Positions 1 to 64,000 of a DNA stretch of 64,000 bases are shown piece after piece. Under the pieces are notes generated by a model that did no database searches, was not told the origin of the DNA, and saw only the letters and a program-made list of their open reading frames with translations. The DNA lies in the IMG/VR virus record IMGVR_UViG_3300032770_000002, positions 62,001 to 126,000 of that record, one strand, 5' to 3'. How positions within the stretch are numbered: position 1 is the first letter of the stretch; the number at the start of each line of letters is the position of its first letter. The position numbers and the translations under genes are program-made.

Positions 1-1329
1 ACGCCCATTGAGCGCGTTGCGATCAACAAAAACGGCCACCTTGAGGAGCTGTGGTATCCATTCGACATCTTGCACTTTCGCCGCCTCGCCAGAAACCGAG
101 AGACTGAACATGGTGAGCCCATCTGTGCGGAAGCCGAAGGCATCTATCGAAAGCTGCGAATGGGCCTTGACCAGATGGTCGTTCACCGGTGCCAGGTTCA
201 GCCCGACCGATACGTCATTAACATTGACACGCAAGAGCAACCGCCGACAGAGCAGATCAAGACGGTCAATGCGTGGCGGCGGTCGATGCGTTCACGCCAG
301 TCATTCGGCCAGGGCGGCGGGACCAACCTCAGTGACCCAACAGACTTTCGGTCATTCTACAACCCACTCGCGTTGGACACCATTCTGTGGGTGGCGAAGC
401 CAAAAGGATTTGAGCACTCGATTACCAAACTTGGCGGAACGACACAAGTTCCTGACGTCTATGACCTCGAGCTGCTGACCGACCTATTTTTTTCGATTGT
501 TGGCGCGCCGAAGATGTGGTTCGGCCTTGGGTCAAAAGATGGCGAGAACCCACCTTCTGGCCGAGCGTTGCTTGCGTCAGACATTCGCTCACTGCGCAAG
601 GTTCGGTCGATTCGCCGCCCGCTTCTTGCCGGTTACCTGTGGCTTGGCTACTTCCACGCTGTGCTGCGTGGCAAGGACCCAAGGGAGTTGACGATTAACG
701 TCAAGATGAGCGACATCGGCGGCCTCGAGGACCAGATGAAGCTCGAGCTGTTGAACTCAAAGGCCGAACTTCTCGCCTCGCTCGGCGGTGTGATGGAGCA
801 ATATAACTTGCCAAAAGACGCTTGGATTGACTTGGTCTTTCGCCGCTACCTTCACCTCCCTGATGAGGTGGTCAACACGTTCTTGACTGCGCTGCCTTCA
901 CCAATGCAGCCCATGGAGATGGAGTCCATCGCCAGTGGCCAGTTCAAGAACGTTTCGACGCGAGCGTTGCTTGACGCGATCGACATTCAAATTCGCAACA
1001 ACCCCAGGTGCCGCGGTCTAGTTCGTCAGATCAAACAGCTGGTTGAAGGTGAGGAGGACGGCTTGACCCCGCTTCCACGCTACGAGTCAGTCGAAGACGT
1101 CCTGTCAATGGGTCAAACCTTGAACGAGGAAGTCGTCAAGTCACCTGAAGACAGCTATCGCCTCAGCTTGATTGAACGCAACGACAACGCCGCGTCAGAC
1201 GCGAAGCGTAAAATCCACTTCCTCCAAGACTCAAAGATGACAAATGGCAACGGTTCCCAGAAGACGGTCTGGGAGTCAACGAGCTGGCGCAAGTTCATGC
1301 CGAAGCGGACCACGCAACTTCACGGATGA
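1..1329 (+). CDS. Portal vertex protein, T4 gp20-like (5' truncated by window edge)
   Basis: Frame 1 is open from base 1 (TPIERVAINK...WYPFDILHFRR). Segments RYVINID, LWVAKPKG-FEHSITKLGG...DLE and DIRSLRKVRSIRR parallel the gp20 pattern (RVFYIDVG, FWLPRREG...EITTLPGG...DIE, ELKFTKFVGRLRK). Confidence 0.72.
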   Translation, partial: TPIERVAINKNGHLEELWYPFDILHFRRLARNRETEHGEPICAEAEGIYRKLRMGLDQMVVHRCQVQPDRYVINIDTQEQPPTEQIKTVNAWRRSMRSRQSFGQGGGTNLSDPTDFRSFYNPLALDTILWVAKPKGFEHSITKLGGTTQVPDVYDLELLTDLFFSIVGAPKMWFGLGSKDGENPPSGRALLASDIRSLRKVRSIRRPLLAGYLWLGYFHAVLRGKDPRELTINVKMSDIGGLEDQMKLELLNSKAELLASLGGVMEQYNLPKDAWIDLVFRRYLHLPDEVVNTFLTALPSPMQPMEMESIASGQFKNVSTRALLDAIDIQIRNNPRCRGLVRQIKQLVEGEEDGLTPLPRYESVEDVLSMGQTLNEEVVKSPEDSYRLSLIERNDNAASDAKRKIHFLQDSKMTNGNGSQKTVWESTSWRKFMPKRTTQLHG

Positions 1330-2024
1330 TCACGATTACCCACAGCGAGACGCTTGTTGGCCGCAAGCTGGCCGTTCAACTGGCCGCGACGGACGACGTT
1401 GTCCTATACACCAATGCCCTGGACGTCAGCATCTCGTGGGGCGACGGAACGGCCGTCCAGGTAATCTCAGGGTTTAGCCCATTTGAGTCGGCCGTTTACC
1501 ACACTTTTCAGGCCGACGGGCTCTACCTCATCCAAGTCACGGCCAAAAATCACCGCGCTCCAACCCCAGATGCCTCAACAGTCAGCATTCCACTGACCAT
1601 TCGAACGCGCCCGCCCATTCAGCTGTCCACGCAGGTTTCAAATGGGTTCATCTTTGGCCCAATCATTCCACTTCAGCGTCGATTTCCAAATCAAGACCAG
1701 TGGTGTTTCAACATTGGCAGTGACTTGCAGGTGCTTGAGTCAAATGTGACGCTCCTGGCCTTGACGTCATACGGTGAGCGCTTGATGAACCCGACATACG
1801 GGACGGGGTTGCGCCAGCTTATTTTTGAAAAGGACCTGCAGTTTGTCGAGACTGTCGGCAAGGAGCAGCTAAGCATTGCCGTCAATCAATTCGAGCCTCG
1901 AGTCAACGTCGAGTCCGTCACGGTCAAGAGCCTCAGCGACACGTCGGCCATGATCACGCTGCAGATTTCCCCGAAGGACAATCTTGGCCAAGCAATCGAG
2001 ATTAGTTCAACGCTTTCTCAATGA
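1326..2024 (+). CDS. PKD-like domain fused to baseplate wedge gp25/GPW domain
   Basis: N-terminal ISWGDGT...HTFQADGLYLIQVTA (PKD motif). C-terminal LTSYGERLMNPTYGTGLRQLIFE...AVNQFEPRV (gp25 motif). Confidence 0.85.
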   Translation: MITITHSETLVGRKLAVQLAATDDVVLYTNALDVSISWGDGTAVQVISGFSPFESAVYHTFQADGLYLIQVTAKNHRAPTPDASTVSIPLTIRTRPPIQLSTQVSNGFIFGPIIPLQRRFPNQDQWCFNIGSDLQVLESNVTLLALTSYGERLMNPTYGTGLRQLIFEKDLQFVETVGKEQLSIAVNQFEPRVNVESVTVKSLSDTSAMITLQISPKDNLGQAIEISSTLSQ

Positions 2025-2359
2025 GCACAACGGTCAACCCACCTAAGCGAAAAGCCGTCACGCGAAATGACTTTATTCGACGATTTCACCACTGTGGTCT
2101 GACCTACCGCCAGGCGACTGAGATTTATGACCAAGTCATTGACTTGGTAGGCGTCGCCGTCTTGAACCGGCAGCAGGTTGAGTTTGGAAAGGTCGGCAAG
2201 ATAGTTCCGATCGTGGCTCCGTCTAAGACGGTCAGCATGAATTTTCCAAATCGTCGGAGACAGATCATTTTGGGTCAGAGGATTCGGTTCAAGTTTAAGG
2301 TTCACCGAGCATTCCTTGAAAACCACCCGATTGACTGGTGGCCGCGCGGTGCTATTTAA
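2021..2359 (+). CDS. HU/IHF-like DNA-binding protein
   Basis: VTRNDFI...[18 protein letters not shown] helices, VEFGKVGKI, arm region and [11 protein letters not shown] resemble the HU fold; 112 aa, basic. Confidence 0.65.
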
Positions 2360-2364
2360 CCCAT

Positions 2365-3513
2365 ATGGACCAGATCAACACGGTCAATCTTCCGTCGGCT
2401 GGCGGCATTGACTTTAACCAAGGCGACGTTCGCCACATCGGGCCGACGTCAGCATTGGACTGGGAGTCAATTTCATTTGCCACACGGTGCCTTGCCAAGC
2501 GTGACGCCATATTGCGTGACGCGCTTAACACCGTCATTGCGTCATGGAACAATTTTGAGCCGCCTGTCTACCTGCCAATCGTAAAGACGCGCATCCGCGT
2601 TGGAGGGACCGAGCAGGTCTCAAACTACCGCATTCCAGACGGCTATCAGGCCCGTGTCAGCAACGCCATCGTGGCGTCAGTTCCGGCCAACTCAGTCAGG
2701 CTGGACGTCCTCTATAGCACCAACACGTTTGGGGCCAGTTCTGGCACGACCATAGCGACCACGGCGACCGAGTTGACGTCTCCGACGGCATTCTTCAATG
2801 GACCTGGTGAGCTCATTGTGGTGTTGACCAACATTGGGACGTCTGACGCTGACGTGGTTGGAAGCATCCTCGTCGGTGTGCGCTCACTCGTCGTTGAGCG
2901 AAGCCAGCTTTCAGCCATCACGATTTCCAACACCACGCAGGTGGTTGTTGGGCCAAAGGGCGACCAAGGGCCGCGTGGCCTTCAGGGCGACCAAGGGCCG
3001 CGGGGTTACCAGGGAATACAGGGCCCGCAGGGGTCGATTGGTCCAGCGGGGATACAAGGGCCACAAGGTTCGATCGGTCCAGCAGGAAGTGGGATCACGG
3101 CCACGACCGCGGCGGTCTCTGGAACGTTGATCGCGTGGGATGACTTTTCATCGACCAGCTCACCCTACCTCGACTACCAGTCCGGTGGCACTATCGGTGG
3201 AACGTATTACCTGCCGATGCAGCAGACCAAGGTGGCTGGCGACACGACGTCGCTGGACATGCTGATGTGGACATACCACCACATCTTCAGTGGCTCAGTC
3301 CTTGTCAGGCTTCCGACGCAGGCCTATGGGGCCGACATTGACTGGAGTGTGTCGCAGACAGTTTGCATCGCCGTGGCGAGCACGGTTGGCGGCGATGTCA
3401 CGACTCAGGCCGTTGTGTCACAGTATGACAACAACACCTGGCAGATTGACGTGGACGCTCCGACCGAGCAGCTAGTGGCCGTGACCATTGTCGGTCAGAT
3501 TGCGGTCATTTGA
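2365..3513 (+). CDS. Collagen-repeat virion fibre/structural protein
   Basis: 15 Gly-X-Y triplets; T/S/G-rich beta-type sequence; next to portal and baseplate genes. ATG 2365 preferred over 2338. Confidence 0.7.
2950..3084 (+). repeat. Collagen G-X-Y coding repeat ([45 protein letters not shown])
   Basis: Seen directly; includes a duplicated GGCGACCAAGGGCCGCG. Confidence 0.95.
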
Positions 3514-4632
3514 CATGGCCCGTTCAACGGCTGAGATGACGTCAGCCGGTTGAATGTGTGAGATGACTTCACACTGGTTTCTAGGGCCAGTCGTTGACGT
3601 TGGGCAGAAGTGCGGGAAGTTTTGCAGGAAAGTGTAGCATGGGCAGTGCGGGCAAGCTTCCTTTGGCCAAACTGGGTGGTGATTTTTATAGTAGGCCACA
3701 CGAGAGTCTGGGTTGGTCGGTCCCCACAGCCCAACACACGGAACTTCAAGGACTCCAGCGATGTGGACCATCATGCTGTCTGGGCACACCACGACCTTGG
3801 CCCGTTGCGCAAGCGCCCACAGGAGCCTGAGTTTTCGCGTGAAGCAAATCTGAATGTTTTCAGGGAGCGCGTCCTTGGTTAGCTCCTTCCGGTGGCTTTC
3901 ACCCATGAGGTTGTCGTGGATGGCGACCCAAGCTATGGTCGGAAATGTTTCAGCGAGCTTTTTCAAGAGGTAAACGCTCTCAGACGCAATCAATGACCGA
4001 GTTACCGAGCCACTGTGCAGCTGAAAGATTGCGACGTGCTGCCCTTTAAACAGGGCCGCCTCTTCGTCCATCTCAGCCGCTGAGAAAAATGGCTTGACTG
4101 ACTTCCTGCTTACGTCAATAGTCGTTGGGTCAATGCCGATCTTGTGGAGCATTGCGTCCACCGGGTGGGCCTGGTCTTGGTGTTCGTCCATGTTTGAGAC
4201 GATCTCAAAGAAGGCGTGGTGGTCAAACAGCTCGAGCATTGAAAATTGAATTGGAAGAACGTGAATGCCCTTGACCCACGGAAACAGCTGCCAGCAAATG
4301 TCGTTTCCAGGGTCGGCTAGGACGTGCACCTCGTAGCCATAGTCATCGAGGATCTTGGAGATTGGCCACGTCAAAATTTGGTCGCCAAAACCTCCGCACC
4401 CGTTATACAGAAGGACCCGGCCCCGCTTGGGGTCGTTGACGTTGAAGTTTTTCAACCTTGGCTCGAGGGACGAAGACCGGAACACCTTTCCTTTGACTTG
4501 CGGGAGCGTTAGGGCCGCGTGCTGCGGTCTGGCGAAGACGTAAGGAACGTAAGGGTGACACGTGACCGGGAATGTTCCGATGCTTCGCGTAAATGCGAGG
4601 TTCACTGTGTCCGACATTGTCAACAGATTCAT
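3472..4632 (-). CDS. Glycosyltransferase family 9 (heptosyltransferase-like)
   Basis: [11 protein letters not shown] (GDxv motif), [29 protein letters not shown], Cys-rich CPHCPC...C...C tail. Confidence 0.88.
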
Positions 4633-4880
4633 GGTAATTTCGTCCGCGTGGTGTCAGTTCAAAGTTTTCAACTGGGCCTAGTTTTTCAACGTCGTCCATG
4701 TCATTTAACACGTCGCTGTCTTTGTTCAAACATCGAATTAGCCTGCGATGACGCATTGCTAGCCGGATGTTGTCATCGTTTGGTTCTGCTCGGCGGCGGC
4801 GAATTAGCGCAATGAGCCGATCAAGTGGCGACGGTCGAGTCACAGGTTAAGTTACGACACGATACCTAGAACAGAAACTT

Positions 4881-5399
4881 ATGCACATCACGAAAGTCAA
4901 CGACAGCTACGACGATTACAAGATGGAGTTGAGCTGGTCGGAGCTGAAGGCCATTGAGGGCGCGCTTTCACAGCACCACGTTGGGGCCATTGCTGACGAG
5001 ACTTATGCCAGGTTGAAATTTTACATGCCCCGTCTGCCCGGTCCTGGCCAAGAGAAGGAAAAGGGCGATGGCCAGACGTTGGAGCAAACTCGAGCCAAGG
5101 AGGAACTCGCGGCGTCGCGTGAAACCACGCCGCAGGAGTTGCTCAATCCAGACGAGGTGCCGATGCCTCCAGGTTCTTCTGAGGGAGCGGAAGCAGGGTC
5201 GCGCGGCGGTGAGAACTTTCCACTGCCTGTAGGTTCGCGTGAGGCCGAAGGGTCACCACCGACACATGAGGAGTCAGCCACAGTTCCAGCGGCCGTCAGG
5301 GTTCCAGCACGAAGCCTCGTTGAATCGACGAGTGAGATTACCGTCGACAGCATTCCAATGCCAGGTAGTCGACCGGGCAGTCTACGACGCTTGTTCTAG
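4881..5399 (+). CDS. Hypothetical acidic/Pro-rich protein
   Basis: 172 aa ORF colinear with neighbours; low-complexity C-terminal half. Confidence 0.6.
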   Translation: MHITKVNDSYDDYKMELSWSELKAIEGALSQHHVGAIADETYARLKFYMPRLPGPGQEKEKGDGQTLEQTRAKEELAASRETTPQELLNPDEVPMPPGSSEGAEAGSRGGENFPLPVGSREAEGSPPTHEESATVPAAVRVPARSLVESTSEITVDSIPMPGSRPGSLRRLF

Positions 5400-5406
5400 C
5401 CATTGA

Positions 5407-6033
5407 ATGGAGTCCAAAGCGGTCATCGCCGAGTCAGCGGCGGAGTCGGCGACCAACCAGTTGCTCGACTTAAGCGAGCTGTTTACAGTCCACGTCAATT
5501 CTGGCCTTGAAGCCCACTCTGATTCCCTGCTTTTGACCGGAGTCCCGTGGAAGGACAACAACGGCATCGTTGTAACTCCCGACACGTTTCGTTTCCGAAC
5601 TGTCACACAGTCTGGAACGCTTGTCCTCTTGGACATGCCGATCTTTGCCCTTGGCTCCACCGTCCTGAACAACCCAATCACTGAGCCTGCACCGCCTGGA
5701 GCTCCACAGACTGGCTTACGTCCAACGACGTTCGACGCGACGACAACCGTGGCGGGAACACTTTCGCCAACGTCGTTGATCACTGAGGCCGAAATTGACG
5801 AGTTTCAAGACGCCATCAACCAGCTTGAAACAGCCATTCGGGCGCACGTCATCGCAGCCATTGGGAACGTCCACGTTCCAGGTGGTGAGGAGGTCGCCAT
5901 CACGAGCGGCACGAACTACACCAACTCTGACCACGTCGGCCTCGGCAATGCCCTTGTGGTCATCACGTTCAACCCGACGCCTCCGGCCGTTCAGCCAACG
6001 GTGCTTAACATTCCAGCAAGGATAGTGGTATGA
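5407..6033 (+). CDS. Hypothetical, probable virion protein (N-terminus MESKAVIAE)
   Basis: 208 aa, T/P/A-rich; stop overlaps next start. Confidence 0.6.
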   Translation: MESKAVIAESAAESATNQLLDLSELFTVHVNSGLEAHSDSLLLTGVPWKDNNGIVVTPDTFRFRTVTQSGTLVLLDMPIFALGSTVLNNPITEPAPPGAPQTGLRPTTFDATTTVAGTLSPTSLITEAEIDEFQDAINQLETAIRAHVIAAIGNVHVPGGEEVAITSGTNYTNSDHVGLGNALVVITFNPTPPAVQPTVLNIPARIVV

Positions 6034-7133
6034 CTGAACGACGTGTTGGACTGGCGACTGAGAACATTGTCAGCAGCGTCCCGATTCTCATTGACACGCT
6101 TAATGGACAGTTAGCGGACCACAGCCGACTGGACATTGGAAACTCACACGGTGGCTTAGCGGCCGCTCCGCTTAGTCTTTACGACGAAAACACGAATTGG
6201 TATGATTCAAACCACGCCGTTCGTGGAAAGAAGGTAGGGACGTATGGGATTCAGGTCTTGATCGGCGGGCAGAAGTGGCTGTTCCCGGCGGCCATTGACG
6301 CAACTGGCCCTGGTAAAGTTCCTCGGCTTGGGGCATTCAGCCCTTCGTTTTTCAGCTGGTCAACGACCGGTCCAGGTGAGTCGTTTTACAATGAATTTCA
6401 CCCTACGCCCAATGTCTTGGGTGGCACTGGGCCGTTTACGTATCACTACGACTACTACCTCAATGGCAATTGGATTACGTGGCCGTCAGTCGAACAGGGC
6501 GGCGCTCCTGCAACGCTCTTTTTCACGGATGGAACTGGATTCTACGGGCAGTATAGCGGTAGCAACGGGGTCATCACGTTTGGTGGCGGTGGCGACGGCA
6601 CCCACACATTCATTGCCAGGTTGACCGTGACCAATGCTTACGGCAAGGCGGACACGATCTGGCCCGATAACACGACGGCGTGCACGTTTCAATATCAGTT
6701 CACGCACAACCCGAGTGGAAGCTGGATCATCTTCGAGACGAACAAGGTCAGGCAGCTAAGCAGCACTGAGATTTTTCGAGTTCACAAGTTGAAGTCGTGG
6801 GCCACAAAACACCACCCCGTTGAGACGGCCTTTTACACTGGCCCAGATGGAAAACGCCTTGTGGAGCGGATGGTTGCGGCCAACCATGACTTTAATACCA
6901 CTCTTCCCGTCGTGGAGGTCATCCTCAGCGACGCTTCTTACGAAGACCGATTCGCGGCCTTTAGGGACCTTGTGCTTGAGTCAGTGGCGAGATACTGGCC
7001 AGAGTGCCAACACCCAGTTTGGCTTGTAAACAAGCCAAGAATTTTGCACCAAATCAGGATGGGCCAGTTGGCTACACCGCTTCTTCAAACGACTTCAGGC
7101 CCGGTTCGATTGGAACCCACCGATTCCCTTTAA
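6030..7133 (+). CDS. Probable virion protein with G/T-rich beta domain and helical C-terminal module
   Basis: 367 aa ORF; G/T/Y-rich middle, then GSWIIFE...FYTGPDGKRLVERM. Confidence 0.6.
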   Translation: MTERRVGLATENIVSSVPILIDTLNGQLADHSRLDIGNSHGGLAAAPLSLYDENTNWYDSNHAVRGKKVGTYGIQVLIGGQKWLFPAAIDATGPGKVPRLGAFSPSFFSWSTTGPGESFYNEFHPTPNVLGGTGPFTYHYDYYLNGNWITWPSVEQGGAPATLFFTDGTGFYGQYSGSNGVITFGGGGDGTHTFIARLTVTNAYGKADTIWPDNTTACTFQYQFTHNPSGSWIIFETNKVRQLSSTEIFRVHKLKSWATKHHPVETAFYTGPDGKRLVERMVAANHDFNTTLPVVEVILSDASYEDRFAAFRDLVLESVARYWPECQHPVWLVNKPRILHQIRMGQLATPLLQTTSGPVRLEPTDSL

Positions 7134-7701
7134 GTTCGCGGCCCGTTCCACGGTCAACGAATCGTAGTCGGCCAGAGTCGTCGGTCATGAACTCCCACTC
7201 GGTTGACTTGTCACCGCGAGGTTGGTCCTTGATCAGGTCAAAGCCGGTTTGGCGTGCAACGATGCCGCGTTGTTCCAGGAATTTTAGCTGAGCTTCGACT
7301 TGCTCAGGCGGAGTGGCGTGGGCAATGGCTAGATTCGGCCTGCTTGACTTTGCCAGCAACACCACCTTATAGGCCGTCGGGAACATGCGCCTGAAGGCGC
7401 TTAAGTTTTGAACGGTCACGTCGACAAGACCTTTGGCCTTGTTGTCGACATTCAGCAGCACTTCATTGCCAAACAGGTCAATGGCCTTGTAGCCAACGAT
7501 GGCCGTGGCAAACGGGTGGTGCAGTGTGGCGGTTCGACCACCGACAACGGTCGTGACGTAAGCTTGATTGGCGCGAACTCCACCGCCTGGCGGTAAGATT
7601 GGGGTCTTGTCAAGTTCCTTGTGAACGTGCGTAATGGCCGGTTTGATTGAAAAAGCCGCTCCGGCCAACGCCAGTGACTTGATAAAAGTTCGACGTTTCA
7701 T
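7072..7701 (-). CDS. Hypothetical protein with twin-arginine (Tat)-like signal
   Basis: MKRRTFIKSLALAGAAFSIKPA matches RRxFLK plus a hydrophobic stretch; ATG at 7701. Confidence 0.6.
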   Translation of the reverse strand: MKRRTFIKSLALAGAAFSIKPAITHVHKELDKTPILPPGGGVRANQAYVTTVVGGRTATLHHPFATAIVGYKAIDLFGNEVLLNVDNKAKGLVDVTVQNLSAFRRMFPTAYKVVLLAKSSRPNLAIAHATPPEQVEAQLKFLEQRGIVARQTGFDLIKDQPRGDKSTEWEFMTDDSGRLRFVDRGTGRELKGNRWVPIEPGLKSFEEAV

Positions 7702-7732
7702 AGTGTGATTATACATCACTTTTGATTATACA

Positions 7733-9466
7733 TTGCTAGAACAATTCTTTTCTGGTGTGGTCAAGATCAAAGAATCGGCGATCAAGATTTACCTTTCGGG
7801 TGAAAGGGCCGAAATCTACCAAATCTGTGATGGGCTGAAGTTTCGGCCACCCGACTACTGGCGTTCGGACGCCTACGTCCTCTACAAGCAAAGTGGTGGA
7901 AAGGTGGGGTGGAACGGATACACGTATCCAATCAAGTTCGTGCCTGGCACGAAGGACAGGGCCGTCGGCCTTCGTGGTTTTTTGGGCGACGTCAAGTCAC
8001 TATGCTCAGCTCACTCCATCACGCTTGACCTCTCGCAGTGTATGACCAGTCCATTTGCTGGCATGACAGTTGATGACATCCCTGACGACGTCATCAAGGC
8101 CCCGTTCCTTCTCGACTACAACCAGCTCCGGTGCATCGTGGCTTGGTTGACTGAGGCCAACGGGGTTTGCCACGCGGCCGTCTCGTCAGGAAAGACGGCG
8201 ATGTTTGCCGCGGCGGCTGAGATGGTCTTGCGCAAGTTTCCAACGGCTAGGCTGCTCTATTTCACGCCAACTGAGCGGCTCGTCCGGCAGAGCTTCGCTG
8301 AGATGAAGAAGTTCCTTCCAGGCCGCTCAATCAGCCAGTTTGGTGGAGGTGAGCATGACAAAGACGGTCAGATTGTCGTCGCCACGAACGCCATCCTCTG
8401 GAAGCACTTCAAGAACCTGCGTGAGAAGTGGCTTAAGTCGTTCATGGTCGTGCTGGCCGACGAGTCACACCACGTCTGCTCACCGTCAGTTGAGAAGATC
8501 CTGCTCGAGATGCCGGCCTACTTCCGATTCGGCGCGTCTGACTCAAAGAAGGAAGCCGACCCGGTCAAGTATCACAAGATTGTCGGCCTGCTTGGGCCAT
8601 ACCTCGAGACGATTGAGACGAGCGAATTGATTGACGCTGGCCGAACCGCGAGGCCAATCATCTACATCGTCGACGTCCCAGCTTGGAAGGACAAGCACAA
8701 GGAACTGGACCACACGCCACAGCCTGACACTGACGCGTGGGCTTTGATTGGTGGGCAGTGGAAGCGGGGTGTCTACGTCGGGCCTGCATTTGAGCCACAG
8801 GAGAAGCCAAGTGACGAGCCAGTTCGGATTCCGAACGTTCACCTCATCCAGATTGATGGCGAGGTCCTGCAGCTTAACTCACGGTGGTGCCTCCTCAACA
8901 GGCTCTATGACAAGGCCATCATTCGCTTCAAGGAGCGCAATGAGCTCATTGCTCAGTGGGCCGCGCACTATTCAGGGCTTGGCTATCAAACGCTGGTGGT
9001 GGCAACCAGGACGCTCCACGTCTACATCCTGGAGAGCCTCATCGCGCAGAAGGTTCATGGCAGCATGGTCCGCGTGCTGTTTTCAGAGCATGACTCAAAG
9101 GCCCGCGACCAGACGTTTAATTGGCTCAAGAAGACGCCTGGAGCCATCTTAGTCAGTCCGCTGGTCAAGGAGGGTGTCAGCATCAATGAGCTGCGGGCCG
9201 GCGTGATAGCGGACCCGATAGCCGACTTTGAGGTGGCCCGCCAGCTCATTGGGCGGTTCATTCGAAAGAAGGTTGACGGCGTTGACAACGTCGCTCACAT
9301 CACCTGGTTCCTCGACAGGCAGCACCCGACGCTGCGCCAAAATGGGATGAAGTTGTTCAGGTCGCTTGAGACAATCAGGGGATTTACGTTCCTGCACCCA
9401 GTGACGACGCCAGACTCAATTTCAAGCGCCACGCGATTTGAGCCTGTCATTATTCCACGGCCATAG
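7733..9466 (+). CDS. uvsW: SF2 DEAD/DEAH helicase, UvsW-like
   Basis: AAVSSGKT (motif I), LADESHH (motif II), FGASDS, KEGVSI (motif V), RQLIGRFIR (motif VI); N-terminal FRPPDYW..Y..G.WNG segment typical of UvsW. True start may be slightly downstream. Confidence 0.85.
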   Translation: MLEQFFSGVVKIKESAIKIYLSGERAEIYQICDGLKFRPPDYWRSDAYVLYKQSGGKVGWNGYTYPIKFVPGTKDRAVGLRGFLGDVKSLCSAHSITLDLSQCMTSPFAGMTVDDIPDDVIKAPFLLDYNQLRCIVAWLTEANGVCHAAVSSGKTAMFAAAAEMVLRKFPTARLLYFTPTERLVRQSFAEMKKFLPGRSISQFGGGEHDKDGQIVVATNAILWKHFKNLREKWLKSFMVVLADESHHVCSPSVEKILLEMPAYFRFGASDSKKEADPVKYHKIVGLLGPYLETIETSELIDAGRTARPIIYIVDVPAWKDKHKELDHTPQPDTDAWALIGGQWKRGVYVGPAFEPQEKPSDEPVRIPNVHLIQIDGEVLQLNSRWCLLNRLYDKAIIRFKERNELIAQWAAHYSGLGYQTLVVATRTLHVYILESLIAQKVHGSMVRVLFSEHDSKARDQTFNWLKKTPGAILVSPLVKEGVSINELRAGVIADPIADFEVARQLIGRFIRKKVDGVDNVAHITWFLDRQHPTLRQNGMKLFRSLETIRGFTFLHPVTTPDSISSATRFEPVIIPRP

Positions 9467-9473
9467 TTAGTGC

Positions 9474-10316
9474 GTGAACGCAAGATTGGTTATTGACGAG
9501 CACTGCGGCTTCTGTCCGGACGACCGTGTGGGTGACACTGTTTTGGAGAAGTGTCCAAAGTGCCACTCAAAGACGATCTTCAAAGGGCACAGCGGCAAGG
9601 CCTCAAAGTTTGAGTGCCCGAAATGCGGGCATAAGTTTCAAAAGGAACTAGCAAGTCACAAAGAAGCACACGAGTCATTGTTGACTGAGTTCGGAAATGT
9701 GCAGGCATGTCGACAATGCCGTATTACTTTTCCACACTACAGTAATAAGCATGGTCCGATTACACGATGTCCAGATTGTGGAAGCACTGATTTAGTTCAA
9801 TCTTCTGAGTTTTCGTCCTTACCGCCACATTCCAGAGAATATAACTGGAGCCAGACTCTTTATGGCCCATATCCAAAATCTGGTGAGCAGCTTCCAAAAC
9901 CTATTCAAAAACTATCTGATAATCCGTATAATTTAGCGCCAGACATCATTGCAGGACTACGTCGGAGTGCGGGGCTTAAGGAGACCCAGTTACTGGAGCG
10001 TAACTGGAGGTTTGGCCTGGACATCGACCTTGGGTCTCCTGAGTTTGAGGACGTTGACCCGGGTGAGGCTCGCCGGCTTGTCGTTGAGAGGCTTAGGCGC
10101 AAGATGAATGACGTGTCCAAGCTGGAAGCCTACGCGAAGAGCCAATACGAGGACATCATCGACGAGTTTGAGATGCTCAACGACGAGGCCGATGAGGATG
10201 AGTTCAACTACGTCATGCAGCGGCTCTATGACTGGGCCGACGACAATGAGATTTGGGTCGGAACTTTGACAAAAGGAACTGGTCCGAAAAGCGAGCAGGG
10301 CACGATTGAACTGTGA
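9474..10316 (+). CDS. Multi-module Zn-ribbon protein with shared N-terminal leader (MNARLVIDE)
   Basis: Five CxxC pairs (CGFC, CPKC, CPKC, CRQC, CPDC) and an acidic C-terminal domain ending LYDWADDNEIWV. Confidence 0.7.
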   Translation: MNARLVIDEHCGFCPDDRVGDTVLEKCPKCHSKTIFKGHSGKASKFECPKCGHKFQKELASHKEAHESLLTEFGNVQACRQCRITFPHYSNKHGPITRCPDCGSTDLVQSSEFSSLPPHSREYNWSQTLYGPYPKSGEQLPKPIQKLSDNPYNLAPDIIAGLRRSAGLKETQLLERNWRFGLDIDLGSPEFEDVDPGEARRLVVERLRRKMNDVSKLEAYAKSQYEDIIDEFEMLNDEADEDEFNYVMQRLYDWADDNEIWVGTLTKGTGPKSEQGTIEL

Positions 10317-10735
10317 GGGCCCGTGACGTCATTGATGAAGTTCACGACCACGCGCTTGGCGAGGTCCTCGTCCCATTCACGGCTGATGACCTGATAGAGA
10401 TCAGCCAGCTCGTTCACGACCTCATGGCCGACAGTGCTTACTACATCAGTGACCTGATGGCTAGTCAATATCGCCTGAAGTTCACCCTTGACGACGTGAA
10501 CTACCAGCGTGAACGGGTAAAATACTCGCTTGAAACAGGGCACGAGCTTCCGCCACTGTTTGGAGTCGTTGGGGCTTTCTCGTGGGCGCTTCTTAAGACC
10601 GACAAAGGGTGGACGTCAGCCGTCCTCGGACCAACTTCGGCTACTATTCCTCGGGATTCAACTTATCACCGTGACTTGCGCAGAGCTTTTCTCGATTTTG
10701 TCAATCACCAAGATTCCATAGACTTAAGCCAATGA
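10313..10735 (+). CDS. Leader-bearing hypothetical (MRARDVIDE)
   Basis: GTGA overlap with upstream stop; shared leader. Confidence 0.7.
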   Translation: MRARDVIDEVHDHALGEVLVPFTADDLIEISQLVHDLMADSAYYISDLMASQYRLKFTLDDVNYQRERVKYSLETGHELPPLFGVVGAFSWALLKTDKGWTSAVLGPTSATIPRDSTYHRDLRRAFLDFVNHQDSIDLSQ

Positions 10736-10920
10736 AGGCTCGTGAACTCATTGACCACCTGACGCACACGTCCGTTCGCACGTTGCGGCGTGACTTGTTC
10801 GCCAAGACACTGGGTGATTTGGCCATTGAAAAACGAAGCCAGAAGGACAGAGATCGTGAGCGAGTTTGGCGGGCCATCTCAACTGGACAGCGGCAACTAC
10901 GATATCGACGGCGCCACTAG
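10732..10920 (+). CDS. Leader-bearing small protein (MKARELIDHL)
   Basis: Similar to 26238..26456 (IDHL...LRxLxxxLFA). Confidence 0.65.
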   Translation: MKARELIDHLTHTSVRTLRRDLFAKTLGDLAIEKRSQKDRDRERVWRAISTGQRQLRYRRRH

Positions 10921-11435
10921 ACAGGCGGCGGGCGGTGCAGTTTAAGCGCTCTCTTCAGCCAACCATCCTTGATCCATATCGTCTCCAAGACTCCGGTCTG
11001 CCACAACTGAGCCGGCGCGATCTCGTCAGCATCCACGCGGCTATTGAAGGGTTCGATGCCACCGCCACGAAGATAGAGTGTCACGATGCTTGAACAGATG
11101 CGGCTCGCCTTTCGATGTTTGGACCACGGGTTGAAGAAGCGCTCAAGGGCTGAAATTTCATAGGGCGTTCCGAGAAACGGCCTGATGGCTTCATGCCCGT
11201 TTTTGACGTTAAATGAGTGCGGACGCCTGATGCACACGAGGTGCTTGTCGACGCGAGCTGAGTAGATGTTGACCCCGTTAATCCGGGCGGCAACGACGTC
11301 GTCATCACGCCAAACTGACTCAACGTGAGCGAGCCACGTCCACGTCTTGATGGCGATGAGAAGTCCGACTAGTTCACTCGGGGAGTAGAAGAGAACGTCA
11401 CCCGGTAGGAGGTCAGGAATGTCCGCTATTTCCAT
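10917..11435 (-). CDS. Permuted papain-like amidase (YiiX/YaeF-type NlpC/P60)
   Basis: LLPGDVLFY, AHVE (His before Cys), LGTPY, ICSSIV. Confidence 0.8.
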   Translation of the reverse strand: MEIADIPDLLPGDVLFYSPSELVGLLIAIKTWTWLAHVESVWRDDDVVAARINGVNIYSARVDKHLVCIRRPHSFNVKNGHEAIRPFLGTPYEISALERFFNPWSKHRKASRICSSIVTLYLRGGGIEPFNSRVDADEIAPAQLWQTGVLETIWIKDGWLKRALKLHRPPPV

Positions 11436-12735
11436 TTGCCTTGTTGGTCAACGGATATGGTTTGTCTGGATTTGGAACATTTAAAAACCTGCACAGTTCG
11501 CTCCAGTCACCGCCCTTGCCCATGTCCATGACCAACAGGTCCTCGGGCCGGTCTTTGAAGTGCTCAATGACTTCGGCGTTGTGTCTTCGATAACGTTCCA
11601 AAAATACGGTCGGTTCAAAGTCCGTTCTACCATAAAGTATTTGGTGGACACGGTTGGAAAAAGGGTCGTTGTCCCAAGCCGCGCGAAACGGGTTGAGCCT
11701 AGGGTCCCAATGGTTTCGCACGCTAGTCAACCAGTCTTGCTCATCGCGAATTGTCAGGATAAATTTGGACCTAGGGTATGCGGCGTCAAGCTTTCGAAAG
11801 AGCATCGGGATTGGCAGGTCCGTGGCCGCGTAGCACCTTTCGAGTGTGGGTGACCTTCCAAACTGGTTCATCTCACGCCAAACGGCTTTGGCCCAGTGCG
11901 CACTCGGCCAATGAGCGCACTTGAAGCCAAGTATCGTCAGGGCGTGGTGCAGGCTGGTCGTGGCCGTCTTGTGCATGCCTATGCCGAAGACGCGCGTTGG
12001 AACTGGATTGACGTGAATCACGCCGTCGCCAAAGTTTTTGAACACTGCCCCGCACCCGATGACGCCGCTGTTGGCTACCGTGGCGTGTGGCTCAATGTGA
12101 AAGTCTTCGCTGATGTTGAAAGCGGCTTCAGGGTAGTCCTTAAACCGCATCTTGTCATTGTGCAGGATGGCCTGCAGAAAGCGTGGGTCAATTTCACGGC
12201 CGTCAAAGCCAAGCCGGCGCAGCCTTGCATTGAAGTCCTTGTCATCCGGGCTGTAGGTGTGATATTTCTCATCATAGCCACCGGCTATGAAAAAGGCCGA
12301 ACGTGAGACGGCGATTCGGCCACTAATTCCGCGTGGCAGACGGTTTTCACCTTCCTTGACCATGCGCGACCACAGGAAGATGTCATCGCCGCTTTGAAAC
12401 TGCTCCCTGACATAGTCGGCAAAGCCTTCACCTGTAAAATTGTCCGCGTCTAGGTTGACCAAGACGTCACCGCCCTCGATCGCCCCAAGCCGGTGGGCAA
12501 GGTTCTTCGCGTGAGCCATGTGGAACGCAACAGGTTCCTTATACTGGTAGACGACGAGCCGACCACTTTCGATGTCCTTGGCGTGATTTGACTTCAAGTA
12601 ACTGGTCAAGCCGTCTTGATCATTGTAATCCACGACTACGAAGCGAGCTTCGGGATTGTGGGCCAAATTCCGAGGCAGCGTTCGTTCGAGGTGCTGCACC
12701 CGGCCTTTGCACGTGGTGCAGAAGACGATGTTCAT
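11413..12735 (-). CDS. GT2 glycosyltransferase fused to sulfotransferase domain
   Basis: N-half: CTTCKGR, VVVDY, LVNLDAD, GGYDE..DD.DF. C-half: VFGIGMHKTATTSL (5'-PSB loop), ATDLP, KFILTIRD..DWLTS, GDWSELCRFL. Confidence 0.85.
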   Translation of the reverse strand: MNIVFCTTCKGRVQHLERTLPRNLAHNPEARFVVVDYNDQDGLTSYLKSNHAKDIESGRLVVYQYKEPVAFHMAHAKNLAHRLGAIEGGDVLVNLDADNFTGEGFADYVREQFQSGDDIFLWSRMVKEGENRLPRGISGRIAVSRSAFFIAGGYDEKYHTYSPDDKDFNARLRRLGFDGREIDPRFLQAILHNDKMRFKDYPEAAFNISEDFHIEPHATVANSGVIGCGAVFKNFGDGVIHVNPVPTRVFGIGMHKTATTSLHHALTILGFKCAHWPSAHWAKAVWREMNQFGRSPTLERCYAATDLPIPMLFRKLDAAYPRSKFILTIRDEQDWLTSVRNHWDPRLNPFRAAWDNDPFSNRVHQILYGRTDFEPTVFLERYRRHNAEVIEHFKDRPEDLLVMDMGKGGDWSELCRFLNVPNPDKPYPLTNKANGNSGHS

Positions 12736-13289
12736 AGATTTCTTAATATGAATAAGCTGTCCCAGTAATTTAGTGAGTTCGGCTTTCCATAGAGCCGGTG
12801 TTGCCGCACGTTATACCACCGCCGAAGTTTTTGAACGAGCTCAGCCATAAACTCCTTGCTGCGTCGTGCGGGAGTGTGCTGGTGAAATTCCACCGTGATT
12901 TGGTCGGCTGGTGGGTGTTCCAAGTTCCACAGGATCTCATATTCGCCTCCTTCGCAGTCTAACTTAATAGCGTCCCAATGGGCTACGCCGACAATTTCGC
13001 TGAAAGACTTGATGGTCCAAACATTGAGGCGATCGCCACTGACGAGTTGACGGGCTAAAGGGTCCGGGTCATGGCTGACGTCACCATAACCGTCAGCCGC
13101 GGCGATGCCACAGCGGTAATAGTGCTGGGAATTGCCGAGGTCATCAATGTCAACCTCGTAGACCCTGGCATGAAAACGCTTGCGCAATTCATTTCCAAAG
13201 CCAAAGCCACGGCAACCGACGTCGAGCACGGTGCAACCGGGTTTCAAGAGCGCCGTGTCCAACGTGTGCTCTTGAAACGTTTCCAACAT
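12732..13289 (-). CDS. FkbM-family SAM-dependent methyltransferase
   Basis: VLDVGC motif I, IKLDCEGGEYEIL, QITVEFH. Confidence 0.82.
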   Translation of the reverse strand: MLETFQEHTLDTALLKPGCTVLDVGCRGFGFGNELRKRFHARVYEVDIDDLGNSQHYYRCGIAAADGYGDVSHDPDPLARQLVSGDRLNVWTIKSFSEIVGVAHWDAIKLDCEGGEYEILWNLEHPPADQITVEFHQHTPARRSKEFMAELVQKLRRWYNVRQHRLYGKPNSLNYWDSLFILRNL

Positions 13290-13291
13290 AG

Positions 13292-14047
13292 TCAGGTTTT
13301 GGTTTTGTTGCTGCCGTGGTGGTGATGGTGGTGTTGACGTCGAGACCTTCTTGGAATGCCTGTGGTAGGCGGCATCAGGATAATCACATCACCGTCATTG
13401 TTCAGCAGGCTCTCAAAGTCTTTAAGCGTTAAATAGAATCGTCCTCGCAGGCCCCAAGATTCGCCCCACGAGTTGTCAAAAATCAGTCTTTCACCGTTTT
13501 GGTCGAACTCACGACACAGTATCTCATGGCCACCGGCTATGGCCCCAGTTGGACGCACTCGGCCATCAGCGTCTGGCGTAAACATTCTCTCGTGCCAGTC
13601 ACACCCGAACAAAAACGGATACGCTGACAACGCCAGCAAAACAGAACTAATGTCAAAGCAGTGCTGATAGCTGGTAATCACGCCAGCGTGGGCCAGGACC
13701 TTTGCGCACGTCAAACCACTGCTGCCGTTGTCATTCGGCGGATACGGGCCGTCACCGTCAAGGTTCTCCTCGTCATTGTAAAGCTTCAAGACTCCGGCCT
13801 GGTCGAGTGAGTATGGGTTGTGCGCCAGGTTGTCGAAGAGTGGGCTTGTGCCAAGGTTGCCTATCCCGGCGTCTCCAGTGCATGAGCCAACTTCGCCTTG
13901 ATCGAGGATTGGGATGTGCCTTTGGTGGACAACACTCTTGATCTGCAGGCCCTCCGTTCGGAAGGTAAATCGACGGCTTTCACTGTCGTGGTTGACGTGC
14001 CGGCCAAGTTTCGGGTGTGGGTGTGCGTAACGTCTTTTGGTGATCAT
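13292..14047 (-). CDS. Papain-family (C1) cysteine peptidase
   Basis: LDQGEVGSCTG (Gln, Cys), GGHEI (His), FDNSWGESWG (Asn); C-terminal HHHHHH. Confidence 0.88.
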   Translation of the reverse strand: MITKRRYAHPHPKLGRHVNHDSESRRFTFRTEGLQIKSVVHQRHIPILDQGEVGSCTGDAGIGNLGTSPLFDNLAHNPYSLDQAGVLKLYNDEENLDGDGPYPPNDNGSSGLTCAKVLAHAGVITSYQHCFDISSVLLALSAYPFLFGCDWHERMFTPDADGRVRPTGAIAGGHEILCREFDQNGERLIFDNSWGESWGLRGRFYLTLKDFESLLNNDGDVIILMPPTTGIPRRSRRQHHHHHHGSNKTKT

Positions 14048-14110
14048 AACACGCTAGATACATCAATTTTTGGTTCAACGTTCTAGGCTGCATGACTCAG
14101 TCAGGAAGCC

Positions 14111-14383
14111 GTGTATCTCGCGCTGTGTTTTACGCAGACTGAGTGCCATGACGAGTGGCTGGTGGTTCAACGACGCCTGCTGCCAATGATTCGAACTCGG
14201 GCCCGATTTAAGGAGCGTGTGCCACCGTCAGTCGAGTGTGAGTTGGCCCACATCGGGTCGATTGGCAATATCCAAGTTTTCCTTGAGCTTAAGGCCGACT
14301 CCTTTTCCTATGACTTCATGTGTGGCAGCAACCTTGGAGCGGCCGTTGGACAGGTCATCAACCACCCGCACTTCGGAGCCTGA
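14111..14383 (+). CDS. Hypothetical protein
   Basis: 90 aa ORF filling the gap before the neck gene. Confidence 0.4.
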   Translation: MYLALCFTQTECHDEWLVVQRRLLPMIRTRARFKERVPPSVECELAHIGSIGNIQVFLELKADSFSYDFMCGSNLGAAVGQVINHPHFGA

Positions 14384-14394
14384 TTGTTAGGCTG

Positions 14395-15132
14395 ATGACG
14401 GTTCAAGCAGACCAAAGCGTCAACCAAGACACGCTGCCGTATCCCTACACTCGGGAACAGCTCAAGGACTTTATCTTTCGCCAGCTTGGCAGTCCGCAGT
14501 GGACGATTGAGTTGACAACTCAGCAAGCTTACGACGCGATCTCAGTCGCATTTAACGAGTATTGCATCTGGCGGCCACGCATTCGCTATGGCTCGGTTCG
14601 CCTGATTCGCAACGTCGTGATGTATATGAAGGGCCAGGACATTGGCACTGTCGTCAATGTCGATTTTGTCGATACCCTGCCGACCCCAACTGAGATCTTT
14701 TACGGCAACTTGATTTCGCCGGCTCCTCTGCTGCGGACTGGCCTTGATGAGTATGCCAACTTCCTCAACTGGAGAAGGACCTGGCAGCGCGTGACGTCAG
14801 TGTTGCCTGACTGGCTCTACGACGACCAGGAGAAGGTGCTTTACGTCCACAACCCTGTTGAACGCTACCACTGTGGCATCACGGCCCACCAGCGATATAC
14901 TGACGTGAACGTCCTGGACTTCGTTGGGGCCAACTGGGTTCGTGACTACGCCTTGGCAAGGGCGCGTTACATCTACGGGGAGTTTCTGGCCAAGTTTGGC
15001 AACGCCATTCCTGCGCCATTCAAGGACCTGTCACTTGACAACCAGAAGCGTCAAGAGGCCAACACTCAGATGAAGGACCTGATGGAACACTTGAAAGCCA
15101 TGCAGGTTCCTGTTCCTTTCTACACAGACTAG
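14395..15132 (+). CDS. Neck protein, T4 gp13-like
   Basis: TREQLKDFIFRQLGSPQWTIEL and WVRDYALARARYIYGEFLAKF match the gp13 N- and C-terminal signatures; ATG 14395. Confidence 0.82.
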   Translation: MTVQADQSVNQDTLPYPYTREQLKDFIFRQLGSPQWTIELTTQQAYDAISVAFNEYCIWRPRIRYGSVRLIRNVVMYMKGQDIGTVVNVDFVDTLPTPTEIFYGNLISPAPLLRTGLDEYANFLNWRRTWQRVTSVLPDWLYDDQEKVLYVHNPVERYHCGITAHQRYTDVNVLDFVGANWVRDYALARARYIYGEFLAKFGNAIPAPFKDLSLDNQKRQEANTQMKDLMEHLKAMQVPVPFYTD

Positions 15133-16253
15133 TGGGCCTCTTCCTTTTGGGCCGCCGACTTCTTCTTGGCCGTGGCGCTGGGAGTTTTTGGGATGAGCGA
15201 CATGACCACTTCGTATTGGTCCTTGTGGTGCCGCTTCACGTGGTCATCAAGCTGCGACCGAAAATTGTAGGTCGTCTTTTCACTCGAACAGATTGGGCAA
15301 CTAAATCGCCGCTTTCCACCGGGTTCTGTGGCAGGAGGTTGGGCCTCTTCCGCAGCGGGTGGTTCACTAGTAGGCTGGACTTCAGCCGTCGCTGGCTGAT
15401 TTAAAGTCGGCGAAGGAAGGTCCGTCGGCGGCTTAAACCCAGAAATTTCTTCAACCACAGCGGCTGAAGGAGCTACTTGTTCCACGACTGGAGCTTCGTC
15501 GACTGCGCCGACAACAGGCGATTCGGACGCTTCGGCCAAGGCTTGAGTTTCAGCTTCTTGCTGCATTCGTTGGGCTTCAAGTTCCTGTCGGCGTGGTGAG
15601 ATGACGGCCATCGGCACGCCCTTTGGGGTGCCTGGAGGCAACCTGACGCCCTGTGATTCTTGTTGTGGCTGCGGTTGTTTCGGCGGAACGGTGATGACTG
15701 TCGGGGTCAATGGCCGACCGTCCAAGTTTGGCCTGTGTGACACGTCGCGGTCTGATACCGTCGAGGCCAGCGTCTGACGTGACTCATAGAGTTCGGCTGG
15801 AGGCAGTCCAGTCGTCTCCTTGATGGGTGATTCAGGCGCCATCTGACCACGTCCACGAATGAACCCGGCCTTGACGGCGTCGTCAAAATTTTGAAACGCA
15901 ATGACGCCTGATTCAGCATGGGCGTTTGGGGACGGGTGTTGGGTCCCATGCATTGAAGTTCCAGCAAAGCCTACGTTTCCTTGCCCAACTTGGCGCGGTC
16001 GTGGACAGAGAACGAGTGGAACTGGCGTTGGTGAGACTTCCTTTTGAAGACCGCCTGGCCGAACGTAGCGTTCGAAAATCGGGTCATTGATCTTGACTTT
16101 CGACTTGGTCGTAATCGGCTGGCCCGGGTCGAGTTGAATAAACCCGCCGCCAAGGGCCGGAATTGGGCCGATGTTGATTGGGTGTTTGTGCGGGTTGATA
16201 TACCCGACCGTGAGCGTGGTCTTCTGTGTGGTCTTCTGTTCAGTAGAAGGCAT
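15129..16253 (-). CDS. Hypothetical Pro/Glu-rich protein with C-terminal C2H2 zinc finger
   Basis: CPIC...QLDDHVKRHH. Confidence 0.65.
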   Translation of the reverse strand: MPSTEQKTTQKTTLTVGYINPHKHPINIGPIPALGGGFIQLDPGQPITTKSKVKINDPIFERYVRPGGLQKEVSPTPVPLVLCPRPRQVGQGNVGFAGTSMHGTQHPSPNAHAESGVIAFQNFDDAVKAGFIRGRGQMAPESPIKETTGLPPAELYESRQTLASTVSDRDVSHRPNLDGRPLTPTVITVPPKQPQPQQESQGVRLPPGTPKGVPMAVISPRRQELEAQRMQQEAETQALAEASESPVVGAVDEAPVVEQVAPSAAVVEEISGFKPPTDLPSPTLNQPATAEVQPTSEPPAAEEAQPPATEPGGKRRFSCPICSSEKTTYNFRSQLDDHVKRHHKDQYEVVMSLIPKTPSATAKKKSAAQKEEAH

Positions 16254-16324
16254 ATGCGTTTTGGCGTATTGGTTGCCTGGTCTCTAGAACATGACAACCT
16301 GCGCGGGTTCAGCGAGATGTGACT

Positions 16325-16900
16325 TTATTGAACTTCAACTTCTTTGGACGCGGCTTTGCCACACTTGACGATGTAGAGAATTGCGGCAAGTGAGTCAGCA
16401 ATGCCTTCGGCCAAAGCTGAGTTGATCCCCTTCTTTCGTTTCATCGTAGGCCAAGGGACATTCGGAAAGAATTTTGAGACGGCCTTGATGACTTCATCCT
16501 TTTCAGCATGCCGGTCTCCGCAGCACCACAGCTTTGAATCGTAAGGGCTGATGAGCTCAAGCTTGTCATGCTTGAAATAAGACTCGACGGTGGCGATCGT
16601 AAGGGCCGTCGCGAACCCCATTCCCTTGATGGCGAGAGCCGACCTGGCTCCAGACGTTGGCAGTTCCAACACGACGAGTGACGGTCGAAACCTGTCATGG
16701 GTCTCACGGAGCCACTTGCTGATCATTGAAATGCGGCGGTGGTCGTCCAAGATCACAGACACCCGGTCTTCACGGCGTTCCGTCTCAAGTGTTTCACCGT
16801 GCTTGAAGTCTAGTATGGGCTGGTCGGCCGATGTGTTGTCAAAGTCAACAATGGCGCACCCAGGGTGGGTGTATCCACAGTCAATTCCCATGATGATCAT
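16325..16900 (-). CDS. ruvC: Holliday junction resolvase RuvC
   Basis: IMGIDCG (D), VVLE (E), G..HAEKDEV, ADSLAA (D). Confidence 0.88.
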   Translation of the reverse strand: MIIMGIDCGYTHPGCAIVDFDNTSADQPILDFKHGETLETERREDRVSVILDDHRRISMISKWLRETHDRFRPSLVVLELPTSGARSALAIKGMGFATALTIATVESYFKHDKLELISPYDSKLWCCGDRHAEKDEVIKAVSKFFPNVPWPTMKRKKGINSALAEGIADSLAAILYIVKCGKAASKEVEVQ

Positions 16901-17115
16901 AGTGGCGTCAGTTCCTCAGGAGCAAATGTAATCGGGGCCGCGTTAAGCCACTCGTCAAGCCTGACTTTTATGACGACGTAGCCGAGTTCGCGGCAAACTT
17001 TAGTGACGGTGCCCACTCGGCGTAGGTGGCGTTCAGTGACGCTTCGATTAACTTTGACCTTGGAGTTGACCAAGAATCGTCGCTTGGCTTCTTCAAGGCT
17101 CATTTTCGATTCCAA
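16897..17115 (-). CDS. Hypothetical small protein (SH3/KOW-like beta)
   Basis: 72 aa, overlaps ruvC start. Confidence 0.5.
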   Translation of the reverse strand: MESKMSLEEAKRRFLVNSKVKVNRSVTERHLRRVGTVTKVCRELGYVVIKVRLDEWLNAAPITFAPEELTPL

Positions 17116-17327
17116 ATCTCATTGGCAATCGACTTGATCGTCGAGGCGTAGTGAACGGCTTCAAGCCCTTCGATGGGCCGACCATTGACGATTGGACGTT
17201 TTGGCTTGGACTGGGCCTTAAGAGACTTTTCAAAGGCGTCGCGAGGATACATGCGCCCTGGCCATGATCGGGTTGTGGCTCGGGCTAGGACTCCTTTAAT
17301 AACGTGCTTTACCGCGTCGTCGCTCAT
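17100..17327 (-). CDS. Hypothetical protein
   Basis: 75 aa in a coupled minus-strand operon. Confidence 0.5.
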   Translation of the reverse strand: MSDDAVKHVIKGVLARATTRSWPGRMYPRDAFEKSLKAQSKPKRPIVNGRPIEGLEAVHYASTIKSIANEIWNRK

Positions 17328-17728
17328 TTTGTCGTGGGCGTGTTCGTCATGCTCAAGAACTTGGCCAGTTGCGGTGACGCCTGCAACTGTCCTTTGGCGT
17401 CACGGGCAAAAAGCATCGTTTGACCGGCTGCTGAGCAAGCTTCTGGGCCGACGGCCAAGCGTTGGCTAAAGCTGCCTGATGGCAAGCCACCGAACGTGAT
17501 TTCAAACATGACGTCTGTTCTGGGCACCCCATTGGTGTTCGTTGGAATGAGCCCAATTTCCGTTCGCGCGTAGCCCAATTTTGCTTCGTAAAGTTGTGTC
17601 GCTGGATTCTGGGCGACTGAAAACCCGAGCACCGTCCCAGAAGCGACAAAAACGTGGTCCTTGACCGCCGCACACCCGGCTTGAAGAATCAACGCCAGGA
17701 GCGCCACATATTTTAATGATTTTGTCAT
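17324..17728 (-). CDS. Predicted lipoprotein
   Basis: MTKSLKYVALLALILQAG-C lipobox. Confidence 0.65.
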   Translation of the reverse strand: MTKSLKYVALLALILQAGCAAVKDHVFVASGTVLGFSVAQNPATQLYEAKLGYARTEIGLIPTNTNGVPRTDVMFEITFGGLPSGSFSQRLAVGPEACSAAGQTMLFARDAKGQLQASPQLAKFLSMTNTPTTK

Positions 17729-17759
17729 ATTGTCTTATCTACTTGCGATTTTGTGAAAT

Positions 17760-17794
17760 TTTTTGTTTACAAATCACGGCCATTGTGGTATATT
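17760..17794 (+). promoter_or_regulatory. Early sigma70-type promoter (T4-early-like)
   Basis: TTTTTGTTTACA (-35 TTTACA 17766-71), 17 bp, TGTGG-TATATT (17789-94). Confidence 0.8.
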
Positions 17795-17804
17795 CACACC
17801 AACG

Positions 17805-17948
17805 ATGAACACGACAACGCTCACTTTAACGCCGGCAATGCAGATCGCGCTGCATTTCAGCTGCCTAGCCCACGGCAACATTTTTCACCCACGTCGGCTC
17901 GTTTTTCACCTGTGCGGCATTCGCCGAGCAATCCTTGAGGTCATATGA
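17805..17948 (+). CDS. Small early protein (47 aa)
   Basis: ATG 10 nt after the -10; stop overlaps next ATG. Confidence 0.45.
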   Translation: MNTTTLTLTPAMQIALHFSCLAHGNIFHPRRLVFHLCGIRRAILEVI

Positions 17949-18430
17949 GTCAAGTCGCCAAAATCATCGAAGGTTGGCACCTCCTCTTTCGTGGAAGCCA
18001 CGGAGTCCCGACCATCGGGATCAAGGTCAAACTTCTGAAATACGACCCTGTGGCCGATCGGGCCTATCGCGAGGTCTGGGAGATGAATGAATACACGTTC
18101 ACGGTCAATCCGCGAAGGACTAAGGAATTTCTCGGCCTGACTGACTCCGATTACAAAAAGCTTCGCGAGGAGATGGAGGCAAAAGAGCGCGAGGTTTGGC
18201 CGCCTAGTGTCGTGCTGAACCCCCGCGAACCACTCAAGGGATTATCCGCCGGGTTTTGTGTCTTTTGCGGCGGCTCCCTCGGGGCACCGTATCAGGAAGA
18301 CCTGTATCACGAGGAGTGCCTTAAGGAGGAAGAGTCGAAGAGGTCACTGACACCAGAGACCCTGAACCAGTGCGTCATACCAAGAAAGAGACCCCATCAT
18401 GAGTTCATACTTCGACGCATTCGACCGTGA
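17945..18430 (+). CDS. Hypothetical early protein with Zn finger (CVFC...HEEC)
   Basis: 161 aa ORF. Confidence 0.6.
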   Translation: MSQVAKIIEGWHLLFRGSHGVPTIGIKVKLLKYDPVADRAYREVWEMNEYTFTVNPRRTKEFLGLTDSDYKKLREEMEAKEREVWPPSVVLNPREPLKGLSAGFCVFCGGSLGAPYQEDLYHEECLKEEESKRSLTPETLNQCVIPRKRPHHEFILRRIRP

Positions 18431-18917
18431 GGTCGCCGAACTGGCCAGAGCCTGCAAGTCAGACGAGGACTTTCTTAAAAACCTCGAGCTTCTGGAACAG
18501 CGGATGGTCAACGACTGCGAACTGTTCGCTGGCGACATTGAGACGCCAGAGGACGTTCGTCAGTGCATCATGGCCGTCATCTCACTTCAAGGCATTCGTT
18601 CCGACAAGAGTGGAAGCGCCAAAGCCAAGGAGATGGCCGTGTGCTGCAAGACGTCACCGCTCAGCCGAGACATGCACAGCCTGTGGCACGACATTGCCAG
18701 GATGCGTTATGAGTTTCGCTACGCGATGGTCTTCGATGACCCAGCCACGGCGGTCAAGCACCGTGACGAGTATGAGTGGGATGACAAGCCACTCAATCGA
18801 ACAGTCCGGCCATTTGAGATTCGAGACGCACCTGCTTATTGCAAGAAGGTGCTTGAAAAACTGGCCCATGGCCAAGACCCTGACTGGGAGGACATGAACA
18901 AGCAATATTATCCATGA
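18399..18917 (+). CDS. Hypothetical protein
   Basis: 172 aa ORF. Confidence 0.6.
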   Translation: MSSYFDAFDREVAELARACKSDEDFLKNLELLEQRMVNDCELFAGDIETPEDVRQCIMAVISLQGIRSDKSGSAKAKEMAVCCKTSPLSRDMHSLWHDIARMRYEFRYAMVFDDPATAVKHRDEYEWDDKPLNRTVRPFEIRDAPAYCKKVLEKLAHGQDPDWEDMNKQYYP

Positions 18918-18939
18918 ACAAGCAATATTATCCATGAAC
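18894..18939 (+). repeat. 20-bp tandem duplication ATGAACAAGCAATATTATCC x2 plus ATGAAC
   Basis: Seen directly at 18894-18913, 18914-18933, 18934-18939. Confidence 0.95.
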
Positions 18940-19248
18940 CAGAAACCACACCCACTCTTTTTCGTGCTGAGCCAGAACAACGGTGAAGCCGACTTTGAGA
19001 TATATGACCCTAACAATGTCCGTTCGGCCGTTCAGTCAATGTATGCTGAAGAAGGCAACGAATGTTCCGGAAATATCATCCTGTCGGTCATGGTTCGTGA
19101 TGTTAAGACGAATCGACCAGGACACCTGGAGTTGATGGCCGTCGTTGACGGCGAGGTTCAGGTCTTCGACGACCATTTTGCCCAAGTTGAGATGGACCCC
19201 GCATTGTGTTCAAACCCTAATCCACGGCAGAATTCCGAAAAACGCTAA
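18934..19248 (+). CDS. Hypothetical protein
   Basis: 104 aa, TAATG overlap with next gene. Confidence 0.6.
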   Translation: MNQKPHPLFFVLSQNNGEADFEIYDPNNVRSAVQSMYAEEGNECSGNIILSVMVRDVKTNRPGHLELMAVVDGEVQVFDDHFAQVEMDPALCSNPNPRQNSEKR

Positions 19249-19799
19249 TGAAAGCACTATTCTACGGCTCACTACGAAACGGTTTCCGCAATCACGACGT
19301 CGCCAGGGGAGCTAAGCTCGTTGGGCCTGGCAGGACGCTCCAGAACTTTAGGCTCTTTGTTCACTTTCGCGGCGGCGAGATGGGCATCCCCACGGCCATC
19401 CCAGACGAAACGGGCTATCCCCTGGTCGGTGAGGTCTATGAACTGCCACCGGCCGTTGCCGAGACTGTCGACTGGCTTGAGCATGGCTATTCCAAGAAGC
19501 ACGTCGACGTCAAGTTAAACGGTGTCCTTACCAGCGAGCCTGGGTCAAAGTTCAGCGTGGTGACTGATGGTGACGTCATTCCAAACGTGCTCGTCTATTG
19601 CTGCGAGTCGCTCGACTTGTCCGGATACCGAACGGCCGAAGAGGTCGAAGCCACGACGGGTGATTATGCTGACGTCTGCACCAAGTATGGCAAGCGGATT
19701 CAGACGCCCATTGACTGGCAGGTTCAGCCCATCCGGTCGACCGAACTTTTTCAGTGTGACATTGACGACAATGAAAACGAAGACATACACGCACGTTGA
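19248..19799 (+). CDS. Gamma-glutamylcyclotransferase (AIG2/GGACT-like)
   Basis: LFYGSLRNGFRNH, VGEVYE, DWLEHGY. Confidence 0.85.
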   Translation: MKALFYGSLRNGFRNHDVARGAKLVGPGRTLQNFRLFVHFRGGEMGIPTAIPDETGYPLVGEVYELPPAVAETVDWLEHGYSKKHVDVKLNGVLTSEPGSKFSVVTDGDVIPNVLVYCCESLDLSGYRTAEEVEATTGDYADVCTKYGKRIQTPIDWQVQPIRSTELFQCDIDDNENEDIHAR

Positions 19800-19939
19800 C
19801 CAGTCTGGAATGAAATGGCGCTTTGAAGGCGCCCGGCCTGTTTCTGAGCTTGCGGACTCCGTGATGTCTGGCGTTCACTCTCTCAGGCCCATAAAACCTC
19901 TCTGGAGACAGCGGAGGCGCAAAGCGGCCAGGCGGTGAA

Positions 19940-19976
19940 AATTTTTGTTTACAAAGCGCGGCAATTGTGATATAAT
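19940..19976 (+). promoter_or_regulatory. Early promoter (T4-early-like)
   Basis: TTTACA 19948-53, 17 bp, TGTGA-TATAAT 19971-76; ATG 7 nt downstream. Confidence 0.85.
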
Positions 19977-19983
19977 CCACTCC

Positions 19984-20817
19984 ATGAAGATTGGCTTTGA
20001 ATACGAAGGCGTCATCCTTGACGAGGACAACAAAATCGTTCGGTGGACCAAAATTCCACTCAAGCGGCAGTTCCGGATCAAGACCAAGATGGACATGATG
20101 GACGTCAAGCAGGACCCGATCGACACCTACGATTGCCTGGCTGAAGTCAGAACCGAGCCGCTGGAAAACAAGACTCCACGTGAGCTTGTCGTCGCCTTGC
20201 GCGACGCAATTCAAACGGCCGATCGGGCATTTAGCTCTGAGGGCTACAGCATCTTCTGGGGTGAGATGCGAGTTCCAAAGTCACTCCACAATGAAATTTT
20301 AGCACACATCGAATTTACTAAGGAGTTCAAGAAAGAAACACGCACGCTCGACCACGGGTGTGACCAACATTACGAGTCTGAAGGAAACGTTTGGCGCGGT
20401 GGTGGCCTGCACGTCAACGTCAGCCCAATGCCAAAGCCGATGGTGACGGCGATGGCCGTTAATCTTCACACTGTGCTGCACGACCTGATTGATAATTGGG
20501 CACTCAACTCAAACTATCGGAATAACCTTCTCTGGCGTCATCGCGAAGTGCGTGACAAAGAAGGCGTCGTGACCGACAAGATCGGTGAGTATATGTCATT
20601 CGGGTTTAACCTCGAGGACGTTGGCCCATTGGATATTTGGGAGGAGGCCTCGTCACACTGGTCAAGTTATTATCCGATCCAGTGGATGACTAAGATTCAC
20701 AACGAACTTATGCTGCTCGTCCACGGCGAAGACAACACTGAGTGGGTTGATCACGAGACCACTGAGGCGTATCTTCGCCTTAAGAAGGCCGAAGTTGAAG
20801 TCCTCCAAGACGCATGA
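19984..20817 (+). CDS. COOH-NH2 ligase (glutamine synthetase fold), phiEco32 type-2-like
   Basis: IGFEYE, LAEVRTEP, GGGLHVN, GEY.S.GF. Confidence 0.6.
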   Translation: MKIGFEYEGVILDEDNKIVRWTKIPLKRQFRIKTKMDMMDVKQDPIDTYDCLAEVRTEPLENKTPRELVVALRDAIQTADRAFSSEGYSIFWGEMRVPKSLHNEILAHIEFTKEFKKETRTLDHGCDQHYESEGNVWRGGGLHVNVSPMPKPMVTAMAVNLHTVLHDLIDNWALNSNYRNNLLWRHREVRDKEGVVTDKIGEYMSFGFNLEDVGPLDIWEEASSHWSSYYPIQWMTKIHNELMLLVHGEDNTEWVDHETTEAYLRLKKAEVEVLQDA

Positions 20818-21014
20818 CATTGCCACTTGAAATACTGAAGAAGGCCATCGAGCGCGGCGTTGTAGTCAGCCTCTGGAAAGACAGGCGTGGCCAATACACG
20901 TGTGAGATGAGCTATCCACGTTGGGCCGGTAGCGTGTGCGTGTCATCGAAGACGCTTAAGAAGGCCATCAAGCAGGTTTGGAAGGACGTGCGTAACCTTG
21001 ATTCAGCCGATTAA
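20814..21014 (+). CDS. Hypothetical protein
   Basis: 66 aa, ATGA coupled. Confidence 0.5.
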   Translation: MTLPLEILKKAIERGVVVSLWKDRRGQYTCEMSYPRWAGSVCVSSKTLKKAIKQVWKDVRNLDSAD

Positions 21015-21456
21015 AAAGCGAAGTCAGTTTGACGGCTTCTTCATCAGCCAAGAAGTTGACAGTTTTCTTGATGAGTTACGGAAAATCGGTGAAGAGCCTG
21101 GGGCTTTCAAACACTACCGCATTGCCATCGACTCTGACCGACGCCAGTTGGAAGAAGGACGAGTGCTACTCAAGACGTGGGCCGAGGCCGATAAGGTTGG
21201 TGATTTTGTCGCCATTGTGGACCGCCGAGGGACGGCTGGAAAACACCGCACCATCATGCTCAAGGACATCCGCGTCTTTGGCGTCAAGTTCGTCCTGGAG
21301 CATCACATCTGGGTCCACTATACAAAACTATGGCAGCGGGTCGAACCGTTCGTTCAGGGTCAAAAGGTGCTGGTCCATGGACGCGTCATTCCCTATGAGC
21401 GCGAGGACGGAAGCGTCGACTACACGATTCTTCCTGAAAAGGTCATCAAACTATGA
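20998..21456 (+). CDS. Hypothetical protein with OB-fold-like C-terminus
   Basis: FVQGQKVLVHGRVIPYEREDGSVDY. Confidence 0.55.
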   Translation: MIQPIKKRSQFDGFFISQEVDSFLDELRKIGEEPGAFKHYRIAIDSDRRQLEEGRVLLKTWAEADKVGDFVAIVDRRGTAGKHRTIMLKDIRVFGVKFVLEHHIWVHYTKLWQRVEPFVQGQKVLVHGRVIPYEREDGSVDYTILPEKVIKL

Positions 21457-21758
21457 ACGTTCCTAAACCAGATCCGAATGTTGAAGCTCCTTCCTTTGAA
21501 TATCAAAGTTGGGGATGTGATCCTAAACTGGCTGAGAAAATGAACAAGAAAAGTAATTCAAAAACCAAAGGCCCGTATTTCCAAGGGCAGCAGACATCAG
21601 CGAACTGTGGTTGCTACTACCCTGACGTTTCTCGCACGCCAAGTGGCGGCTTGTATTGTTTCGAACATGGCTGGATTCGCGGCCCAATAAATGAGGACGA
21701 GAAGCCAACTGAAGCGTGGCGTAACATTGAGCTTAAGCGCTTGGAAGAGGAAGGGTGA
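21453..21758 (+). CDS. Hypothetical protein (CGC...CFEH)
   Basis: 101 aa, ATGA coupled. Confidence 0.5.
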   Translation: MNVPKPDPNVEAPSFEYQSWGCDPKLAEKMNKKSNSKTKGPYFQGQQTSANCGCYYPDVSRTPSGGLYCFEHGWIRGPINEDEKPTEAWRNIELKRLEEEG

Positions 21759-21759
21759 C

Positions 21760-22887
21760 TTACGGGTTTCCAACCGGCATCTTCTGCATAAAGCCTTCGT
21801 CACTTCCTGAAACGTCAATCTTGCCAGCGGCCACGATCTTCTCCACGTCTTCTTCCGGCGCGTAGTTGACGACAATCAGCCCTTCAGGTTCATTTTGCCA
21901 GTAGTCCAGGTTCATTGGGTCATCGTAAATCATCTGGGAAATCTTGGCTCCTGCCGCGATCTCAAGTGACTTTACCTTGACTGGCATGCTACGTGGGACG
22001 GCCGCGCTACGCAACGTTGCGGCTGCGTTGCATGTTATCTGAGCTTCAGCGCCCGGACCGCTTGGCCCGGTGGCGCCTTGGTTGCCACTTTGAAACTTCA
22101 AACTGGAGGCAAATGTTACTGGACCGGCCGTGTATGTGTGGGTTCCTATTGACTTATCGTAAAGGACGTTGTCCGTGAAATAGGTGGAGTCACCACCGAC
22201 TGGCGTGTCCTCGCTTAATGAGCACAATCCTCGTGTGACCACCCGCTCGACAGGCCGCTGTTCCTTTGAGAGGAAGAAGCTGATCCCAATGGCGAATACC
22301 CGGTCGGCCTTCAGGATCGCCTTGGCCACACTCCGGACTTCATTGGCCGTAAAGACATACTGACGTATGGCCCCGTCTTCAGCGCGAAACCCGTCAATCC
22401 AGAGGCCACCTCGTGGCGTCCCTGTGCTGCAGAGGTAATTTTGCTTTGGCCACTTAAAGTTGCACTGGGCACAAAATCGGTCAGGTCCAAACGGCTTCTT
22501 GTGTTTTGGGCACTCGTCACGATATTGCTCAAGCGTCGCGTCCTTACATGGAAGCCCAGTGATGGCGTTGACGCCTTGGATGCTGACGACGATGGCCGCG
22601 TGATTCGTCGTGTGGTGAAGGCAGTCATTGAAGTCAAGCCACAGCCCACGGTCTTCCTTGACGGCGACGAAGTAGGATTTGACCCGGCCTGAGCTGCGCA
22701 TCCAGTGCGGTGGACATGCTGGGTATTCATCGACCAAGAAAGCGCGGCGAGGGTGGTGAGGTGGAAGGCCGTGCACCTGTTCCACGCTACCTTGCACTAG
22801 AGACTTCAGAGCAGCTGGCAGGTTGAGGACGGCGGTTAGTCCATTGACGGACATGAATCGGTCATTTGTGGAAGAGTCAAAGTTCAT
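21760..22887 (-). CDS. Uncharacterised conserved-looking protein
   Basis: 375 aa; LWLDF, VNAITG, QNY, WIDGF...GAIRQYV, AAGAKISQMIYDDP. Confidence 0.7.
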   Translation of the reverse strand: MNFDSSTNDRFMSVNGLTAVLNLPAALKSLVQGSVEQVHGLPPHHPRRAFLVDEYPACPPHWMRSSGRVKSYFVAVKEDRGLWLDFNDCLHHTTNHAAIVVSIQGVNAITGLPCKDATLEQYRDECPKHKKPFGPDRFCAQCNFKWPKQNYLCSTGTPRGGLWIDGFRAEDGAIRQYVFTANEVRSVAKAILKADRVFAIGISFFLSKEQRPVERVVTRGLCSLSEDTPVGGDSTYFTDNVLYDKSIGTHTYTAGPVTFASSLKFQSGNQGATGPSGPGAEAQITCNAAATLRSAAVPRSMPVKVKSLEIAAGAKISQMIYDDPMNLDYWQNEPEGLIVVNYAPEEDVEKIVAAGKIDVSGSDEGFMQKMPVGNP

Positions 22888-22898
22888 GGCATATGAGC

Positions 22899-22934
22899 GA
22901 AGCTGGCCGCCAAGAGTGACGACCAGCTTCTTTT
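22899..22934 (+). terminator. Hairpin GAAGCTGG...CCAGCTTC followed by TTTT
   Basis: 8-bp perfect inverted repeat plus T4 in an intergenic gap. Confidence 0.45.
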
Positions 22935-22944
22935 GGGTTGAGGT

Positions 22945-23817
22945 CTAGTAGTTGCGTTTAACGCCAAACGGGTTGTTTGATTTGACGTCGACGTTGCGTA
23001 ATGAAACGCGGAGCTTAGGCAACTCATCACGCTGCTTGAGCTGGCGGAAGTTTAAGTCAGCTTCCGGGTAGGCGTTGGCCAGGTTTGAGGTGTCATCATT
23101 CGGGTTTGTGGCCCGCTCGATGAGGCGAAGGACGGCTTCAGTGTTGTTGGTGTCAATTTCACCGCGCTCGACGACGATTCTGATGAACTTCCGGCAGTTT
23201 GGCTGCACGTTATTCCAGTTGCGGTGGTTGACGGTGCTGTAGCCGCCACGAAGCGGCTTGCCAGGGAACATCGGGTCCTCATCGACCATCTCGTTTGGAA
23301 GGACACCCGCGGGATAGAGCGTCACCAAGCGGCCGTCCACCAACGTGGCCGTGACGCCTTCGGTCACCAGTCCCTGTTCGAAGTCGTTGATGAAGTTAAG
23401 CGTCTCCTCAACGGCGACGGTGCCGTCATCGTGGAAGGCGATGAATGGCCTGTCACCGAATCGCTTCTTCAGCGCGACGGTGATGGGGTCCGACGGCTTG
23501 CCAGGCAGGTAGTTCCGCAATAGCTCATCGACCCCGATGGTGTCGAGATTGGGCTTGATGCCCATGTTTTTGAGCACCTCAGTGCGGTTGCCAGATTTTT
23601 CACCAGCTTTTCCACCCTTGAGGGCCGAAAAGGCCATGCGAGCCACGATGGGCGACTTGTCCTTGAAGACCTCGCGAAACTCACCGAACTTGAGGTCATC
23701 ACCATCGAGGGCTTCAACACCCATCTCGGGTGTGAGTCCACTGATCTCTTGAAACTTTTCGATGGAGAGTCCGAGAAGCTTTGCGGCCTTGGAGACACGG
23801 TCATTCCAGTCATTCAT
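22945..23817 (-). CDS. Uncharacterised protein
   Basis: ATG 23817 (MNDWNDRV); DEDPMFPGKPL motif. Confidence 0.7.
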   Translation of the reverse strand: MNDWNDRVSKAAKLLGLSIEKFQEISGLTPEMGVEALDGDDLKFGEFREVFKDKSPIVARMAFSALKGGKAGEKSGNRTEVLKNMGIKPNLDTIGVDELLRNYLPGKPSDPITVALKKRFGDRPFIAFHDDGTVAVEETLNFINDFEQGLVTEGVTATLVDGRLVTLYPAGVLPNEMVDEDPMFPGKPLRGGYSTVNHRNWNNVQPNCRKFIRIVVERGEIDTNNTEAVLRLIERATNPNDDTSNLANAYPEADLNFRQLKQRDELPKLRVSLRNVDVKSNNPFGVKRNY

Positions 23818-23914
23818 ACAGTCATTCACTTTCAATCGCGTCGATGTGTTTTGGCCAGTTCCCGCTCGACGGCAACGGCTGGCTGACACCGTTAAAGTGT
23901 CACTCCTAAGAACA

Positions 23915-24163
23915 CTATTGTGAGACGACTACATTAGTTGCAGACGTGGAGACAACCTTGGACGACGTGAAACCGATGGAGGTTGAAAACGTGGGAGCCG
24001 ACGTGATGACGGCTCCCACGGCCACAGTTTTTACGGCCTGCGTTACTTGATTCGTGCCACTAGAAACCAGGCCAATGCCGATAATGAGCGTGCGATGTTG
24101 ACCGATCGGGACGCACCCGGTGAGCAGCAGGCTCAAACCGACGATGATCCTTATCGAGGACAC
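23915..24163 (-). CDS. Small predicted lipoprotein
   Basis: IIVGLSLLLTG-C lipobox. Confidence 0.6.
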   Translation of the reverse strand: MSSIRIIVGLSLLLTGCVPIGQHRTLIIGIGLVSSGTNQVTQAVKTVAVGAVITSAPTFSTSIGFTSSKVVSTSATNVVVSQ

Positions 24164-24720
24164 GGACGCGGTAAGATGTGCTGCGCCTGCGATTCAGGCC
24201 GAATGGCCGATTTTAGGCCAATTGAGCGTGAGAGCACTTGGCGTCCAAGCGCCTGGTTAAAGCCGTCTTGGATTGCCGTTGCGAACTCGACGACAACCGG
24301 CGCGTTGCTGGCCAGGTTTGACTGGACATACTGGCCGTAGTAGAGCTGGTAGAGGTCAACGACCGAACCGATTGCAATTTGGACGTAAACGTCGTGGAGC
24401 ACCGGGACGTTGATCGACAACAGGTCTTGTTGAAGAGCACCTGGCGTGTAATTCGTCCTGGAGATAAACGTGCCAAGCGCGTCGCTTGCGGCAGCGAAAT
24501 AAGCGGCGTTATTGGTCTGACCGGTTGGCGGCGTAATTGCGGCAAGTGCTCCGGCTCGAGCGACGCCTCGAAGGACGACGGCCGCCGCGTCGATGTTGGC
24601 CTGACTTGGAGGTTGATTTGACCCCGGTGGCATGGTTGTGCAGGCTTCAAAGACGGATGCGGTGATGATGGACGCAAGGCTCAAGACGACGATGGAGACG
24701 AGTTTCACAGTGTTTTTCAT
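24151..24720 (-). CDS. Secreted/lipoprotein-like hypothetical
   Basis: MKNTVKLVSIVVLSLASIITASVFEAC hydrophobic N-terminus. Confidence 0.6.
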   Translation of the reverse strand: MKNTVKLVSIVVLSLASIITASVFEACTTMPPGSNQPPSQANIDAAAVVLRGVARAGALAAITPPTGQTNNAAYFAAASDALGTFISRTNYTPGALQQDLLSINVPVLHDVYVQIAIGSVVDLYQLYYGQYVQSNLASNAPVVVEFATAIQDGFNQALGRQVLSRSIGLKSAIRPESQAQHILPRPCPR

Positions 24721-24736
24721 ATGTGGCTAACTACCG

Positions 24737-24949
24737 GTGCGGGTTCTTGAAGATCAAGTGAAATTTGTGATTAAGCAGGCCAATGCGGACCAGTTTATTG
24801 GCGTTTACGAAGGCCGATACTTCTGGACACCTTCACTGATTACCCGGCGATTCTTTGGGTCGCGTGCCGAGGCCCAAAGGTTCATCCGAAAACACTCCTT
24901 AAGCGGGGTTGAACTCGTTGAGGTCCCATGCCCGGTAAGCGCTACCTGA
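24737..24949 (+). CDS. Hypothetical protein
   Basis: 70 aa upstream of the methylase. Confidence 0.5.
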   Translation: MRVLEDQVKFVIKQANADQFIGVYEGRYFWTPSLITRRFFGSRAEAQRFIRKHSLSGVELVEVPCPVSAT

Positions 24950-25887
24950 AGTTTTTCAACTGGCCTGGATCGAAAGTTCGTGTCCTTCCATGGCTGTTGC
25001 CAAAATTTGAGATAGCCGATCGTGGACTTTACGTCGAGCCATTTCTTGGCTCTGGGAACGTGTGGCTGAATGTCCCTGAAAAGTTCAGCCAATACATCCT
25101 GAATGACAAGGTCCCCTACGTCATTCGGTTCTTCAAGGCCATGGCCGACGTTTCATGCCGCGTGGCCTTGCTTGAACAACTTGAACGATTGCGGGCCACT
25201 TACCCAGTAAAACCGTCGCCTAAGTTAAAGCAAAAAATTGTCAACCACGCTGAGTTGACGCCTGATGAAGTAGAGCAGCGCAACACGTTAAAGCAAAGCT
25301 ATTACAATCTTCGTGACAAGTGGAATGGGCATCGGCGTGAAAACCTTAATAACGCGGCAAATTTAACCTGGTCTAACGCGGCCTTTGCGTATCTCTGTGG
25401 GGCCTGCATCAACAACCTTGTCAGGTTTGGAAGCAACGGAAACTTTAATCAAGGGTGGGGACAGCGAGAGCTTGACTTGAATTCATTCGGATTGGTTGCC
25501 GACCGAGTCGCCCACCGAAATAATCGGACGTGGTTTCACACGCATGACTTCAACAGTCTGCTCAGCAACATCAGTGTGAGAGGCCTGCTTTCACGGAGCG
25601 TGGTCTACCTTGATCCGCCGTATGGCACGCGGTCCGAGGCGAGGGTCAACGGGCTTTACGGATTGGAAAATTCATGGACGGCTGAAAATGACCAAGCCGT
25701 CATGGCATGGTGTCTGGCCATCCACAAGGCTGACGGGCTCTTTGTCCTGTCAAATTTGATGGAGAATCCAGGCGTGGCGAGACTGATTCAGGAGTTCAAC
25801 GTCCAAGTCGTGCCAATCAAGTATAAGGCGTCCGTTGGACGGCACGAAGTTCGTGAACAAACTGAGGTCATCATCTCGAATTTCTAA
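24928..25887 (+). CDS. dam: N6-adenine DNA methyltransferase, Dam/D12 class
   Basis: WPGSK, YVEPFLGSG (motif I), ILND, VYLDPPY (motif IV). Confidence 0.9.
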   Translation: MPGKRYLKFFNWPGSKVRVLPWLLPKFEIADRGLYVEPFLGSGNVWLNVPEKFSQYILNDKVPYVIRFFKAMADVSCRVALLEQLERLRATYPVKPSPKLKQKIVNHAELTPDEVEQRNTLKQSYYNLRDKWNGHRRENLNNAANLTWSNAAFAYLCGACINNLVRFGSNGNFNQGWGQRELDLNSFGLVADRVAHRNNRTWFHTHDFNSLLSNISVRGLLSRSVVYLDPPYGTRSEARVNGLYGLENSWTAENDQAVMAWCLAIHKADGLFVLSNLMENPGVARLIQEFNVQVVPIKYKASVGRHEVREQTEVIISNF

Positions 25888-26096
25888 TGGCGTGGGACCC
25901 AATAGTCAAAGTCACCAGCGATGATTATTCCTGATATGGCAAGATCGTCAAGGACGACGAGAATGGCCTGGTAATTGACGGCATTTGGCCTCCTGATCCT
26001 GACACTGCCAGACGGTGGGTCTTTGCGCCACACCAGTCTGGGGAGTTTGTCACAACGGCTTCCATGTCCATGGGTTTTCGATACCCATTTCGACAT
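25884..26096 (-). CDS. Hypothetical protein
   Basis: 70 aa convergent ORF. Confidence 0.35.
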   Translation of the reverse strand: MSKWVSKTHGHGSRCDKLPRLVWRKDPPSGSVRIRRPNAVNYQAILVVLDDLAISGIIIAGDFDYWVPRH

Positions 26097-26237
26097 TCGT
26101 TAAAATTCAAGGCATCATTGGAGATGGTCAATGAAATGAGACGGGCCGTAAAGGCCATAATGTCAACGTGACAAACATTTTCGATGTCAACGTGGCGAAC
26201 ATTGTTCTCACCCGCGTTATTGGCGTAGTTATGACAA

Positions 26238-26456
26238 ATGGACGCCCGAGCGACGATTGACCACCTCATTGAGCAGGACCACTTGCGCTCCCTGCAGAAG
26301 AGCCTCTTTGCCCGGGCCATGCGTCTCTTTGATGACGGTTACACCCCCGACGAGATCTTCCAAGTCGTCAAGAAAACTGACGGACAGTTACCGGCTCACT
26401 TTGTCGACACGGTCAAGTCCGCGTGGCAGGAATATCGAAGGCGCGGGTTCGCATGA
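26238..26456 (+). CDS. Leader-bearing small protein (MDARATIDHLIE)
   Basis: Shared leader; similar to 10732..10920. Confidence 0.7.
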   Translation: MDARATIDHLIEQDHLRSLQKSLFARAMRLFDDGYTPDEIFQVVKKTDGQLPAHFVDTVKSAWQEYRRRGFA

Positions 26457-27535
26457 GGGCCAGAGACTCCATTGACGTCCTCTTCGAGTCGATTGAGGGT
26501 CTTGGCTCACGCAAGGTTGGGATTGAGCTTGAGATTCTCGTCCTCAGCAAATTCAAGCGTCAGTTTCAACAGCTTGCCAGAAGCTTGGACATTGGCGTTG
26601 GCTCAGACTTTTCAATGGAAAAGCGGCACGAAGGGTTTGAGCAATTTTATGGGACGGTCGAAATTGACATCGGCCGACGCCCATGGACTGAGATCGAGGG
26701 CCGACTGACTCAACTGACAAGTTGGCTGCGCCACGAGGTGCCAATAAAATTCAAGTCGCAAGCAAGGCCGCGAGTTCCAGCGCGAGAGCATGAAATTCAC
26801 CTTCCAATTGGTCGCGTCTCGCAGACCATGACCGGCGCGTTGCACATTCACTTTGACATCGATGATTGGTTTCGTGACCACGACCACTTTCGCTCGTTTT
26901 TGGCCGTGTTCAACGAGTTCCTCGACCGCGGCGACCTCGAGTCGATGGTGGCCAAGTCGCGCTACGCCGTTGCGCCAAAGAAGTCCAAGTTCGACACCTC
27001 GAGCCCATATGGACAGGGACACGAGTATGCCAAGCCTTGGCCAGCTCCAGTTCCAAGGCCAACTGACGTAAAGCGATTTCAGAACCTTCCATCCGACGAG
27101 CTGACGACGATGTCTGCCGGGTCCAAGACCGTTCGGCGCAAGTTGACGTTTGACACGTCTCGCGTGCGTGACTTTGTCCGGTGGTGGGCCAAGGAGATGG
27201 ATGTGGACCGGCTTCAGGCGGTAAATCTGCTGTCGTCATGGGACCACGGCACGCTGGAGTTTCGATTCCCAAACGCGACGCTCAGCATCAGCGCAATTTC
27301 AGGGTGGGTGGAATTTCTGGCTGGTCTCATCAACTTTAGCCGCGACAAGAATTACGGCCAGTTTTTGTGGGCCTCACGGCGAGGTGAACACAAGACAATC
27401 GGTCAGTTCATGGACAAGCGCAAGGCGGCCCATGGGCACCCACAGTTTCCGCCGCCGTGGGACAGGTATGACTACGAGGTGCCAAGGTCTTATCGGAAAT
27501 TGGGCCTCGAGTCATTGCAGCCGCTGTCAATGTAA
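26453..27535 (+). CDS. Putative amidoligase (Amidoligase_2, GS fold) with leader MRARDSIDVLFE
   Basis: VGIELE, GTVEI, GALHIHF, HGTLEFRF. Confidence 0.8.
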   Translation: MRARDSIDVLFESIEGLGSRKVGIELEILVLSKFKRQFQQLARSLDIGVGSDFSMEKRHEGFEQFYGTVEIDIGRRPWTEIEGRLTQLTSWLRHEVPIKFKSQARPRVPAREHEIHLPIGRVSQTMTGALHIHFDIDDWFRDHDHFRSFLAVFNEFLDRGDLESMVAKSRYAVAPKKSKFDTSSPYGQGHEYAKPWPAPVPRPTDVKRFQNLPSDELTTMSAGSKTVRRKLTFDTSRVRDFVRWWAKEMDVDRLQAVNLLSSWDHGTLEFRFPNATLSISAISGWVEFLAGLINFSRDKNYGQFLWASRRGEHKTIGQFMDKRKAAHGHPQFPPPWDRYDYEVPRSYRKLGLESLQPLSM

Positions 27536-27574
27536 AATTTCTTCAAGCAGGCCTTTAAAGTCACGCCCCAGTCG

Positions 27575-27626
27575 TAAAATTTTGTTTACAATTTCTGTTT
27601 ACAAAATCGTGTCGTCATGGTAGAGT
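27575..27626 (+). promoter_or_regulatory. Early promoter with duplicated -35
   Basis: GTTTACA at 27584 and 27597; second copy has a 17 bp spacer to TGG-TAGAGT (27621-26); ATG at 27636. Confidence 0.7.
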
Positions 27627-27635
27627 ATTACCACG

Positions 27636-28568
27636 ATGACAAACACGACCAAACTGCCAAAAAACCTGAAATTCACTCGAAGCGGCCAGCAACTTTCTGG
27701 CATTGTCACCCGCATCTCTGCCGAAGTCCAGCTCCAAGACGGCCGCCGCGTTTTCAAGACCCTGACTGACGAAGACCTCTGCCCGACTGAACCAGCGCTC
27801 GCTCCGACCGATGACTCCCAAGCGCAAGTCATGGTCGAGACGCCGACGTGGACGATCATGCAGAAGTTTGACTTCATGGCCAACCTCATCCGCATGGTCA
27901 TTGACGACGTGACGTGCTCCCTGGTCATCACCGGGTCTGGCGGCCTTGGCAAGACCAGCAGCGTCTTTGAAGCGCTGAAGCGGGCGAGCCTGACAGCCGA
28001 CCGCGACTTTGTCGTCCTGAAGGGCTACACCACGCCACGCGGTTTTTACGAATATCTGTATCGCAACAATGGCCGGCTCATCATCGTTGACGACTGCGAC
28101 GCCGTCTTCAAGACGCAGACCGGCGTGAACATCCTCAAGGCGGCGCTTGACTCTTTCGAAGACCGCACCGTCAGCTGGCAGTCGCGTGAGCGCGCCGCCT
28201 CGAGCGAGGACGAAGAGGGTGACGACTCGGTCCCCAACTCCTTTGAATTTTCCGGCCGAATCATCTTCATCAGCAACCTGTCACACGACGACGTCCCACA
28301 GCCTGTTCGCAGCCGCTCGATGAACATCGACCTGACGATGAATGTCCAGGAACGCCTTGACCGAATCAACTACCTGATGCCGGTTCTCGCCAGCAACGAG
28401 GAAGTGACGATGGACCAAGCCAAGGAGTGCTTCGACCTCATCGTGGCGAATCAGAGCCTCATCAAGGACATCAACATCCGCACGGCCATCATGACGCTGC
28501 GCATTCGGAAGACCAACAGCGACGTCATCTGGAAGGACATGGCCACGTTCCAACTGCTGCACAATTAA
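27636..28568 (+). CDS. P-loop AAA-type ATPase (conserved phage family)
   Basis: ITGSGGLGKT (Walker A), IIVDDCD (Walker B), NILKAALD, IIFISN, VRSRS. Confidence 0.82.
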   Translation: MTNTTKLPKNLKFTRSGQQLSGIVTRISAEVQLQDGRRVFKTLTDEDLCPTEPALAPTDDSQAQVMVETPTWTIMQKFDFMANLIRMVIDDVTCSLVITGSGGLGKTSSVFEALKRASLTADRDFVVLKGYTTPRGFYEYLYRNNGRLIIVDDCDAVFKTQTGVNILKAALDSFEDRTVSWQSRERAASSEDEEGDDSVPNSFEFSGRIIFISNLSHDDVPQPVRSRSMNIDLTMNVQERLDRINYLMPVLASNEEVTMDQAKECFDLIVANQSLIKDINIRTAIMTLRIRKTNSDVIWKDMATFQLLHN

Positions 28569-28591
28569 AACGACTGACCTGAAAAATTTAC

Positions 28592-28807
28592 ATGAAAACT
28601 TCCCTTACTCAAATAAATTTGGCCGTCGGAATGGCGTTGCCGTTAGCTTTTACAACGCCTGTTCCAGGATTCGGCAATGATTGCTTGCCTGCTCGCATCG
28701 AGGAAATTAGGCCTGACGGTAGGGTGAAAGTTCAGTGGCTTCATCGCGATGGCGACTGGTCACCGCGGTGCGTTATCCACCCGTCTAAACTGTTTACGAA
28801 GGTCTAA
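28592..28807 (+). CDS. Hypothetical early protein
   Basis: 71 aa. Confidence 0.5.
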   Translation: MKTSLTQINLAVGMALPLAFTTPVPGFGNDCLPARIEEIRPDGRVKVQWLHRDGDWSPRCVIHPSKLFTKV

Positions 28808-28808
28808 T

Positions 28809-29093
28809 ATGAAACCAGCTGAATACTTCCAACTTGTGGTTGAGACCATCGCAACCCACGGTCACCGTGACAACGACCACTTTAAGTCGGCCTTCTCGAT
28901 CGCCCAACAGGCCCTGGCAGCCAGATTCTCTGACGAGGTCATGCTTTACGAGTCGATGCGTGTCAGAGACCAGCTCACGGAAGGAAGGTTGACGTATCGG
29001 CCCGGGTGCGACTGGTATGACCCTCGGACGAGCGCTCAATATGAATTTCTCGAGCTTTCTGAGGTGTCCCTCAAAGAGAAGGAGGCCGTATGA
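28809..29093 (+). CDS. Hypothetical early protein
   Basis: ATG 28809; coupled to next gene. Confidence 0.55.
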   Translation: MKPAEYFQLVVETIATHGHRDNDHFKSAFSIAQQALAARFSDEVMLYESMRVRDQLTEGRLTYRPGCDWYDPRTSAQYEFLELSEVSLKEKEAV

Positions 29094-29347
29094 CCAGCGC
29101 CAAGTTCAATCAGTTTGTTAAAGGATCCACGGCAAAGGTCCCAGTCTTTCGGTCTAAAGTCACCAGGGATGACATCTCCAAGGGCGATGAAGTTGTCTAC
29201 ATGACCGACGTTGACGCGTTTTTCGGTGTGCGGTTCGACGGTGAAAGTGTCACTATTTTGTCAGGGCATGGCACCGAGCTTGGTCCAAAACACGTCGAAT
29301 TCTTGACTTGGAAAGTTGTCAATTTGGAGGAATGGATAAGTTTATGA
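29090..29347 (+). CDS. Hypothetical early protein
   Basis: 85 aa, ATGA coupled. Confidence 0.55.
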   Translation: MTSAKFNQFVKGSTAKVPVFRSKVTRDDISKGDEVVYMTDVDAFFGVRFDGESVTILSGHGTELGPKHVEFLTWKVVNLEEWISL

Positions 29348-29703
29348 AAACAGTTCAAATGACCAATACTGAGCATCGTGAGCTCGTGCTCCTGCTCAAG
29401 GGACAATGCGACTCACGTCCACTGGCCGAATTGCTTTACCGCATAACGTCAGTGTCACCAGCCGCCCGCAAGAAGGTCTTAATTGACCGCAACGGCCAAG
29501 AAATCAAGACCGGCACCACGGTCCGTTATCGTGACGGTTGGATGTCCGTGGCGTCAGTTTTTGTCGGCTCACAGCGCGTCAATCTGAAGGGCATCTTTGG
29601 GAGCCGCATTGTTCATAAACGTGTTCCACTCAGCGAGATCTACGAGGACTATGAAAACTGGTCCGTCGCGTGGAGCAAGTCCGAAACATACCGATCAATG
29701 TGA
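29344..29703 (+). CDS. Hypothetical protein (YopX-like DRNGQEIK.G segment)
   Basis: ATG 29344. Confidence 0.55.
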   Translation: MKTVQMTNTEHRELVLLLKGQCDSRPLAELLYRITSVSPAARKKVLIDRNGQEIKTGTTVRYRDGWMSVASVFVGSQRVNLKGIFGSRIVHKRVPLSEIYEDYENWSVAWSKSETYRSM

Positions 29704-29708
29704 GACTC

Positions 29709-29921
29709 ATGATCAAAGAAACTCCCATCTCATCGCTGCTTATTGAGCGCTACGGCCGTGACTTCCGACAGAAGTTGAACTACTACCGAACGGCTTCTTG
29801 GAAGGGCCAGCCGGTTGCGATCATGGAGGTGGACACGCGGACGCTAGCGGCCCTGGTCAAGATAGCGGATGGGAAACACCACAGCGTTTCTGTCAATGAC
29901 CTAACTGACTTTGTCTTATGA
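29709..29921 (+). CDS. Hypothetical protein (MIKETPISSLLIE)
   Basis: ATG 29709. Confidence 0.5.
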   Translation: MIKETPISSLLIERYGRDFRQKLNYYRTASWKGQPVAIMEVDTRTLAALVKIADGKHHSVSVNDLTDFVL

Positions 29922-30268
29922 ACCAAGATAATTCCTGCCAATGTAAAATTTGTGGAGCGACGACCCTCATGACGTCGACGCGGCTTTGCAACGCCTGCTG
30001 GCAAGGCACCCGAGGGCTTGAGCACTTTGCCAAGCTTATTCGACACACCGACCAAGCAGGCACCGTGGCGAAAGCGATCATCGACATGTTGGCATCAAGG
30101 CCAGCGGCATCAGTGCCAACGAAACTCTACATCGCGGTCATTCCGTGGGACCACAACGACGCCATCGTCGAGGTGTGTTCGACACGCGCGGAAGCGGAGC
30201 AAGTTATCGAAGAACGGGCAGAAGACAACAAGGCTAACGCCAAGGTCATTGAGCACGTCGTTGCATGA
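29918..30268 (+). CDS. Hypothetical Zn-binding protein (CKIC...CNAC)
   Basis: 116 aa. Confidence 0.55.
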   Translation: MNQDNSCQCKICGATTLMTSTRLCNACWQGTRGLEHFAKLIRHTDQAGTVAKAIIDMLASRPAASVPTKLYIAVIPWDHNDAIVEVCSTRAEAEQVIEERAEDNKANAKVIEHVVA

Positions 30269-30335
30269 CCCGTCCTCCTTGGAAGCGGGTCTGAGAATCT
30301 GTTGGCAAAGCAAAGAACATAGAAAGGACCAAAAC

Positions 30336-30716
30336 ATGATCGGCTCATCTACACTTATCGTGAAACAGGCTGGAAAGTATCACCTCCACGTTTACAATGG
30401 GGGTCTTTGCTTTGCCTGCTTTGGCAACGAAAAAGCCACCAAACAGGATTATTTCGAGGCCATGAAGCTCAACAACTCTGAGTGGGGCAAACCGGACAGG
30501 GTGAATTTGACCCAAGAGGAAATTGATTCGATTCGAACGTCACACCAGTGCATCAACCCGAAAGAGCCAAACTACAGCGAATTTGCTGGTGATACCGTCG
30601 GCCTGTTGGACCTCGACGCTGGCGTCCTCTACGGCCGAAATGGGCGCGACAACGGCGACCAATGGGTTGAGTATGACCCTAACCCAAGTCCAAAACTTTC
30701 CGTGGAGCGAGTTTGA
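30336..30716 (+). CDS. Hypothetical protein
   Basis: ATG 30336; the upstream part of the ORF-track call overlaps another gene. Confidence 0.55.
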   Translation: MIGSSTLIVKQAGKYHLHVYNGGLCFACFGNEKATKQDYFEAMKLNNSEWGKPDRVNLTQEEIDSIRTSHQCINPKEPNYSEFAGDTVGLLDLDAGVLYGRNGRDNGDQWVEYDPNPSPKLSVERV

Positions 30717-31105
30717 AAATGCAATCGTTGTCACTACCATTTCTGCCAGAGTCATTTGAGCTGGTCAAATCGAGATTTGACCGAGCCATCGCCAAGTCGG
30801 TTACAGCCGGGGAGATGTTGGACAAGGCGTTAAAGACACTTGAGAGTGGCGTGCCACCACAAGACCGCGAGCATGTCTTTGACTTTGACAGTGGGCTTCG
30901 CATGATTGCTGACAAGGAGAGTCTGATGGGGCTGGAGATCATTCACTTGTCGTTCGGCCTGTGGAACCACAAGTCTGGCGGGTTTCTGGATGAGGAAGCT
31001 TTCATTCAGGAGACGAGCAAGATTATGGCTCAGCTGTTGAATCGGGCCGACCCATTCAGGTCTTTTCGTTCAAATAACGTCGTTCACTTTTTCTTCAAGG
31101 TGTGA
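30713..31105 (+). CDS. Hypothetical protein
   Basis: 130 aa. Confidence 0.55.
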   Translation: MKMQSLSLPFLPESFELVKSRFDRAIAKSVTAGEMLDKALKTLESGVPPQDREHVFDFDSGLRMIADKESLMGLEIIHLSFGLWNHKSGGFLDEEAFIQETSKIMAQLLNRADPFRSFRSNNVVHFFFKV

Positions 31106-31112
31106 TTAGGAT

Positions 31113-31646
31113 ATGATTGACATTGGAGACAGGATAGAGTTTAACGCCCGTGGCCGAACCATCCAAGGAACGGTGACTGACGTCACGTTCACAAAGCGTG
31201 GTTCGCGCAACGCGCTTGTGCGGGCCTACAACCTCCACGTGCCGTCGACGCGCGTGCTCGTGGTCTTGCCCGATGACGGTGGTGGGGTGTGGAAAATTTC
31301 TGAGCAGAGCGCCAAGGTCATTGGAAAAGCCAAGGACCCAAGGGTGGCCCAGTCCAAGGCTGGTGAGATCATCAACCAGATCCACTCACAACGCTACCAA
31401 AGGGCTTCCCAGGGACGTGAGGCGGCCGCCAACGCAGGTTTTTATGACCTCAAGCCCGGTGACGCGATTGAGGTCAAATTCCGCGACCGTGGGTGGCAAC
31501 CAGCGTTCTTCGCCAAGTTGACGCACAACGGGAGAGTGGGCTTCACACTTGGAAAACCGGGTGAACGCGGCGAGCTGTGGACCGAGGAAGTCAGGTTCTC
31601 ACACCCGCAGTTCGTTCGCCGCCATGGAGGTTCTGAGCAGACATGA
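31113..31646 (+). CDS. Hypothetical protein with two SH3/KOW-like beta modules
   Basis: IDIGDRIEF...GTVTDV and LKPGDAIEVKF repeats. Confidence 0.6.
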   Translation: MIDIGDRIEFNARGRTIQGTVTDVTFTKRGSRNALVRAYNLHVPSTRVLVVLPDDGGGVWKISEQSAKVIGKAKDPRVAQSKAGEIINQIHSQRYQRASQGREAAANAGFYDLKPGDAIEVKFRDRGWQPAFFAKLTHNGRVGFTLGKPGERGELWTEEVRFSHPQFVRRHGGSEQT

Positions 31647-31957
31647 GTGGCCCGGTTAAAATCAAGACCTACGACGACACCCACAATGACCACTGTCCGA
31701 GTTGTGGAAACAAGGTCGACGCCGTCACATCAGTCGGCCCGAAAGGCGGCAAGTCTTACCCAGGAGCCATCACCATCTGCTTGAAGTGCGGTGAGGTCAT
31801 GAAGTTCGACGAGAATTTGAAGCTAGTGATGTTTCCACTGAATGAGTTGGTGAAGCTGTCACTAGACCAACGGCGCTTGCTTAACATTCTTCAACAATTC
31901 GTGAAAAACAATGCGAAAGAGCGATCTGATTCGGATTCTCAACGACATTCCGGGTGA
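31643..31957 (+). CDS. Zn-ribbon protein (CPSC...CLKC)
   Basis: 104 aa. Confidence 0.55.
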   Translation: MSGPVKIKTYDDTHNDHCPSCGNKVDAVTSVGPKGGKSYPGAITICLKCGEVMKFDENLKLVMFPLNELVKLSLDQRRLLNILQQFVKNNAKERSDSDSQRHSG

Positions 31958-32153
31958 CCCTGAAATTGGGATGCCACACCCGGCGATTGTCGGGGCCTTA
32001 ACCACGTCCCTGCACGTCCACGAAGACCGTGCTGGCAAGAAGTCTGGTTTTGCTCCGACGGCGTTTCCGACTCTCTACCTTCAACGATACTACTCGACCG
32101 TCATCAAGAATGCCGCGCCAGTGATCATCCTCTCAACGTGGCCAAAAATTTAG
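31911..32153 (+). CDS. Hypothetical protein
   Basis: 80 aa. Confidence 0.5.
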   Translation: MRKSDLIRILNDIPGDPEIGMPHPAIVGALTTSLHVHEDRAGKKSGFAPTAFPTLYLQRYYSTVIKNAAPVIILSTWPKI

Positions 32154-32160
32154 CGGTGGT

Positions 32161-32565
32161 ATGCCACCGCTAGTTAGCTTGATGACACTCTCTGAGCGAA
32201 TGGTTGTCGTGATGCTTGGCAAGCCTGAAGTTGGCACGTGCCCATGTTGTAACAAGTCTGACCAAGAGCTCCGGCCATACGGGGAGAATGGGTCGATGAT
32301 TTGCCATGAGTGCGCAATGAAAGACGAGCAGGGCACGGCTAAACGCTTTGACGCCATCATTCAGCAAGCAGTCGCAGCCGCTGAACAGGCCGAACAAGGC
32401 CAAGAGCAACCTTCAATTGAGGACGTTCCGCACCCGCTTTTCAAGCAGGCTATTGAGCACCCGACGGATGTCTCGACCAAGATGATGCAAGACAGTATTT
32501 TTCGCTTAACCCACCCATTATTCGAAGTTCCATCTAAGAAAAGTGATCCTCCAGTAAATGGTTGA
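32161..32565 (+). CDS. Zn-finger protein (CPCC...ICHEC)
   Basis: ELRPYGENGSMICHEC. Confidence 0.55.
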   Translation: MPPLVSLMTLSERMVVVMLGKPEVGTCPCCNKSDQELRPYGENGSMICHECAMKDEQGTAKRFDAIIQQAVAAAEQAEQGQEQPSIEDVPHPLFKQAIEHPTDVSTKMMQDSIFRLTHPLFEVPSKKSDPPVNG

Positions 32566-32577
32566 TTCTACGTAGAC

Positions 32578-33291
32578 GTGAGATTTTATGTCTATGTGTT
32601 GATTGTTCGTCCTGGTGGCACCGTTTGCTACGTTGGTAAAGGGACCAAGAATCGGATGCACGTTCATCGTAAAGCCACATTTCAGACGTCTCGTCAAACC
32701 ATCAGTCTCTATCGCCGTCTTCGTGAGTTAATCATTTCTGGCAAAGATTTTGAACCGGTTAAGGTCTTTGAAAGTGACGATGAATTTAGGGCTTTGCAAG
32801 AAGAGAAACGCTTAATCGACATTTACGGATTAGACAATTTGTTTAATTCAACCAATGTTAACTGGGCCGTTGACTGGACCGAGGCTAGACGCCAAGCTAT
32901 TTCGCTTGGCGTCAAAAGATACGCGGAAAGATGTAGACAACTTTACGGTAAAGGAGTTTCACCCGAACATTCAATTGCAATCTCACGTGGTCACATTTAT
33001 AGAGTTCCAGTTAGTCAAGAAACACGCCAAAAGATGTCAATGTCTAGTCGCCATAAGCATTATCCGCGTAAGTTGCAGACACTCCCAATTAATCGAAAGC
33101 CAGTCAATTCAAAATCAAAGTTTAAAGGAGTGAGCTGGAATAAGCCACACTGTCGATGGGTGGCCAGGCTGTGGTCGCCTGAACTTCGAAAAAACCTTGT
33201 GCTTGGAAGTTCCAAAACTGAAACTATTGCGGCCACTATTTACGATGATGTTATTGAAAAACTATTTGGTTTGAGACCGAATCAAACATGA
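32578..33291 (+). mobile_element. Free-standing GIY-YIG homing endonuclease with AP2-like C-terminal DNA-binding domain
   Basis: FYVYVLI...CYVGKG..NR..H; SKFKGVSWNK..RWVARL...LG; visibly AT-richer than its flanks. Confidence 0.8.
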
Positions 33292-33647
33292 GCCGAGCCA
33301 AGGCCATAGTCGAAGAGGAGTTTTTTGCCAACTACCATGATTGGCAAGCTCGCATGGCTTTGCGCAACTTCATTGAGGAGCACATTGAAGATTTGGTTGA
33401 CCCGCCTTATGCTTTTGAAGGTTACGACGAGTTGGCCGAGTTGATGTGTGGGGTTAGGGCTGCCACACTCATTGAACAAGGCGTGATGAATGAACCGAGT
33501 CTTTTCGTAAACTTGCTTGTCGGCGGCATTGACCGGACGGAGCTAGTCAATGCCATTACGGCTGTGGCTGGCAAGATTGGCGGTGCCGACGGACAAGAGT
33601 TGCTGCGCAAGTTCGTTGGTCGCTCTTTGGAGGGTCCAAGTGAGTAA
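33288..33647 (+). CDS. Leader-bearing hypothetical (MSRAKAIVEE)
   Basis: ATGA overlap with the endonuclease stop. Confidence 0.65.
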   Translation: MSRAKAIVEEEFFANYHDWQARMALRNFIEEHIEDLVDPPYAFEGYDELAELMCGVRAATLIEQGVMNEPSLFVNLLVGGIDRTELVNAITAVAGKIGGADGQELLRKFVGRSLEGPSE

Positions 33648-33987
33648 TTGGAAAGGCATCAACTTCAGGAAGATCGTTGAGAATGCCTTGACGGTCCTTG
33701 TGACGTCGGTGTTTCTTGGTGCCGGAGTCATCGTGTGGAATGGGGCGACAACGGTTGACCAGCGAGTCAGGTCCACTGAAGACGGTTTAAAGTCGTTGAT
33801 CGACAACCTCTCGACCAAATTATCAAGCTATGAAGTCCAACTCCAGGCCCAGAGCAACCAGCTAGCCGAAGTCTACGCTGAAGTCAAGCGGTTGCACCCG
33901 ACTCACACTTACACCAACGCCCCGCGTGAGTTTATGCAACAGCGTGCCGTCGAACAGGACATTCGACGGCAACTGTTGAAGAAGTAG
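33640..33987 (+). CDS. Membrane-anchored coiled-coil protein (spanin/holin-like)
   Basis: One TM (ALTVLVTSVFLGAGVIVW) followed by a heptad-rich tail. Confidence 0.5.
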   Translation: MSNWKGINFRKIVENALTVLVTSVFLGAGVIVWNGATTVDQRVRSTEDGLKSLIDNLSTKLSSYEVQLQAQSNQLAEVYAEVKRLHPTHTYTNAPREFMQQRAVEQDIRRQLLKK

Positions 33988-33991
33988 CGCG

Positions 33992-34450
33992 TCACGCTGG
34001 TGGTGCCGGAGGTGGTTGCGGAGGCTGAATTGGTTGCGGTGCGGGCGGGGTCGCCTTTGACGCAAAATACTGGCGCAGTTGGTCGATGACCTCGCGCACG
34101 CCAACGCCAGCGGCTCCACACATCGCCCCTAATTGCCAGCTGCTTGCCGGCATCTTGCCCGCTTCGGCTATGAGCCAGTTGGCCAACACGCCAAGCATCG
34201 GGGCCACAATCGGCCAGATGGTGCCTGAGATGTTCACGTTAACCTTAGACGCGGCCCACTTAATCCCGGCGATGACGAGTGGGACGATGGCGATGATGAG
34301 TGCATTCCACATCCCGACCATGCCCAAGATGTCTGGGTTGGCCGGTGGCATAGGTGGCGCGTTGGTTCCTGGCGTGTTGGTCTGAGCGACTGCCCAGCAA
34401 GTGGACAACGTAAGCAACATCACGAACGCTACGAATCGTTTCGTTTTCAT
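33992..34450 (-). CDS. Signal peptide plus multi-TM protein, holin-like
   Basis: Signal sequence, three hydrophobic segments, GAAGVGVREVIDQL, Pro-rich tail. Confidence 0.55.
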   Translation of the reverse strand: MKTKRFVAFVMLLTLSTCWAVAQTNTPGTNAPPMPPANPDILGMVGMWNALIIAIVPLVIAGIKWAASKVNVNISGTIWPIVAPMLGVLANWLIAEAGKMPASSWQLGAMCGAAGVGVREVIDQLRQYFASKATPPAPQPIQPPQPPPAPPA

Positions 34451-34453
34451 GGT

Positions 34454-34981
34454 TTACGTATCAACTTTTGCGAGTAAGCTCGGCCAGTCAACAATTTCTC
34501 CTTTGACGTGACGCAGTCGGATGTCATTTGAGGTCGGTGACGGTTTTTCGACTGAGATGTAAAAGGCATTTTCAGCAAGATTTCGGTCGTAAACCACCGT
34601 GTGGTAAATTAAGGTTCCTAAAATGGCTCGCCCTTGGTCATCGGCTTCGAAGAGTCCATCCTTGCACTTCGCATAGACCATATGCGGCAAGGACATAGTG
34701 ACAACTCTCGCTTGGTTGCCAACAATGAGCAACACCTTTTCTTGAGTAAAATCACGGTTGAGCAGACCGCTCCCTGATTCGACGGCATCGATGAAACTGA
34801 ACTTGTGAGTCTGATAACAAATTCCTGGAGGAACAGTTGCTGACCACTGGACGGTCCCACAGCATCGACTGTCAGGGCTAACGCCTCCAGCTCTTGGCCA
34901 AGGTTGACTAGGAAGGACGTGGTCGGCTGTTGTCGCGATTGCCACGAATCCAAAAGCTTTAAGAGCATCACGACGGTTCAT
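34454..34981 (-). CDS. Hypothetical with Tat-like signal (MNRRDALKAFGFVAIA)
   Basis: RRxxLK plus hydrophobic stretch; ATG 34981. Confidence 0.55.
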   Translation of the reverse strand: MNRRDALKAFGFVAIATTADHVLPSQPWPRAGGVSPDSRCCGTVQWSATVPPGICYQTHKFSFIDAVESGSGLLNRDFTQEKVLLIVGNQARVVTMSLPHMVYAKCKDGLFEADDQGRAILGTLIYHTVVYDRNLAENAFYISVEKPSPTSNDIRLRHVKGEIVDWPSLLAKVDT

Positions 34982-34992
34982 ACGAATAAGAA

Positions 34993-35562
34993 CTAAGCAT
35001 TGCGCCACCGGCCATCTGAAAGAGACTCGATAGCTGGTGGCTTTTTCACGAACATCCTCCTTCTGGACCGTTTTTGTTTCTCCCTTTTCGGACGAACTGG
35101 GTAGCCGTTAGGGTGTGGGTTTGAAGGCAGCAAAACCGGCGGTTTCGTCGCAATCGACGAACCCCGTAAGAGGACTGTCCTATCAACTAGATGATGGTTA
35201 GATGATGGTTCAAGGGCTGTCACGTGATGACAGCCCAGGCTGACACCCTGGTGGCAGCCCACCTCCACATGGGCTGTCTTGGTGACAGCCCACCTCTTTA
35301 GTCTGTAGGAATTTGATTCTTGTGAACCGTTTTTTCGAAGTGAATGATTGACTTCGATCCAACCGAGTTCGGCCATGGACTTAAGTCGACGTTCAACCGT
35401 TCGTCGAGAAACTTTGGATTTTTTGGTTATGATTTTAAGTCCAGGCCAACATTCCCCTTTGTCATTTGCGTGATCGGCTAAAATAAGAAGGATAAGGAGA
35501 TCGGATTGATCGTGGATATTTTCGGCATCAGCCCAGACGGCTGACATTAGTTGGATGCTCAT
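34993..35562 (-). CDS. Winged-HTH (HTH_36-like) replication-initiator-type protein
   Basis: MSIQLMSAVW...LLILLILADHANDKGECWPG...SKVSRRTVERRLKSMAELGWI. Confidence 0.8.
   Translation of the reverse strand: MSIQLMSAVWADAENIHDQSDLLILLILADHANDKGECWPGLKIITKKSKVSRRTVERRLKSMAELGWIEVNHSLRKNGSQESNSYRLKRWAVTKTAHVEVGCHQGVSLGCHHVTALEPSSNHHLVDRTVLLRGSSIATKPPVLLPSNPHPNGYPVRPKREKQKRSRRRMFVKKPPAIESLSDGRWRNA
35189..35297. repeat. Iteron-like repeats inside the HTH gene
   Basis: TGACAGCCC-like at 35228, 35241, 35252, 35283; inverted GGGCTGTC at 35214 and 35271; AGATGATGGTT x2 at 35189-35210. Confidence 0.7.
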
Positions 35563-35789
35563 AATCTGTCATGAAATTTCGTAGCGGACTTTGTTTAGAA
35601 AGAGTCGGCGAGCAGATTGCTCCACTCGCCGGGCACAGGCACTAGTGGCCCGTTGACCGCAAAGAGTTGGGACCTCGTGGTCCGAAGGCCGCGGTCCTAA
35701 GAGCATGGCCTGCGCTCAGCAGAACACCGACAGGTTTTTCGACATCGTGCATTGTTTTGTAAACAGATTTGTCGCCAGGCACGATTAAA

Positions 35790-35825
35790 ATTTTTGTTTA
35801 CAAAATCACGTTGGCGTGGTATATT
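35790..35825 (+). promoter_or_regulatory. Early promoter (T4-early-like)
   Basis: TTTACA 35797-802, 17 bp, GTGG-TATATT 35820-25; ATG 6 nt downstream. Confidence 0.82.
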
Positions 35826-35831
35826 TCTGGC

Positions 35832-36035
35832 ATGAATGAAGACGAAGTCAGGCTTCTCCTTGAGCAGCATGGCCTGCGATTTCACAAACGCTCGAACGGG
35901 CTGGTCGTCGTTTCAGGGCAACCGGCCTTAGACACATTGGTGAAGGCCGTCAACGCGGCGATTGAACGGACGCTTCGCGCTGATGCCAGCTCGAACCTTT
36001 CACACATTATGGCTCGATTGCAAAATTTTCCGTAA
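35832..36035 (+). CDS. Hypothetical early protein
   Basis: Leaderless-type ATG at 35832. Confidence 0.55.
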   Translation: MNEDEVRLLLEQHGLRFHKRSNGLVVVSGQPALDTLVKAVNAAIERTLRADASSNLSHIMARLQNFP

Positions 36036-36046
36036 AGTCAAACCGC

Positions 36047-36523
36047 ATGAAATCCAACGACGTCAGTGCCAGAACGGGTGTGGTTATCTCAATGAAAACA
36101 TTAACGGACATCTGCAGCAAGCTTGTGACCGCACTGCGTGACGTTAGAGCCCGCCTGCCGTTGGATGGCGCTGACAAGGTGCAATACGTGCAGGAGGTGC
36201 TTGACAGGGCCGACCGCGTCGTTGACGACTCGAAGATGTTCCTCGAGGCAAGAAAGAAGGTCATGACCTTCCGTGAGTTTTTCGACTCCCACTTTGCGAC
36301 GGCTTCGGCTTGGTGCGTCATCACCATCAAGCACCCAAACTTGGCCGCTTGCTCCGCCATCGTGCTCCAGTGGGAGCCGAGCAACTACAAGTGGTATCGG
36401 CCAAATCCAATTGAAGGCCGCGAGGAGTGCGGCTCTTACGACAGCATCGGCCCAATCCCCGAATATGGCGGCATCAAAGGTGAGGTCGAAGGAATTCGCG
36501 TTCTCGTTTCTGACATTGTCTGA
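36047..36523 (+). CDS. Hypothetical protein
   Basis: 158 aa. Confidence 0.55.
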   Translation: MKSNDVSARTGVVISMKTLTDICSKLVTALRDVRARLPLDGADKVQYVQEVLDRADRVVDDSKMFLEARKKVMTFREFFDSHFATASAWCVITIKHPNLAACSAIVLQWEPSNYKWYRPNPIEGREECGSYDSIGPIPEYGGIKGEVEGIRVLVSDIV

Positions 36524-36546
36524 CCACCAACAAAAAGGAAAATAGT

Positions 36547-36759
36547 ATGATGAAGTTCATCGCAGTCTGCCTCGACGTCCTTGTCCAGGCCCAAAAGGAA
36601 GGCGCCTCCATGCGCGACCTCTACAAGATCGCTCAAGCCGCTGACATGCCGAAAGGCCCGTTTAGCACCTTCTGCACCTACTACTGGACCATTCGCAAGA
36701 TGCCGGCCAAGCGGCGCAAGGACATCCTGAAGCCGAAGATGGAAGTGGTCAGGGATTGA
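36547..36759 (+). CDS. Hypothetical basic protein
   Basis: 70 aa. Confidence 0.55.
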   Translation: MMKFIAVCLDVLVQAQKEGASMRDLYKIAQAADMPKGPFSTFCTYYWTIRKMPAKRRKDILKPKMEVVRD

Positions 36760-36765
36760 ATTTTA

Positions 36766-36849
36766 GGGAGCGCGCGTTCCGCCGTGATCCCACAATCCCG
36801 GACCCGCCGTTGGCGAGCTAGCCGGGCTTCACAAAGGAACCGCGCTCCC
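36766..36849 (+). ncRNA. Candidate rod-like structured RNA (84 nt), family unknown
   Basis: Nested pairings GGGAGCGCG/CGCGCTCCC, GTTCC/GGAAC, GTGA/TCAC, CCCGG/CCGGG, CGCC/GGCG fill an intergenic gap. Confidence 0.55.
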
Positions 36850-36869
36850 GCTCTTTTGAGATACACCCA

Positions 36870-37343
36870 ATGAACAAGGACAAGTGCCCAAAGTGTGGCG
36901 GAACTGGCCAACTTTTACAGGATGAGGTCGACATTGGAGTCGGCATGCAGCGAGTGACCACCGGCTTTGAGTGCGACACCTGTGGCCAAATTTCATATTG
37001 CTCGTCATGCGGCGCGTGGGACTTTCAACCGCACGCCAAGTGGTGTGCTGCCAAGGTGGACGACGTGGATGAAAAATTGGTCCGCGAGATGGTCCTCTTT
37101 GCGTGGGTCGGCGAGGACGAAATGGGCAGCGGTGAGTTCGGCTTAAAGCAAGGATTGACCCAACTCGGACTCATTCCACTCGTCGCCTGCAAGGAAGGCA
37201 AGATAGACCAGCTTACCTTGATCGAGCAGTTGAAAAATCAAGCCAAGCTCTTTAAGAAGACCATTCGCCTCGCCAAGTTCAAGTTCGACTCAATCGAAAT
37301 TACCATCACGCCTGACGGAGCGGCGCAGCGAACTGACAGTTAG
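36870..37343 (+). CDS. Zn-finger hypothetical (CPKC, CDTC, CSSC..H..C)
   Basis: 157 aa. Confidence 0.6.
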   Translation: MNKDKCPKCGGTGQLLQDEVDIGVGMQRVTTGFECDTCGQISYCSSCGAWDFQPHAKWCAAKVDDVDEKLVREMVLFAWVGEDEMGSGEFGLKQGLTQLGLIPLVACKEGKIDQLTLIEQLKNQAKLFKKTIRLAKFKFDSIEITITPDGAAQRTDS

Positions 37344-37346
37344 GCT

Positions 37347-37832
37347 GTGAAATCGCGTTCGCTTATCGACGCACTGGTGTTCAACAACCCGTCCGACCTT
37401 GTGTCGATGACGGAGTCGTTTGACCTTCATCCAAAAAATGACTCGTCAAGATTCAGTGTTTCGAGTTGGGTGTGGAAGGCCCTGCTGTGGGTGATCGAGA
37501 GTTCGGCCGCGCTCGCTGGGCTCGCCATTGACTTTGACTACTGGGACTCCAATGACAACCGCGGACTAGGAACCCAGGCCGAGTGCGATGAACTGGCCGA
37601 CGCCATTGAAAAGTTTATTCGCGGCCGGTCAGATGACTTCGTCTTTCACCGCCCATTCAGTGAGGGTGAAAAGCAAAGCATCGTCTTGATGCTCATCAAC
37701 AGCACCGGGTCAACGCAAGCTGACGCTGAGGACTTTGTTCGGCGTGAGACAAAACACTACGTCGTTGACGTCGCGACGATTCGCGAGTTCATCGCATTCC
37801 TACGCCAGTGCGGCGGCTTCGAAATCGGCTGA
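37347..37832 (+). CDS. Leader-bearing hypothetical (MKSRSLIDAL)
   Basis: Variant leader; TGATG overlap with next gene. Confidence 0.65.
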   Translation: MKSRSLIDALVFNNPSDLVSMTESFDLHPKNDSSRFSVSSWVWKALLWVIESSAALAGLAIDFDYWDSNDNRGLGTQAECDELADAIEKFIRGRSDDFVFHRPFSEGEKQSIVLMLINSTGSTQADAEDFVRRETKHYVVDVATIREFIAFLRQCGGFEIG

Positions 37833-38083
37833 TGAAGGCGTGGCACTTATACATTGTCCGGTGTGTGGACAACTCGCTTTACACAGGCATCACGACTGAC
37901 GTGGCCCGCCGAGTCGTGGAGCACAACACGTCGCCACGTGGCGCCCGCTACACGCGGTCAAGGCGGCCGGTAGAGCTGGTGTGGAAGAGCCTTGGCGTTG
38001 AGCGGTCATTTGCGGCCAAGGCAGAAGCGAAGTTTAAGACCTACTCGAAGCGGCAGAAAGAGGAATTTCTGAAGATGCTATGA
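37832..38083 (+). CDS. Small GIY-YIG nuclease (YhbQ/UPF0213-like)
   Basis: WHLYIVRCVDNSLYTGITTDVARRVVEHN...GARYTRSRRPVELVW. Confidence 0.88.
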   Translation: MKAWHLYIVRCVDNSLYTGITTDVARRVVEHNTSPRGARYTRSRRPVELVWKSLGVERSFAAKAEAKFKTYSKRQKEEFLKML

Positions 38084-39141
38084 TCCTTCACGAGGTCAAC
38101 CTCAACCAAGGCCGAATTGGCGTCGAGATGGAAATGCTCATTCGCCTCGACCTGTCACGCGACGCGGACACGCACGTGACTGACCCTCGTTTCAGGGCCA
38201 AGATGCGCCAGGTCTTCACTGACTGTGGCTTCACCCTCGGTGATGACCCAACGGTCATTCAGCACAGCCTCTCAACGGACATCTTTTACGCCAGCTTTGA
38301 GACGGCCAACCAGGAGCTTGAGGGCGCGGCGTGGAGCGACCTTGAGCCAAGGCTGACGGCGCTCCTTTCATGGCTGAAGCGCAACGACCGAGTTTGGGTT
38401 GACCGGATGTCTCACGCTGTCACCACCATACCGCAGTCTGGAGCGTCCTGGGCTGACACGGTGCTGCCGAGGGCCAAGATGCCGAACAACACGACGTGTG
38501 GGCTGCACATTCACTTCCACGCTGAAGACTGGTTCGGTGACTTTGACCACGCCATCCGCTTTGTCCAGCTGTGGAACCGCTCACGCGACTTCTTCAAGAA
38601 ACTGGCCCACCCGGCTCGGTATAAGACTGGCCAAGGCTACGTGGCCACCGGCGACGAGCACGCCGACATCAGCAAGCCGATGAGCGTCCCAACACCAGAC
38701 ACGGTGCGCAGGCTGAAGGCCGAGTGGGAAATGACGCCGACTGGCTATCAGGTTCGTAAAATCCTCAAGTGGATGTCACTGCACCGGTGGACGGCGCTCA
38801 ACACGACGCGGGTTGAATTTCGCAAGGACATTGAGTTTCGGCTGGCCCATGGGACGATGAACATTGGCACCATCACGCACTGGGTGAGCATGTTCGCGTC
38901 GCTCATTGAAGCCGCGAAGGAGACACGCATGCCGTCAACCTTTACGCGATACATGTGGAGTGAGGAGCGCCCGCTGATGGTTGACTACCTCAAGCGCAGT
39001 GGAAAGCTGGCCAAGGCCGACACGTCACACGCCGCGCCCTATGACCTTCCAAAGCGAATGGGCCGTCCCATTCGCCGACTGCTCTACCCGCAAAACGCCA
39101 AATTTATCCCAGTCAAAAGTGAAGGCGCGGCAACTCATTGA
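38080..39141 (+). CDS. Putative amidoligase (Amidoligase_2, GS fold)
   Basis: IGVEME, TCGLHIHF, RWTALN, DIEFRLAHGT. Confidence 0.82.
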   Translation: MILHEVNLNQGRIGVEMEMLIRLDLSRDADTHVTDPRFRAKMRQVFTDCGFTLGDDPTVIQHSLSTDIFYASFETANQELEGAAWSDLEPRLTALLSWLKRNDRVWVDRMSHAVTTIPQSGASWADTVLPRAKMPNNTTCGLHIHFHAEDWFGDFDHAIRFVQLWNRSRDFFKKLAHPARYKTGQGYVATGDEHADISKPMSVPTPDTVRRLKAEWEMTPTGYQVRKILKWMSLHRWTALNTTRVEFRKDIEFRLAHGTMNIGTITHWVSMFASLIEAAKETRMPSTFTRYMWSEERPLMVDYLKRSGKLAKADTSHAAPYDLPKRMGRPIRRLLYPQNAKFIPVKSEGAATH

Positions 39142-39760
39142 CGACGTGAATGACCAGGAGCTGCTCGTCCGGGCTCACCGGCTCGTGCTCGCCCGTGGGA
39201 TGGGCGAACAGATTCCGGCGAACGACCCAGTCCTTGCCCAGCTAACTCAAGCCGTCATTCAGTGGATGGATGAAATACAGGTCCCGGCCAGTGAGCGAAT
39301 GCGCTATCTCTACTTCGCGATTTTAAACAACACATCCGAGCACATTCGAGCGCGATTGAGCCGCAACCCACTCGAAGTCGTCTTTTACGAACTGCTACGA
39401 ACAAACCTATCGTTGCTGTGGACGGCTTATGCTAAACAAGCCGACTTTCACGAGCAGCGCAGGCTGTGGCGCAGCGCGATGCACAAGATCGCCTCAGTCA
39501 AGCGGAGTGGGTGGCAGGTGTGGCATTGTTCGCCGCGGTATCGCGACGACTCACGTATGAGCGCCAGTAGTGATGACTGCGTGGCCGTCATCCACCCGGC
39601 TTTCTTCCCATTCATTCAAACATGTCAAGGCGCTGAGCAGGTCACTGATGAGCGAGCAAGCAACATCATGGAGCCTGACGCTGGCGAATTAGAAGGACCG
39701 GATGAACCGCCATTTAACGAGACAGGTGACGTGGCTGGTGGTTATCTTGATGACGAATGA
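39119..39760 (+). CDS. Leader-bearing hypothetical (MKARQLIDD)
   Basis: GTG 39119 in frame with the ORF-track call. Confidence 0.7.
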   Translation: MKARQLIDDVNDQELLVRAHRLVLARGMGEQIPANDPVLAQLTQAVIQWMDEIQVPASERMRYLYFAILNNTSEHIRARLSRNPLEVVFYELLRTNLSLLWTAYAKQADFHEQRRLWRSAMHKIASVKRSGWQVWHCSPRYRDDSRMSASSDDCVAVIHPAFFPFIQTCQGAEQVTDERASNIMEPDAGELEGPDEPPFNETGDVAGGYLDDE

Positions 39761-40521
39761 CAGCACGAGCTAAAATTGACGAGATGGCCGAATACATGAT
39801 GGGCCAGCATAGTGAGCGCCAGAAGGCCAGGCGAAAGGTCTCCGTTGGCAAGGTTCGGCTTACCTTGGGCAAGGGGAGGTTCGGAAAGCCAGAACAGGCC
39901 ACGAAGTGGGAGCTTCGTTTCACCATTTATGGGAAGAATTACTCGATCAAGTCCTATGAAGCCTCCGGCCACTTGCCAGCATCGATAGTTCGACGCTACG
40001 GCCTTGAGGTTGGCACCGCCATAGACCCAGCGCCGGCTTACGGCCCGGCGATTGACTACCCCACGCTTAATTTTGGCGGTTGGAACAAGAATTCAACTGT
40101 CAACTCCGTCATGGACGAGATCGCCGCTGATCCAGGCAAGGGCGACGTCCTTCGGTTCTTTATTGAGCGCATCGTCCCGCTCATCAAGCAGACCGTTGAC
40201 ACGTTCAGCGTTGAGGATGACCTGCCAAAGGTCTTCATGGGAAAGGGCTCAAGGGCCGACTTGCGGTTCACCGCCCGCGGCCGCGGCTTTCGCCTCGCCT
40301 TGAACAAGTATCGCTTTACGCGTGCGGGTCCTGGCGCTCAGCTTGAGCGGTTTGTCCAAGTCGCCCGCAAGCCTGAAGACGTCCTCGCCAAGGTGGAGAT
40401 TGCCGACCAAGGGTTTCCGAGCACCTTCTGGGTCCTGCTCAACCCTGAGGAGCTTGACAGCTTTAAGGTTGACATTCAACGAAACGCGCGTGAACACGTT
40501 GGAGGCATCCTCGGCCGATGA
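39757..40521 (+). CDS. Leader-bearing protein, paralog family A (MTARAKIDE-MAEY...WVLLNPEE)
   Basis: Shared N- and C-terminal motifs with 40518, 46972 and 48577. Confidence 0.75.
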   Translation: MTARAKIDEMAEYMMGQHSERQKARRKVSVGKVRLTLGKGRFGKPEQATKWELRFTIYGKNYSIKSYEASGHLPASIVRRYGLEVGTAIDPAPAYGPAIDYPTLNFGGWNKNSTVNSVMDEIAADPGKGDVLRFFIERIVPLIKQTVDTFSVEDDLPKVFMGKGSRADLRFTARGRGFRLALNKYRFTRAGPGAQLERFVQVARKPEDVLAKVEIADQGFPSTFWVLLNPEELDSFKVDIQRNAREHVGGILGR

Positions 40522-41330
40522 ATGCACGAAACTTCATAGATTTTGTTTACAAATCACGGATTTGTGGTATGATCCGTGAGATGGCCGAGTATCGCATGCC
40601 TGACGAGCCAAAACACGTGATCACCGTGTCGACCGGCGTAAAGATTGGCGATGAGTATCTCTCACTTCGCCACTCGCGTGGCTGGTCTAATTTGTCGTGG
40701 CGCACTACAGGTCCTGCAAACGCGCAAAACATCTCCGTTTTCGCTAATTCTAGCGTGCAACTGTCTGATCGGCGTGAGCGGTCGTTTCAGGTTATTCGCC
40801 CGCCTTCGACTGAGTTTGCCACGGCTCTTCGCGAGCTCTTGCAAAAATTTTTCACAGCCCGAGGCCGTGGGATCTCACGTTTTTCATTTCCGTGGTCAAG
40901 GCACCTTAAGGCATTGAACACCAAGTTTCCAAATGCCCTCGATGACGTGAAGGCCGAGGCCTACGAAAAGGCCGAGGCGTGGGTGGCGGAAAATGAGTTT
41001 CCAAGCCATGAGCTAGAGCCAGTTGAAAAGATCGAGCTTCCAGAGCCAGTTGATGACAACCCTGAGAGGTTTTGGCCTTATCTCGCGCCGCTCATTCAAG
41101 ACATTCGCTTCATCACCCACACTAATGAAAAGAAAATTGCGGCCTTTCTCAAGTTAAAAGGGCCTGACGATGACGTTGTCCGAGTTGACATAGGCTTTCA
41201 CGAGGTTTACTTCTTGGTCAACCCCGAGGAGCGTGAGATGCTCAGGCGCGCCATCACCTTGGCGCTTCGCAAGTTCATCGAAGAGGTCGGACTTGGCCAG
41301 CGTGAAGAGGAGAACGATGAGGTCCGATGA
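40518..41330 (+). CDS. Leader-bearing protein, paralog family A, with internal early promoter
   Basis: MNARNFID-FVYKSRICGMIR-EMAEY...YFLVNPEE. Confidence 0.75.
   Translation: MNARNFIDFVYKSRICGMIREMAEYRMPDEPKHVITVSTGVKIGDEYLSLRHSRGWSNLSWRTTGPANAQNISVFANSSVQLSDRRERSFQVIRPPSTEFATALRELLQKFFTARGRGISRFSFPWSRHLKALNTKFPNALDDVKAEAYEKAEAWVAENEFPSHELEPVEKIELPEPVDDNPERFWPYLAPLIQDIRFITHTNEKKIAAFLKLKGPDDDVVRVDIGFHEVYFLVNPEEREMLRRAITLALRKFIEEVGLGQREEENDEVR
40541..40573 (+). promoter_or_regulatory. Early promoter embedded in frame in a CDS leader
   Basis: TTTTGTTTACAAATCACGG (identical to 17761-79), 16 bp spacer, TGTGG-TATGAT 40568-73; ATG 40581 lies 7 nt downstream. Confidence 0.78.
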
Positions 41331-41695
41331 TGCGAGCCAAGCACCTCATCGACGAGATCAATCGTGACAAGGTAGTCATGCTTCAACGGTTGGGGGCCGG
41401 GCTTAGTGTTTGTGATGAGCCGCCGTGGTTTGGCCAGATAACTTCCATCAAGTCTGGTGTCTTAGGCATCGAGCTTGACGACTGCGCCAACTTGCTTGAC
41501 CACTGGTGGCTGCACCACGCCACATTTAGCCCAAGCACAATCGGTGAGTCTGGCGTCTACGTGTCCAAGAGCTGGCATCATGGGAGCGTGGAAGAGGACA
41601 TTCGCCAGAATTTCAAAAACGGAATGCCAATCTCATTCTGGCTTGTCAAGTTCAACGCCTCGCGTGACAAGGTCAACTTCTTTCTCAACCAATGA
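41330..41695 (+). CDS. Leader-bearing hypothetical (MRAKHLIDE)
   Basis: Shared leader. Confidence 0.7.
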   Translation: MRAKHLIDEINRDKVVMLQRLGAGLSVCDEPPWFGQITSIKSGVLGIELDDCANLLDHWWLHHATFSPSTIGESGVYVSKSWHHGSVEEDIRQNFKNGMPISFWLVKFNASRDKVNFFLNQ

Positions 41696-42039
41696 CTCAG
41701 TATGTCAAGGCAGTTCGCACGCCCGTTGCGTGGCATGAGGCGCACGCTAGGACGGACCGGTTCCTGGTTGAGGAGGTCACCCGACACGGGCGTGAGCGGA
41801 TGTCCAAGGGCGAGGACGTGCTTTACGGCGAGGACGTCGACGGGCTCATCCACCTCAAGCCAGAGCCGAACGGGAACGGGATAAGCCGAGTGCTGCGGAA
41901 GAACTCCATCGTTCGCAACGCGACGACGGCCATCTACGTCTGTGACTTCGATAAGCCAACGTGGGGCGTCCGTCAAGCTTACTACTACGTCGAGTTCATC
42001 AGCCCGCAGGAATATGTCAGGCACCTACTTAACTCATAG
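41692..42039 (+). CDS. Hypothetical protein
   Basis: 115 aa, ATGA coupled. Confidence 0.55.
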   Translation: MTQYVKAVRTPVAWHEAHARTDRFLVEEVTRHGRERMSKGEDVLYGEDVDGLIHLKPEPNGNGISRVLRKNSIVRNATTAIYVCDFDKPTWGVRQAYYYVEFISPQEYVRHLLNS

Positions 42040-42042
42040 AAA

Positions 42043-42597
42043 ATGAGCGACTCAGTCAAGCGCATCTTGGGCGAGGCGAATTACACGCGCCTTGGCATGG
42101 CTTCATTCGTCAACAAGGTCAACGGCGTGTTGAAGCAGCTTGACGGGCTTAACGACGAGCACGTCAAGCAAGCTGCCAATGACCTGCGCCAAGCGATGGG
42201 ACGATACGTCGTCAGCCAAAACCTTGAAGGAAAAGAGGAAGGGCATCGATTTACGCCGCATGAACTCCAGGTGGCCACGATGGCCGCGACCGGGTCAAAG
42301 AACTGGGTAATTTCCGCTAACGCGGCGATGATAACAATGGAGTATGATGATGTCATCAATGCCCTCAGTGACTCTGGAGTTTACGCCGATGAGGAGGACG
42401 TCGACTTCATCATCTTGGCGAATAGACCACAAGACATCCTCATCACCACGGCCACCGTCCCAGGGACAATTTTAGTCCTGACAGTCAACAAAGGTGACTC
42501 CGTGTCGGACTACTTCATCGCGGCCGACCTCGAGTCCTACAAGGCCCAGCTTCAAGACACGATAGCGGAGCTCACGCAAAATTTGGAAACTGACTGA
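42043..42597 (+). CDS. Hypothetical with leader-like start (MSDSVKRILGE)
   Basis: 184 aa; two modules split by QNLE. Confidence 0.6.
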   Translation: MSDSVKRILGEANYTRLGMASFVNKVNGVLKQLDGLNDEHVKQAANDLRQAMGRYVVSQNLEGKEEGHRFTPHELQVATMAATGSKNWVISANAAMITMEYDDVINALSDSGVYADEEDVDFIILANRPQDILITTATVPGTILVLTVNKGDSVSDYFIAADLESYKAQLQDTIAELTQNLETD

Positions 42598-42610
42598 ACT
42601 CCACAAACTA

Positions 42611-44719
42611 ATGATCCCACTCAAGACATTCAAGGAAGGCATGATGATGCGGCTCTTACCGCGCGTCATCAGCCAAGCGGACAAGCGGGGGCAAATTGAG
42701 GCCGCCATCTCGGGTTTCCAGGACCGCATTGAGCAGCTCCGAGCCCTCGTCGACGGCTACCAGTCGCTGATCGACCCAACGATCGACCAGGGGCGCACCC
42801 CAAACGCCATCATCGTCACCTTTACCTCGAGCTTTGGGAAGACCGTTCGCCGCTCCCTGTGGCTCACCCCATACCTTGACACGGTCGCCACGCTCCTCGG
42901 TTACCAGAACGTGGACAAGGCGCCATTGCTGGCGTGGGCCGAGAGCCTGTTAGGGCTCAACACGGGGCAGGTGACCGACGTCGCCCTCGGGCATGACCAA
43001 GCCATGGCGCCACTGCAGTCGACGGCGCGCCTCCTCGCGAAGACCCTCGGCGTGATGGAGCTGCCTGACTCCACGCCTGACTCAACGGTCCGCCTCCTCG
43101 CCCGAGACCAGCTCCAGTATGCGCAGGCCAAGGGCACCCCTCGGGCGCTGAGCCAGAGGCTGTTTGCGCTCGGCTTCCAGGACGCCATCTTGAGCCCGCT
43201 CTGGTGCAGGTTGGCAGTCCGTGGGGACAATTCTCTGCTTCCTAGGGAAGCAGTGGTCGCCGGCGCAGAGTTGGACCGGCGCCCAACGGCCGACCAAGTT
43301 CCAGAGGACGCAACCTACGACATCACGGCTCTCCGGGACGGCGTGTTCTCACTGTGGAGCCAGACCTGCTCACTCCAAGACTCAACGCAAGCTTATACAA
43401 GCGTCAACGGCGACTCCCCGTTCGTCCAGGTCGCGCTCCTCGGCAATTCCAATCCAAACTATCGCGGCGAGTTCTCCACGCGCGAGCAATACGGCCTGGG
43501 CGACGTGGCGACACTGTCCGGCTCAACATACCTGGCGACGGCATACCCGCCAGGAACCCCCGGCGCCGACAACTCCGGCTGGACTCGAATCAAACAACCT
43601 GCAGCTGAAGCAGTCCCAGAGGACCAGCCGGTTGAATACACGCTTGCAGGCGGAACCCCTTCGGAAGAAGCAACCGCCGAGCTGCTGGATGAGGACGGCA
43701 ATGCAACGGGCATCACGCTGTCGGCCATTGCGCCTGGAACGGCCTTCAACGGCCTGCGCGTCAAGCTGTCGGCGTGGTCGCTTAACAACCTCTCCACGCT
43801 GCCGAGCGTCACGTCGGCCCAGCGCGTCAGCATGGGGTCGTATGGGCCAGGCACTTTTAGGCTGTCCTATGTCGGCGGCGCGTGGCAATACTACCCGAAC
43901 CGGTGGGTCGTCACCAAGCAGCCGACCGGTTCGCCGGGTTGGTTCATCACATTTTACGCCGGCAGCGTTGCGAATGCGGTCAACCTGCCAGAGCCAGACA
44001 CGACGAGCGGCTACTCCAGTTTGGCTGACGCAAAGGCTCACGTGCGTGACGCGTCGGTCACCTTCGATCACCCTGGTGGTGAGATCTGGTTCGAGTTCAC
44101 TGACGTGGTTGACGGGTATGCCAACAACGCGGTAGGAATGCCAATGCCGACCTTCAAGCTTGAGGACTTCTCACCTGAGCGCCGGAGCCTGACGGTGTTT
44201 GACCGGTTGAGCAAGGTCAAGTTTCGGTCGAGTAACTTTGACGCGCTGGCGGCACCAGCAGCAATACCCGTTGAGCCAATCCAACCGAACGAGCTGCTGC
44301 GTGACAACCCGACCTTGATTCCAGGCTACACGGCTGTCGCGCCTTACCGGCCATTTGGCGGCGCCAGTTTTACCCAGGTCGATGCGACGGCCGTCCAGCT
44401 GGCAGACGACAAGCTGTCTGACGAAGACGCGCTGGTGAACTCGGTCATTGAGGACTGGCGGCCGGCAACTAGGACTCCAAGAAGGAGCGGCATTGCCATC
44501 CCAATCGTTGATGAAGAACGGATTGCACCATATGACATGAGCGAGATCCTGTTCACGACGAACGGTGAGACTGAGGTCTTTTCTGGGACGTCGACCGACC
44601 CGCTTCCACCGAAGTTTATCGACTCACTGAGCGGGGTGTCACTCGACATCGTTGACTTGGCAACGGAAGACCTAGCCATTTTCATCACGGAAGACGGTAA
44701 GATTCTGATCACCGAATGA
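42611..44719 (+). CDS. Probable tail/baseplate protein with carbohydrate-binding-like insert
   Basis: YAQAKGTPRAL segment as in baseplate/tail P2_I-type proteins; QYGLGDVATLSGSTYLA...SGW resembles CBM5/12. Confidence 0.55.
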   Translation: MIPLKTFKEGMMMRLLPRVISQADKRGQIEAAISGFQDRIEQLRALVDGYQSLIDPTIDQGRTPNAIIVTFTSSFGKTVRRSLWLTPYLDTVATLLGYQNVDKAPLLAWAESLLGLNTGQVTDVALGHDQAMAPLQSTARLLAKTLGVMELPDSTPDSTVRLLARDQLQYAQAKGTPRALSQRLFALGFQDAILSPLWCRLAVRGDNSLLPREAVVAGAELDRRPTADQVPEDATYDITALRDGVFSLWSQTCSLQDSTQAYTSVNGDSPFVQVALLGNSNPNYRGEFSTREQYGLGDVATLSGSTYLATAYPPGTPGADNSGWTRIKQPAAEAVPEDQPVEYTLAGGTPSEEATAELLDEDGNATGITLSAIAPGTAFNGLRVKLSAWSLNNLSTLPSVTSAQRVSMGSYGPGTFRLSYVGGAWQYYPNRWVVTKQPTGSPGWFITFYAGSVANAVNLPEPDTTSGYSSLADAKAHVRDASVTFDHPGGEIWFEFTDVVDGYANNAVGMPMPTFKLEDFSPERRSLTVFDRLSKVKFRSSNFDALAAPAAIPVEPIQPNELLRDNPTLIPGYTAVAPYRPFGGASFTQVDATAVQLADDKLSDEDALVNSVIEDWRPATRTPRRSGIAIPIVDEERIAPYDMSEILFTTNGETEVFSGTSTDPLPPKFIDSLSGVSLDIVDLATEDLAIFITEDGKILITE

Positions 44720-44943
44720 TACGCCTTTACAAGTTTAACCTGACCAACCAGGTCAAGGTCACGTGTGAGCGGCCCGAGATCTCGGTTGTCAAGGCTTTAG
44801 TGGCATTTAACTGTGGCCGCCACATCTTAAGCGGCTGGGTCAATGGGCTTGAGACAGCGCTCTTCAGGTTTGACGATTCAAGCGACACCGAAAAGTTTAT
44901 GAACCAGCTATCAGCAAGGTGCGACGTCCTGCGTCTTAATTGA
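44716..44943 (+). CDS. Small protein, paralog family B
   Basis: ALVAFNCGRHILSG...FRFDD..D...F..QLSARC. Confidence 0.6.
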   Translation: MIRLYKFNLTNQVKVTCERPEISVVKALVAFNCGRHILSGWVNGLETALFRFDDSSDTEKFMNQLSARCDVLRLN

Positions 44944-44945
44944 AA

Positions 44946-45437
44946 ATGAAAGCACGCGACGTCATTGAGCAGTCAATTCGGTGGTCCAAGCCTAATCCGG
45001 TCATCACGGTTGTTCCGATGGAACCAGAGGAGGTGGAACTTGTCGCGTCACTGGCCAATCGACGAGTCAAGCGAGTCGATAGCCTCTTCTTTTGGGATGA
45101 GGCCATCGGGTCTCATTTGATTGTTGGCGACCAACAATTTAAAATCATCCACTCACAGGATTATCTGCGAAGAAAGTTCAAAAATGTCTTGAACACTGGG
45201 CACGGTGGAGAGAATTTAGGATTTGGCCGGCAAACGTTTCTTACCTCTCAGCCGCCTGGTCCAGGTCAATTCCAAGAGCTTAACCCTGGGATTTACATCA
45301 TGGTGTTCAAGACTGAACAGGGTTGGGTTGTGCTTCGAAAAGTTTCAGGGTTGGATGACGTGCAGTCTTACGGCCATCCTATTCCGGACTTGAAGCAAGC
45401 AATCGACGTGTTTCTCAGCCTGTTGAAGAACCCGTAA
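44946..45437 (+). CDS. Leader-bearing hypothetical (MKARDVIEQ)
   Basis: ATG 44946. Confidence 0.7.
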   Translation: MKARDVIEQSIRWSKPNPVITVVPMEPEEVELVASLANRRVKRVDSLFFWDEAIGSHLIVGDQQFKIIHSQDYLRRKFKNVLNTGHGGENLGFGRQTFLTSQPPGPGQFQELNPGIYIMVFKTEQGWVVLRKVSGLDDVQSYGHPIPDLKQAIDVFLSLLKNP

Positions 45438-45453
45438 ATGCGTGATTTTCAAA

Positions 45454-46221
45454 ATGAAGGCCCACCACATCATTGAGATGGCCATGCGCAAGGCGCGCAA
45501 GGTCAAGTATCATGCCATTGACAGCACGGACGTTGGTGGCCGAGGAAACTATGGCACCAGCGAGTATGATACGGTTCACGCCGACCAAGTCTTGAAGCTG
45601 TTGAAGAAGATTGACTGGAGCCGAGGACCAGCCGCTGAACTCTTGGCCTATGCGGCTAGGGTCGCCAAGGGTTGGCGTGACAACCCGCGAAAACCAGATG
45701 ACGATGACATGGTCACACCTAAGCTGCGGCGTGAGTTCAGCCAGTTAACGATGAACTTGGAGGGTTCACACATTCTCGGCCTCGCTCTCCACCCGGCGAT
45801 GGTCTACAAGATTGGGCGCGGCGGAGCCTTGCATCCAAATCAATGTTTTGGCCACGCCCGTGACGAGGCTAAATCTTCCGGCTCGGACGTCGTCGTTGGA
45901 CTCTTGGTCGACCAGAACAGTCTGCCATACAAGTTCAAGAAATCTCTCGTCCCGCTCATTGGCGGTGACCGTTACCCGGAAGACCCAGACTGGGTTGTCC
46001 ACGCGTGGAACCAAAAAGACGGCAAGATGTATGACGTCACGCGGAGCGGCGGCTACGCTTACTACCCGGGCCGAATTATCCCGGCGGCTGAAGCCGTCGG
46101 CATGACTGAGATGGGGATAGCTCAGGCGGCGTGGCAGTTTAGCACCGCGTGTGAGATGGCCGTTGACACGTATCGCAGGACGCCGGAGTTTCAAGCCATT
46201 TTACGAAAGGCCATGGAGTGA
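45454..46221 (+). CDS. Leader-bearing hypothetical (MKAHHIIE-MAM); C..HA W..D putative catalytic-like residues
   Basis: ATG 45454; QCFGHA, VVHAWN, YDVT. Confidence 0.7.
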   Translation: MKAHHIIEMAMRKARKVKYHAIDSTDVGGRGNYGTSEYDTVHADQVLKLLKKIDWSRGPAAELLAYAARVAKGWRDNPRKPDDDDMVTPKLRREFSQLTMNLEGSHILGLALHPAMVYKIGRGGALHPNQCFGHARDEAKSSGSDVVVGLLVDQNSLPYKFKKSLVPLIGGDRYPEDPDWVVHAWNQKDGKMYDVTRSGGYAYYPGRIIPAAEAVGMTEMGIAQAAWQFSTACEMAVDTYRRTPEFQAILRKAME

Positions 46222-46610
46222 AAGCTAGGCGGGTCATCGACGAGGACCGTAGCCCGATCCAAGCTTGGTTTCGGGTAAAGGCAAGCGAAGCTTTGAAAGG
46301 GAATGAGTTGTCCTTTACGGAAGTCCTTGAGTGGATCATGACCTACGACTCAAATCCTGACTTATATCTCGAAGAGCCGTCACGCGATCTAATGGTCGCG
46401 TGGGAGTTTATCAAAAACAACATTCGGAGCCACGTCAGTGAACCGTGTGACAGCGAGGAGTTGGCCAAATTTGCGGCGTGGTCACACTCTTGGCTGGGCA
46501 CCGGATATGACATCTTTACCTGTGCTTTTGGCGAGGACGTGGCGGCATTCGCAATCAACCCAGCGCTCAGCCCACTTTTTAAGGCTGAAGGACTTCATCA
46601 GGCCACGTGA
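46218..46610 (+). CDS. Leader-bearing hypothetical (MKARRVIDE)
   Basis: GTGA coupled. Confidence 0.7.
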   Translation: MKARRVIDEDRSPIQAWFRVKASEALKGNELSFTEVLEWIMTYDSNPDLYLEEPSRDLMVAWEFIKNNIRSHVSEPCDSEELAKFAAWSHSWLGTGYDIFTCAFGEDVAAFAINPALSPLFKAEGLHQAT

Positions 46611-46975
46611 AAGCTGTAGCGCGCGTCATCGACAAGTTCAAGCGTTGGATTAAGTCGCACAAGCTTGGTGAACCTTATGTCGTGACCACGAGCTACGTCC
46701 ACGACATGCCACTTCTCCCGGGCGTTTATCATCGATACATGATTTCTGGCGGCGATTTTCCACTGGACATGCGGACTGACTTCTGTCAGGTCGATGATAA
46801 GGTTGACTCGCTCATTCACTCACTGGCCACGCTTAACGGCGGAAGTTACCTCAAGAGCGGTATGATTAACCACGACCGCCTCATCGTCTTTACGTTCGAT
46901 GACCTCGCCGACGTGGACAACTTCAAGCTTCAACTGGACCGACGGGCACCGAAGGTCGTGGTTAGGGTGAAATGA
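46607..46975 (+). CDS. Leader-bearing protein, paralog family B (MKAVARVID)
   Basis: SLATLNGGSYLKSG...FTFDD..D...F..QL.RR.P. Confidence 0.7.
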   Translation: MKAVARVIDKFKRWIKSHKLGEPYVVTTSYVHDMPLLPGVYHRYMISGGDFPLDMRTDFCQVDDKVDSLIHSLATLNGGSYLKSGMINHDRLIVFTFDDLADVDNFKLQLDRRAPKVVVRVK

Positions 46976-47805
46976 ACGCGCGCACGGTTATTGACGAGAT
47001 GGCGCAATATTATGTCGGCCCGATGCGACCTTACGACGAGACTCACGTTGAGGATGTCGAGCTGAAGTTTTATGACCGCAGGCGCTTTGACCAGAAGTGG
47101 TATTTCACAGCTACTGTTTATCACAAAGGGAAGATTTACAGGTATCGAATTAATGGCAGTCTGTCAGAGCGGCTGATCAATAAAGTGAAGACAGTGTCAT
47201 CGCGGACGTGGAAAGGCTTTGAAGATAAGATTCAATTAAACCCACTCCTTTGGAAGCTTTACACCGAGAATATCAAGCCGCAGTTTACAGCGGCGCTTAA
47301 TGACGTGAATGCGCACTTGTCGCTTCACCCAGAACGCCGGTTCGACGGCTTCAAGTTTATAGGGATGCCACATAACAGGGACAAGCCAATTGAGTCGTAT
47401 CAATTTCTTGGGCCATCCGTCAGGTTGACACCAAGGAAGCCAGACGAGGTGTTGACCTACCCATGGCTAACTCGCAAGGAGCTAATCGATTTCCTTGACG
47501 TTGAAGGTTTTCGCTATATAGACACCATTAGCCAATACGGTATCGAAATGTCAACTCGACGTGGCCGCGAGATTGGAGCAAAAGATCCACAACATCGTTT
47601 GGCTACCTTCCTTAACAAGCTTGAAAGACCGGGTGATTCACTTTTAACAATCAAATCCTCGCAAAGTGTGGGAGAGCTTTGTTGGGTCCTGATGAATCCT
47701 GAGGAGCGTAAGCGGTTTGGCCTTGAAATTAAGAGAATGGCCCGTAACAGAGTTAAAGATCTGTTGAGTCATGAAGATAATCCAGATTTAGACTTAGAAT
47801 ATTGA
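46972..47805 (+). CDS. Leader-bearing protein, paralog family A (MNARTVIDE-MAQY)
   Basis: Closely similar to 48577..49392 (YY.GP..PYDE.H.E..ELK.YDR...QKWYF). Confidence 0.78.
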   Translation: MNARTVIDEMAQYYVGPMRPYDETHVEDVELKFYDRRRFDQKWYFTATVYHKGKIYRYRINGSLSERLINKVKTVSSRTWKGFEDKIQLNPLLWKLYTENIKPQFTAALNDVNAHLSLHPERRFDGFKFIGMPHNRDKPIESYQFLGPSVRLTPRKPDEVLTYPWLTRKELIDFLDVEGFRYIDTISQYGIEMSTRRGREIGAKDPQHRLATFLNKLERPGDSLLTIKSSQSVGELCWVLMNPEERKRFGLEIKRMARNRVKDLLSHEDNPDLDLEY

Positions 47806-48053
47806 ACGTTCTGCAAGGCATGACTATCGCTGAACTCTGCAGCACCTATCGGACTTGGGTCTCGGCAACCCAAAAGGATGAACAGCGTGACCACGTCCTC
47901 TGGATGCTTGATGAAATTCCAAAGATGCCAACGGCCGATCGCGGCAAGGCAAACCGCTGGCTCGGGTTTGTCCAAGGCTGGCTGTGGACCAAGGGTTGGA
48001 GCATCGACCAGATGAGGAAGGACGTCCGCTCACTTGACAGCGGACAGTTATAG
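47802..48053 (+). CDS. Hypothetical protein (KANRWLGFVQG motif)
   Basis: 83 aa; HVLWML...GKANRWLGFVQGWL. Confidence 0.6.
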   Translation: MNVLQGMTIAELCSTYRTWVSATQKDEQRDHVLWMLDEIPKMPTADRGKANRWLGFVQGWLWTKGWSIDQMRKDVRSLDSGQL

Positions 48054-48079
48054 CGTGACGACCGCACGTTCTGTCATTT

Positions 48080-48577
48080 ATGTCATATAAGCAAAAACAA
48101 GCGTGTAGACGACGAATGGTTCGGTTGTGGAAAGATCAAAATTGGCGTAAGAAGATCGCCAAATCTACGAAACGTCAATGGTCCAACCCTGATTTTGCAT
48201 CACGCGTAAGAAACCCGATGGTGTTTTTCAACTATCTTCGCAGTAATTACAGATGCGGAGCGGCCAGACGAAATCTTCCGTTTGAATTAACCCCTGAACA
48301 AATAGCCGAGATAGTGATTCGTCCGTGTTTCTATTGCGGTTCCATGCCGGAAAAGTCAAAGTGGGCCGTCTTTATTGAACGTGGTCGAGCAGTCTACAGG
48401 CGATTTAGCGTTGTTCCGGATCATCACGGGATTGATCGTGTTGAAAATTCAAAGGGTTACACTCTCGACAATGTTGTAAGTTGTTGCAGTATTTGTAACG
48501 TCGCTAAAAGAACGATGTCGAAAGATGCATTCTTAGAGTGGGCAAAAAGATTGGCCCATCATCAAGGTTGGATTTAA
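48080..48577 (+). mobile_element. Free-standing HNH (His-Me) endonuclease
   Basis: CFYCG...GIDRVENSKGYTLDNVVSCCSICNVAK; AT-richer than its flanks. Confidence 0.85.
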
Positions 48578-49392
48578 TGGACTCACGCCAAACTATTGAT
48601 AGGATTTTTGAGATGGCGCGATACTACATCGGCCCGATCAAGCCGTATGACGAGATTCACCTTGAAAACGCTGAGCTGAAGTATTACGACCGCAAGCGTG
48701 GGCCACAGAAGTGGTATTTTCGGGTCAATGTCCTCTATCAAGGGCGGGTCTTTGAATATAGGAATTGGGGAGACCTTGCGAAGCGCCACACGAGTAGCAT
48801 TGATTGGGAGAAGCGGCGTGAGCTGAAGCAGACCAACCAGCCGAAGGCCATCTTCTCAATGTCTTCAATGACGTTGAAGAAGTGGGAGGAAAAGGCCGCC
48901 AAGAACCCAGACGTCTGGAAGCTCTACACCGAGACCATCAAGCCGCACCTCGACAAGTCACTTGAGGACTTTGAGAAGATGTCTGGCAAGCCAACGATTC
49001 AGCCCGACCAATTTCTTTCAGGAACTGCTAACCGGCAAGACGACGACACGTGGGCCGATCCAGAGCGTTGGAGAAGAGCGGCGAATCCGCGCGATTTTTC
49101 ATGGCTGTCGAACGATCAGTTTCGACAGGTTCTCGATGATGAGGGCATTCGCTACATGCAGGACATCGCCGAATATGGTGTGGAACGCTACGCCAAGTAT
49201 TGGCAAATGGACGATTGGAAGCGTGTGGCGGTGTTTATCGACAAGCTGATGAAGCCAGACGACAAGTTGTTCGACATCAGAACGGCTCAGCGTCACCACG
49301 ACTACGTCCTGATGAACCCAGAGGAGCAGGAGCGGTTTGAAGCGCGCATTCAACGGCTGGCCCGCCAGAATGTCAGCGGCATGCTCTCATGA
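48577..49392 (+). CDS. Leader-bearing protein, paralog family A (MDSRQTIDRIFE-MARY)
   Basis: TAATG overlap with the HNH stop; YVLMNPEE. Confidence 0.78.
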   Translation: MDSRQTIDRIFEMARYYIGPIKPYDEIHLENAELKYYDRKRGPQKWYFRVNVLYQGRVFEYRNWGDLAKRHTSSIDWEKRRELKQTNQPKAIFSMSSMTLKKWEEKAAKNPDVWKLYTETIKPHLDKSLEDFEKMSGKPTIQPDQFLSGTANRQDDDTWADPERWRRAANPRDFSWLSNDQFRQVLDDEGIRYMQDIAEYGVERYAKYWQMDDWKRVAVFIDKLMKPDDKLFDIRTAQRHHDYVLMNPEEQERFEARIQRLARQNVSGMLS

Positions 49393-49700
49393 AAGCGCGT
49401 GACATCGTTGATGATGGCTTCAAGAAGCTTCGGCGTTTTTACATGGAGGTGGGTTTTCCAGCCGACTCAGACGACCTAATCGGACCTACTGTTCACGCCA
49501 TTGCGGCGTTAAATGGTGGCCAGCACATGGCTTCTGGCTTCAGTAACAAACGAAGACACATTGTCTTCGTGTTTGACAGCGAACCTGACGCCAATTCGTT
49601 TCAAGAGCAAGTTCACAAGCGGTGTCCATCCGTCGATTTCTATGGGCGCGGCGGCATGCTTCCGACGCGTTTTTCATTGCCATTTCATGACTCCCCGTGA
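49389..49700 (+). CDS. Leader-bearing protein, paralog family B (MKARDIVDD)
   Basis: AIAALNGGQHMASG...FVFDS..D...F..QV.KRCP. Confidence 0.72.
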   Translation: MKARDIVDDGFKKLRRFYMEVGFPADSDDLIGPTVHAIAALNGGQHMASGFSNKRRHIVFVFDSEPDANSFQEQVHKRCPSVDFYGRGGMLPTRFSLPFHDSP

Positions 49701-50034
49701 CGTCATTGAGTTGCTGAACTTGGACTCGCGGTTCGTGGTTGTCTACACGCCAGGGTCGGAGAGGTCGGGTGGGTCAGATAGCATTGCGACAGTTCTGATT
49801 GGACTTTCAGCCATGAACGACGGCTATTTTTGGGCCGGCTCATTCTCTAGCTTAAACAAAGAACGGGCGTTCCTGTTTGAATTTAAAGACCCTAACGACG
49901 CCTTGAACTTCAAGAAGCAGGTCTTGTCACGCTGTCCAGACGCTGACGTGGTAACCCGGCCGTTCTGCGGCTTGGCTCCGACCACGTTCAGGGAGAAGCA
50001 GGTTCAGTCGATCGTCGTGCGAAAATCAGGGTGA
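49687..50034 (+). CDS. Leader-bearing protein, paralog family B (MTPRDVIE)
   Basis: LSAMNDGY...FEFKD..DA..F..QV.SRCP. Confidence 0.7.
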   Translation: MTPRDVIELLNLDSRFVVVYTPGSERSGGSDSIATVLIGLSAMNDGYFWAGSFSSLNKERAFLFEFKDPNDALNFKKQVLSRCPDADVVTRPFCGLAPTTFREKQVQSIVVRKSG

Positions 50035-50050
50035 AAGTTATACTTTATTC

Positions 50051-50314
50051 ATGGCAGCAGTCAAGCCATGGTCATATGCCGTAGACCTGCTGCAAAACAG
50101 CCCGTTGAGGACCAATCCTCAGGACTGTATGGAGAAGTTCACATCAAACCGCTGTGCAACCCAGTGCCCAATATTGACGGGCACTAACTCAGTTTTAACG
50201 ACACGTGGAGCGGCAGGCTGGGAATTAGCAGCCATCATGCCTCTCGCCGGCCGTTGCCACGTCTTTGAGGGTTGCGCCAATGCGTGCTGTGTTCTGATCT
50301 TCAAGAAACAGTAA
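50051..50314 (+). CDS. Hypothetical, DUF4177-like
   Basis: GAAGWELAAI...LIFKK. Confidence 0.45.
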   Translation: MAAVKPWSYAVDLLQNSPLRTNPQDCMEKFTSNRCATQCPILTGTNSVLTTRGAAGWELAAIMPLAGRCHVFEGCANACCVLIFKKQ

Positions 50315-50346
50315 GGGTAAGGGTCGCGGCTTCGTTGGGAATAGGA

Positions 50347-50688
50347 ATGAACGACGCCATTCCAGTCAAGGCCATTGAAGGCCATTGCCAGGCCATTTTT
50401 CGGTGCCCGAAGTGCTGGGTTCAACTGCTTACTGAGGAGTGGTGCATCCCGCCTTACGTCCTGCGGCACTCCACGTGCCCAGACCATGGTCCAGTGTGGG
50501 ACATCATGGAAGGCGTCCCAGAAGCAGTCAGGAACGAAGTCTTGGCCATCCCTGCACCACACTATCGTTGGACGGTCCCTCAGCTTGGGCCGCTGTATGA
50601 GCAGTGGGTGGCTAGGTTGCGGGTCACTTGGGCGCTCAACGGTGAGCCAGAGGGACCTTTTGGGTGTTATTTTAGGCATGGCACGTGA
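50347..50688 (+). CDS. Hypothetical Zn-binding protein
   Basis: CPKC...CPDH; ATG 50347. Confidence 0.5.
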   Translation: MNDAIPVKAIEGHCQAIFRCPKCWVQLLTEEWCIPPYVLRHSTCPDHGPVWDIMEGVPEAVRNEVLAIPAPHYRWTVPQLGPLYEQWVARLRVTWALNGEPEGPFGCYFRHGT

Positions 50689-50953
50689 CGTCAACATCCA
50701 GTTCACAACGGACGAGCACACCCTCCTTCATGGGCCGCCGGGCATGGCGCGGTGGTGTGACGACTTTACCCGGTTGGAGTTCATGTGCCCGTGTGGGAAC
50801 GACCACCTTGCTGGTGTGAGGTTCCAGCCTGCGTTTCAACAAGGGTGGAAGTGGGACGGCGACAAGGAGAAGCCAACGGTCACGCCAAGCATCCTCATCA
50901 ACCCCTGTGGGTGGCACGGCTACCTCACGAAGGGCCAGTTCAAGGAGTCTTAG
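50678..50953 (+). CDS. DUF6527-like small Zn-binding protein
   Basis: FMCPCG...WKWDGDKEKPTVTPSI...CGWHGYLTKG. Confidence 0.7.
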   Translation: MARDVNIQFTTDEHTLLHGPPGMARWCDDFTRLEFMCPCGNDHLAGVRFQPAFQQGWKWDGDKEKPTVTPSILINPCGWHGYLTKGQFKES

Positions 50954-51150
50954 CGAGCGCAAGTTCTGTCAGGCATGGGCCTGAACGTCACGCACACCTT
51001 CGTCAAGCTGCCAGTCAGCGAGCGAACATTCAACGAAATTTACGCGAAGCTGCTGGCGGCTCACTACGTCGACCAGATCCACAACGTCGACGGCGACACG
51101 CTGATTGACATGCACGGGCTCGCCATCACCAAGAAAAAGAAGAGGCGCAA

Positions 51151-51372
51151 ATGAAGGAGTTTATGTTCACGTCCGTGACCGACCTCGGGTCAATCACCGC
51201 GGATGACCTCGCGAAGGAGCTTGGCAAGGACGTCAAGGACCTGACCTACGCTGACGTCAACGCCTATGGCGTCAAATTAGAGTTGACCTACGTTAATCCT
51301 AACGGCGCCCAATTGAACCCGCCTGGCGGCAAGCGGCTCGTCATCTCGACGTCATCCACGGACTCAAGGTGA
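51151..51372 (+). CDS. Hypothetical protein
   Basis: 73 aa. Confidence 0.5.
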   Translation: MKEFMFTSVTDLGSITADDLAKELGKDVKDLTYADVNAYGVKLELTYVNPNGAQLNPPGGKRLVISTSSTDSR

Positions 51373-51608
51373 AACTGAGCGACTTAACTGACTTGGCTAA
51401 GAGGATGGCCGACACTCACAGTGAAGCTGAGGTCGCGGTGTTAGTCAAGCGGGCCGACGGCAGTTACGTCATTGCCAATCCTGTCTTCGTCACCACATTT
51501 ACGGTTTCTTCGACCCTGTCCGGGCGACCTGGGATTCTATTTCACTGCAACGAGTTGGGACTTCCAATCGATGATAAGACTACCGACATTTGCCAAGAGC
51601 AAGGTTGA
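51369..51608 (+). CDS. Hypothetical protein
   Basis: 79 aa, GTGA coupled. Confidence 0.5.
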   Translation: MKLSDLTDLAKRMADTHSEAEVAVLVKRADGSYVIANPVFVTTFTVSSTLSGRPGILFHCNELGLPIDDKTTDICQEQG

Positions 51609-51840
51609 GTCGTTAAGCGCGGAGTGGGAAACCTTGCGGGTCATTGAGCATGAAGTTGGCTCGATCGCTGATTGGGATGAGGCTAGGCTTTTGAAGCTGA
51701 TTAGCGATTACAATCACTACGCCGTCACGACGGCGGATCGCGGGTCATGGCGGTTTCGGTGGACCGCCGAGGAACTGGCGGAGATTCGCCAACAGCTCGC
51801 TCGAATTATGGTCAAAAAAGAACTCAACCATGAAAGCTAA
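51571..51840 (+). CDS. Hypothetical protein
   Basis: Start uncertain. Confidence 0.45.
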   Translation: MIRLPTFAKSKVESLSAEWETLRVIEHEVGSIADWDEARLLKLISDYNHYAVTTADRGSWRFRWTAEELAEIRQQLARIMVKKELNHES

Positions 51841-52030
51841 AAAGGTCAGGATTAAAGTCTGGACGGTCACTGGTGAAACCCAAGTCTATGGGCCGTTCTT
51901 CTCGAAGAAAGAGGCCGACGAGTGCCGGTCTTACAACACTAACGGCTGGGGCACGGTGAGGTCAAAGACGGTCATGGCCGTTGTCGCGAGCGACCGAAAG
52001 ACACCGCGTCGTCTAGCCATCGCCGCCTGA
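51830..52030 (+). CDS. Hypothetical basic protein
   Basis: 66 aa. Confidence 0.5.
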   Translation: MKAKKVRIKVWTVTGETQVYGPFFSKKEADECRSYNTNGWGTVRSKTVMAVVASDRKTPRRLAIAA

Positions 52031-52033
52031 TTT

Positions 52034-52480
52034 ATGGGCCAAGCCACAATCCTGACAAACGGGTGCTTTGACATCATCACCGTCGCCCACGTCCGCGTCA
52101 TCCAGTATGCGTCGCTCTTGCGCGGGCAGTTTGGCAAGCTCATCGTCGCGGTCAATGATGACGCGTCGGTCGCGTATCTCAAGGGACCAATGCGGCCGAT
52201 CAACACGTGTTCCTTGCGAATGGAGGTCGTGTCAGCGTTGAAGGGCGTCGACCAGGTCGTGAGCTTCAATGAGCCGACCATCACGCACCTCATCCACAAG
52301 TTCAGGCCAACGCACTGGGTCAAGGGCGGCGACTACACGCTTGACAAGCTCAACGCTGAGGAGGTCAACGCGGCTAATGACGTTGGCTGCAAGATCGTCC
52401 TCATTCCACGCGTGGATGGGGTCTCGACGACTGAGATTGTTGAGCGGCTCAAGGAGCACGCGTGGCCAGACCATGGTTGA
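52034..52480 (+). CDS. Cytidyltransferase-like nucleotidyltransferase, HldE/RfaE domain II-like (heptose-1-P adenylyltransferase)
   Basis: TNGCFDI, LIVAVNDDASV..LKG..RPIN, VDQVVSF.E.T, VKGGDY, GVSTT.I; HxGH is degenerate (TVAH). Confidence 0.85.
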   Translation: MGQATILTNGCFDIITVAHVRVIQYASLLRGQFGKLIVAVNDDASVAYLKGPMRPINTCSLRMEVVSALKGVDQVVSFNEPTITHLIHKFRPTHWVKGGDYTLDKLNAEEVNAANDVGCKIVLIPRVDGVSTTEIVERLKEHAWPDHG

Positions 52481-52482
52481 CT

Positions 52483-52851
52483 ATGCCCGAATACGTGACG
52501 TTTTTCGACAAGTTTGGGACGGCCGTCTACGAGTGGCCAGAAAGGACGGAAAACATAATTGGCGACTTTTGGGGCCGAGAGAAGGTCATCCTGCCACCTG
52601 GCCGATACGCCGTCGAGTTTGACGCGCCACGTTCGCTCATCCTGTTAACGGACTCCGCTAACCGCACATTTGTCATCCAGCAAAGCGCCTATAAGACGGC
52701 TCTCGTAAGTTTGAACGCGGTCTTGGATAGCCGCGCCAAGAAGTGGCTTGAGCACCTGAAGCGCGTTCCAATCTTCAGTGATGAGGCCAGTGCATTGCTG
52801 CAAAAGCTCGAACGTGAACGCGTGAAGGCCACGCTGGACGTCGCGACGTAG
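52483..52851 (+). CDS. Hypothetical protein
   Basis: ATG 52483. Confidence 0.55.
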   Translation: MPEYVTFFDKFGTAVYEWPERTENIIGDFWGREKVILPPGRYAVEFDAPRSLILLTDSANRTFVIQQSAYKTALVSLNAVLDSRAKKWLEHLKRVPIFSDEASALLQKLERERVKATLDVAT

Positions 52852-52877
52852 GCCATTGACAAGGCAATATGTAATGC

Positions 52878-53849
52878 ATGCCGTCATGTTTTGCGCCCCA
52901 ATCGAAGCTCCTCTTCTACCCGACCCAAGTAAAAGCCTTCGTTGACGACCACTCCGCACCGCCAGTCAACATTGAAATCAGCCCGACCCATGACTGCCCA
53001 GCTCGTTGCCCGTGGTGCTGGTTTGTGTCGTCAAAGGCGAATCACCCGCGCCACGTGAAGGAGGAGCTGAAATTTTCAGTGCTTGCGCAGACAATCGACG
53101 CCATGGCCCGAATGGGCGTCAAGGCCATCACGTGGACTGGAGGCGGCGACCCGTCGGTCTATTCGGCGATCAACGAGGCGATTGACCTCACAGCCAGTTT
53201 TGGCCTCGAACAGGGGATGTTCACCAACGGCTACAAGCCGATCAACCACCCTGAGAAGCTGGCGTGGATCCGCCTGACTGTGACTGAGCAGTTCAGGGTG
53301 CCAAAGTCAGCGAGTGGCTACGCGGCCAAGACCAAGGTCGGCGTCAACTTCAACCTGTGCCAGGAGAACGCGACGCACCTGCGCGCGATGGTTGAGGCGG
53401 CTCGCAGTTCTGGCGTGCACTACTTCCAAGTGCGCCCAGCGTTGGCCACAAGCGCTGAGAAACAACTTCCAGTTGAGTTCCCTGAGTGGCTGCAGGACTA
53501 CTCGACTGAGAACTTTGAGGTCGTCACGACCGACTACAAGTTCAACGACTACCTCAAGCCACACGGCTATCCGCTTTGCCACGGCCACCGGCTCGTTCCA
53601 TTTGTCTGGCACAACGGTGACGTGGCCGTTTGCGCCTACCACTTCGGGAAGCCTGAGTTCATCTTCGGCAACTTGAACGAGCAGTCATTCGAGGAGATTT
53701 GGAACGGTGAGCGGCGCGCGACGATGCTCAGGGATGGCGTCGCCGTCATCCCGGCCTGTCAACGCTGCTGCAAGAACCACGAGATCAACAAGGCCCTTGC
53801 CGCCTTGCGTGGTGAGTATGCCCTGGTCAAGGACCAAAAGTTCCTATGA
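52878..53849 (+). CDS. Radical SAM enzyme with SPASM/twitch domain
   Basis: CPARCPWC (CxxxCxxC), TGGGDP, GDVAVC...GNL...FEEIWNG...CQRC. Confidence 0.9.
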   Translation: MPSCFAPQSKLLFYPTQVKAFVDDHSAPPVNIEISPTHDCPARCPWCWFVSSKANHPRHVKEELKFSVLAQTIDAMARMGVKAITWTGGGDPSVYSAINEAIDLTASFGLEQGMFTNGYKPINHPEKLAWIRLTVTEQFRVPKSASGYAAKTKVGVNFNLCQENATHLRAMVEAARSSGVHYFQVRPALATSAEKQLPVEFPEWLQDYSTENFEVVTTDYKFNDYLKPHGYPLCHGHRLVPFVWHNGDVAVCAYHFGKPEFIFGNLNEQSFEEIWNGERRATMLRDGVAVIPACQRCCKNHEINKALAALRGEYALVKDQKFL

Positions 53850-54592
53850 GGCCGATGCGGTGGGAGGACTTCAGGCCGGCGGTGCTGGCCTTGGGCAACA
53901 CGCTCTACACGAGGGACCATGTCCAGGAAAAGCTGGGCATCATCCGCGGGCAACCCAACAAGCGGTGGGCCTTGGTGACGATGGGGACTGACCCGCCAGT
54001 TGGCGACCAGCACGCCTTGCAGTTGCCTGAAAACGCCACGTGGTTCGCGCAGAACTGTTGGACAAAGATGCGGCGGATGCAAGGCATCCCAATTGGCCCG
54101 CCTTGGGGAGCCGACAATAAGTTCGAGAACATAACAGCCAACGTCAACACGCCCAAGACTAAGCGGCTCTTCGCTTGCCTGTCCATCGGCAACAACCCAG
54201 GCCAGCGAGTTCCAGCAATGGCGGCCGCTGAGAAGGTCAAGTCGGCCACGCTTCGGCCATACGCCAACAACCACCCAAAGCTGATGGGCCACCTTGAGTT
54301 CATCAAGCTGATGGCACAGCATGAGTTTGTCCTGTGCCCGCCAGGAGCTCACGACAGTGACACCCACAGGACGTGGGAAGCGCTGCACCTTGGCTGCGTG
54401 CCGATCTGCAAGCGCTCACCCGTGTTGGACTGGTTCGTCGACCTTCCGATCATGTTTGTCGACGACTGGTCTGAGCTGACCGACGCGGCGATGGACCGGG
54501 CCAAGGCGGAGCTCGAGCCGAAGTGGCCCAACTGCAAGACGATGCTGTGGACCGACTACTGGCTCGAGAAGGTGAAGCGTGCGATCGCCTAG
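53846..54592 (+). CDS. Exostosin/GT47-like glycosyltransferase
   Basis: FVLCPPG...DTHRTWEALHLGCVPI...LPIMFVDDWSEL. Confidence 0.75.
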   Translation: MRPMRWEDFRPAVLALGNTLYTRDHVQEKLGIIRGQPNKRWALVTMGTDPPVGDQHALQLPENATWFAQNCWTKMRRMQGIPIGPPWGADNKFENITANVNTPKTKRLFACLSIGNNPGQRVPAMAAAEKVKSATLRPYANNHPKLMGHLEFIKLMAQHEFVLCPPGAHDSDTHRTWEALHLGCVPICKRSPVLDWFVDLPIMFVDDWSELTDAAMDRAKAELEPKWPNCKTMLWTDYWLEKVKRAIA

Positions 54593-54593
54593 C

Positions 54594-55403
54594 TTACTGG
54601 TAGAGCCCGTTGGACGCCGTCGCGCCGGCGATGCTGCCGGGCAAGGTCACGCCCGAGTTGATGATCCCGCCAAGCACGGCGGTGTATCGCTGGCCCGTCG
54701 CGCTCCCGCTGTAGGTGTTTCCAGTCAAGAGGATGTTTGAGACCATTTGGCAGTAGACGAACGCGCCAGTGTAGGCCGGCGTCCCGGTCAGGGTCACGGT
54801 CGTGTTGATGATTTGAACGATGCCGCCGTAAGACGCGAGGATGTGCGTGCTCCCTCCGCCAGAGATGGAGTAGTTGCCATTCGACATGAGGACGCTGGCG
54901 TTGGTGACGACGATTTGGTTCGACAGGCCAGTGTTGAAGTCAATGGCTGAGAACGTGACACGAGCGCCATAGGACAGGAGCAGCCCTGACGGCGAGCCGC
55001 CGGTCGCCTTGAGCCGAAACCCTTGGATGAGGTAACTCTGGCCGCCAGAAAAGCTGAAGATCTGGCCGATGGCCGAGCCAGTTTGAATGACGACGTTCGA
55101 CGGTGTCGTCGTGTTGCCAATGACGGCGATCGTCCCACCGCCCGAGCCCCGGTCACAGGTGATTGAGGCCGAGACGTTGTAGGTGCCATCGGCGAGCTGG
55201 ATGGTCGCCTGAACGCCGCGAAGAATCTCATACATGTTGACAGTGTCAATGGCTTGTTGAATCGTCAGGAATGGGTAGCTTGACGAGCCGTCATGGCTGT
55301 CGTCCCCACCAGGTGAAACATACCACGTTCGGTTGGACGTGAGGATGTAAGAGCTTTGGCCATCGGCCTTCATCGGATTTGGAACTGGTGTTATTGGTAA
55401 CAT
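54594..55403 (-). CDS. Pectin-lyase-like beta-helix tail fibre/spike domain protein
   Basis: WYVSPGGDDSHDGSSSYPFLTIQQAID, IQLADGTY, G/S/T-rich beta repeats. Confidence 0.7.
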   Translation of the reverse strand: MLPITPVPNPMKADGQSSYILTSNRTWYVSPGGDDSHDGSSSYPFLTIQQAIDTVNMYEILRGVQATIQLADGTYNVSASITCDRGSGGGTIAVIGNTTTPSNVVIQTGSAIGQIFSFSGGQSYLIQGFRLKATGGSPSGLLLSYGARVTFSAIDFNTGLSNQIVVTNASVLMSNGNYSISGGGSTHILASYGGIVQIINTTVTLTGTPAYTGAFVYCQMVSNILLTGNTYSGSATGQRYTAVLGGIINSGVTLPGSIAGATASNGLYQ

Positions 55404-55528
55404 GGTGACTTAAATAACGTCCAGAGACGTTCTTAGCCACATGACAACAAACGGGCTACCCAGTCAGGCTGCTGCCACTGCCCAGTGAGATCACGTCGTC
55501 AAAGTCTGGCCAGTTGACGAAGCCGTGA

Positions 55529-55741
55529 TTAGACATTCAGGTTTCTCTGCGTGAAGGTTCGTTTGGGTGACGTCTTAACGAAGGGCGCAGGTTCCCAAAT
55601 TCTGCGCCCTTCAAATATGAGCTGCTTGACCCGCAACCTCAAGTGAACCCCTGTCCAATAACTAAGGCGCCGAATTGTTCGACAACGAAGCCGGTTTCGA
55701 AAAGCTTGCTCGAGTTTCCACTCAATGCGGTTGGCGTTCAT
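55529..55741 (-). CDS. Hypothetical basic protein
   Basis: MNANRIEW..., directly downstream of NADAR. Confidence 0.4.
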   Translation of the reverse strand: MNANRIEWKLEQAFRNRLRCRTIRRLSYWTGVHLRLRVKQLIFEGRRIWEPAPFVKTSPKRTFTQRNLNV

Positions 55742-55745
55742 GCTT

Positions 55746-56258
55746 TTACGGGTCGCGCAGCTCTTCGGGCATGTGGTGATCTGGCCGTGTCTCGCGAATG
55801 ACGGAACGCACAACCATCAGCAACCGGCCAAGGTGGTTTTTGCCACGCCAAGTCGTGTCGTCACAACCCCAGAAGCGGTCGTTCCAACTGTTGCCCTCAA
55901 TTAGCTGTGCATCCCCAGTCTCTAGGAGCTTATGGCGCAATATCGGGTCGCTGAACTTAATCATGAGCAGGTTGAACATGACTTCCAGCTTCACCTCTTC
56001 CCAATCGGCGCGTAGGGTGCAGTGCTTGCCTTTGGCCTTAGCCTCGCCGGGTGTTGCAGTCAGGCGGATGTCCTCGATCTCGTCCTCGTTGAGCGTCTTC
56101 GCGGCTTGATAGGCGTGCTCTACGCTTGGGTAGAACTTTTCAGTTTCGTGCGCGCCTTCGACCCGAATGACTCCCATGTGGAAGTTTGACAGAAAGCGGT
56201 AGTCACCCCTGAAGTGCTTGATTGGCCCTGGGCCAATCGTGCTTGTTTCGTGTTCCAT
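55746..56258 (-). CDS. NADAR (YbiA-like) family N-glycosidase/ADP-ribosylhydrolase
   Basis: FLSNF, SVEHAYQAAK, RADWEEVK, LLETG...LIEGN.W.DRFWG, GKNHLG.LLM.VR. Confidence 0.92.
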   Translation of the reverse strand: MEHETSTIGPGPIKHFRGDYRFLSNFHMGVIRVEGAHETEKFYPSVEHAYQAAKTLNEDEIEDIRLTATPGEAKAKGKHCTLRADWEEVKLEVMFNLLMIKFSDPILRHKLLETGDAQLIEGNSWNDRFWGCDDTTWRGKNHLGRLLMVVRSVIRETRPDHHMPEELRDP

Positions 56259-56261
56259 ATG

Positions 56262-56840
56262 TTAGACGACCCACTCCCAAAACAACATCAAGCCGAGCAG
56301 CTCCTCATGAAAACCGTTCTTTTTCATCTCGGTCCAAGCGTCGTCCTTCGTCCACCCCTGTTCCCAAACTCGGTAGCACCCGATGACAAGGCCAGTTCGG
56401 TCTTGGCCATGCTCACAGTGGACGAACACGCTCGTTGGGACTTCAAAGGCCGTTGTGATGATGGACGTGGCCGCGACGACGAGGTCCTTGCGCGGCTTGA
56501 AGACGAGTTGGTCTTCAAGCGGGATCGGCATGTAGTGGACGCGAATGCCAAGGGCCTCAGCCGCGACGTCAGACGATTCACCCTCAGTGTTGAGCTTGAC
56601 GACGTCCGTCACGCCTTTGTCCTTGAGCCACTTAAAGCCGTCATTGTCGGGCTGCCCGCCACGGTAGATGAATTTCCCTGGCGGTGCGCTGATGGCTCCC
56701 TCAACGGTCATTAGGTTAGGGATTCCTACGTCTGGCATGATGTTCATGGGACCTAGAACACCGACCCTGTTCTTCTGGCCATGGGCAATGGATTTGACGA
56801 ACCGAGTGAGCATGTCAAGAACACCTGCAAGGTTGGCCAA
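56262..56840 (-). CDS. Cys-based protein tyrosine/dual-specificity phosphatase
   Basis: YRGGQP, VFVHCEHGQDRTG (HCxxGxxR). Confidence 0.9.
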   Translation of the reverse strand: MANLAGVLDMLTRFVKSIAHGQKNRVGVLGPMNIMPDVGIPNLMTVEGAISAPPGKFIYRGGQPDNDGFKWLKDKGVTDVVKLNTEGESSDVAAEALGIRVHYMPIPLEDQLVFKPRKDLVVAATSIITTAFEVPTSVFVHCEHGQDRTGLVIGCYRVWEQGWTKDDAWTEMKKNGFHEELLGLMLFWEWVV

Positions 56841-56999
56841 GACAACGTGACCTGCCGATACCTGGCATTTTCCGGCGGGTTCAGGTGCGTCAAGTTAGAC
56901 CCAGGCCTCAAGGCTCAGCTGGACAAGCGCGTGGCTGAAGACAGCATTGGCGCCCAAGGTGACAACTGCCCTGGAAAGCCGTTTGACTCCAAGTTATGA
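56781..56999 (+). CDS. Small Cys-rich hypothetical
   Basis: CKVG...CRYL...CVK...GDNC; overlaps the phosphatase 5' end, so one start is likely shorter. Confidence 0.55.
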   Translation: MGNGFDEPSEHVKNTCKVGQDNVTCRYLAFSGGFRCVKLDPGLKAQLDKRVAEDSIGAQGDNCPGKPFDSKL

Positions 57000-57277
57000 C
57001 CACGAAGGAAGCGACCATTGCCGGGGTGATCCTCGGTGTCACTGCCGGTTTTGTCTTGACGCTTCACACGCTGTATGTCACCCACCGTGACGCGAAGACC
57101 TTTGCGTCAGACGGAACCGCCGCACTGTGGGAGGCCATCAGCTCGAGCTCGACGACTCAGCTCAACTTCTTCATGGCCCATGGTGGAATTGTCTACACAG
57201 CCAAGGGCAGTTCCTCCAATGGCGTCTACGAGATCCGGCTCTCGCCGATTTGGACAAACAAGTCAGGTCACCAGTGA
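56996..57277 (+). CDS. Membrane-anchored hypothetical
   Basis: N-terminal TM. Confidence 0.5.
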   Translation: MTTKEATIAGVILGVTAGFVLTLHTLYVTHRDAKTFASDGTAALWEAISSSSTTQLNFFMAHGGIVYTAKGSSSNGVYEIRLSPIWTNKSGHQ

Positions 57278-57633
57278 CCAATCAGGAGGACGAGCTCCCA
57301 CATAAACCCGATGTGGAAAGCCTGGTCAACGCAGAACGGGCCAGTGGGCCACTTCGTCACCGGTGATTGCCCGAATCGCCTCATCCACCACAGGTGCAGC
57401 GCATATCGGTCTTGAAGCCAGTGCTCAACCAAGATGGCCAGGACGATCGGCCACGTGACAACGTTGCAGGACCACAAGGTCCAGAATGGGATTGAATAGG
57501 CAACCACGTGGACGGTGCAGGTGAAGCTGCTCTTCGACTTGGCTTGCATCCAGTGATTTTGCAGGATCAAGTCGCCAATGAGGTGGGCACCGATGAGCAT
57601 CGCGAGCATACTCAATGCCAGAACAGCAACCAT
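57268..57633 (-). CDS. DUF3307-like membrane protein
   Basis: AHLIGD..LQ, HV..Y, EHWLQD, DQAFH. Confidence 0.78.
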   Translation of the reverse strand: MVAVLALSMLAMLIGAHLIGDLILQNHWMQAKSKSSFTCTVHVVAYSIPFWTLWSCNVVTWPIVLAILVEHWLQDRYALHLWWMRRFGQSPVTKWPTGPFCVDQAFHIGFMWELVLLIGHW

Positions 57634-57645
57634 ACTTAGGAACGT

Positions 57646-57975
57646 ATGGCCGTTGACGAGCGAGTTCCATTTTCAGGTCTTACCGCGGCAGACCCGGTAA
57701 CGCCGTTCAAGCTGACTGACATCATTGCGAAGTCTGACGTCGCGATCGAAACTCCACAGAGCCAGCGCGCGACGATTGACCAGCTGATTACGTTCATTCA
57801 GCAAAACATCATCACGTTCATTCAGCAGAATGCGAAGCAGGTCTACGACTACGTTTCTGACCCAAACACTGAGGGCATCGTTCCAGTCAACCAGGACGTC
57901 CCGAACATCGCATATCCAGCAAGTGGCGTTGGCTCAATCATGGTCTGGAACAAGACGTCGAAGATATGGATATGA
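57646..57975 (+). CDS. Hypothetical, probable virion protein
   Basis: 109 aa. Confidence 0.5.
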   Translation: MAVDERVPFSGLTAADPVTPFKLTDIIAKSDVAIETPQSQRATIDQLITFIQQNIITFIQQNAKQVYDYVSDPNTEGIVPVNQDVPNIAYPASGVGSIMVWNKTSKIWI

Positions 57976-58074
57976 AATCTCGCTCAAGAACTGTTCGCAT
58001 CGGCCTCATTCAACGGCAACTGACGGCCCTGCGAAAGCAGTTGAAGCGTCTCCTCACCTCACGTTCTACTGGGC

Positions 58075-58308
58075 ATGGAAAGAGACGAGCACTCCGCCCG
58101 CGTTAAGGCCTGGGTAAAGTCCGGCCAGTCAGTTGACCTCGACATCATTCAATACCGCCACGACGTTCGCAACGCGGTCTTTGTCTTAGACCAACTGCAC
58201 GCGTGGCCTGATTCGGTTGACAGCGTGTCGGTTGAGCAGGTCTTGTTTTGCTGGCAGTTGATTGAGCGGCTTCGCAGCCAGAAGTTTCCAGAGGAGCTGC
58301 GGATGTGA
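58075..58308 (+). CDS. Hypothetical protein
   Basis: 77 aa. Confidence 0.45.
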   Translation: MERDEHSARVKAWVKSGQSVDLDIIQYRHDVRNAVFVLDQLHAWPDSVDSVSVEQVLFCWQLIERLRSQKFPEELRM

Positions 58309-58399
58309 GTGGTAGGTGATTACCCCATTTAAACCACGCAATAAGTCATGTAATGATTAAAGAATGGCGTGGGGTCGGATGTAACTAAGAGCAGACAGC

Positions 58400-58756
58400 A
58401 TGGCGAAAAACATTTGGAACCACCCAATTTTTAGCCGCATCAGCGGGCTTCTCGGCCTGTTTGTAGTCGCCCTCTCGACTTACGCCATGCTGTCACACTT
58501 GATGGCTGACATGAAGCCGCCTGTCTCCATCCAAACCGCCATCGGGTTCTTCATCATTGGGTGTGCCATCTTCATCCTGGCCGCGCGGAAGCGAGCGGCC
58601 ATCCATGTCATCGAGGGCCGGATTGAGATTGATGAAAATCGGTTGGACAAGATTGAGGCGGCCCTTAATGACCTTGCGCTGATCGTCCATGAGCTGAAGC
58701 TGAGCATCGCGTCATTCCACGACGACAAAGACCACCACGATGCCCGCGCTGCGTGA
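58400..58756 (+). CDS. Two-TM protein with coiled-coil tail (holin-like)
   Basis: Two hydrophobic segments followed by heptads. Confidence 0.55.
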   Translation: MAKNIWNHPIFSRISGLLGLFVVALSTYAMLSHLMADMKPPVSIQTAIGFFIIGCAIFILAARKRAAIHVIEGRIEIDENRLDKIEAALNDLALIVHELKLSIASFHDDKDHHDARAA

Positions 58757-59066
58757 GCTCGACGCTGAATTTCTCAAGCACCACGAGGACGGCCACACCC
58801 GAGTTGAGACACTGGCCGAGGCCGACGGCATCTACTTCCTCTGCCCAAAGTGTTTCCGCCAGCTAGGCAGTCGAGTCGGCTGCCACGGCGTCATCTGTTG
58901 GTTTACTGGGAAGGTCCCGAACGGGCTTTATCCAGGTCCTGGGAGGTGGAACCCAAGTGGAACTGGGATGGATGACCTGACGTTCGTGCCGCCCGGCGCC
59001 TTTTCAGTCCAGCTTGTCGGCGGCTGCGGGTGGCACGGTTACGTCAAGAACGGGTCGGCCGATTGA
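58740..59066 (+). CDS. DUF6527-like small Zn-binding protein (second copy)
   Basis: FLCPKC...H...RWNPSG...SVQL..GCGWHGYVKNG. Confidence 0.65.
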   Translation: MPALRELDAEFLKHHEDGHTRVETLAEADGIYFLCPKCFRQLGSRVGCHGVICWFTGKVPNGLYPGPGRWNPSGTGMDDLTFVPPGAFSVQLVGGCGWHGYVKNGSAD

Positions 59067-59068
59067 CA

Positions 59069-59683
59069 CTATGGCCCAGTGACGTGGAAGTTGCCAGGGG
59101 CGACCGGGATGACTGAAAGCGTTGCCGGTGCACTGGTTGCCGACCCACCAGGGTTGGTCACCTTGACGGTGTAGACGCCGTTGTCAAGGCCGGTGACTGC
59201 CGTCAGCGTCAACGTCGCGGTCGTCGCCCCACTGACCGTTCCACCATTCGAGAGGTTCGTGCCGTTCTTGAGCCACTGGTATGTCAGGTTAGACCCGCTC
59301 GCGCTGACTGACAGGGTGATCGTTGAACCAGAGTTGTTGGTCAAGCTTGTCGGGCTGGTCAGGATGACTGGCGCCGCAAACGGCACTTGGTAGCTGATCT
59401 CTGACGAGTATGTGCTCTCCAGTCCGTTTGTCGAGACCGACGTGGCCGCGAAATAATAGGTGGCGCCCTCAACCAAGCCGGTAAACTGGGCCGTCGTGGT
59501 GTTGCGTCCTGAGACGGCGACCTTGTTTGTGTAGGTGTGCGAGGCGCCGCCCTCATAGACGTTGTAACCAGAGACGGTCACGTCCGACACGGCCGTCCAA
59601 CCTAGCGTGACGGTGTTCGCTTTGGCCGTAAAATTGAGTGCAAGGAGGAGCGTTGCTGCGAGTATTAGTCGTGAAGGTTTCAT
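59069..59683 (-). CDS. Secreted FN3 plus Ig (I-set) domain protein
   Basis: Signal peptide ending AKA; VTLGW...GYNVY...GL..GATYYFA (FN3); P.ILTSP.S...LSVSASG..LTYQWLKNG...GVYTVKVTN (Ig). Confidence 0.88.
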   Translation of the reverse strand: MKPSRLILAATLLLALNFTAKANTVTLGWTAVSDVTVSGYNVYEGGASHTYTNKVAVSGRNTTTAQFTGLVEGATYYFAATSVSTNGLESTYSSEISYQVPFAAPVILTSPTSLTNNSGSTITLSVSASGSNLTYQWLKNGTNLSNGGTVSGATTATLTLTAVTGLDNGVYTVKVTNPGGSATSAPATLSVIPVAPGNFHVTGP

Positions 59684-59721
59684 ATTGGCTACATACGCAA
59701 GGACGTTGAAGTTCTGTCAGG

Positions 59722-60102
59722 GTGACGGCAAACTGGCACTTTATGAGTGACTTTGACCCGACAAAACTGGCCCAGATGCCAATCGCAGAACTGCTTGACA
59801 AAGTGGGCGCCTACATCAAGCACGTTCGGAAGACGCGCTACCCGCTCCTGGCTATTTTGACGTGGGTCAATGAGCAAATGCCTGCGACGTTGACCGACGG
59901 CCGCCACGTCTGGCTGAGTCGGCTTATACCGCACACGCTCGGGCCGAACAACGATGTCATTGCCACGTCAATCATGGCCGCGTATACTGATAACCCACTC
60001 AAGACAAACAAGCACCAAATTGAACTGATTGCAGTGAAGGTCAACGAAATTGCCAAATTAGGCCACGAGATCGACGACGGCGAGGAGAAGCCAAAGCCAT
60101 GA
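59722..60102 (+). CDS. Hypothetical protein
   Basis: 126 aa. Confidence 0.55.
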   Translation: MTANWHFMSDFDPTKLAQMPIAELLDKVGAYIKHVRKTRYPLLAILTWVNEQMPATLTDGRHVWLSRLIPHTLGPNNDVIATSIMAAYTDNPLKTNKHQIELIAVKVNEIAKLGHEIDDGEEKPKP

Positions 60103-60233
60103 AAATCAGCTTCATTTTTGCGTGGTATGATTTGTGGGTCGGCGCTTATTGGGACAAGAAGAATCGTCGGCTTTACATTTTGCCATTGCCGACGATTGGA
60201 CTATGTATCGAAATCACTAAAACCACAAAGTAG
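60099..60233 (+). CDS. Small protein (44 aa, FAWYDLWVGAYWD)
   Basis: Read by eye; ATGA coupled; below the ORF-track cutoff. Confidence 0.55.
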   Translation: MKISFIFAWYDLWVGAYWDKKNRRLYILPLPTIGLCIEITKTTK

Positions 60234-60234
60234 T

Positions 60235-60414
60235 ATGCACAGCGAGCACTCATCAAAAGGTGACAGAGACCCGGAGCCTAGAAATGAACAAGCCGAACGG
60301 GCACGGGAATTCTATTTCCACAAGGACAAAGCAGAGGACGCCAGAAAGCGCGGTGACTACGAATCTGCACGCTATCATGAACGTGAAGAAGCAAGGTTAT
60401 TCAGGGGTGATTGA
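60235..60414 (+). CDS. Small charged helical protein
   Basis: ATG 60235. Confidence 0.5.
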   Translation: MHSEHSSKGDRDPEPRNEQAERAREFYFHKDKAEDARKRGDYESARYHEREEARLFRGD

Positions 60415-60630
60415 TTGATTTTTATTTGCCAAGAACCAGCGCGCCACAAGCCGCCCGGACCATACTGGTCTGGAAGTCACTGGTGCGGCGTTGAGTCACG
60501 AAAGACCTACTTGAACGAGGCGCTCGCCTGTGAGGAAGCTTGGAAGATCTTCAAGACATCTCAACGCCCGGTGCTTGTCATGAACGACAACACGCTAGTC
60601 CTGCGAATTCGGCCGCGTCGTGGAGTATGA
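60415..60630 (+). CDS. Hypothetical protein
   Basis: 71 aa. Confidence 0.45.
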   Translation: MIFICQEPARHKPPGPYWSGSHWCGVESRKTYLNEALACEEAWKIFKTSQRPVLVMNDNTLVLRIRPRRGV

Positions 60631-61040
60631 ACAACAGCCAAAAGTTAGCGGCCATTGACGCCGTCTATGCGTCCTTGCCGAAGTTGGAGTGCCAGCGAAA
60701 GTGCATGGCATGTTGCCAGACATTCGGCATGACCGGCATTGAACTGAAGCGGCTCCAAGCGGTTGTCGGCCCACTCAAGACGCGGAAGACGCGGTGCTAC
60801 ACCGAGAACCCGCTCACCTTTCGCGGCGTGCTGATTGGCGTCCAAGAGGTCCTTCACTGTCGGACTTGCCCAATGCTTCAAGGCGACACGTGCTCAGTCT
60901 ACGCCATTCGTCCACTCGTGTGCCGCATCTGGGGACTGACGGAGCGCACCCGGTGCTCATTTGGTTGCGTGCCAGAACGCTGGTTGACTGACGAAGAGGC
61001 CTATGCCATTGCGATTCGTGTCCAACAGCTGAGTGCTTAG
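60627..61040 (+). CDS. YkgJ/CxxCxxCC-family Zn/Fe-chelating protein
   Basis: CQRKCMACC, CPML...CSVYAIRPLVCRIWG. Confidence 0.82.
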   Translation: MNNSQKLAAIDAVYASLPKLECQRKCMACCQTFGMTGIELKRLQAVVGPLKTRKTRCYTENPLTFRGVLIGVQEVLHCRTCPMLQGDTCSVYAIRPLVCRIWGLTERTRCSFGCVPERWLTDEEAYAIAIRVQQLSA

Positions 61041-61043
61041 TCC

Positions 61044-61451
61044 ATGCACGCCATTCAACTCGGCCCTAGCCAGCCACCGCTTGAGGGCGAGTTGCCGAAG
61101 GACTTCATCCGGTGGCTCATCCTTGAAATCAATGGGCGTGTCGCTAGGGTCGGTTCAAAGTGTGAGGCTGACATAACTTGGCCGAATCGGGAAGCCCAGA
61201 AAAAGCTCGAAGAGCGTTACATTGCCATCATTGTTGAGCCAAGCTATGATCGCAATGGCTACTATGACCCGGGGGCTGGGTTTGTGTGGGAGGACGAGTA
61301 TCAGGAGCACGTTCAGAAGTTGACGGAGATGATTGGGGTTGTCTTGCCACAGTCTTTTTTCCAGTGCCCGAGGTGTTCGAATGTTCACACGGCGCCGACG
61401 CGGCATTGTCGCGAATGTGGATTTTCGCTCGGCGAGCCGCCCAGTGCCTGA
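61044..61451 (+). CDS. Hypothetical with C-terminal Zn ribbon
   Basis: CPRC...CREC. Confidence 0.55.
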   Translation: MHAIQLGPSQPPLEGELPKDFIRWLILEINGRVARVGSKCEADITWPNREAQKKLEERYIAIIVEPSYDRNGYYDPGAGFVWEDEYQEHVQKLTEMIGVVLPQSFFQCPRCSNVHTAPTRHCRECGFSLGEPPSA

Positions 61452-62187
61452 TTCGGTCATAGCGACGATACCGTTCTTTTACGCTTTCACTTTGGCTCGC
61501 CCACCAAGTCTTCCAACTTATCCTGCGTCGGTTACGGCGCTCTGGATTTTCACGATACCTCATTCGGTCACGCTCACGGATGACCTCGCGATTTTTGTAG
61601 TAAGAGCGCCGCGCCTGTGCACGGATTCGGCAGACTGAGGAGTGATACCGCTTGCCATGCTTTGGCTTGAACCTGACGTTGCACTTCTTCCAAGCGCACT
61701 TGACCAATGGTCGAGCTTGCAGCTCACGCCGGCGCCGCTCGGCTGACGTCCACTTCATCCTGCACCTTGCCTTGCAAAACTTTTGCTGTAATCGATATGG
61801 GTCGAATGGCATGCCACAGCCTTTGCATAACGGCTTCTTCTCCATGGACATGCGGATTCTGGCCGGTTGGTGCGGGCGGTTGGACATCAGCGCTGGGCAG
61901 AAGTGTGTCATGAACCGTCGCTTGATGAGCTGCCACAGGGCGTGAAGCTCTTGCGCCGGCCGGTGGTCATCATTTTCAGTTCTTGGGTGGAGTTTGACCT
62001 TCAACCTGTCATAGAGTTTTTTCGCGTCATCAAACAGATACTCGAGCTCGGCTCTCGAGCGGTCCCAGAAGTGGCCATGGTTGTGCGGGACACGCACGCC
62101 AAGCTGCGCCAAGAGGGCCTTCGTTTGGACGTGGCGACGTGGCTTGTGGTTCGGTCGTTGATACTCGACAACGGCATGTTTCGTCAC
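61228..62187 (-). CDS. Basic protein with J-domain-like helix pair and tandem treble-clef Zn fingers
   Basis: AKKLYDRLKVKLHPR...QELHALWQL; CKGC...FCKARC; CAWKKC...YHSSVC. The 3' end overlaps a plus-strand gene. Confidence 0.5.
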   Translation of the reverse strand: MTKHAVVEYQRPNHKPRRHVQTKALLAQLGVRVPHNHGHFWDRSRAELEYLFDDAKKLYDRLKVKLHPRTENDDHRPAQELHALWQLIKRRFMTHFCPALMSNRPHQPARIRMSMEKKPLCKGCGMPFDPYRLQQKFCKARCRMKWTSAERRRRELQARPLVKCAWKKCNVRFKPKHGKRYHSSVCRIRAQARRSYYKNREVIRERDRMRYRENPERRNRRRISWKTWWASQSESVKERYRRYDRIRHWAARRAKIHIRDNAASAPCEHSNTSGTGKKTVARQPQSSPSTSERAPDTRPPTQTQPPGHSSHCDHSLAQQ

Positions 62188-62485
62188 AGTCTACTATACG
62201 GGTTCAACCGACGATGAGTTGAGGACGACCTTCGAGTTCTTGTTTACATGAAAAAACTTTCGATAACTCGTCAAAATATCCACAAAGGAATAGAAGCTTC
62301 GTGTCAGGCCTTAGCTAAAGCTGAAGGAACTGACGTTGTCGAAGAGAGGGCCAGAGTTGCCAGGTTCGTTTATACTTCGATTAAAACGACGCAGCGTAGT
62401 CAATTTCACGAAATAAGTGGACTTCAACCGGCTTGCGGTCGACCCGGGCATCGTCATTGCGGGTGATTTGACGTAGTTATGCCAC

Positions 62486-62767
62486 ATGAGCACTGGCATC
62501 AGTCGGATTCTCGAGTCGAAGGACAACACCAAGCGTGTCGGGCGTGACCTCGTCGACGCGCTAAACAAGCTGAAGGAGTGCGTCCGAGTTCAGCTCGTTG
62601 ACAACCAAGAAGAAGAGGTGGAGGGCCGCGAGCTTGCCATTGGCCGGCGCATCCTCGAAATCTGTGGTGGCACAATGTCCCACAAGGAAGTGGCTGAAAT
62701 TCGAGAACTGGCCCAAGAGCTCGTCAACATTCACTCGCCCACCGGTCCTGAACCGGTTCTTCAATGA
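62486..62767 (+). CDS. Hypothetical with leader-like start (MSTGISRILE)
   Basis: 93 aa. Confidence 0.6.
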   Translation: MSTGISRILESKDNTKRVGRDLVDALNKLKECVRVQLVDNQEEEVEGRELAIGRRILEICGGTMSHKEVAEIRELAQELVNIHSPTGPEPVLQ

Positions 62768-62768
62768 C

Positions 62769-63134
62769 GTGAGACATTCTCGTGGTTTAAACTCTGATCG
62801 ATATCGTCAATATAGCAAACAATGGAATTTAAGAAACAAGGAATATGGCAGCAACTGGCGACGTGAACGGCGAGCGGCCAATAGAAAATTTCTCTTTGAA
62901 TATCTTAAAACTCATCCGTGCGTAGATTGCGGTGAGGACGACTTTGTTGTCTTAGATTTTGACCATGTATACGGAAAGAAGACCGTTGGCTGGAATCAGC
63001 TTATGCCAGGAAGTCGCTTCAGGCTTTTGCAAGAGATTCAAAAATGTGAAGTTCGATGTGCAAATTGTCATCGACGTAGACACTATCGAGAAAAATCAAG
63101 AGGAGCTAGATTTCGAGGATTGGTGCCTATTTAA
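62769..63134 (+). mobile_element. Free-standing HNH endonuclease
   Basis: HPCVDCGE...LDFDHV...EIQKCEVRCANCHRRRH; AT-rich; GTG 62769. Confidence 0.85.
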
Positions 63135-63772
63135 TGACCCGCAACCCGCATAACGCCATCAAGCGACTCGTCGAAGGGCCGGCTGAACTGACGAAGTATT
63201 CTTCGGTCAGGACGGAGCTTGACTTCGCCCTCGGTGAAATCCGTGACAAGATCACCACGCTGCTCAAGCTGCCTGTCAGCCAAGACCTGAAGGACGCCGC
63301 AAAGCTCTTCATCCAGCACCTTGAGCGCTATACCGTCAAGCGGTCGCTCGACCAAGACTCCGAATTGAGGACGGCGACAAAATTCTCATCGTCAAAGGCC
63401 GCCGGACGGGTTTACTCCTCGGCGGTGATCTTGCAGGCCATCAAGAAAGCCACTGGCAAGCGAAATTGGAGACAAGTTGAGGATGACGAGGAGTATGAGG
63501 CGGAGATGGTCGGTGAGACGATTGCCCACCTCTATGACGACTATGGCATCGAGGTCACGACGCAGGAACTCGTTCACATGGCCTTCGAGCGTGAGACTGA
63601 CAATCGCAGCGCTTTGGCCTACGTCTCAGTCTGGCTATTTCCTGGCGGCATCTACATTCAAGACCTTGCCACAGACCGCGTCAGCGGCTACGACAGCATT
63701 GTGAAGACGCCGCGCGAACTTGAGAAGGAGATTCGTCACTTTAGTGCCTATGATGGAGATGATTGGGAATGA
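63134..63772 (+). CDS. Hypothetical with leader-like start (MTRNPHNAIKRLVE)
   Basis: TAATG overlap with the HNH stop. Confidence 0.65.
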   Translation: MTRNPHNAIKRLVEGPAELTKYSSVRTELDFALGEIRDKITTLLKLPVSQDLKDAAKLFIQHLERYTVKRSLDQDSELRTATKFSSSKAAGRVYSSAVILQAIKKATGKRNWRQVEDDEEYEAEMVGETIAHLYDDYGIEVTTQELVHMAFERETDNRSALAYVSVWLFPGGIYIQDLATDRVSGYDSIVKTPRELEKEIRHFSAYDGDDWE

Positions 63773-64000
63773 CCCGCAACCCGCATCACCACTATCACAA
63801 GGCCTTACATAACTTGGACACCCTTATTGACACGACTAAGGGTCAACTCGCGATATTTGTGGAGTTGGCCGAGGGCCCGTGGAACCGAGTCATTGATGAT
63901 GACTGGAAAGCAGACTTAGAGTCCATGACCTTGCTTCAGCGAAAGGTCAAGCGCATCCTGTTGAAACGTGAGTTGAACCGGGAGTTTAGCCGTGCGACTC
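63769..64000 (+). CDS. Hypothetical (MTRNPHHHY...), 3' truncated
   Basis: ATGA coupled; open to the window end; first 18 nt identical to the 63134 gene. Confidence 0.6.
   Translation, partial: MTRNPHHHYHKALHNLDTLIDTTKGQLAIFVELAEGPWNRVIDDDWKADLESMTLLQRKVKRILLKRELNREFSRAT

What the first reader, a model, noticed from the sequence alone, without database searches (positions are those of the whole stretch)
40518..40600. An early promoter inserted in frame inside the leader: one gene, two expression routes giving the same mature protein
Seen: paralogs read MTARAKID-EMAEY and MNARTVID-EMAQY, but this copy reads MNARNFID-FVYKSRICGMIR-EMAEY. The extra 36 nt (40542-40577) are the phage early promoter: TTTTGTTTACAAATCACGG, identical to 17761-17779, then TGTGG-TATGAT. 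The ATG of MAEY (40581) lies 7 nt after the -10, the same geometry as the leaderless early gene at 19984. Inference: a late, operon-derived protein carries the leader and would be cleaved at E|MAEY, while an early leaderless mRNA makes the identical mature chain without packaging. This independently supports the leader boundary and shows a compact way to switch a gene between injected and early-expressed.
Basis: partly seen in the sequence, partly recalled or inferred. Interest (0 to 1): 0.85.

Follow-up and report, generated by a model that had tools for sequence, protein, structure and literature searches.

The report
Promoter cassette inserted inside a phage gene
A 36-base copy of this soil jumbo phage's standard host-type promoter sits in frame inside the start of one gene, so the gene can probably be made with or without its short N-terminal tag; that the tag is a cleaved packaging leader is not supported.

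Summary
ORF 40518..41330 carries 12 extra codons (40542-40577) that form a complete sigma-70-type promoter: -35 TTTACA, 16-nt spacer, TG-extended -10 TATGAT, and an in-frame ATG 7 nt later at 40581.

- **Promoter family.** It matches at least 11 other copies on this 230-kb phage contig. Each has an ATG 6-13 nt after the -10, so the transcripts would be leaderless.
- **Insertion.** Positional orthologs in two related phages lack it; they have 4- and 3-residue linkers instead. It is therefore specific to this lineage. It landed in a linker that varies from 0 to 12 residues across the family.
- **Likely mechanism.** A nested gene. Read-through mRNA encodes a 270-aa protein with the N-terminal tag MxARxxID. 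The internal promoter gives a leaderless mRNA for a 249-aa tagless form and boosts transcription of downstream genes.
- **Not supported.**
  - The "late operon".
  - Cleavage at E|M: the residue after the tag varies among tagged proteins.
  - Packaging or injection.
  - "Identical mature protein".
  - A related phage puts the same promoter directly upstream of a tagged paralog, which speaks against "early means tagless".
  - A distant homolog keeps 8 similar residues without any -10.

This is a new variant of known kinds (virF internal promoter, T4 PeSL cassettes). The tag, found on dozens of ORFans, is the more novel feature.

The parts
40518..41330 (+). Long reading frame (270 aa plus stop). 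Its ATG overlaps the stop of the upstream paralog (ATGA).
   Evidence: The same overlap is used by the orthologs in L123 and L124.
40518..40541 (+). Eight codons of the N-terminal tag (MNARNFID), matching the consensus M-x-A-R-x-x-I-D.
40542..40577 (+). 36-nt in-frame promoter cassette (12 codons, FVYKSRICGMIR), absent from positional orthologs.
40546..40551 (+). -35 hexamer TTTACA
40565..40573 (+). Extended -10: TG (40565-40566), one base, then TATGAT (40568-40573).
40579..40581 (+). Predicted transcription start, 6-8 nt after the -10, giving a 5' UTR of 0-2 nt. This is an inference, not a measurement.
   Evidence: Geometry. The ~6-7 bp rule for -10 to ORF in leaderless genes is from PMC12340547.
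40581..41330 (+). Short reading frame (249 aa plus stop) starting at MAEY: the tagless product of the leaderless mRNA.
   Evidence: The Met is ancestral in the ortholog clade (EMAEY in P0007, EMGEY in P0006).
40554..40579 (.). Perfect 8-bp inverted repeat TCACGGAT / ATCCGTGA bracketing the -10. It would fold only in read-through RNA. It is unique to this copy; its role is unknown.
39757..40521 (+). Upstream paralog (254 aa) with no linker (MTARAKID-EMAEY).
46972..47805 (+). Paralog (277 aa), no linker.
48577..49392 (+). Fourth paralog (271 aa, equals P0005), linker RIF.
35797..35825 (+). Next upstream same-strand copy of the promoter. Its leaderless ATG is at 35832.
36766..36860 (+). Long GC-rich hairpin followed by a U tract: a possible terminator or attenuator between the 35797 unit and the genes from 36870 onward.
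   Evidence: -47.8 kcal/mol, z -3.9, 0 of 200 shuffles fold as well
17766..17794 (+). Closest copy of the promoter in the window (19 of 19 identical at its 5' end). Its ATG is at 17805.
19948..19976 (+). Promoter copy with ATG 19984, 7 nt after the -10.
27598..27626 (+). Promoter copy with ATG 27636, 9 nt after the -10.

Best explanation
**What happened (shown by sequence comparison).** A compact cassette of about 36 nt was inserted, in frame, into the variable linker of one member of a five-paralog ORFan family. The linker lies between the 8-residue N-terminal tag and the conserved ExxEY motif. The cassette is the host-RNA-polymerase promoter that this jumbo phage uses repeatedly: TTTG-TTTACA, a 16-17 nt spacer, then TG-n-TAtAtT.

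**What follows (inferred).**
1. RNA polymerase starts at about 40579-40581. The transcript has the pre-existing Met-22 AUG at or within 2 nt of its 5' end.
2. That transcript is translated as a leaderless mRNA into a 249-aa protein without the tag. It also carries the downstream genes (41327 onward).
3. Transcripts arriving from upstream still encode the 270-aa protein. This form keeps a complete tag and has 12 promoter-encoded residues in the linker.

The gene thus becomes a nested pair of isoforms that differ by the tag. The tag's function is unknown. It is a predicted amphipathic N-terminal helix shared by dozens of unrelated proteins of this phage lineage, so a sorting or recognition signal is the most natural guess.
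For: - **Family membership.** The 19-mer is identical to the 17761 copy with 0 expected by chance. In total 12 strict copies share the -35, the spacer length, the TG and the -10, and have an ATG 6-13 nt downstream.
- **Insertion.** Syntenic orthologs in L123 and L124 lack the cassette. They form a 100/100 clade with this gene in a tree built without the N-terminus.
- **Cassettes move between related genomes.** L128 has a copy filling a 39-nt gap before P0011. P0011's best match in the window is ORF 48577, whose ATG abuts the stop of the upstream gene with no gap, and no promoter copy was found there.
- **Placement.** The -10 lies 7 nt before an ancestral in-frame Met. By my own estimate, only about 1-2% of random insertion sites in this gene would do that near the N-terminus.
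- **Translation context.**
  - Shine-Dalgarno motifs lie upstream of only 11 of 57 genes, against a 12% background.
  - A -10 placed 6-7 bp before the ORF is an established leaderless layout (PMC12340547).
- **Long form still plausible.**
  - The tag consensus residues are all intact and the frame is open.
  - P0015 shows that the family tolerates 8 promoter-derived residues at this spot when read from the tagged start.
- **Precedent.** The virF internal promoter gives a leaderless mRNA and a truncated VirF21 (PMC5101355).
Against: - No transcript or protein data exist, and the host is unknown.
- This copy lacks the A/T-rich stretch found upstream of the intergenic copies. Its -10 has G at position 4.
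- An in-frame, stop-free 36-nt insert is expected by chance about one time in three. The open long frame therefore does not prove that the tagged form is still used.
- P0015 shows that such an insert can persist as plain coding sequence without a -10.
- The age of the insertion cannot be estimated, because only one genome of this species exists.
Confidence: 0.45

Rival explanations
1. Promoter booster only. The cassette is active, but what matters is renewed transcription of this gene and the genes downstream. The gene has in effect been converted to a tagless leaderless gene. The open upstream 20 codons are a recent, unselected leftover.
For: - An in-frame, stop-free insert is about a 1-in-3 event (inference).
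- The hairpin with U tract at 36766-36860 may cut off transcription from 35797, so a new promoter would be useful.
- The public gene call ignores the upstream start.
- -10 motifs inside annotated ORFs often mark the true leaderless start (PMC12340547).
Against: - All five consensus positions of the tag remain intact, and the ATGA coupling to the upstream gene is kept.
- The first insert codons (F-V-Y) continue the tag's hydrophobic pattern.
- P0015 keeps a comparable insert that can only be read from the tagged start.
Confidence: 0.2
2. Silent scar. The cassette was copied in by recombination but is not an active promoter here. The only product is the 270-aa tagged protein with a longer linker, as in P0015.
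For: - The linker tolerates 0-12 residues.
- P0015 carries a homologous insert without a -10.
- This copy lacks the upstream A/T tract and has a non-consensus -10.
Against: - It keeps 10 of 12 consensus positions plus TG. It ties for best site in 18 kb.
- The exact 7-nt distance to an in-frame ATG is unlikely without selection.
- The L128 copy with a similar TATGTT -10 sits in a functional position before a gene.
Confidence: 0.15
3. The tag is a capsid-targeting or injection leader removed by a prohead protease at E|M. Late operon mRNA gives a packaged protein and early leaderless mRNA gives the identical mature chain in the cytoplasm.
For: - A short N-terminal peptide shared by unrelated proteins is what T4's capsid targeting sequence looks like (PMC9026906).
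- In this paralog family the tag ends I-D-E, which fits a Leu/Ile-x-Glu type site (my own knowledge of the T4 gp21 logo).
- The leaderless start is exactly the residue after that E.
Against: - The residue after ID varies among tagged ORFs, and homologs put 3-8 residues between ID and E.
- No prohead protease was recognised in what I could search.
- The tagged genes sit among ORFans in units that start at host-type promoters.
- L128 drives a tagged paralog directly from the same promoter.
- Nothing shows a late promoter class.
Confidence: 0.08
4. Chance resemblance or convergent coding sequence, with no promoter origin.
For: None beyond the fact that the core string is a generic strong sigma-70 consensus found in over 100 unrelated viral contigs.
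Against: - The 19 of 19 identity includes non-consensus spacer bases, with 0 expected in shuffles.
- About 30 of 34 positions match the 17761 copy.
- The segment is absent from orthologs.
Confidence: 0.01

Closest known systems
Shigella virF gene-internal promoter giving a leaderless mRNA and the truncated VirF21 (PMC5101355)
   Same: A promoter lies inside a coding sequence. The 5' end falls 0-2 nt from an in-frame AUG. One gene yields a long and an N-terminally shortened protein.
   Different: Here the promoter is a discrete, repeated cassette that was inserted recently and is absent from orthologs. What is removed is an 8-residue tag plus the insert, not a domain. The setting is a phage. 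Nothing has been shown experimentally.
PeSL mobile early-promoter cassettes of T4-like phages (PMC2839356, PMC4122927)
   Same: Near-identical early-promoter sequences are scattered through ORFan-rich regions and differ in presence between related genomes.
   Different: PeSLs are promoter plus stem-loop composites that lie between genes and act as recombination joints. This copy lies inside an ORF, in frame, with no terminator stem-loop, only an 8-bp inverted repeat around the -10. Kinship of this phage to T4 was not tested.
T4 capsid targeting sequence of internal proteins (PMC9026906, PMC3012670)
   Same: A short N-terminal peptide is conserved across proteins whose remaining sequence is unrelated.
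   Different: There is no conserved cleavage residue, no identified prohead protease and no virion evidence. The tag is on far more genes: at least 16 in this window, with more in L127 and L128.
Leaderless genes with a -10 placed 6-7 bp before the ORF in Deinococcus-Thermus (PMC12340547)
   Same: The geometry is the same: TAnnnT a few bases before the start codon. Shine-Dalgarno sequences are scarce, and -10 motifs occur inside annotated ORFs.
   Different: Here a strong -35 and a TG extension are also present. The host is unknown. The upstream extension carries a conserved tag, so it is not a mere annotation error.

Membership tests
This phage's leaderless host-type promoter family | TTTG-TTTACA -35 block | tested here: met
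   12 of 12 bases TTTGTTTACAAA
This phage's leaderless host-type promoter family | 16-17 nt spacer ending in TG-n, then -10 TAnnnT | tested here: met
   16 nt, TG at 40565-40566, TATGAT
This phage's leaderless host-type promoter family | ATG 6-13 nt after the -10 that opens an ORF | tested here: met
   7 nt; ATG 40581 opens a 249-aa frame
This phage's leaderless host-type promoter family | Intergenic position with an A/T-rich tract upstream | tested here: not met
   The copy lies within ORF 40518..41330 and the bases upstream code for NFID
This phage's leaderless host-type promoter family | Initiates transcription in infected cells | not testable with these tools
   No transcript data; host unknown
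Nested gene with internal promoter and leaderless mRNA (virF type) | Promoter inside the coding sequence, upstream of an in-frame AUG | tested here: met
Nested gene with internal promoter and leaderless mRNA (virF type) | mRNA 5' end within 0-2 nt of that AUG | tested here: inconclusive
   Predicted only, from the 7-nt distance
Nested gene with internal promoter and leaderless mRNA (virF type) | Both protein forms are made and differ in function | not testable with these tools
   No proteomics. Family function is unknown: no Pfam, PHROG or fold match.
T4-type capsid targeting sequence | Short N-terminal peptide shared by otherwise unrelated proteins | tested here: met
   At least 16 window ORFs plus many in L127 and L128. 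Codons vary, so the conservation is at protein level. The strict motif is found in 7 of 57 N-termini and at 0 of 7720 internal positions.
T4-type capsid targeting sequence | Peptide ends at a conserved prohead-protease site | tested here: not met
   The residue after ID is E, D, H, A, K, R, S, M or Q. The linker to ExxEY is 0-12 residues.
T4-type capsid targeting sequence | Phage encodes the matching prohead protease and core | tested here: inconclusive
   None was recognised among the proteins searched. The only lead is a PHROG 'peptidase' of unknown kind at 13292..14047. Less than half of the contig was readable.
T4-type capsid targeting sequence | Tagged proteins are in the virion and are ejected | not testable with these tools
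   Needs virion proteomics
PeSL-type mobile promoter cassette | Presence or absence differs between related genomes at the same junction | tested here: met
   Absent in L123 and L124 at this site. Present in L128 before P0011, whereas no promoter copy precedes P0011's best window match, ORF 48577, which abuts its upstream gene.
PeSL-type mobile promoter cassette | Composite of an early promoter with a terminator stem-loop | tested here: not met
   No terminator-like stem-loop adjoins the copies

The most novel reading that the evidence does not exclude
The 8-11-residue N-terminal helix M-x-A-R-x-x-I-D is a sorting signal used by dozens of unrelated ORFan proteins of an undescribed soil jumbo-phage lineage. 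The destination could be the capsid interior, another phage-built compartment, or a dedicated protease or chaperone. Movable 36-39-nt leaderless promoter cassettes can land on either side of the tag. A gene can thereby be switched, or split, between the sorted and the unsorted form. Gene 40518 would be the caught-in-the-act example.
Probability: 0.15. Interest if true: 0.85.

Novelty: new variant of a known kind. Interest (0 to 1): 0.55.

Why it matters
If the internal promoter fires, this is a natural case of a very small movable promoter module rewiring a gene in one step. It would add a new transcription start, a leaderless translation start and loss of an N-terminal tag, without destroying the original reading frame. 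That bears on how phages shuffle expression timing and protein targeting in their ORFan regions. It also suggests a compact design for dual-form expression. The finding further points to the tag itself. The tag is shared by dozens of proteins, has no known function, and can be tested directly by fusing it to a reporter.

Tried and rejected
**Homolog searches**
- No DNA or protein match in the annotated phage collection.
- IMG/VR and JGI metagenome scans with the protein, with alignments A1 and A3, and with the helicase found only this contig.
- The word-indexed protein search found only the gene itself, or P0011 when given A2.
- Only the exhaustive HMMER search found the family.

**Promoter pattern scans of IMG/VR**
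- One search used a wrong gap length. These scans gave two extra pieces of this contig and nothing on relatives.

**Function of the family**
- AlphaFold model: pLDDT 75.7, N-terminal 30 residues at low confidence.
- Foldseek against PDB and BFVD gave no significant match.
- Pfam and PHROGs gave no hit for the family or its neighbours.
- Rfam found nothing in 35-45 kb.

**Ideas dropped**
- That the 16-nt spacer is unique to this copy and was selected to keep the frame. One other strict copy and two looser matches also have 16 nt.
- That the first genes after these promoters never carry the tag. L128 is a counter-example.
- That the conserved N-terminus is a DNA or RNA element. Its codons vary freely.

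**Left open**
- I did not walk the rest of the 230-kb contig to look for head genes and a prohead protease. Each look-up adds only about 10 kb, and Pfam hits are very sparse in this phage.
Full report
**Where the window comes from**

The window is bases 62001-126000 of a 230,253-bp viral contig from a JGI metagenome, IMGVR_UViG_3300032770_000002. It has no DNA or protein match in the annotated phage collection. Nearly all of its genes lack Pfam or PHROG hits. The same gene is carried by three assemblies of this contig.

**Checking the observation**

ORF 40518..41330 is open for 270 codons. It reads MNARNFID, then FVYKSRICGMIR, then EMAEY. Paralogs at 39757 and 46972 read MTARAKID-EMAEY and MNARTVID-EMAQY, and the three-way alignment has one clean 12-column gap.

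The 19-mer TTTTGTTTACAAATCACGG is exact at 17761 and at 40541, with a 2-mismatch copy at 19943. None was expected in 100 shuffles.

The parts are:
- -35 TTTACA at 40546-40551
- a 16-nt spacer with TG at 40565-40566
- -10 TATGAT at 40568-40573
- seven bases, then ATG at 40581

**The promoter family**

A strict pattern (TTTACA, 16-17 nt ending TG-n, TAnnnT) finds five sites in the window, all on the + strand: 17766, 19948, 27598, 35797 and 40546. It finds six more in the other readable pieces of the same contig (L031, L073, L127) and one in a related phage contig, L128.

All share TTTG before the -35 and AA after it. Every copy has an ATG 6-13 nt after the -10, median 7. In the window these ATGs (17805, 19984, 27636, 35832) open ORFs of 47, 277, 310 and 67 codons. 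The public gene call also starts at 35832.

Shine-Dalgarno-like motifs lie upstream of only 11 of 57 called genes, against a 12% background. A -10 placed 6-7 bp before the ORF is the documented layout of leaderless genes in Deinococcus-Thermus (PMC12340547). I therefore accept that this phage starts its host-polymerase transcription units with leaderless or nearly leaderless mRNAs, and that the 40546 copy belongs to the family.

The copy differs in two ways. It lacks the A/T-rich tract upstream, because that DNA codes for NFID. Its -10 has G at position 4, as does the L128 copy (TATGTT).

The core string is a generic strong sigma-70 consensus seen in more than 100 unrelated viral contigs. It therefore says little about the host.

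**Is it an insertion?**

An exhaustive HMMER search with the paralog alignment found the family elsewhere. Two hits are positional orthologs.

- **P0007** (L123, Logan SRR22327725) lies between a 39757-like gene and a 41327-like gene.
- **P0006** (L124, ENA HuN_forest) lies between P0004 and a 41327-like gene.

In a tree built without the N-terminus, these two and gene 40518 form a 100/100 clade.

At the site of the insert, P0007 has four codons (SVID) and P0006 has three (QLF). Neither has a promoter. The cassette was therefore gained in the lineage of the window phage.

Across the family the stretch between ID and ExxEY is 0, 1, 3, 4, 8 or 12 residues long. The cassette landed in a naturally indel-tolerant linker.

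The first and last two codons of the insert (TTT GTT ... ATC CGT) resemble the ortholog's linker (TCT GTC ATC GAT). The net gain may therefore be only 24 nt, joined at microhomologies. I could not decide this.

**Cassettes differ in place between relatives**

In L128 the same promoter fills the 39-nt gap between a stop codon and the ATG of P0011. Its spacer starts AATCACGGA, as in the 40546 copy. P0011's best match in the window is ORF 48577. That ORF's ATG abuts the stop of its upstream gene with no gap, and no promoter copy was found there. This resembles the presence/absence behaviour of PeSL cassettes in T4-like phages (PMC2839356, PMC4122927), although no terminator stem-loop accompanies the copies here.

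**A caution from P0015**

P0015 is a more distant family member, from the same sample as P0007, and lies outside the ortholog clade. At the same position and in the same frame it reads ID-KLYRPRIC-EMAQH.

Its DNA keeps TTTACA and a spacer-like stretch, with 16 of 24 nt identical to the window insert. It is 12 nt shorter and has nothing resembling a -10.

There are two readings:
- a promoter cassette entered this site more than once or was passed between paralogs, and decayed in P0015; or
- these residues are tolerated or useful as protein.

Either way, P0015 shows that the tagged reading frame survives such an insert. A promoter-derived insert is not proof of promoter activity.

**What would the cassette do?**

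The -10 ends at 40573, so initiation is expected at A40579, G40580 or A40581. That leaves 0-2 nt before the AUG of Met-22. This Met is ancestral in the ortholog clade: EMAEY in P0007 and EMGEY in P0006.

The original gene has two in-frame Met codons near its N-terminus, apart from M1. By my estimate only about 1-2% of random insertion points would place a -10 6-10 nt before one of them. This argues that the arrangement was selected for expression. By contrast, an in-frame, stop-free 36-nt insert is about a one-in-three event, which is weak evidence that the long form is still needed.

The tag of gene 40518 keeps every consensus residue and the ATGA coupling to the upstream gene. The first insert codons (F-V-Y) continue the tag's hydrophobic pattern.

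The public gene call starts at ATG 40569, inside the -10. That ATG would lie upstream of the predicted transcript and has no ribosome-binding signal. I regard the call as an artefact.

**An extra feature**

A perfect 8-bp inverted repeat (TCACGGAT 40554-40561, ATCCGTGA 40572-40579) brackets the -10. No other copy has more than 6 bp.

In read-through RNA it forms a hairpin ending 2 nt before the Met-22 AUG. The 101-nt segment folds at -32.4 kcal/mol, z -2.1. It cannot form in the short transcript.

It could suppress internal initiation on long mRNA, or be an operator. This is a post hoc observation and is speculative.

**The upstream route**

The next same-strand promoter is the copy at 35797. 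The simple scan finds no convincing terminator between it and 40518.

However, the 110-nt gap at 36760-36869 folds into a long GC-rich hairpin followed by a U tract: -47.8 kcal/mol, z -3.9, with none of 200 shuffles folding as well. Genes from 36870 onward may therefore depend on read-through.

"Two routes" is reasonable. "Late" is not shown: I found no other promoter class, and the block consists of ORFans together with a GIY-YIG protein and an amidoligase.

**The tag**

M-x-A-R-x-x-I-D begins at least 16 ORFs in the window. Their starts are 9474, 10313, 10732, 26238, 37347, 39119, 39757, 40518, 41330, 44946, 45454, 46218, 46607, 46972, 48577 and 49389. It begins many more in L127 and in the related contigs L123, L124, L128 and L242.

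Codons for Ala, Arg, Ile and Asp vary freely, so the conservation is at protein level. A strict form of the motif occurs in 7 of 57 N-termini and at none of 7720 internal positions. AlphaFold predicts a helix over residues 3-15, followed by a low-confidence stretch.

This recalls the T4 capsid targeting sequence, a 10-19-residue propeptide shared by divergent internal proteins (PMC9026906). Several points count against that reading:
- The residue after ID varies among tagged ORFs.
- The hydrophobic pattern runs on past that position.
- No prohead protease was recognised in what I searched.
- L128 drives a tagged paralog directly from the host-type promoter.

The packaging and cleavage reading is therefore not excluded but has little support. 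With it falls the claim that both routes give the same mature protein.

**Verdict**

My preferred mechanism is a nested gene with a tagged long form and a tagless leaderless short form, at confidence 0.45.

The closest precedent is the virF internal promoter with its leaderless mRNA for VirF21 (PMC5101355). The cassette behaviour is closest to PeSLs.

I rate the finding a new variant of a known kind, with interest 0.55. The widespread N-terminal tag deserves its own follow-up.

Noticed in passing
window ORF starts 9474, 10313, 10732, 26238, 37347, 39119, 39757, 40518, 41330, 44946, 45454, 46218, 46607, 46972, 48577, 49389; also L127, L128, L123, L124, L242: An N-terminal tag M-x-A-R-x-x-I-D, often followed by x-hydrophobic-hydrophobic, starts dozens of otherwise unrelated ORFan proteins in this phage and its relatives. 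Codons vary, so the conservation is at protein level. A strict form is never found internally. Its function is unknown.
   Followed up: partly
window 36766-36860: A long GC-rich hairpin (-47.8 kcal/mol, z -3.9) followed by a U tract, in the only sizeable gap of the + strand block after promoter 35797. It may be a terminator or attenuator. It is unique in the window and has no Rfam match.
   Followed up: partly
L128:3289-3330: In a related forest-soil phage contig the same promoter cassette fills a 39-nt gap between a stop codon and the ATG of a tagged paralog (P0011). The leaderless mRNA there would include the tag.
   Followed up: yes
L122:1080-1140: Homolog P0015 carries, at the same site and in the same frame, an 8-codon insert (KLYRPRIC). 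It keeps TTTACA and spacer-like bases (16 of 24 nt identical to the window insert) but has no -10. It is a decayed or partial cassette.
   Followed up: partly
window 40569: The public gene call for this gene (253 aa) starts at the ATG inside the -10 hexamer. It misses both the tagged start at 40518 and the likely leaderless start at 40581.
   Followed up: yes
window 30700-59100: Shine-Dalgarno-like motifs precede only 11 of 57 called genes, against a 12% background. Most genes are joined by overlapping stop and start codons. This points to a host that translates without Shine-Dalgarno pairing.
   Followed up: partly
promoter copies at 17766, 19948, 35797, 40546; L031:10389; L073:442: The spacers contain a partial palindrome (ACAA ... 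TTGT, or CCACG ... CGTGG) between the -35 and the extended -10. It extends to 7 bp in the 40546 copy (40549-40565). It may be a regulator site.
   Followed up: no
IMG/VR loci L145-L201: The core string TTGTTTACAAA, 11-12 nt, TGnTATAAT occurs in more than 100 unrelated viral contigs. The promoter core is a widespread strong sigma-70 form, not a signature of this phage.
   Followed up: no
P0008, P0009, P0010, P0013, P0014, P0016: The C-terminal part of the paralog family, around the NPEE motif, also occurs at the ends or inside of larger proteins of 310-733 aa from other metagenomes.
   Followed up: no
window 1326-3513, 7733-9466, 11413-14047 (-), 24928-25887, 37832-39141, 52878-53849, 55746-56747 (-): Recognisable genes in the window include: a baseplate wedge-like protein and a collagen-like tail fibre; a helicase; a sulfotransferase/glycosyltransferase, a methyltransferase-like protein and a PHROG 'peptidase'; a DNA methyltransferase; a GIY-YIG protein and an amidoligase; a radical SAM/SPASM protein; a NADAR protein and a protein tyrosine phosphatase.
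   Followed up: no
L128 versus window: The gene order of the related contig L128 is a mosaic of window segments (44.6 kb, 50.4 kb, 41.7 kb, 48.6 kb, 49.7 kb). This indicates modular shuffling in the region.
   Followed up: no
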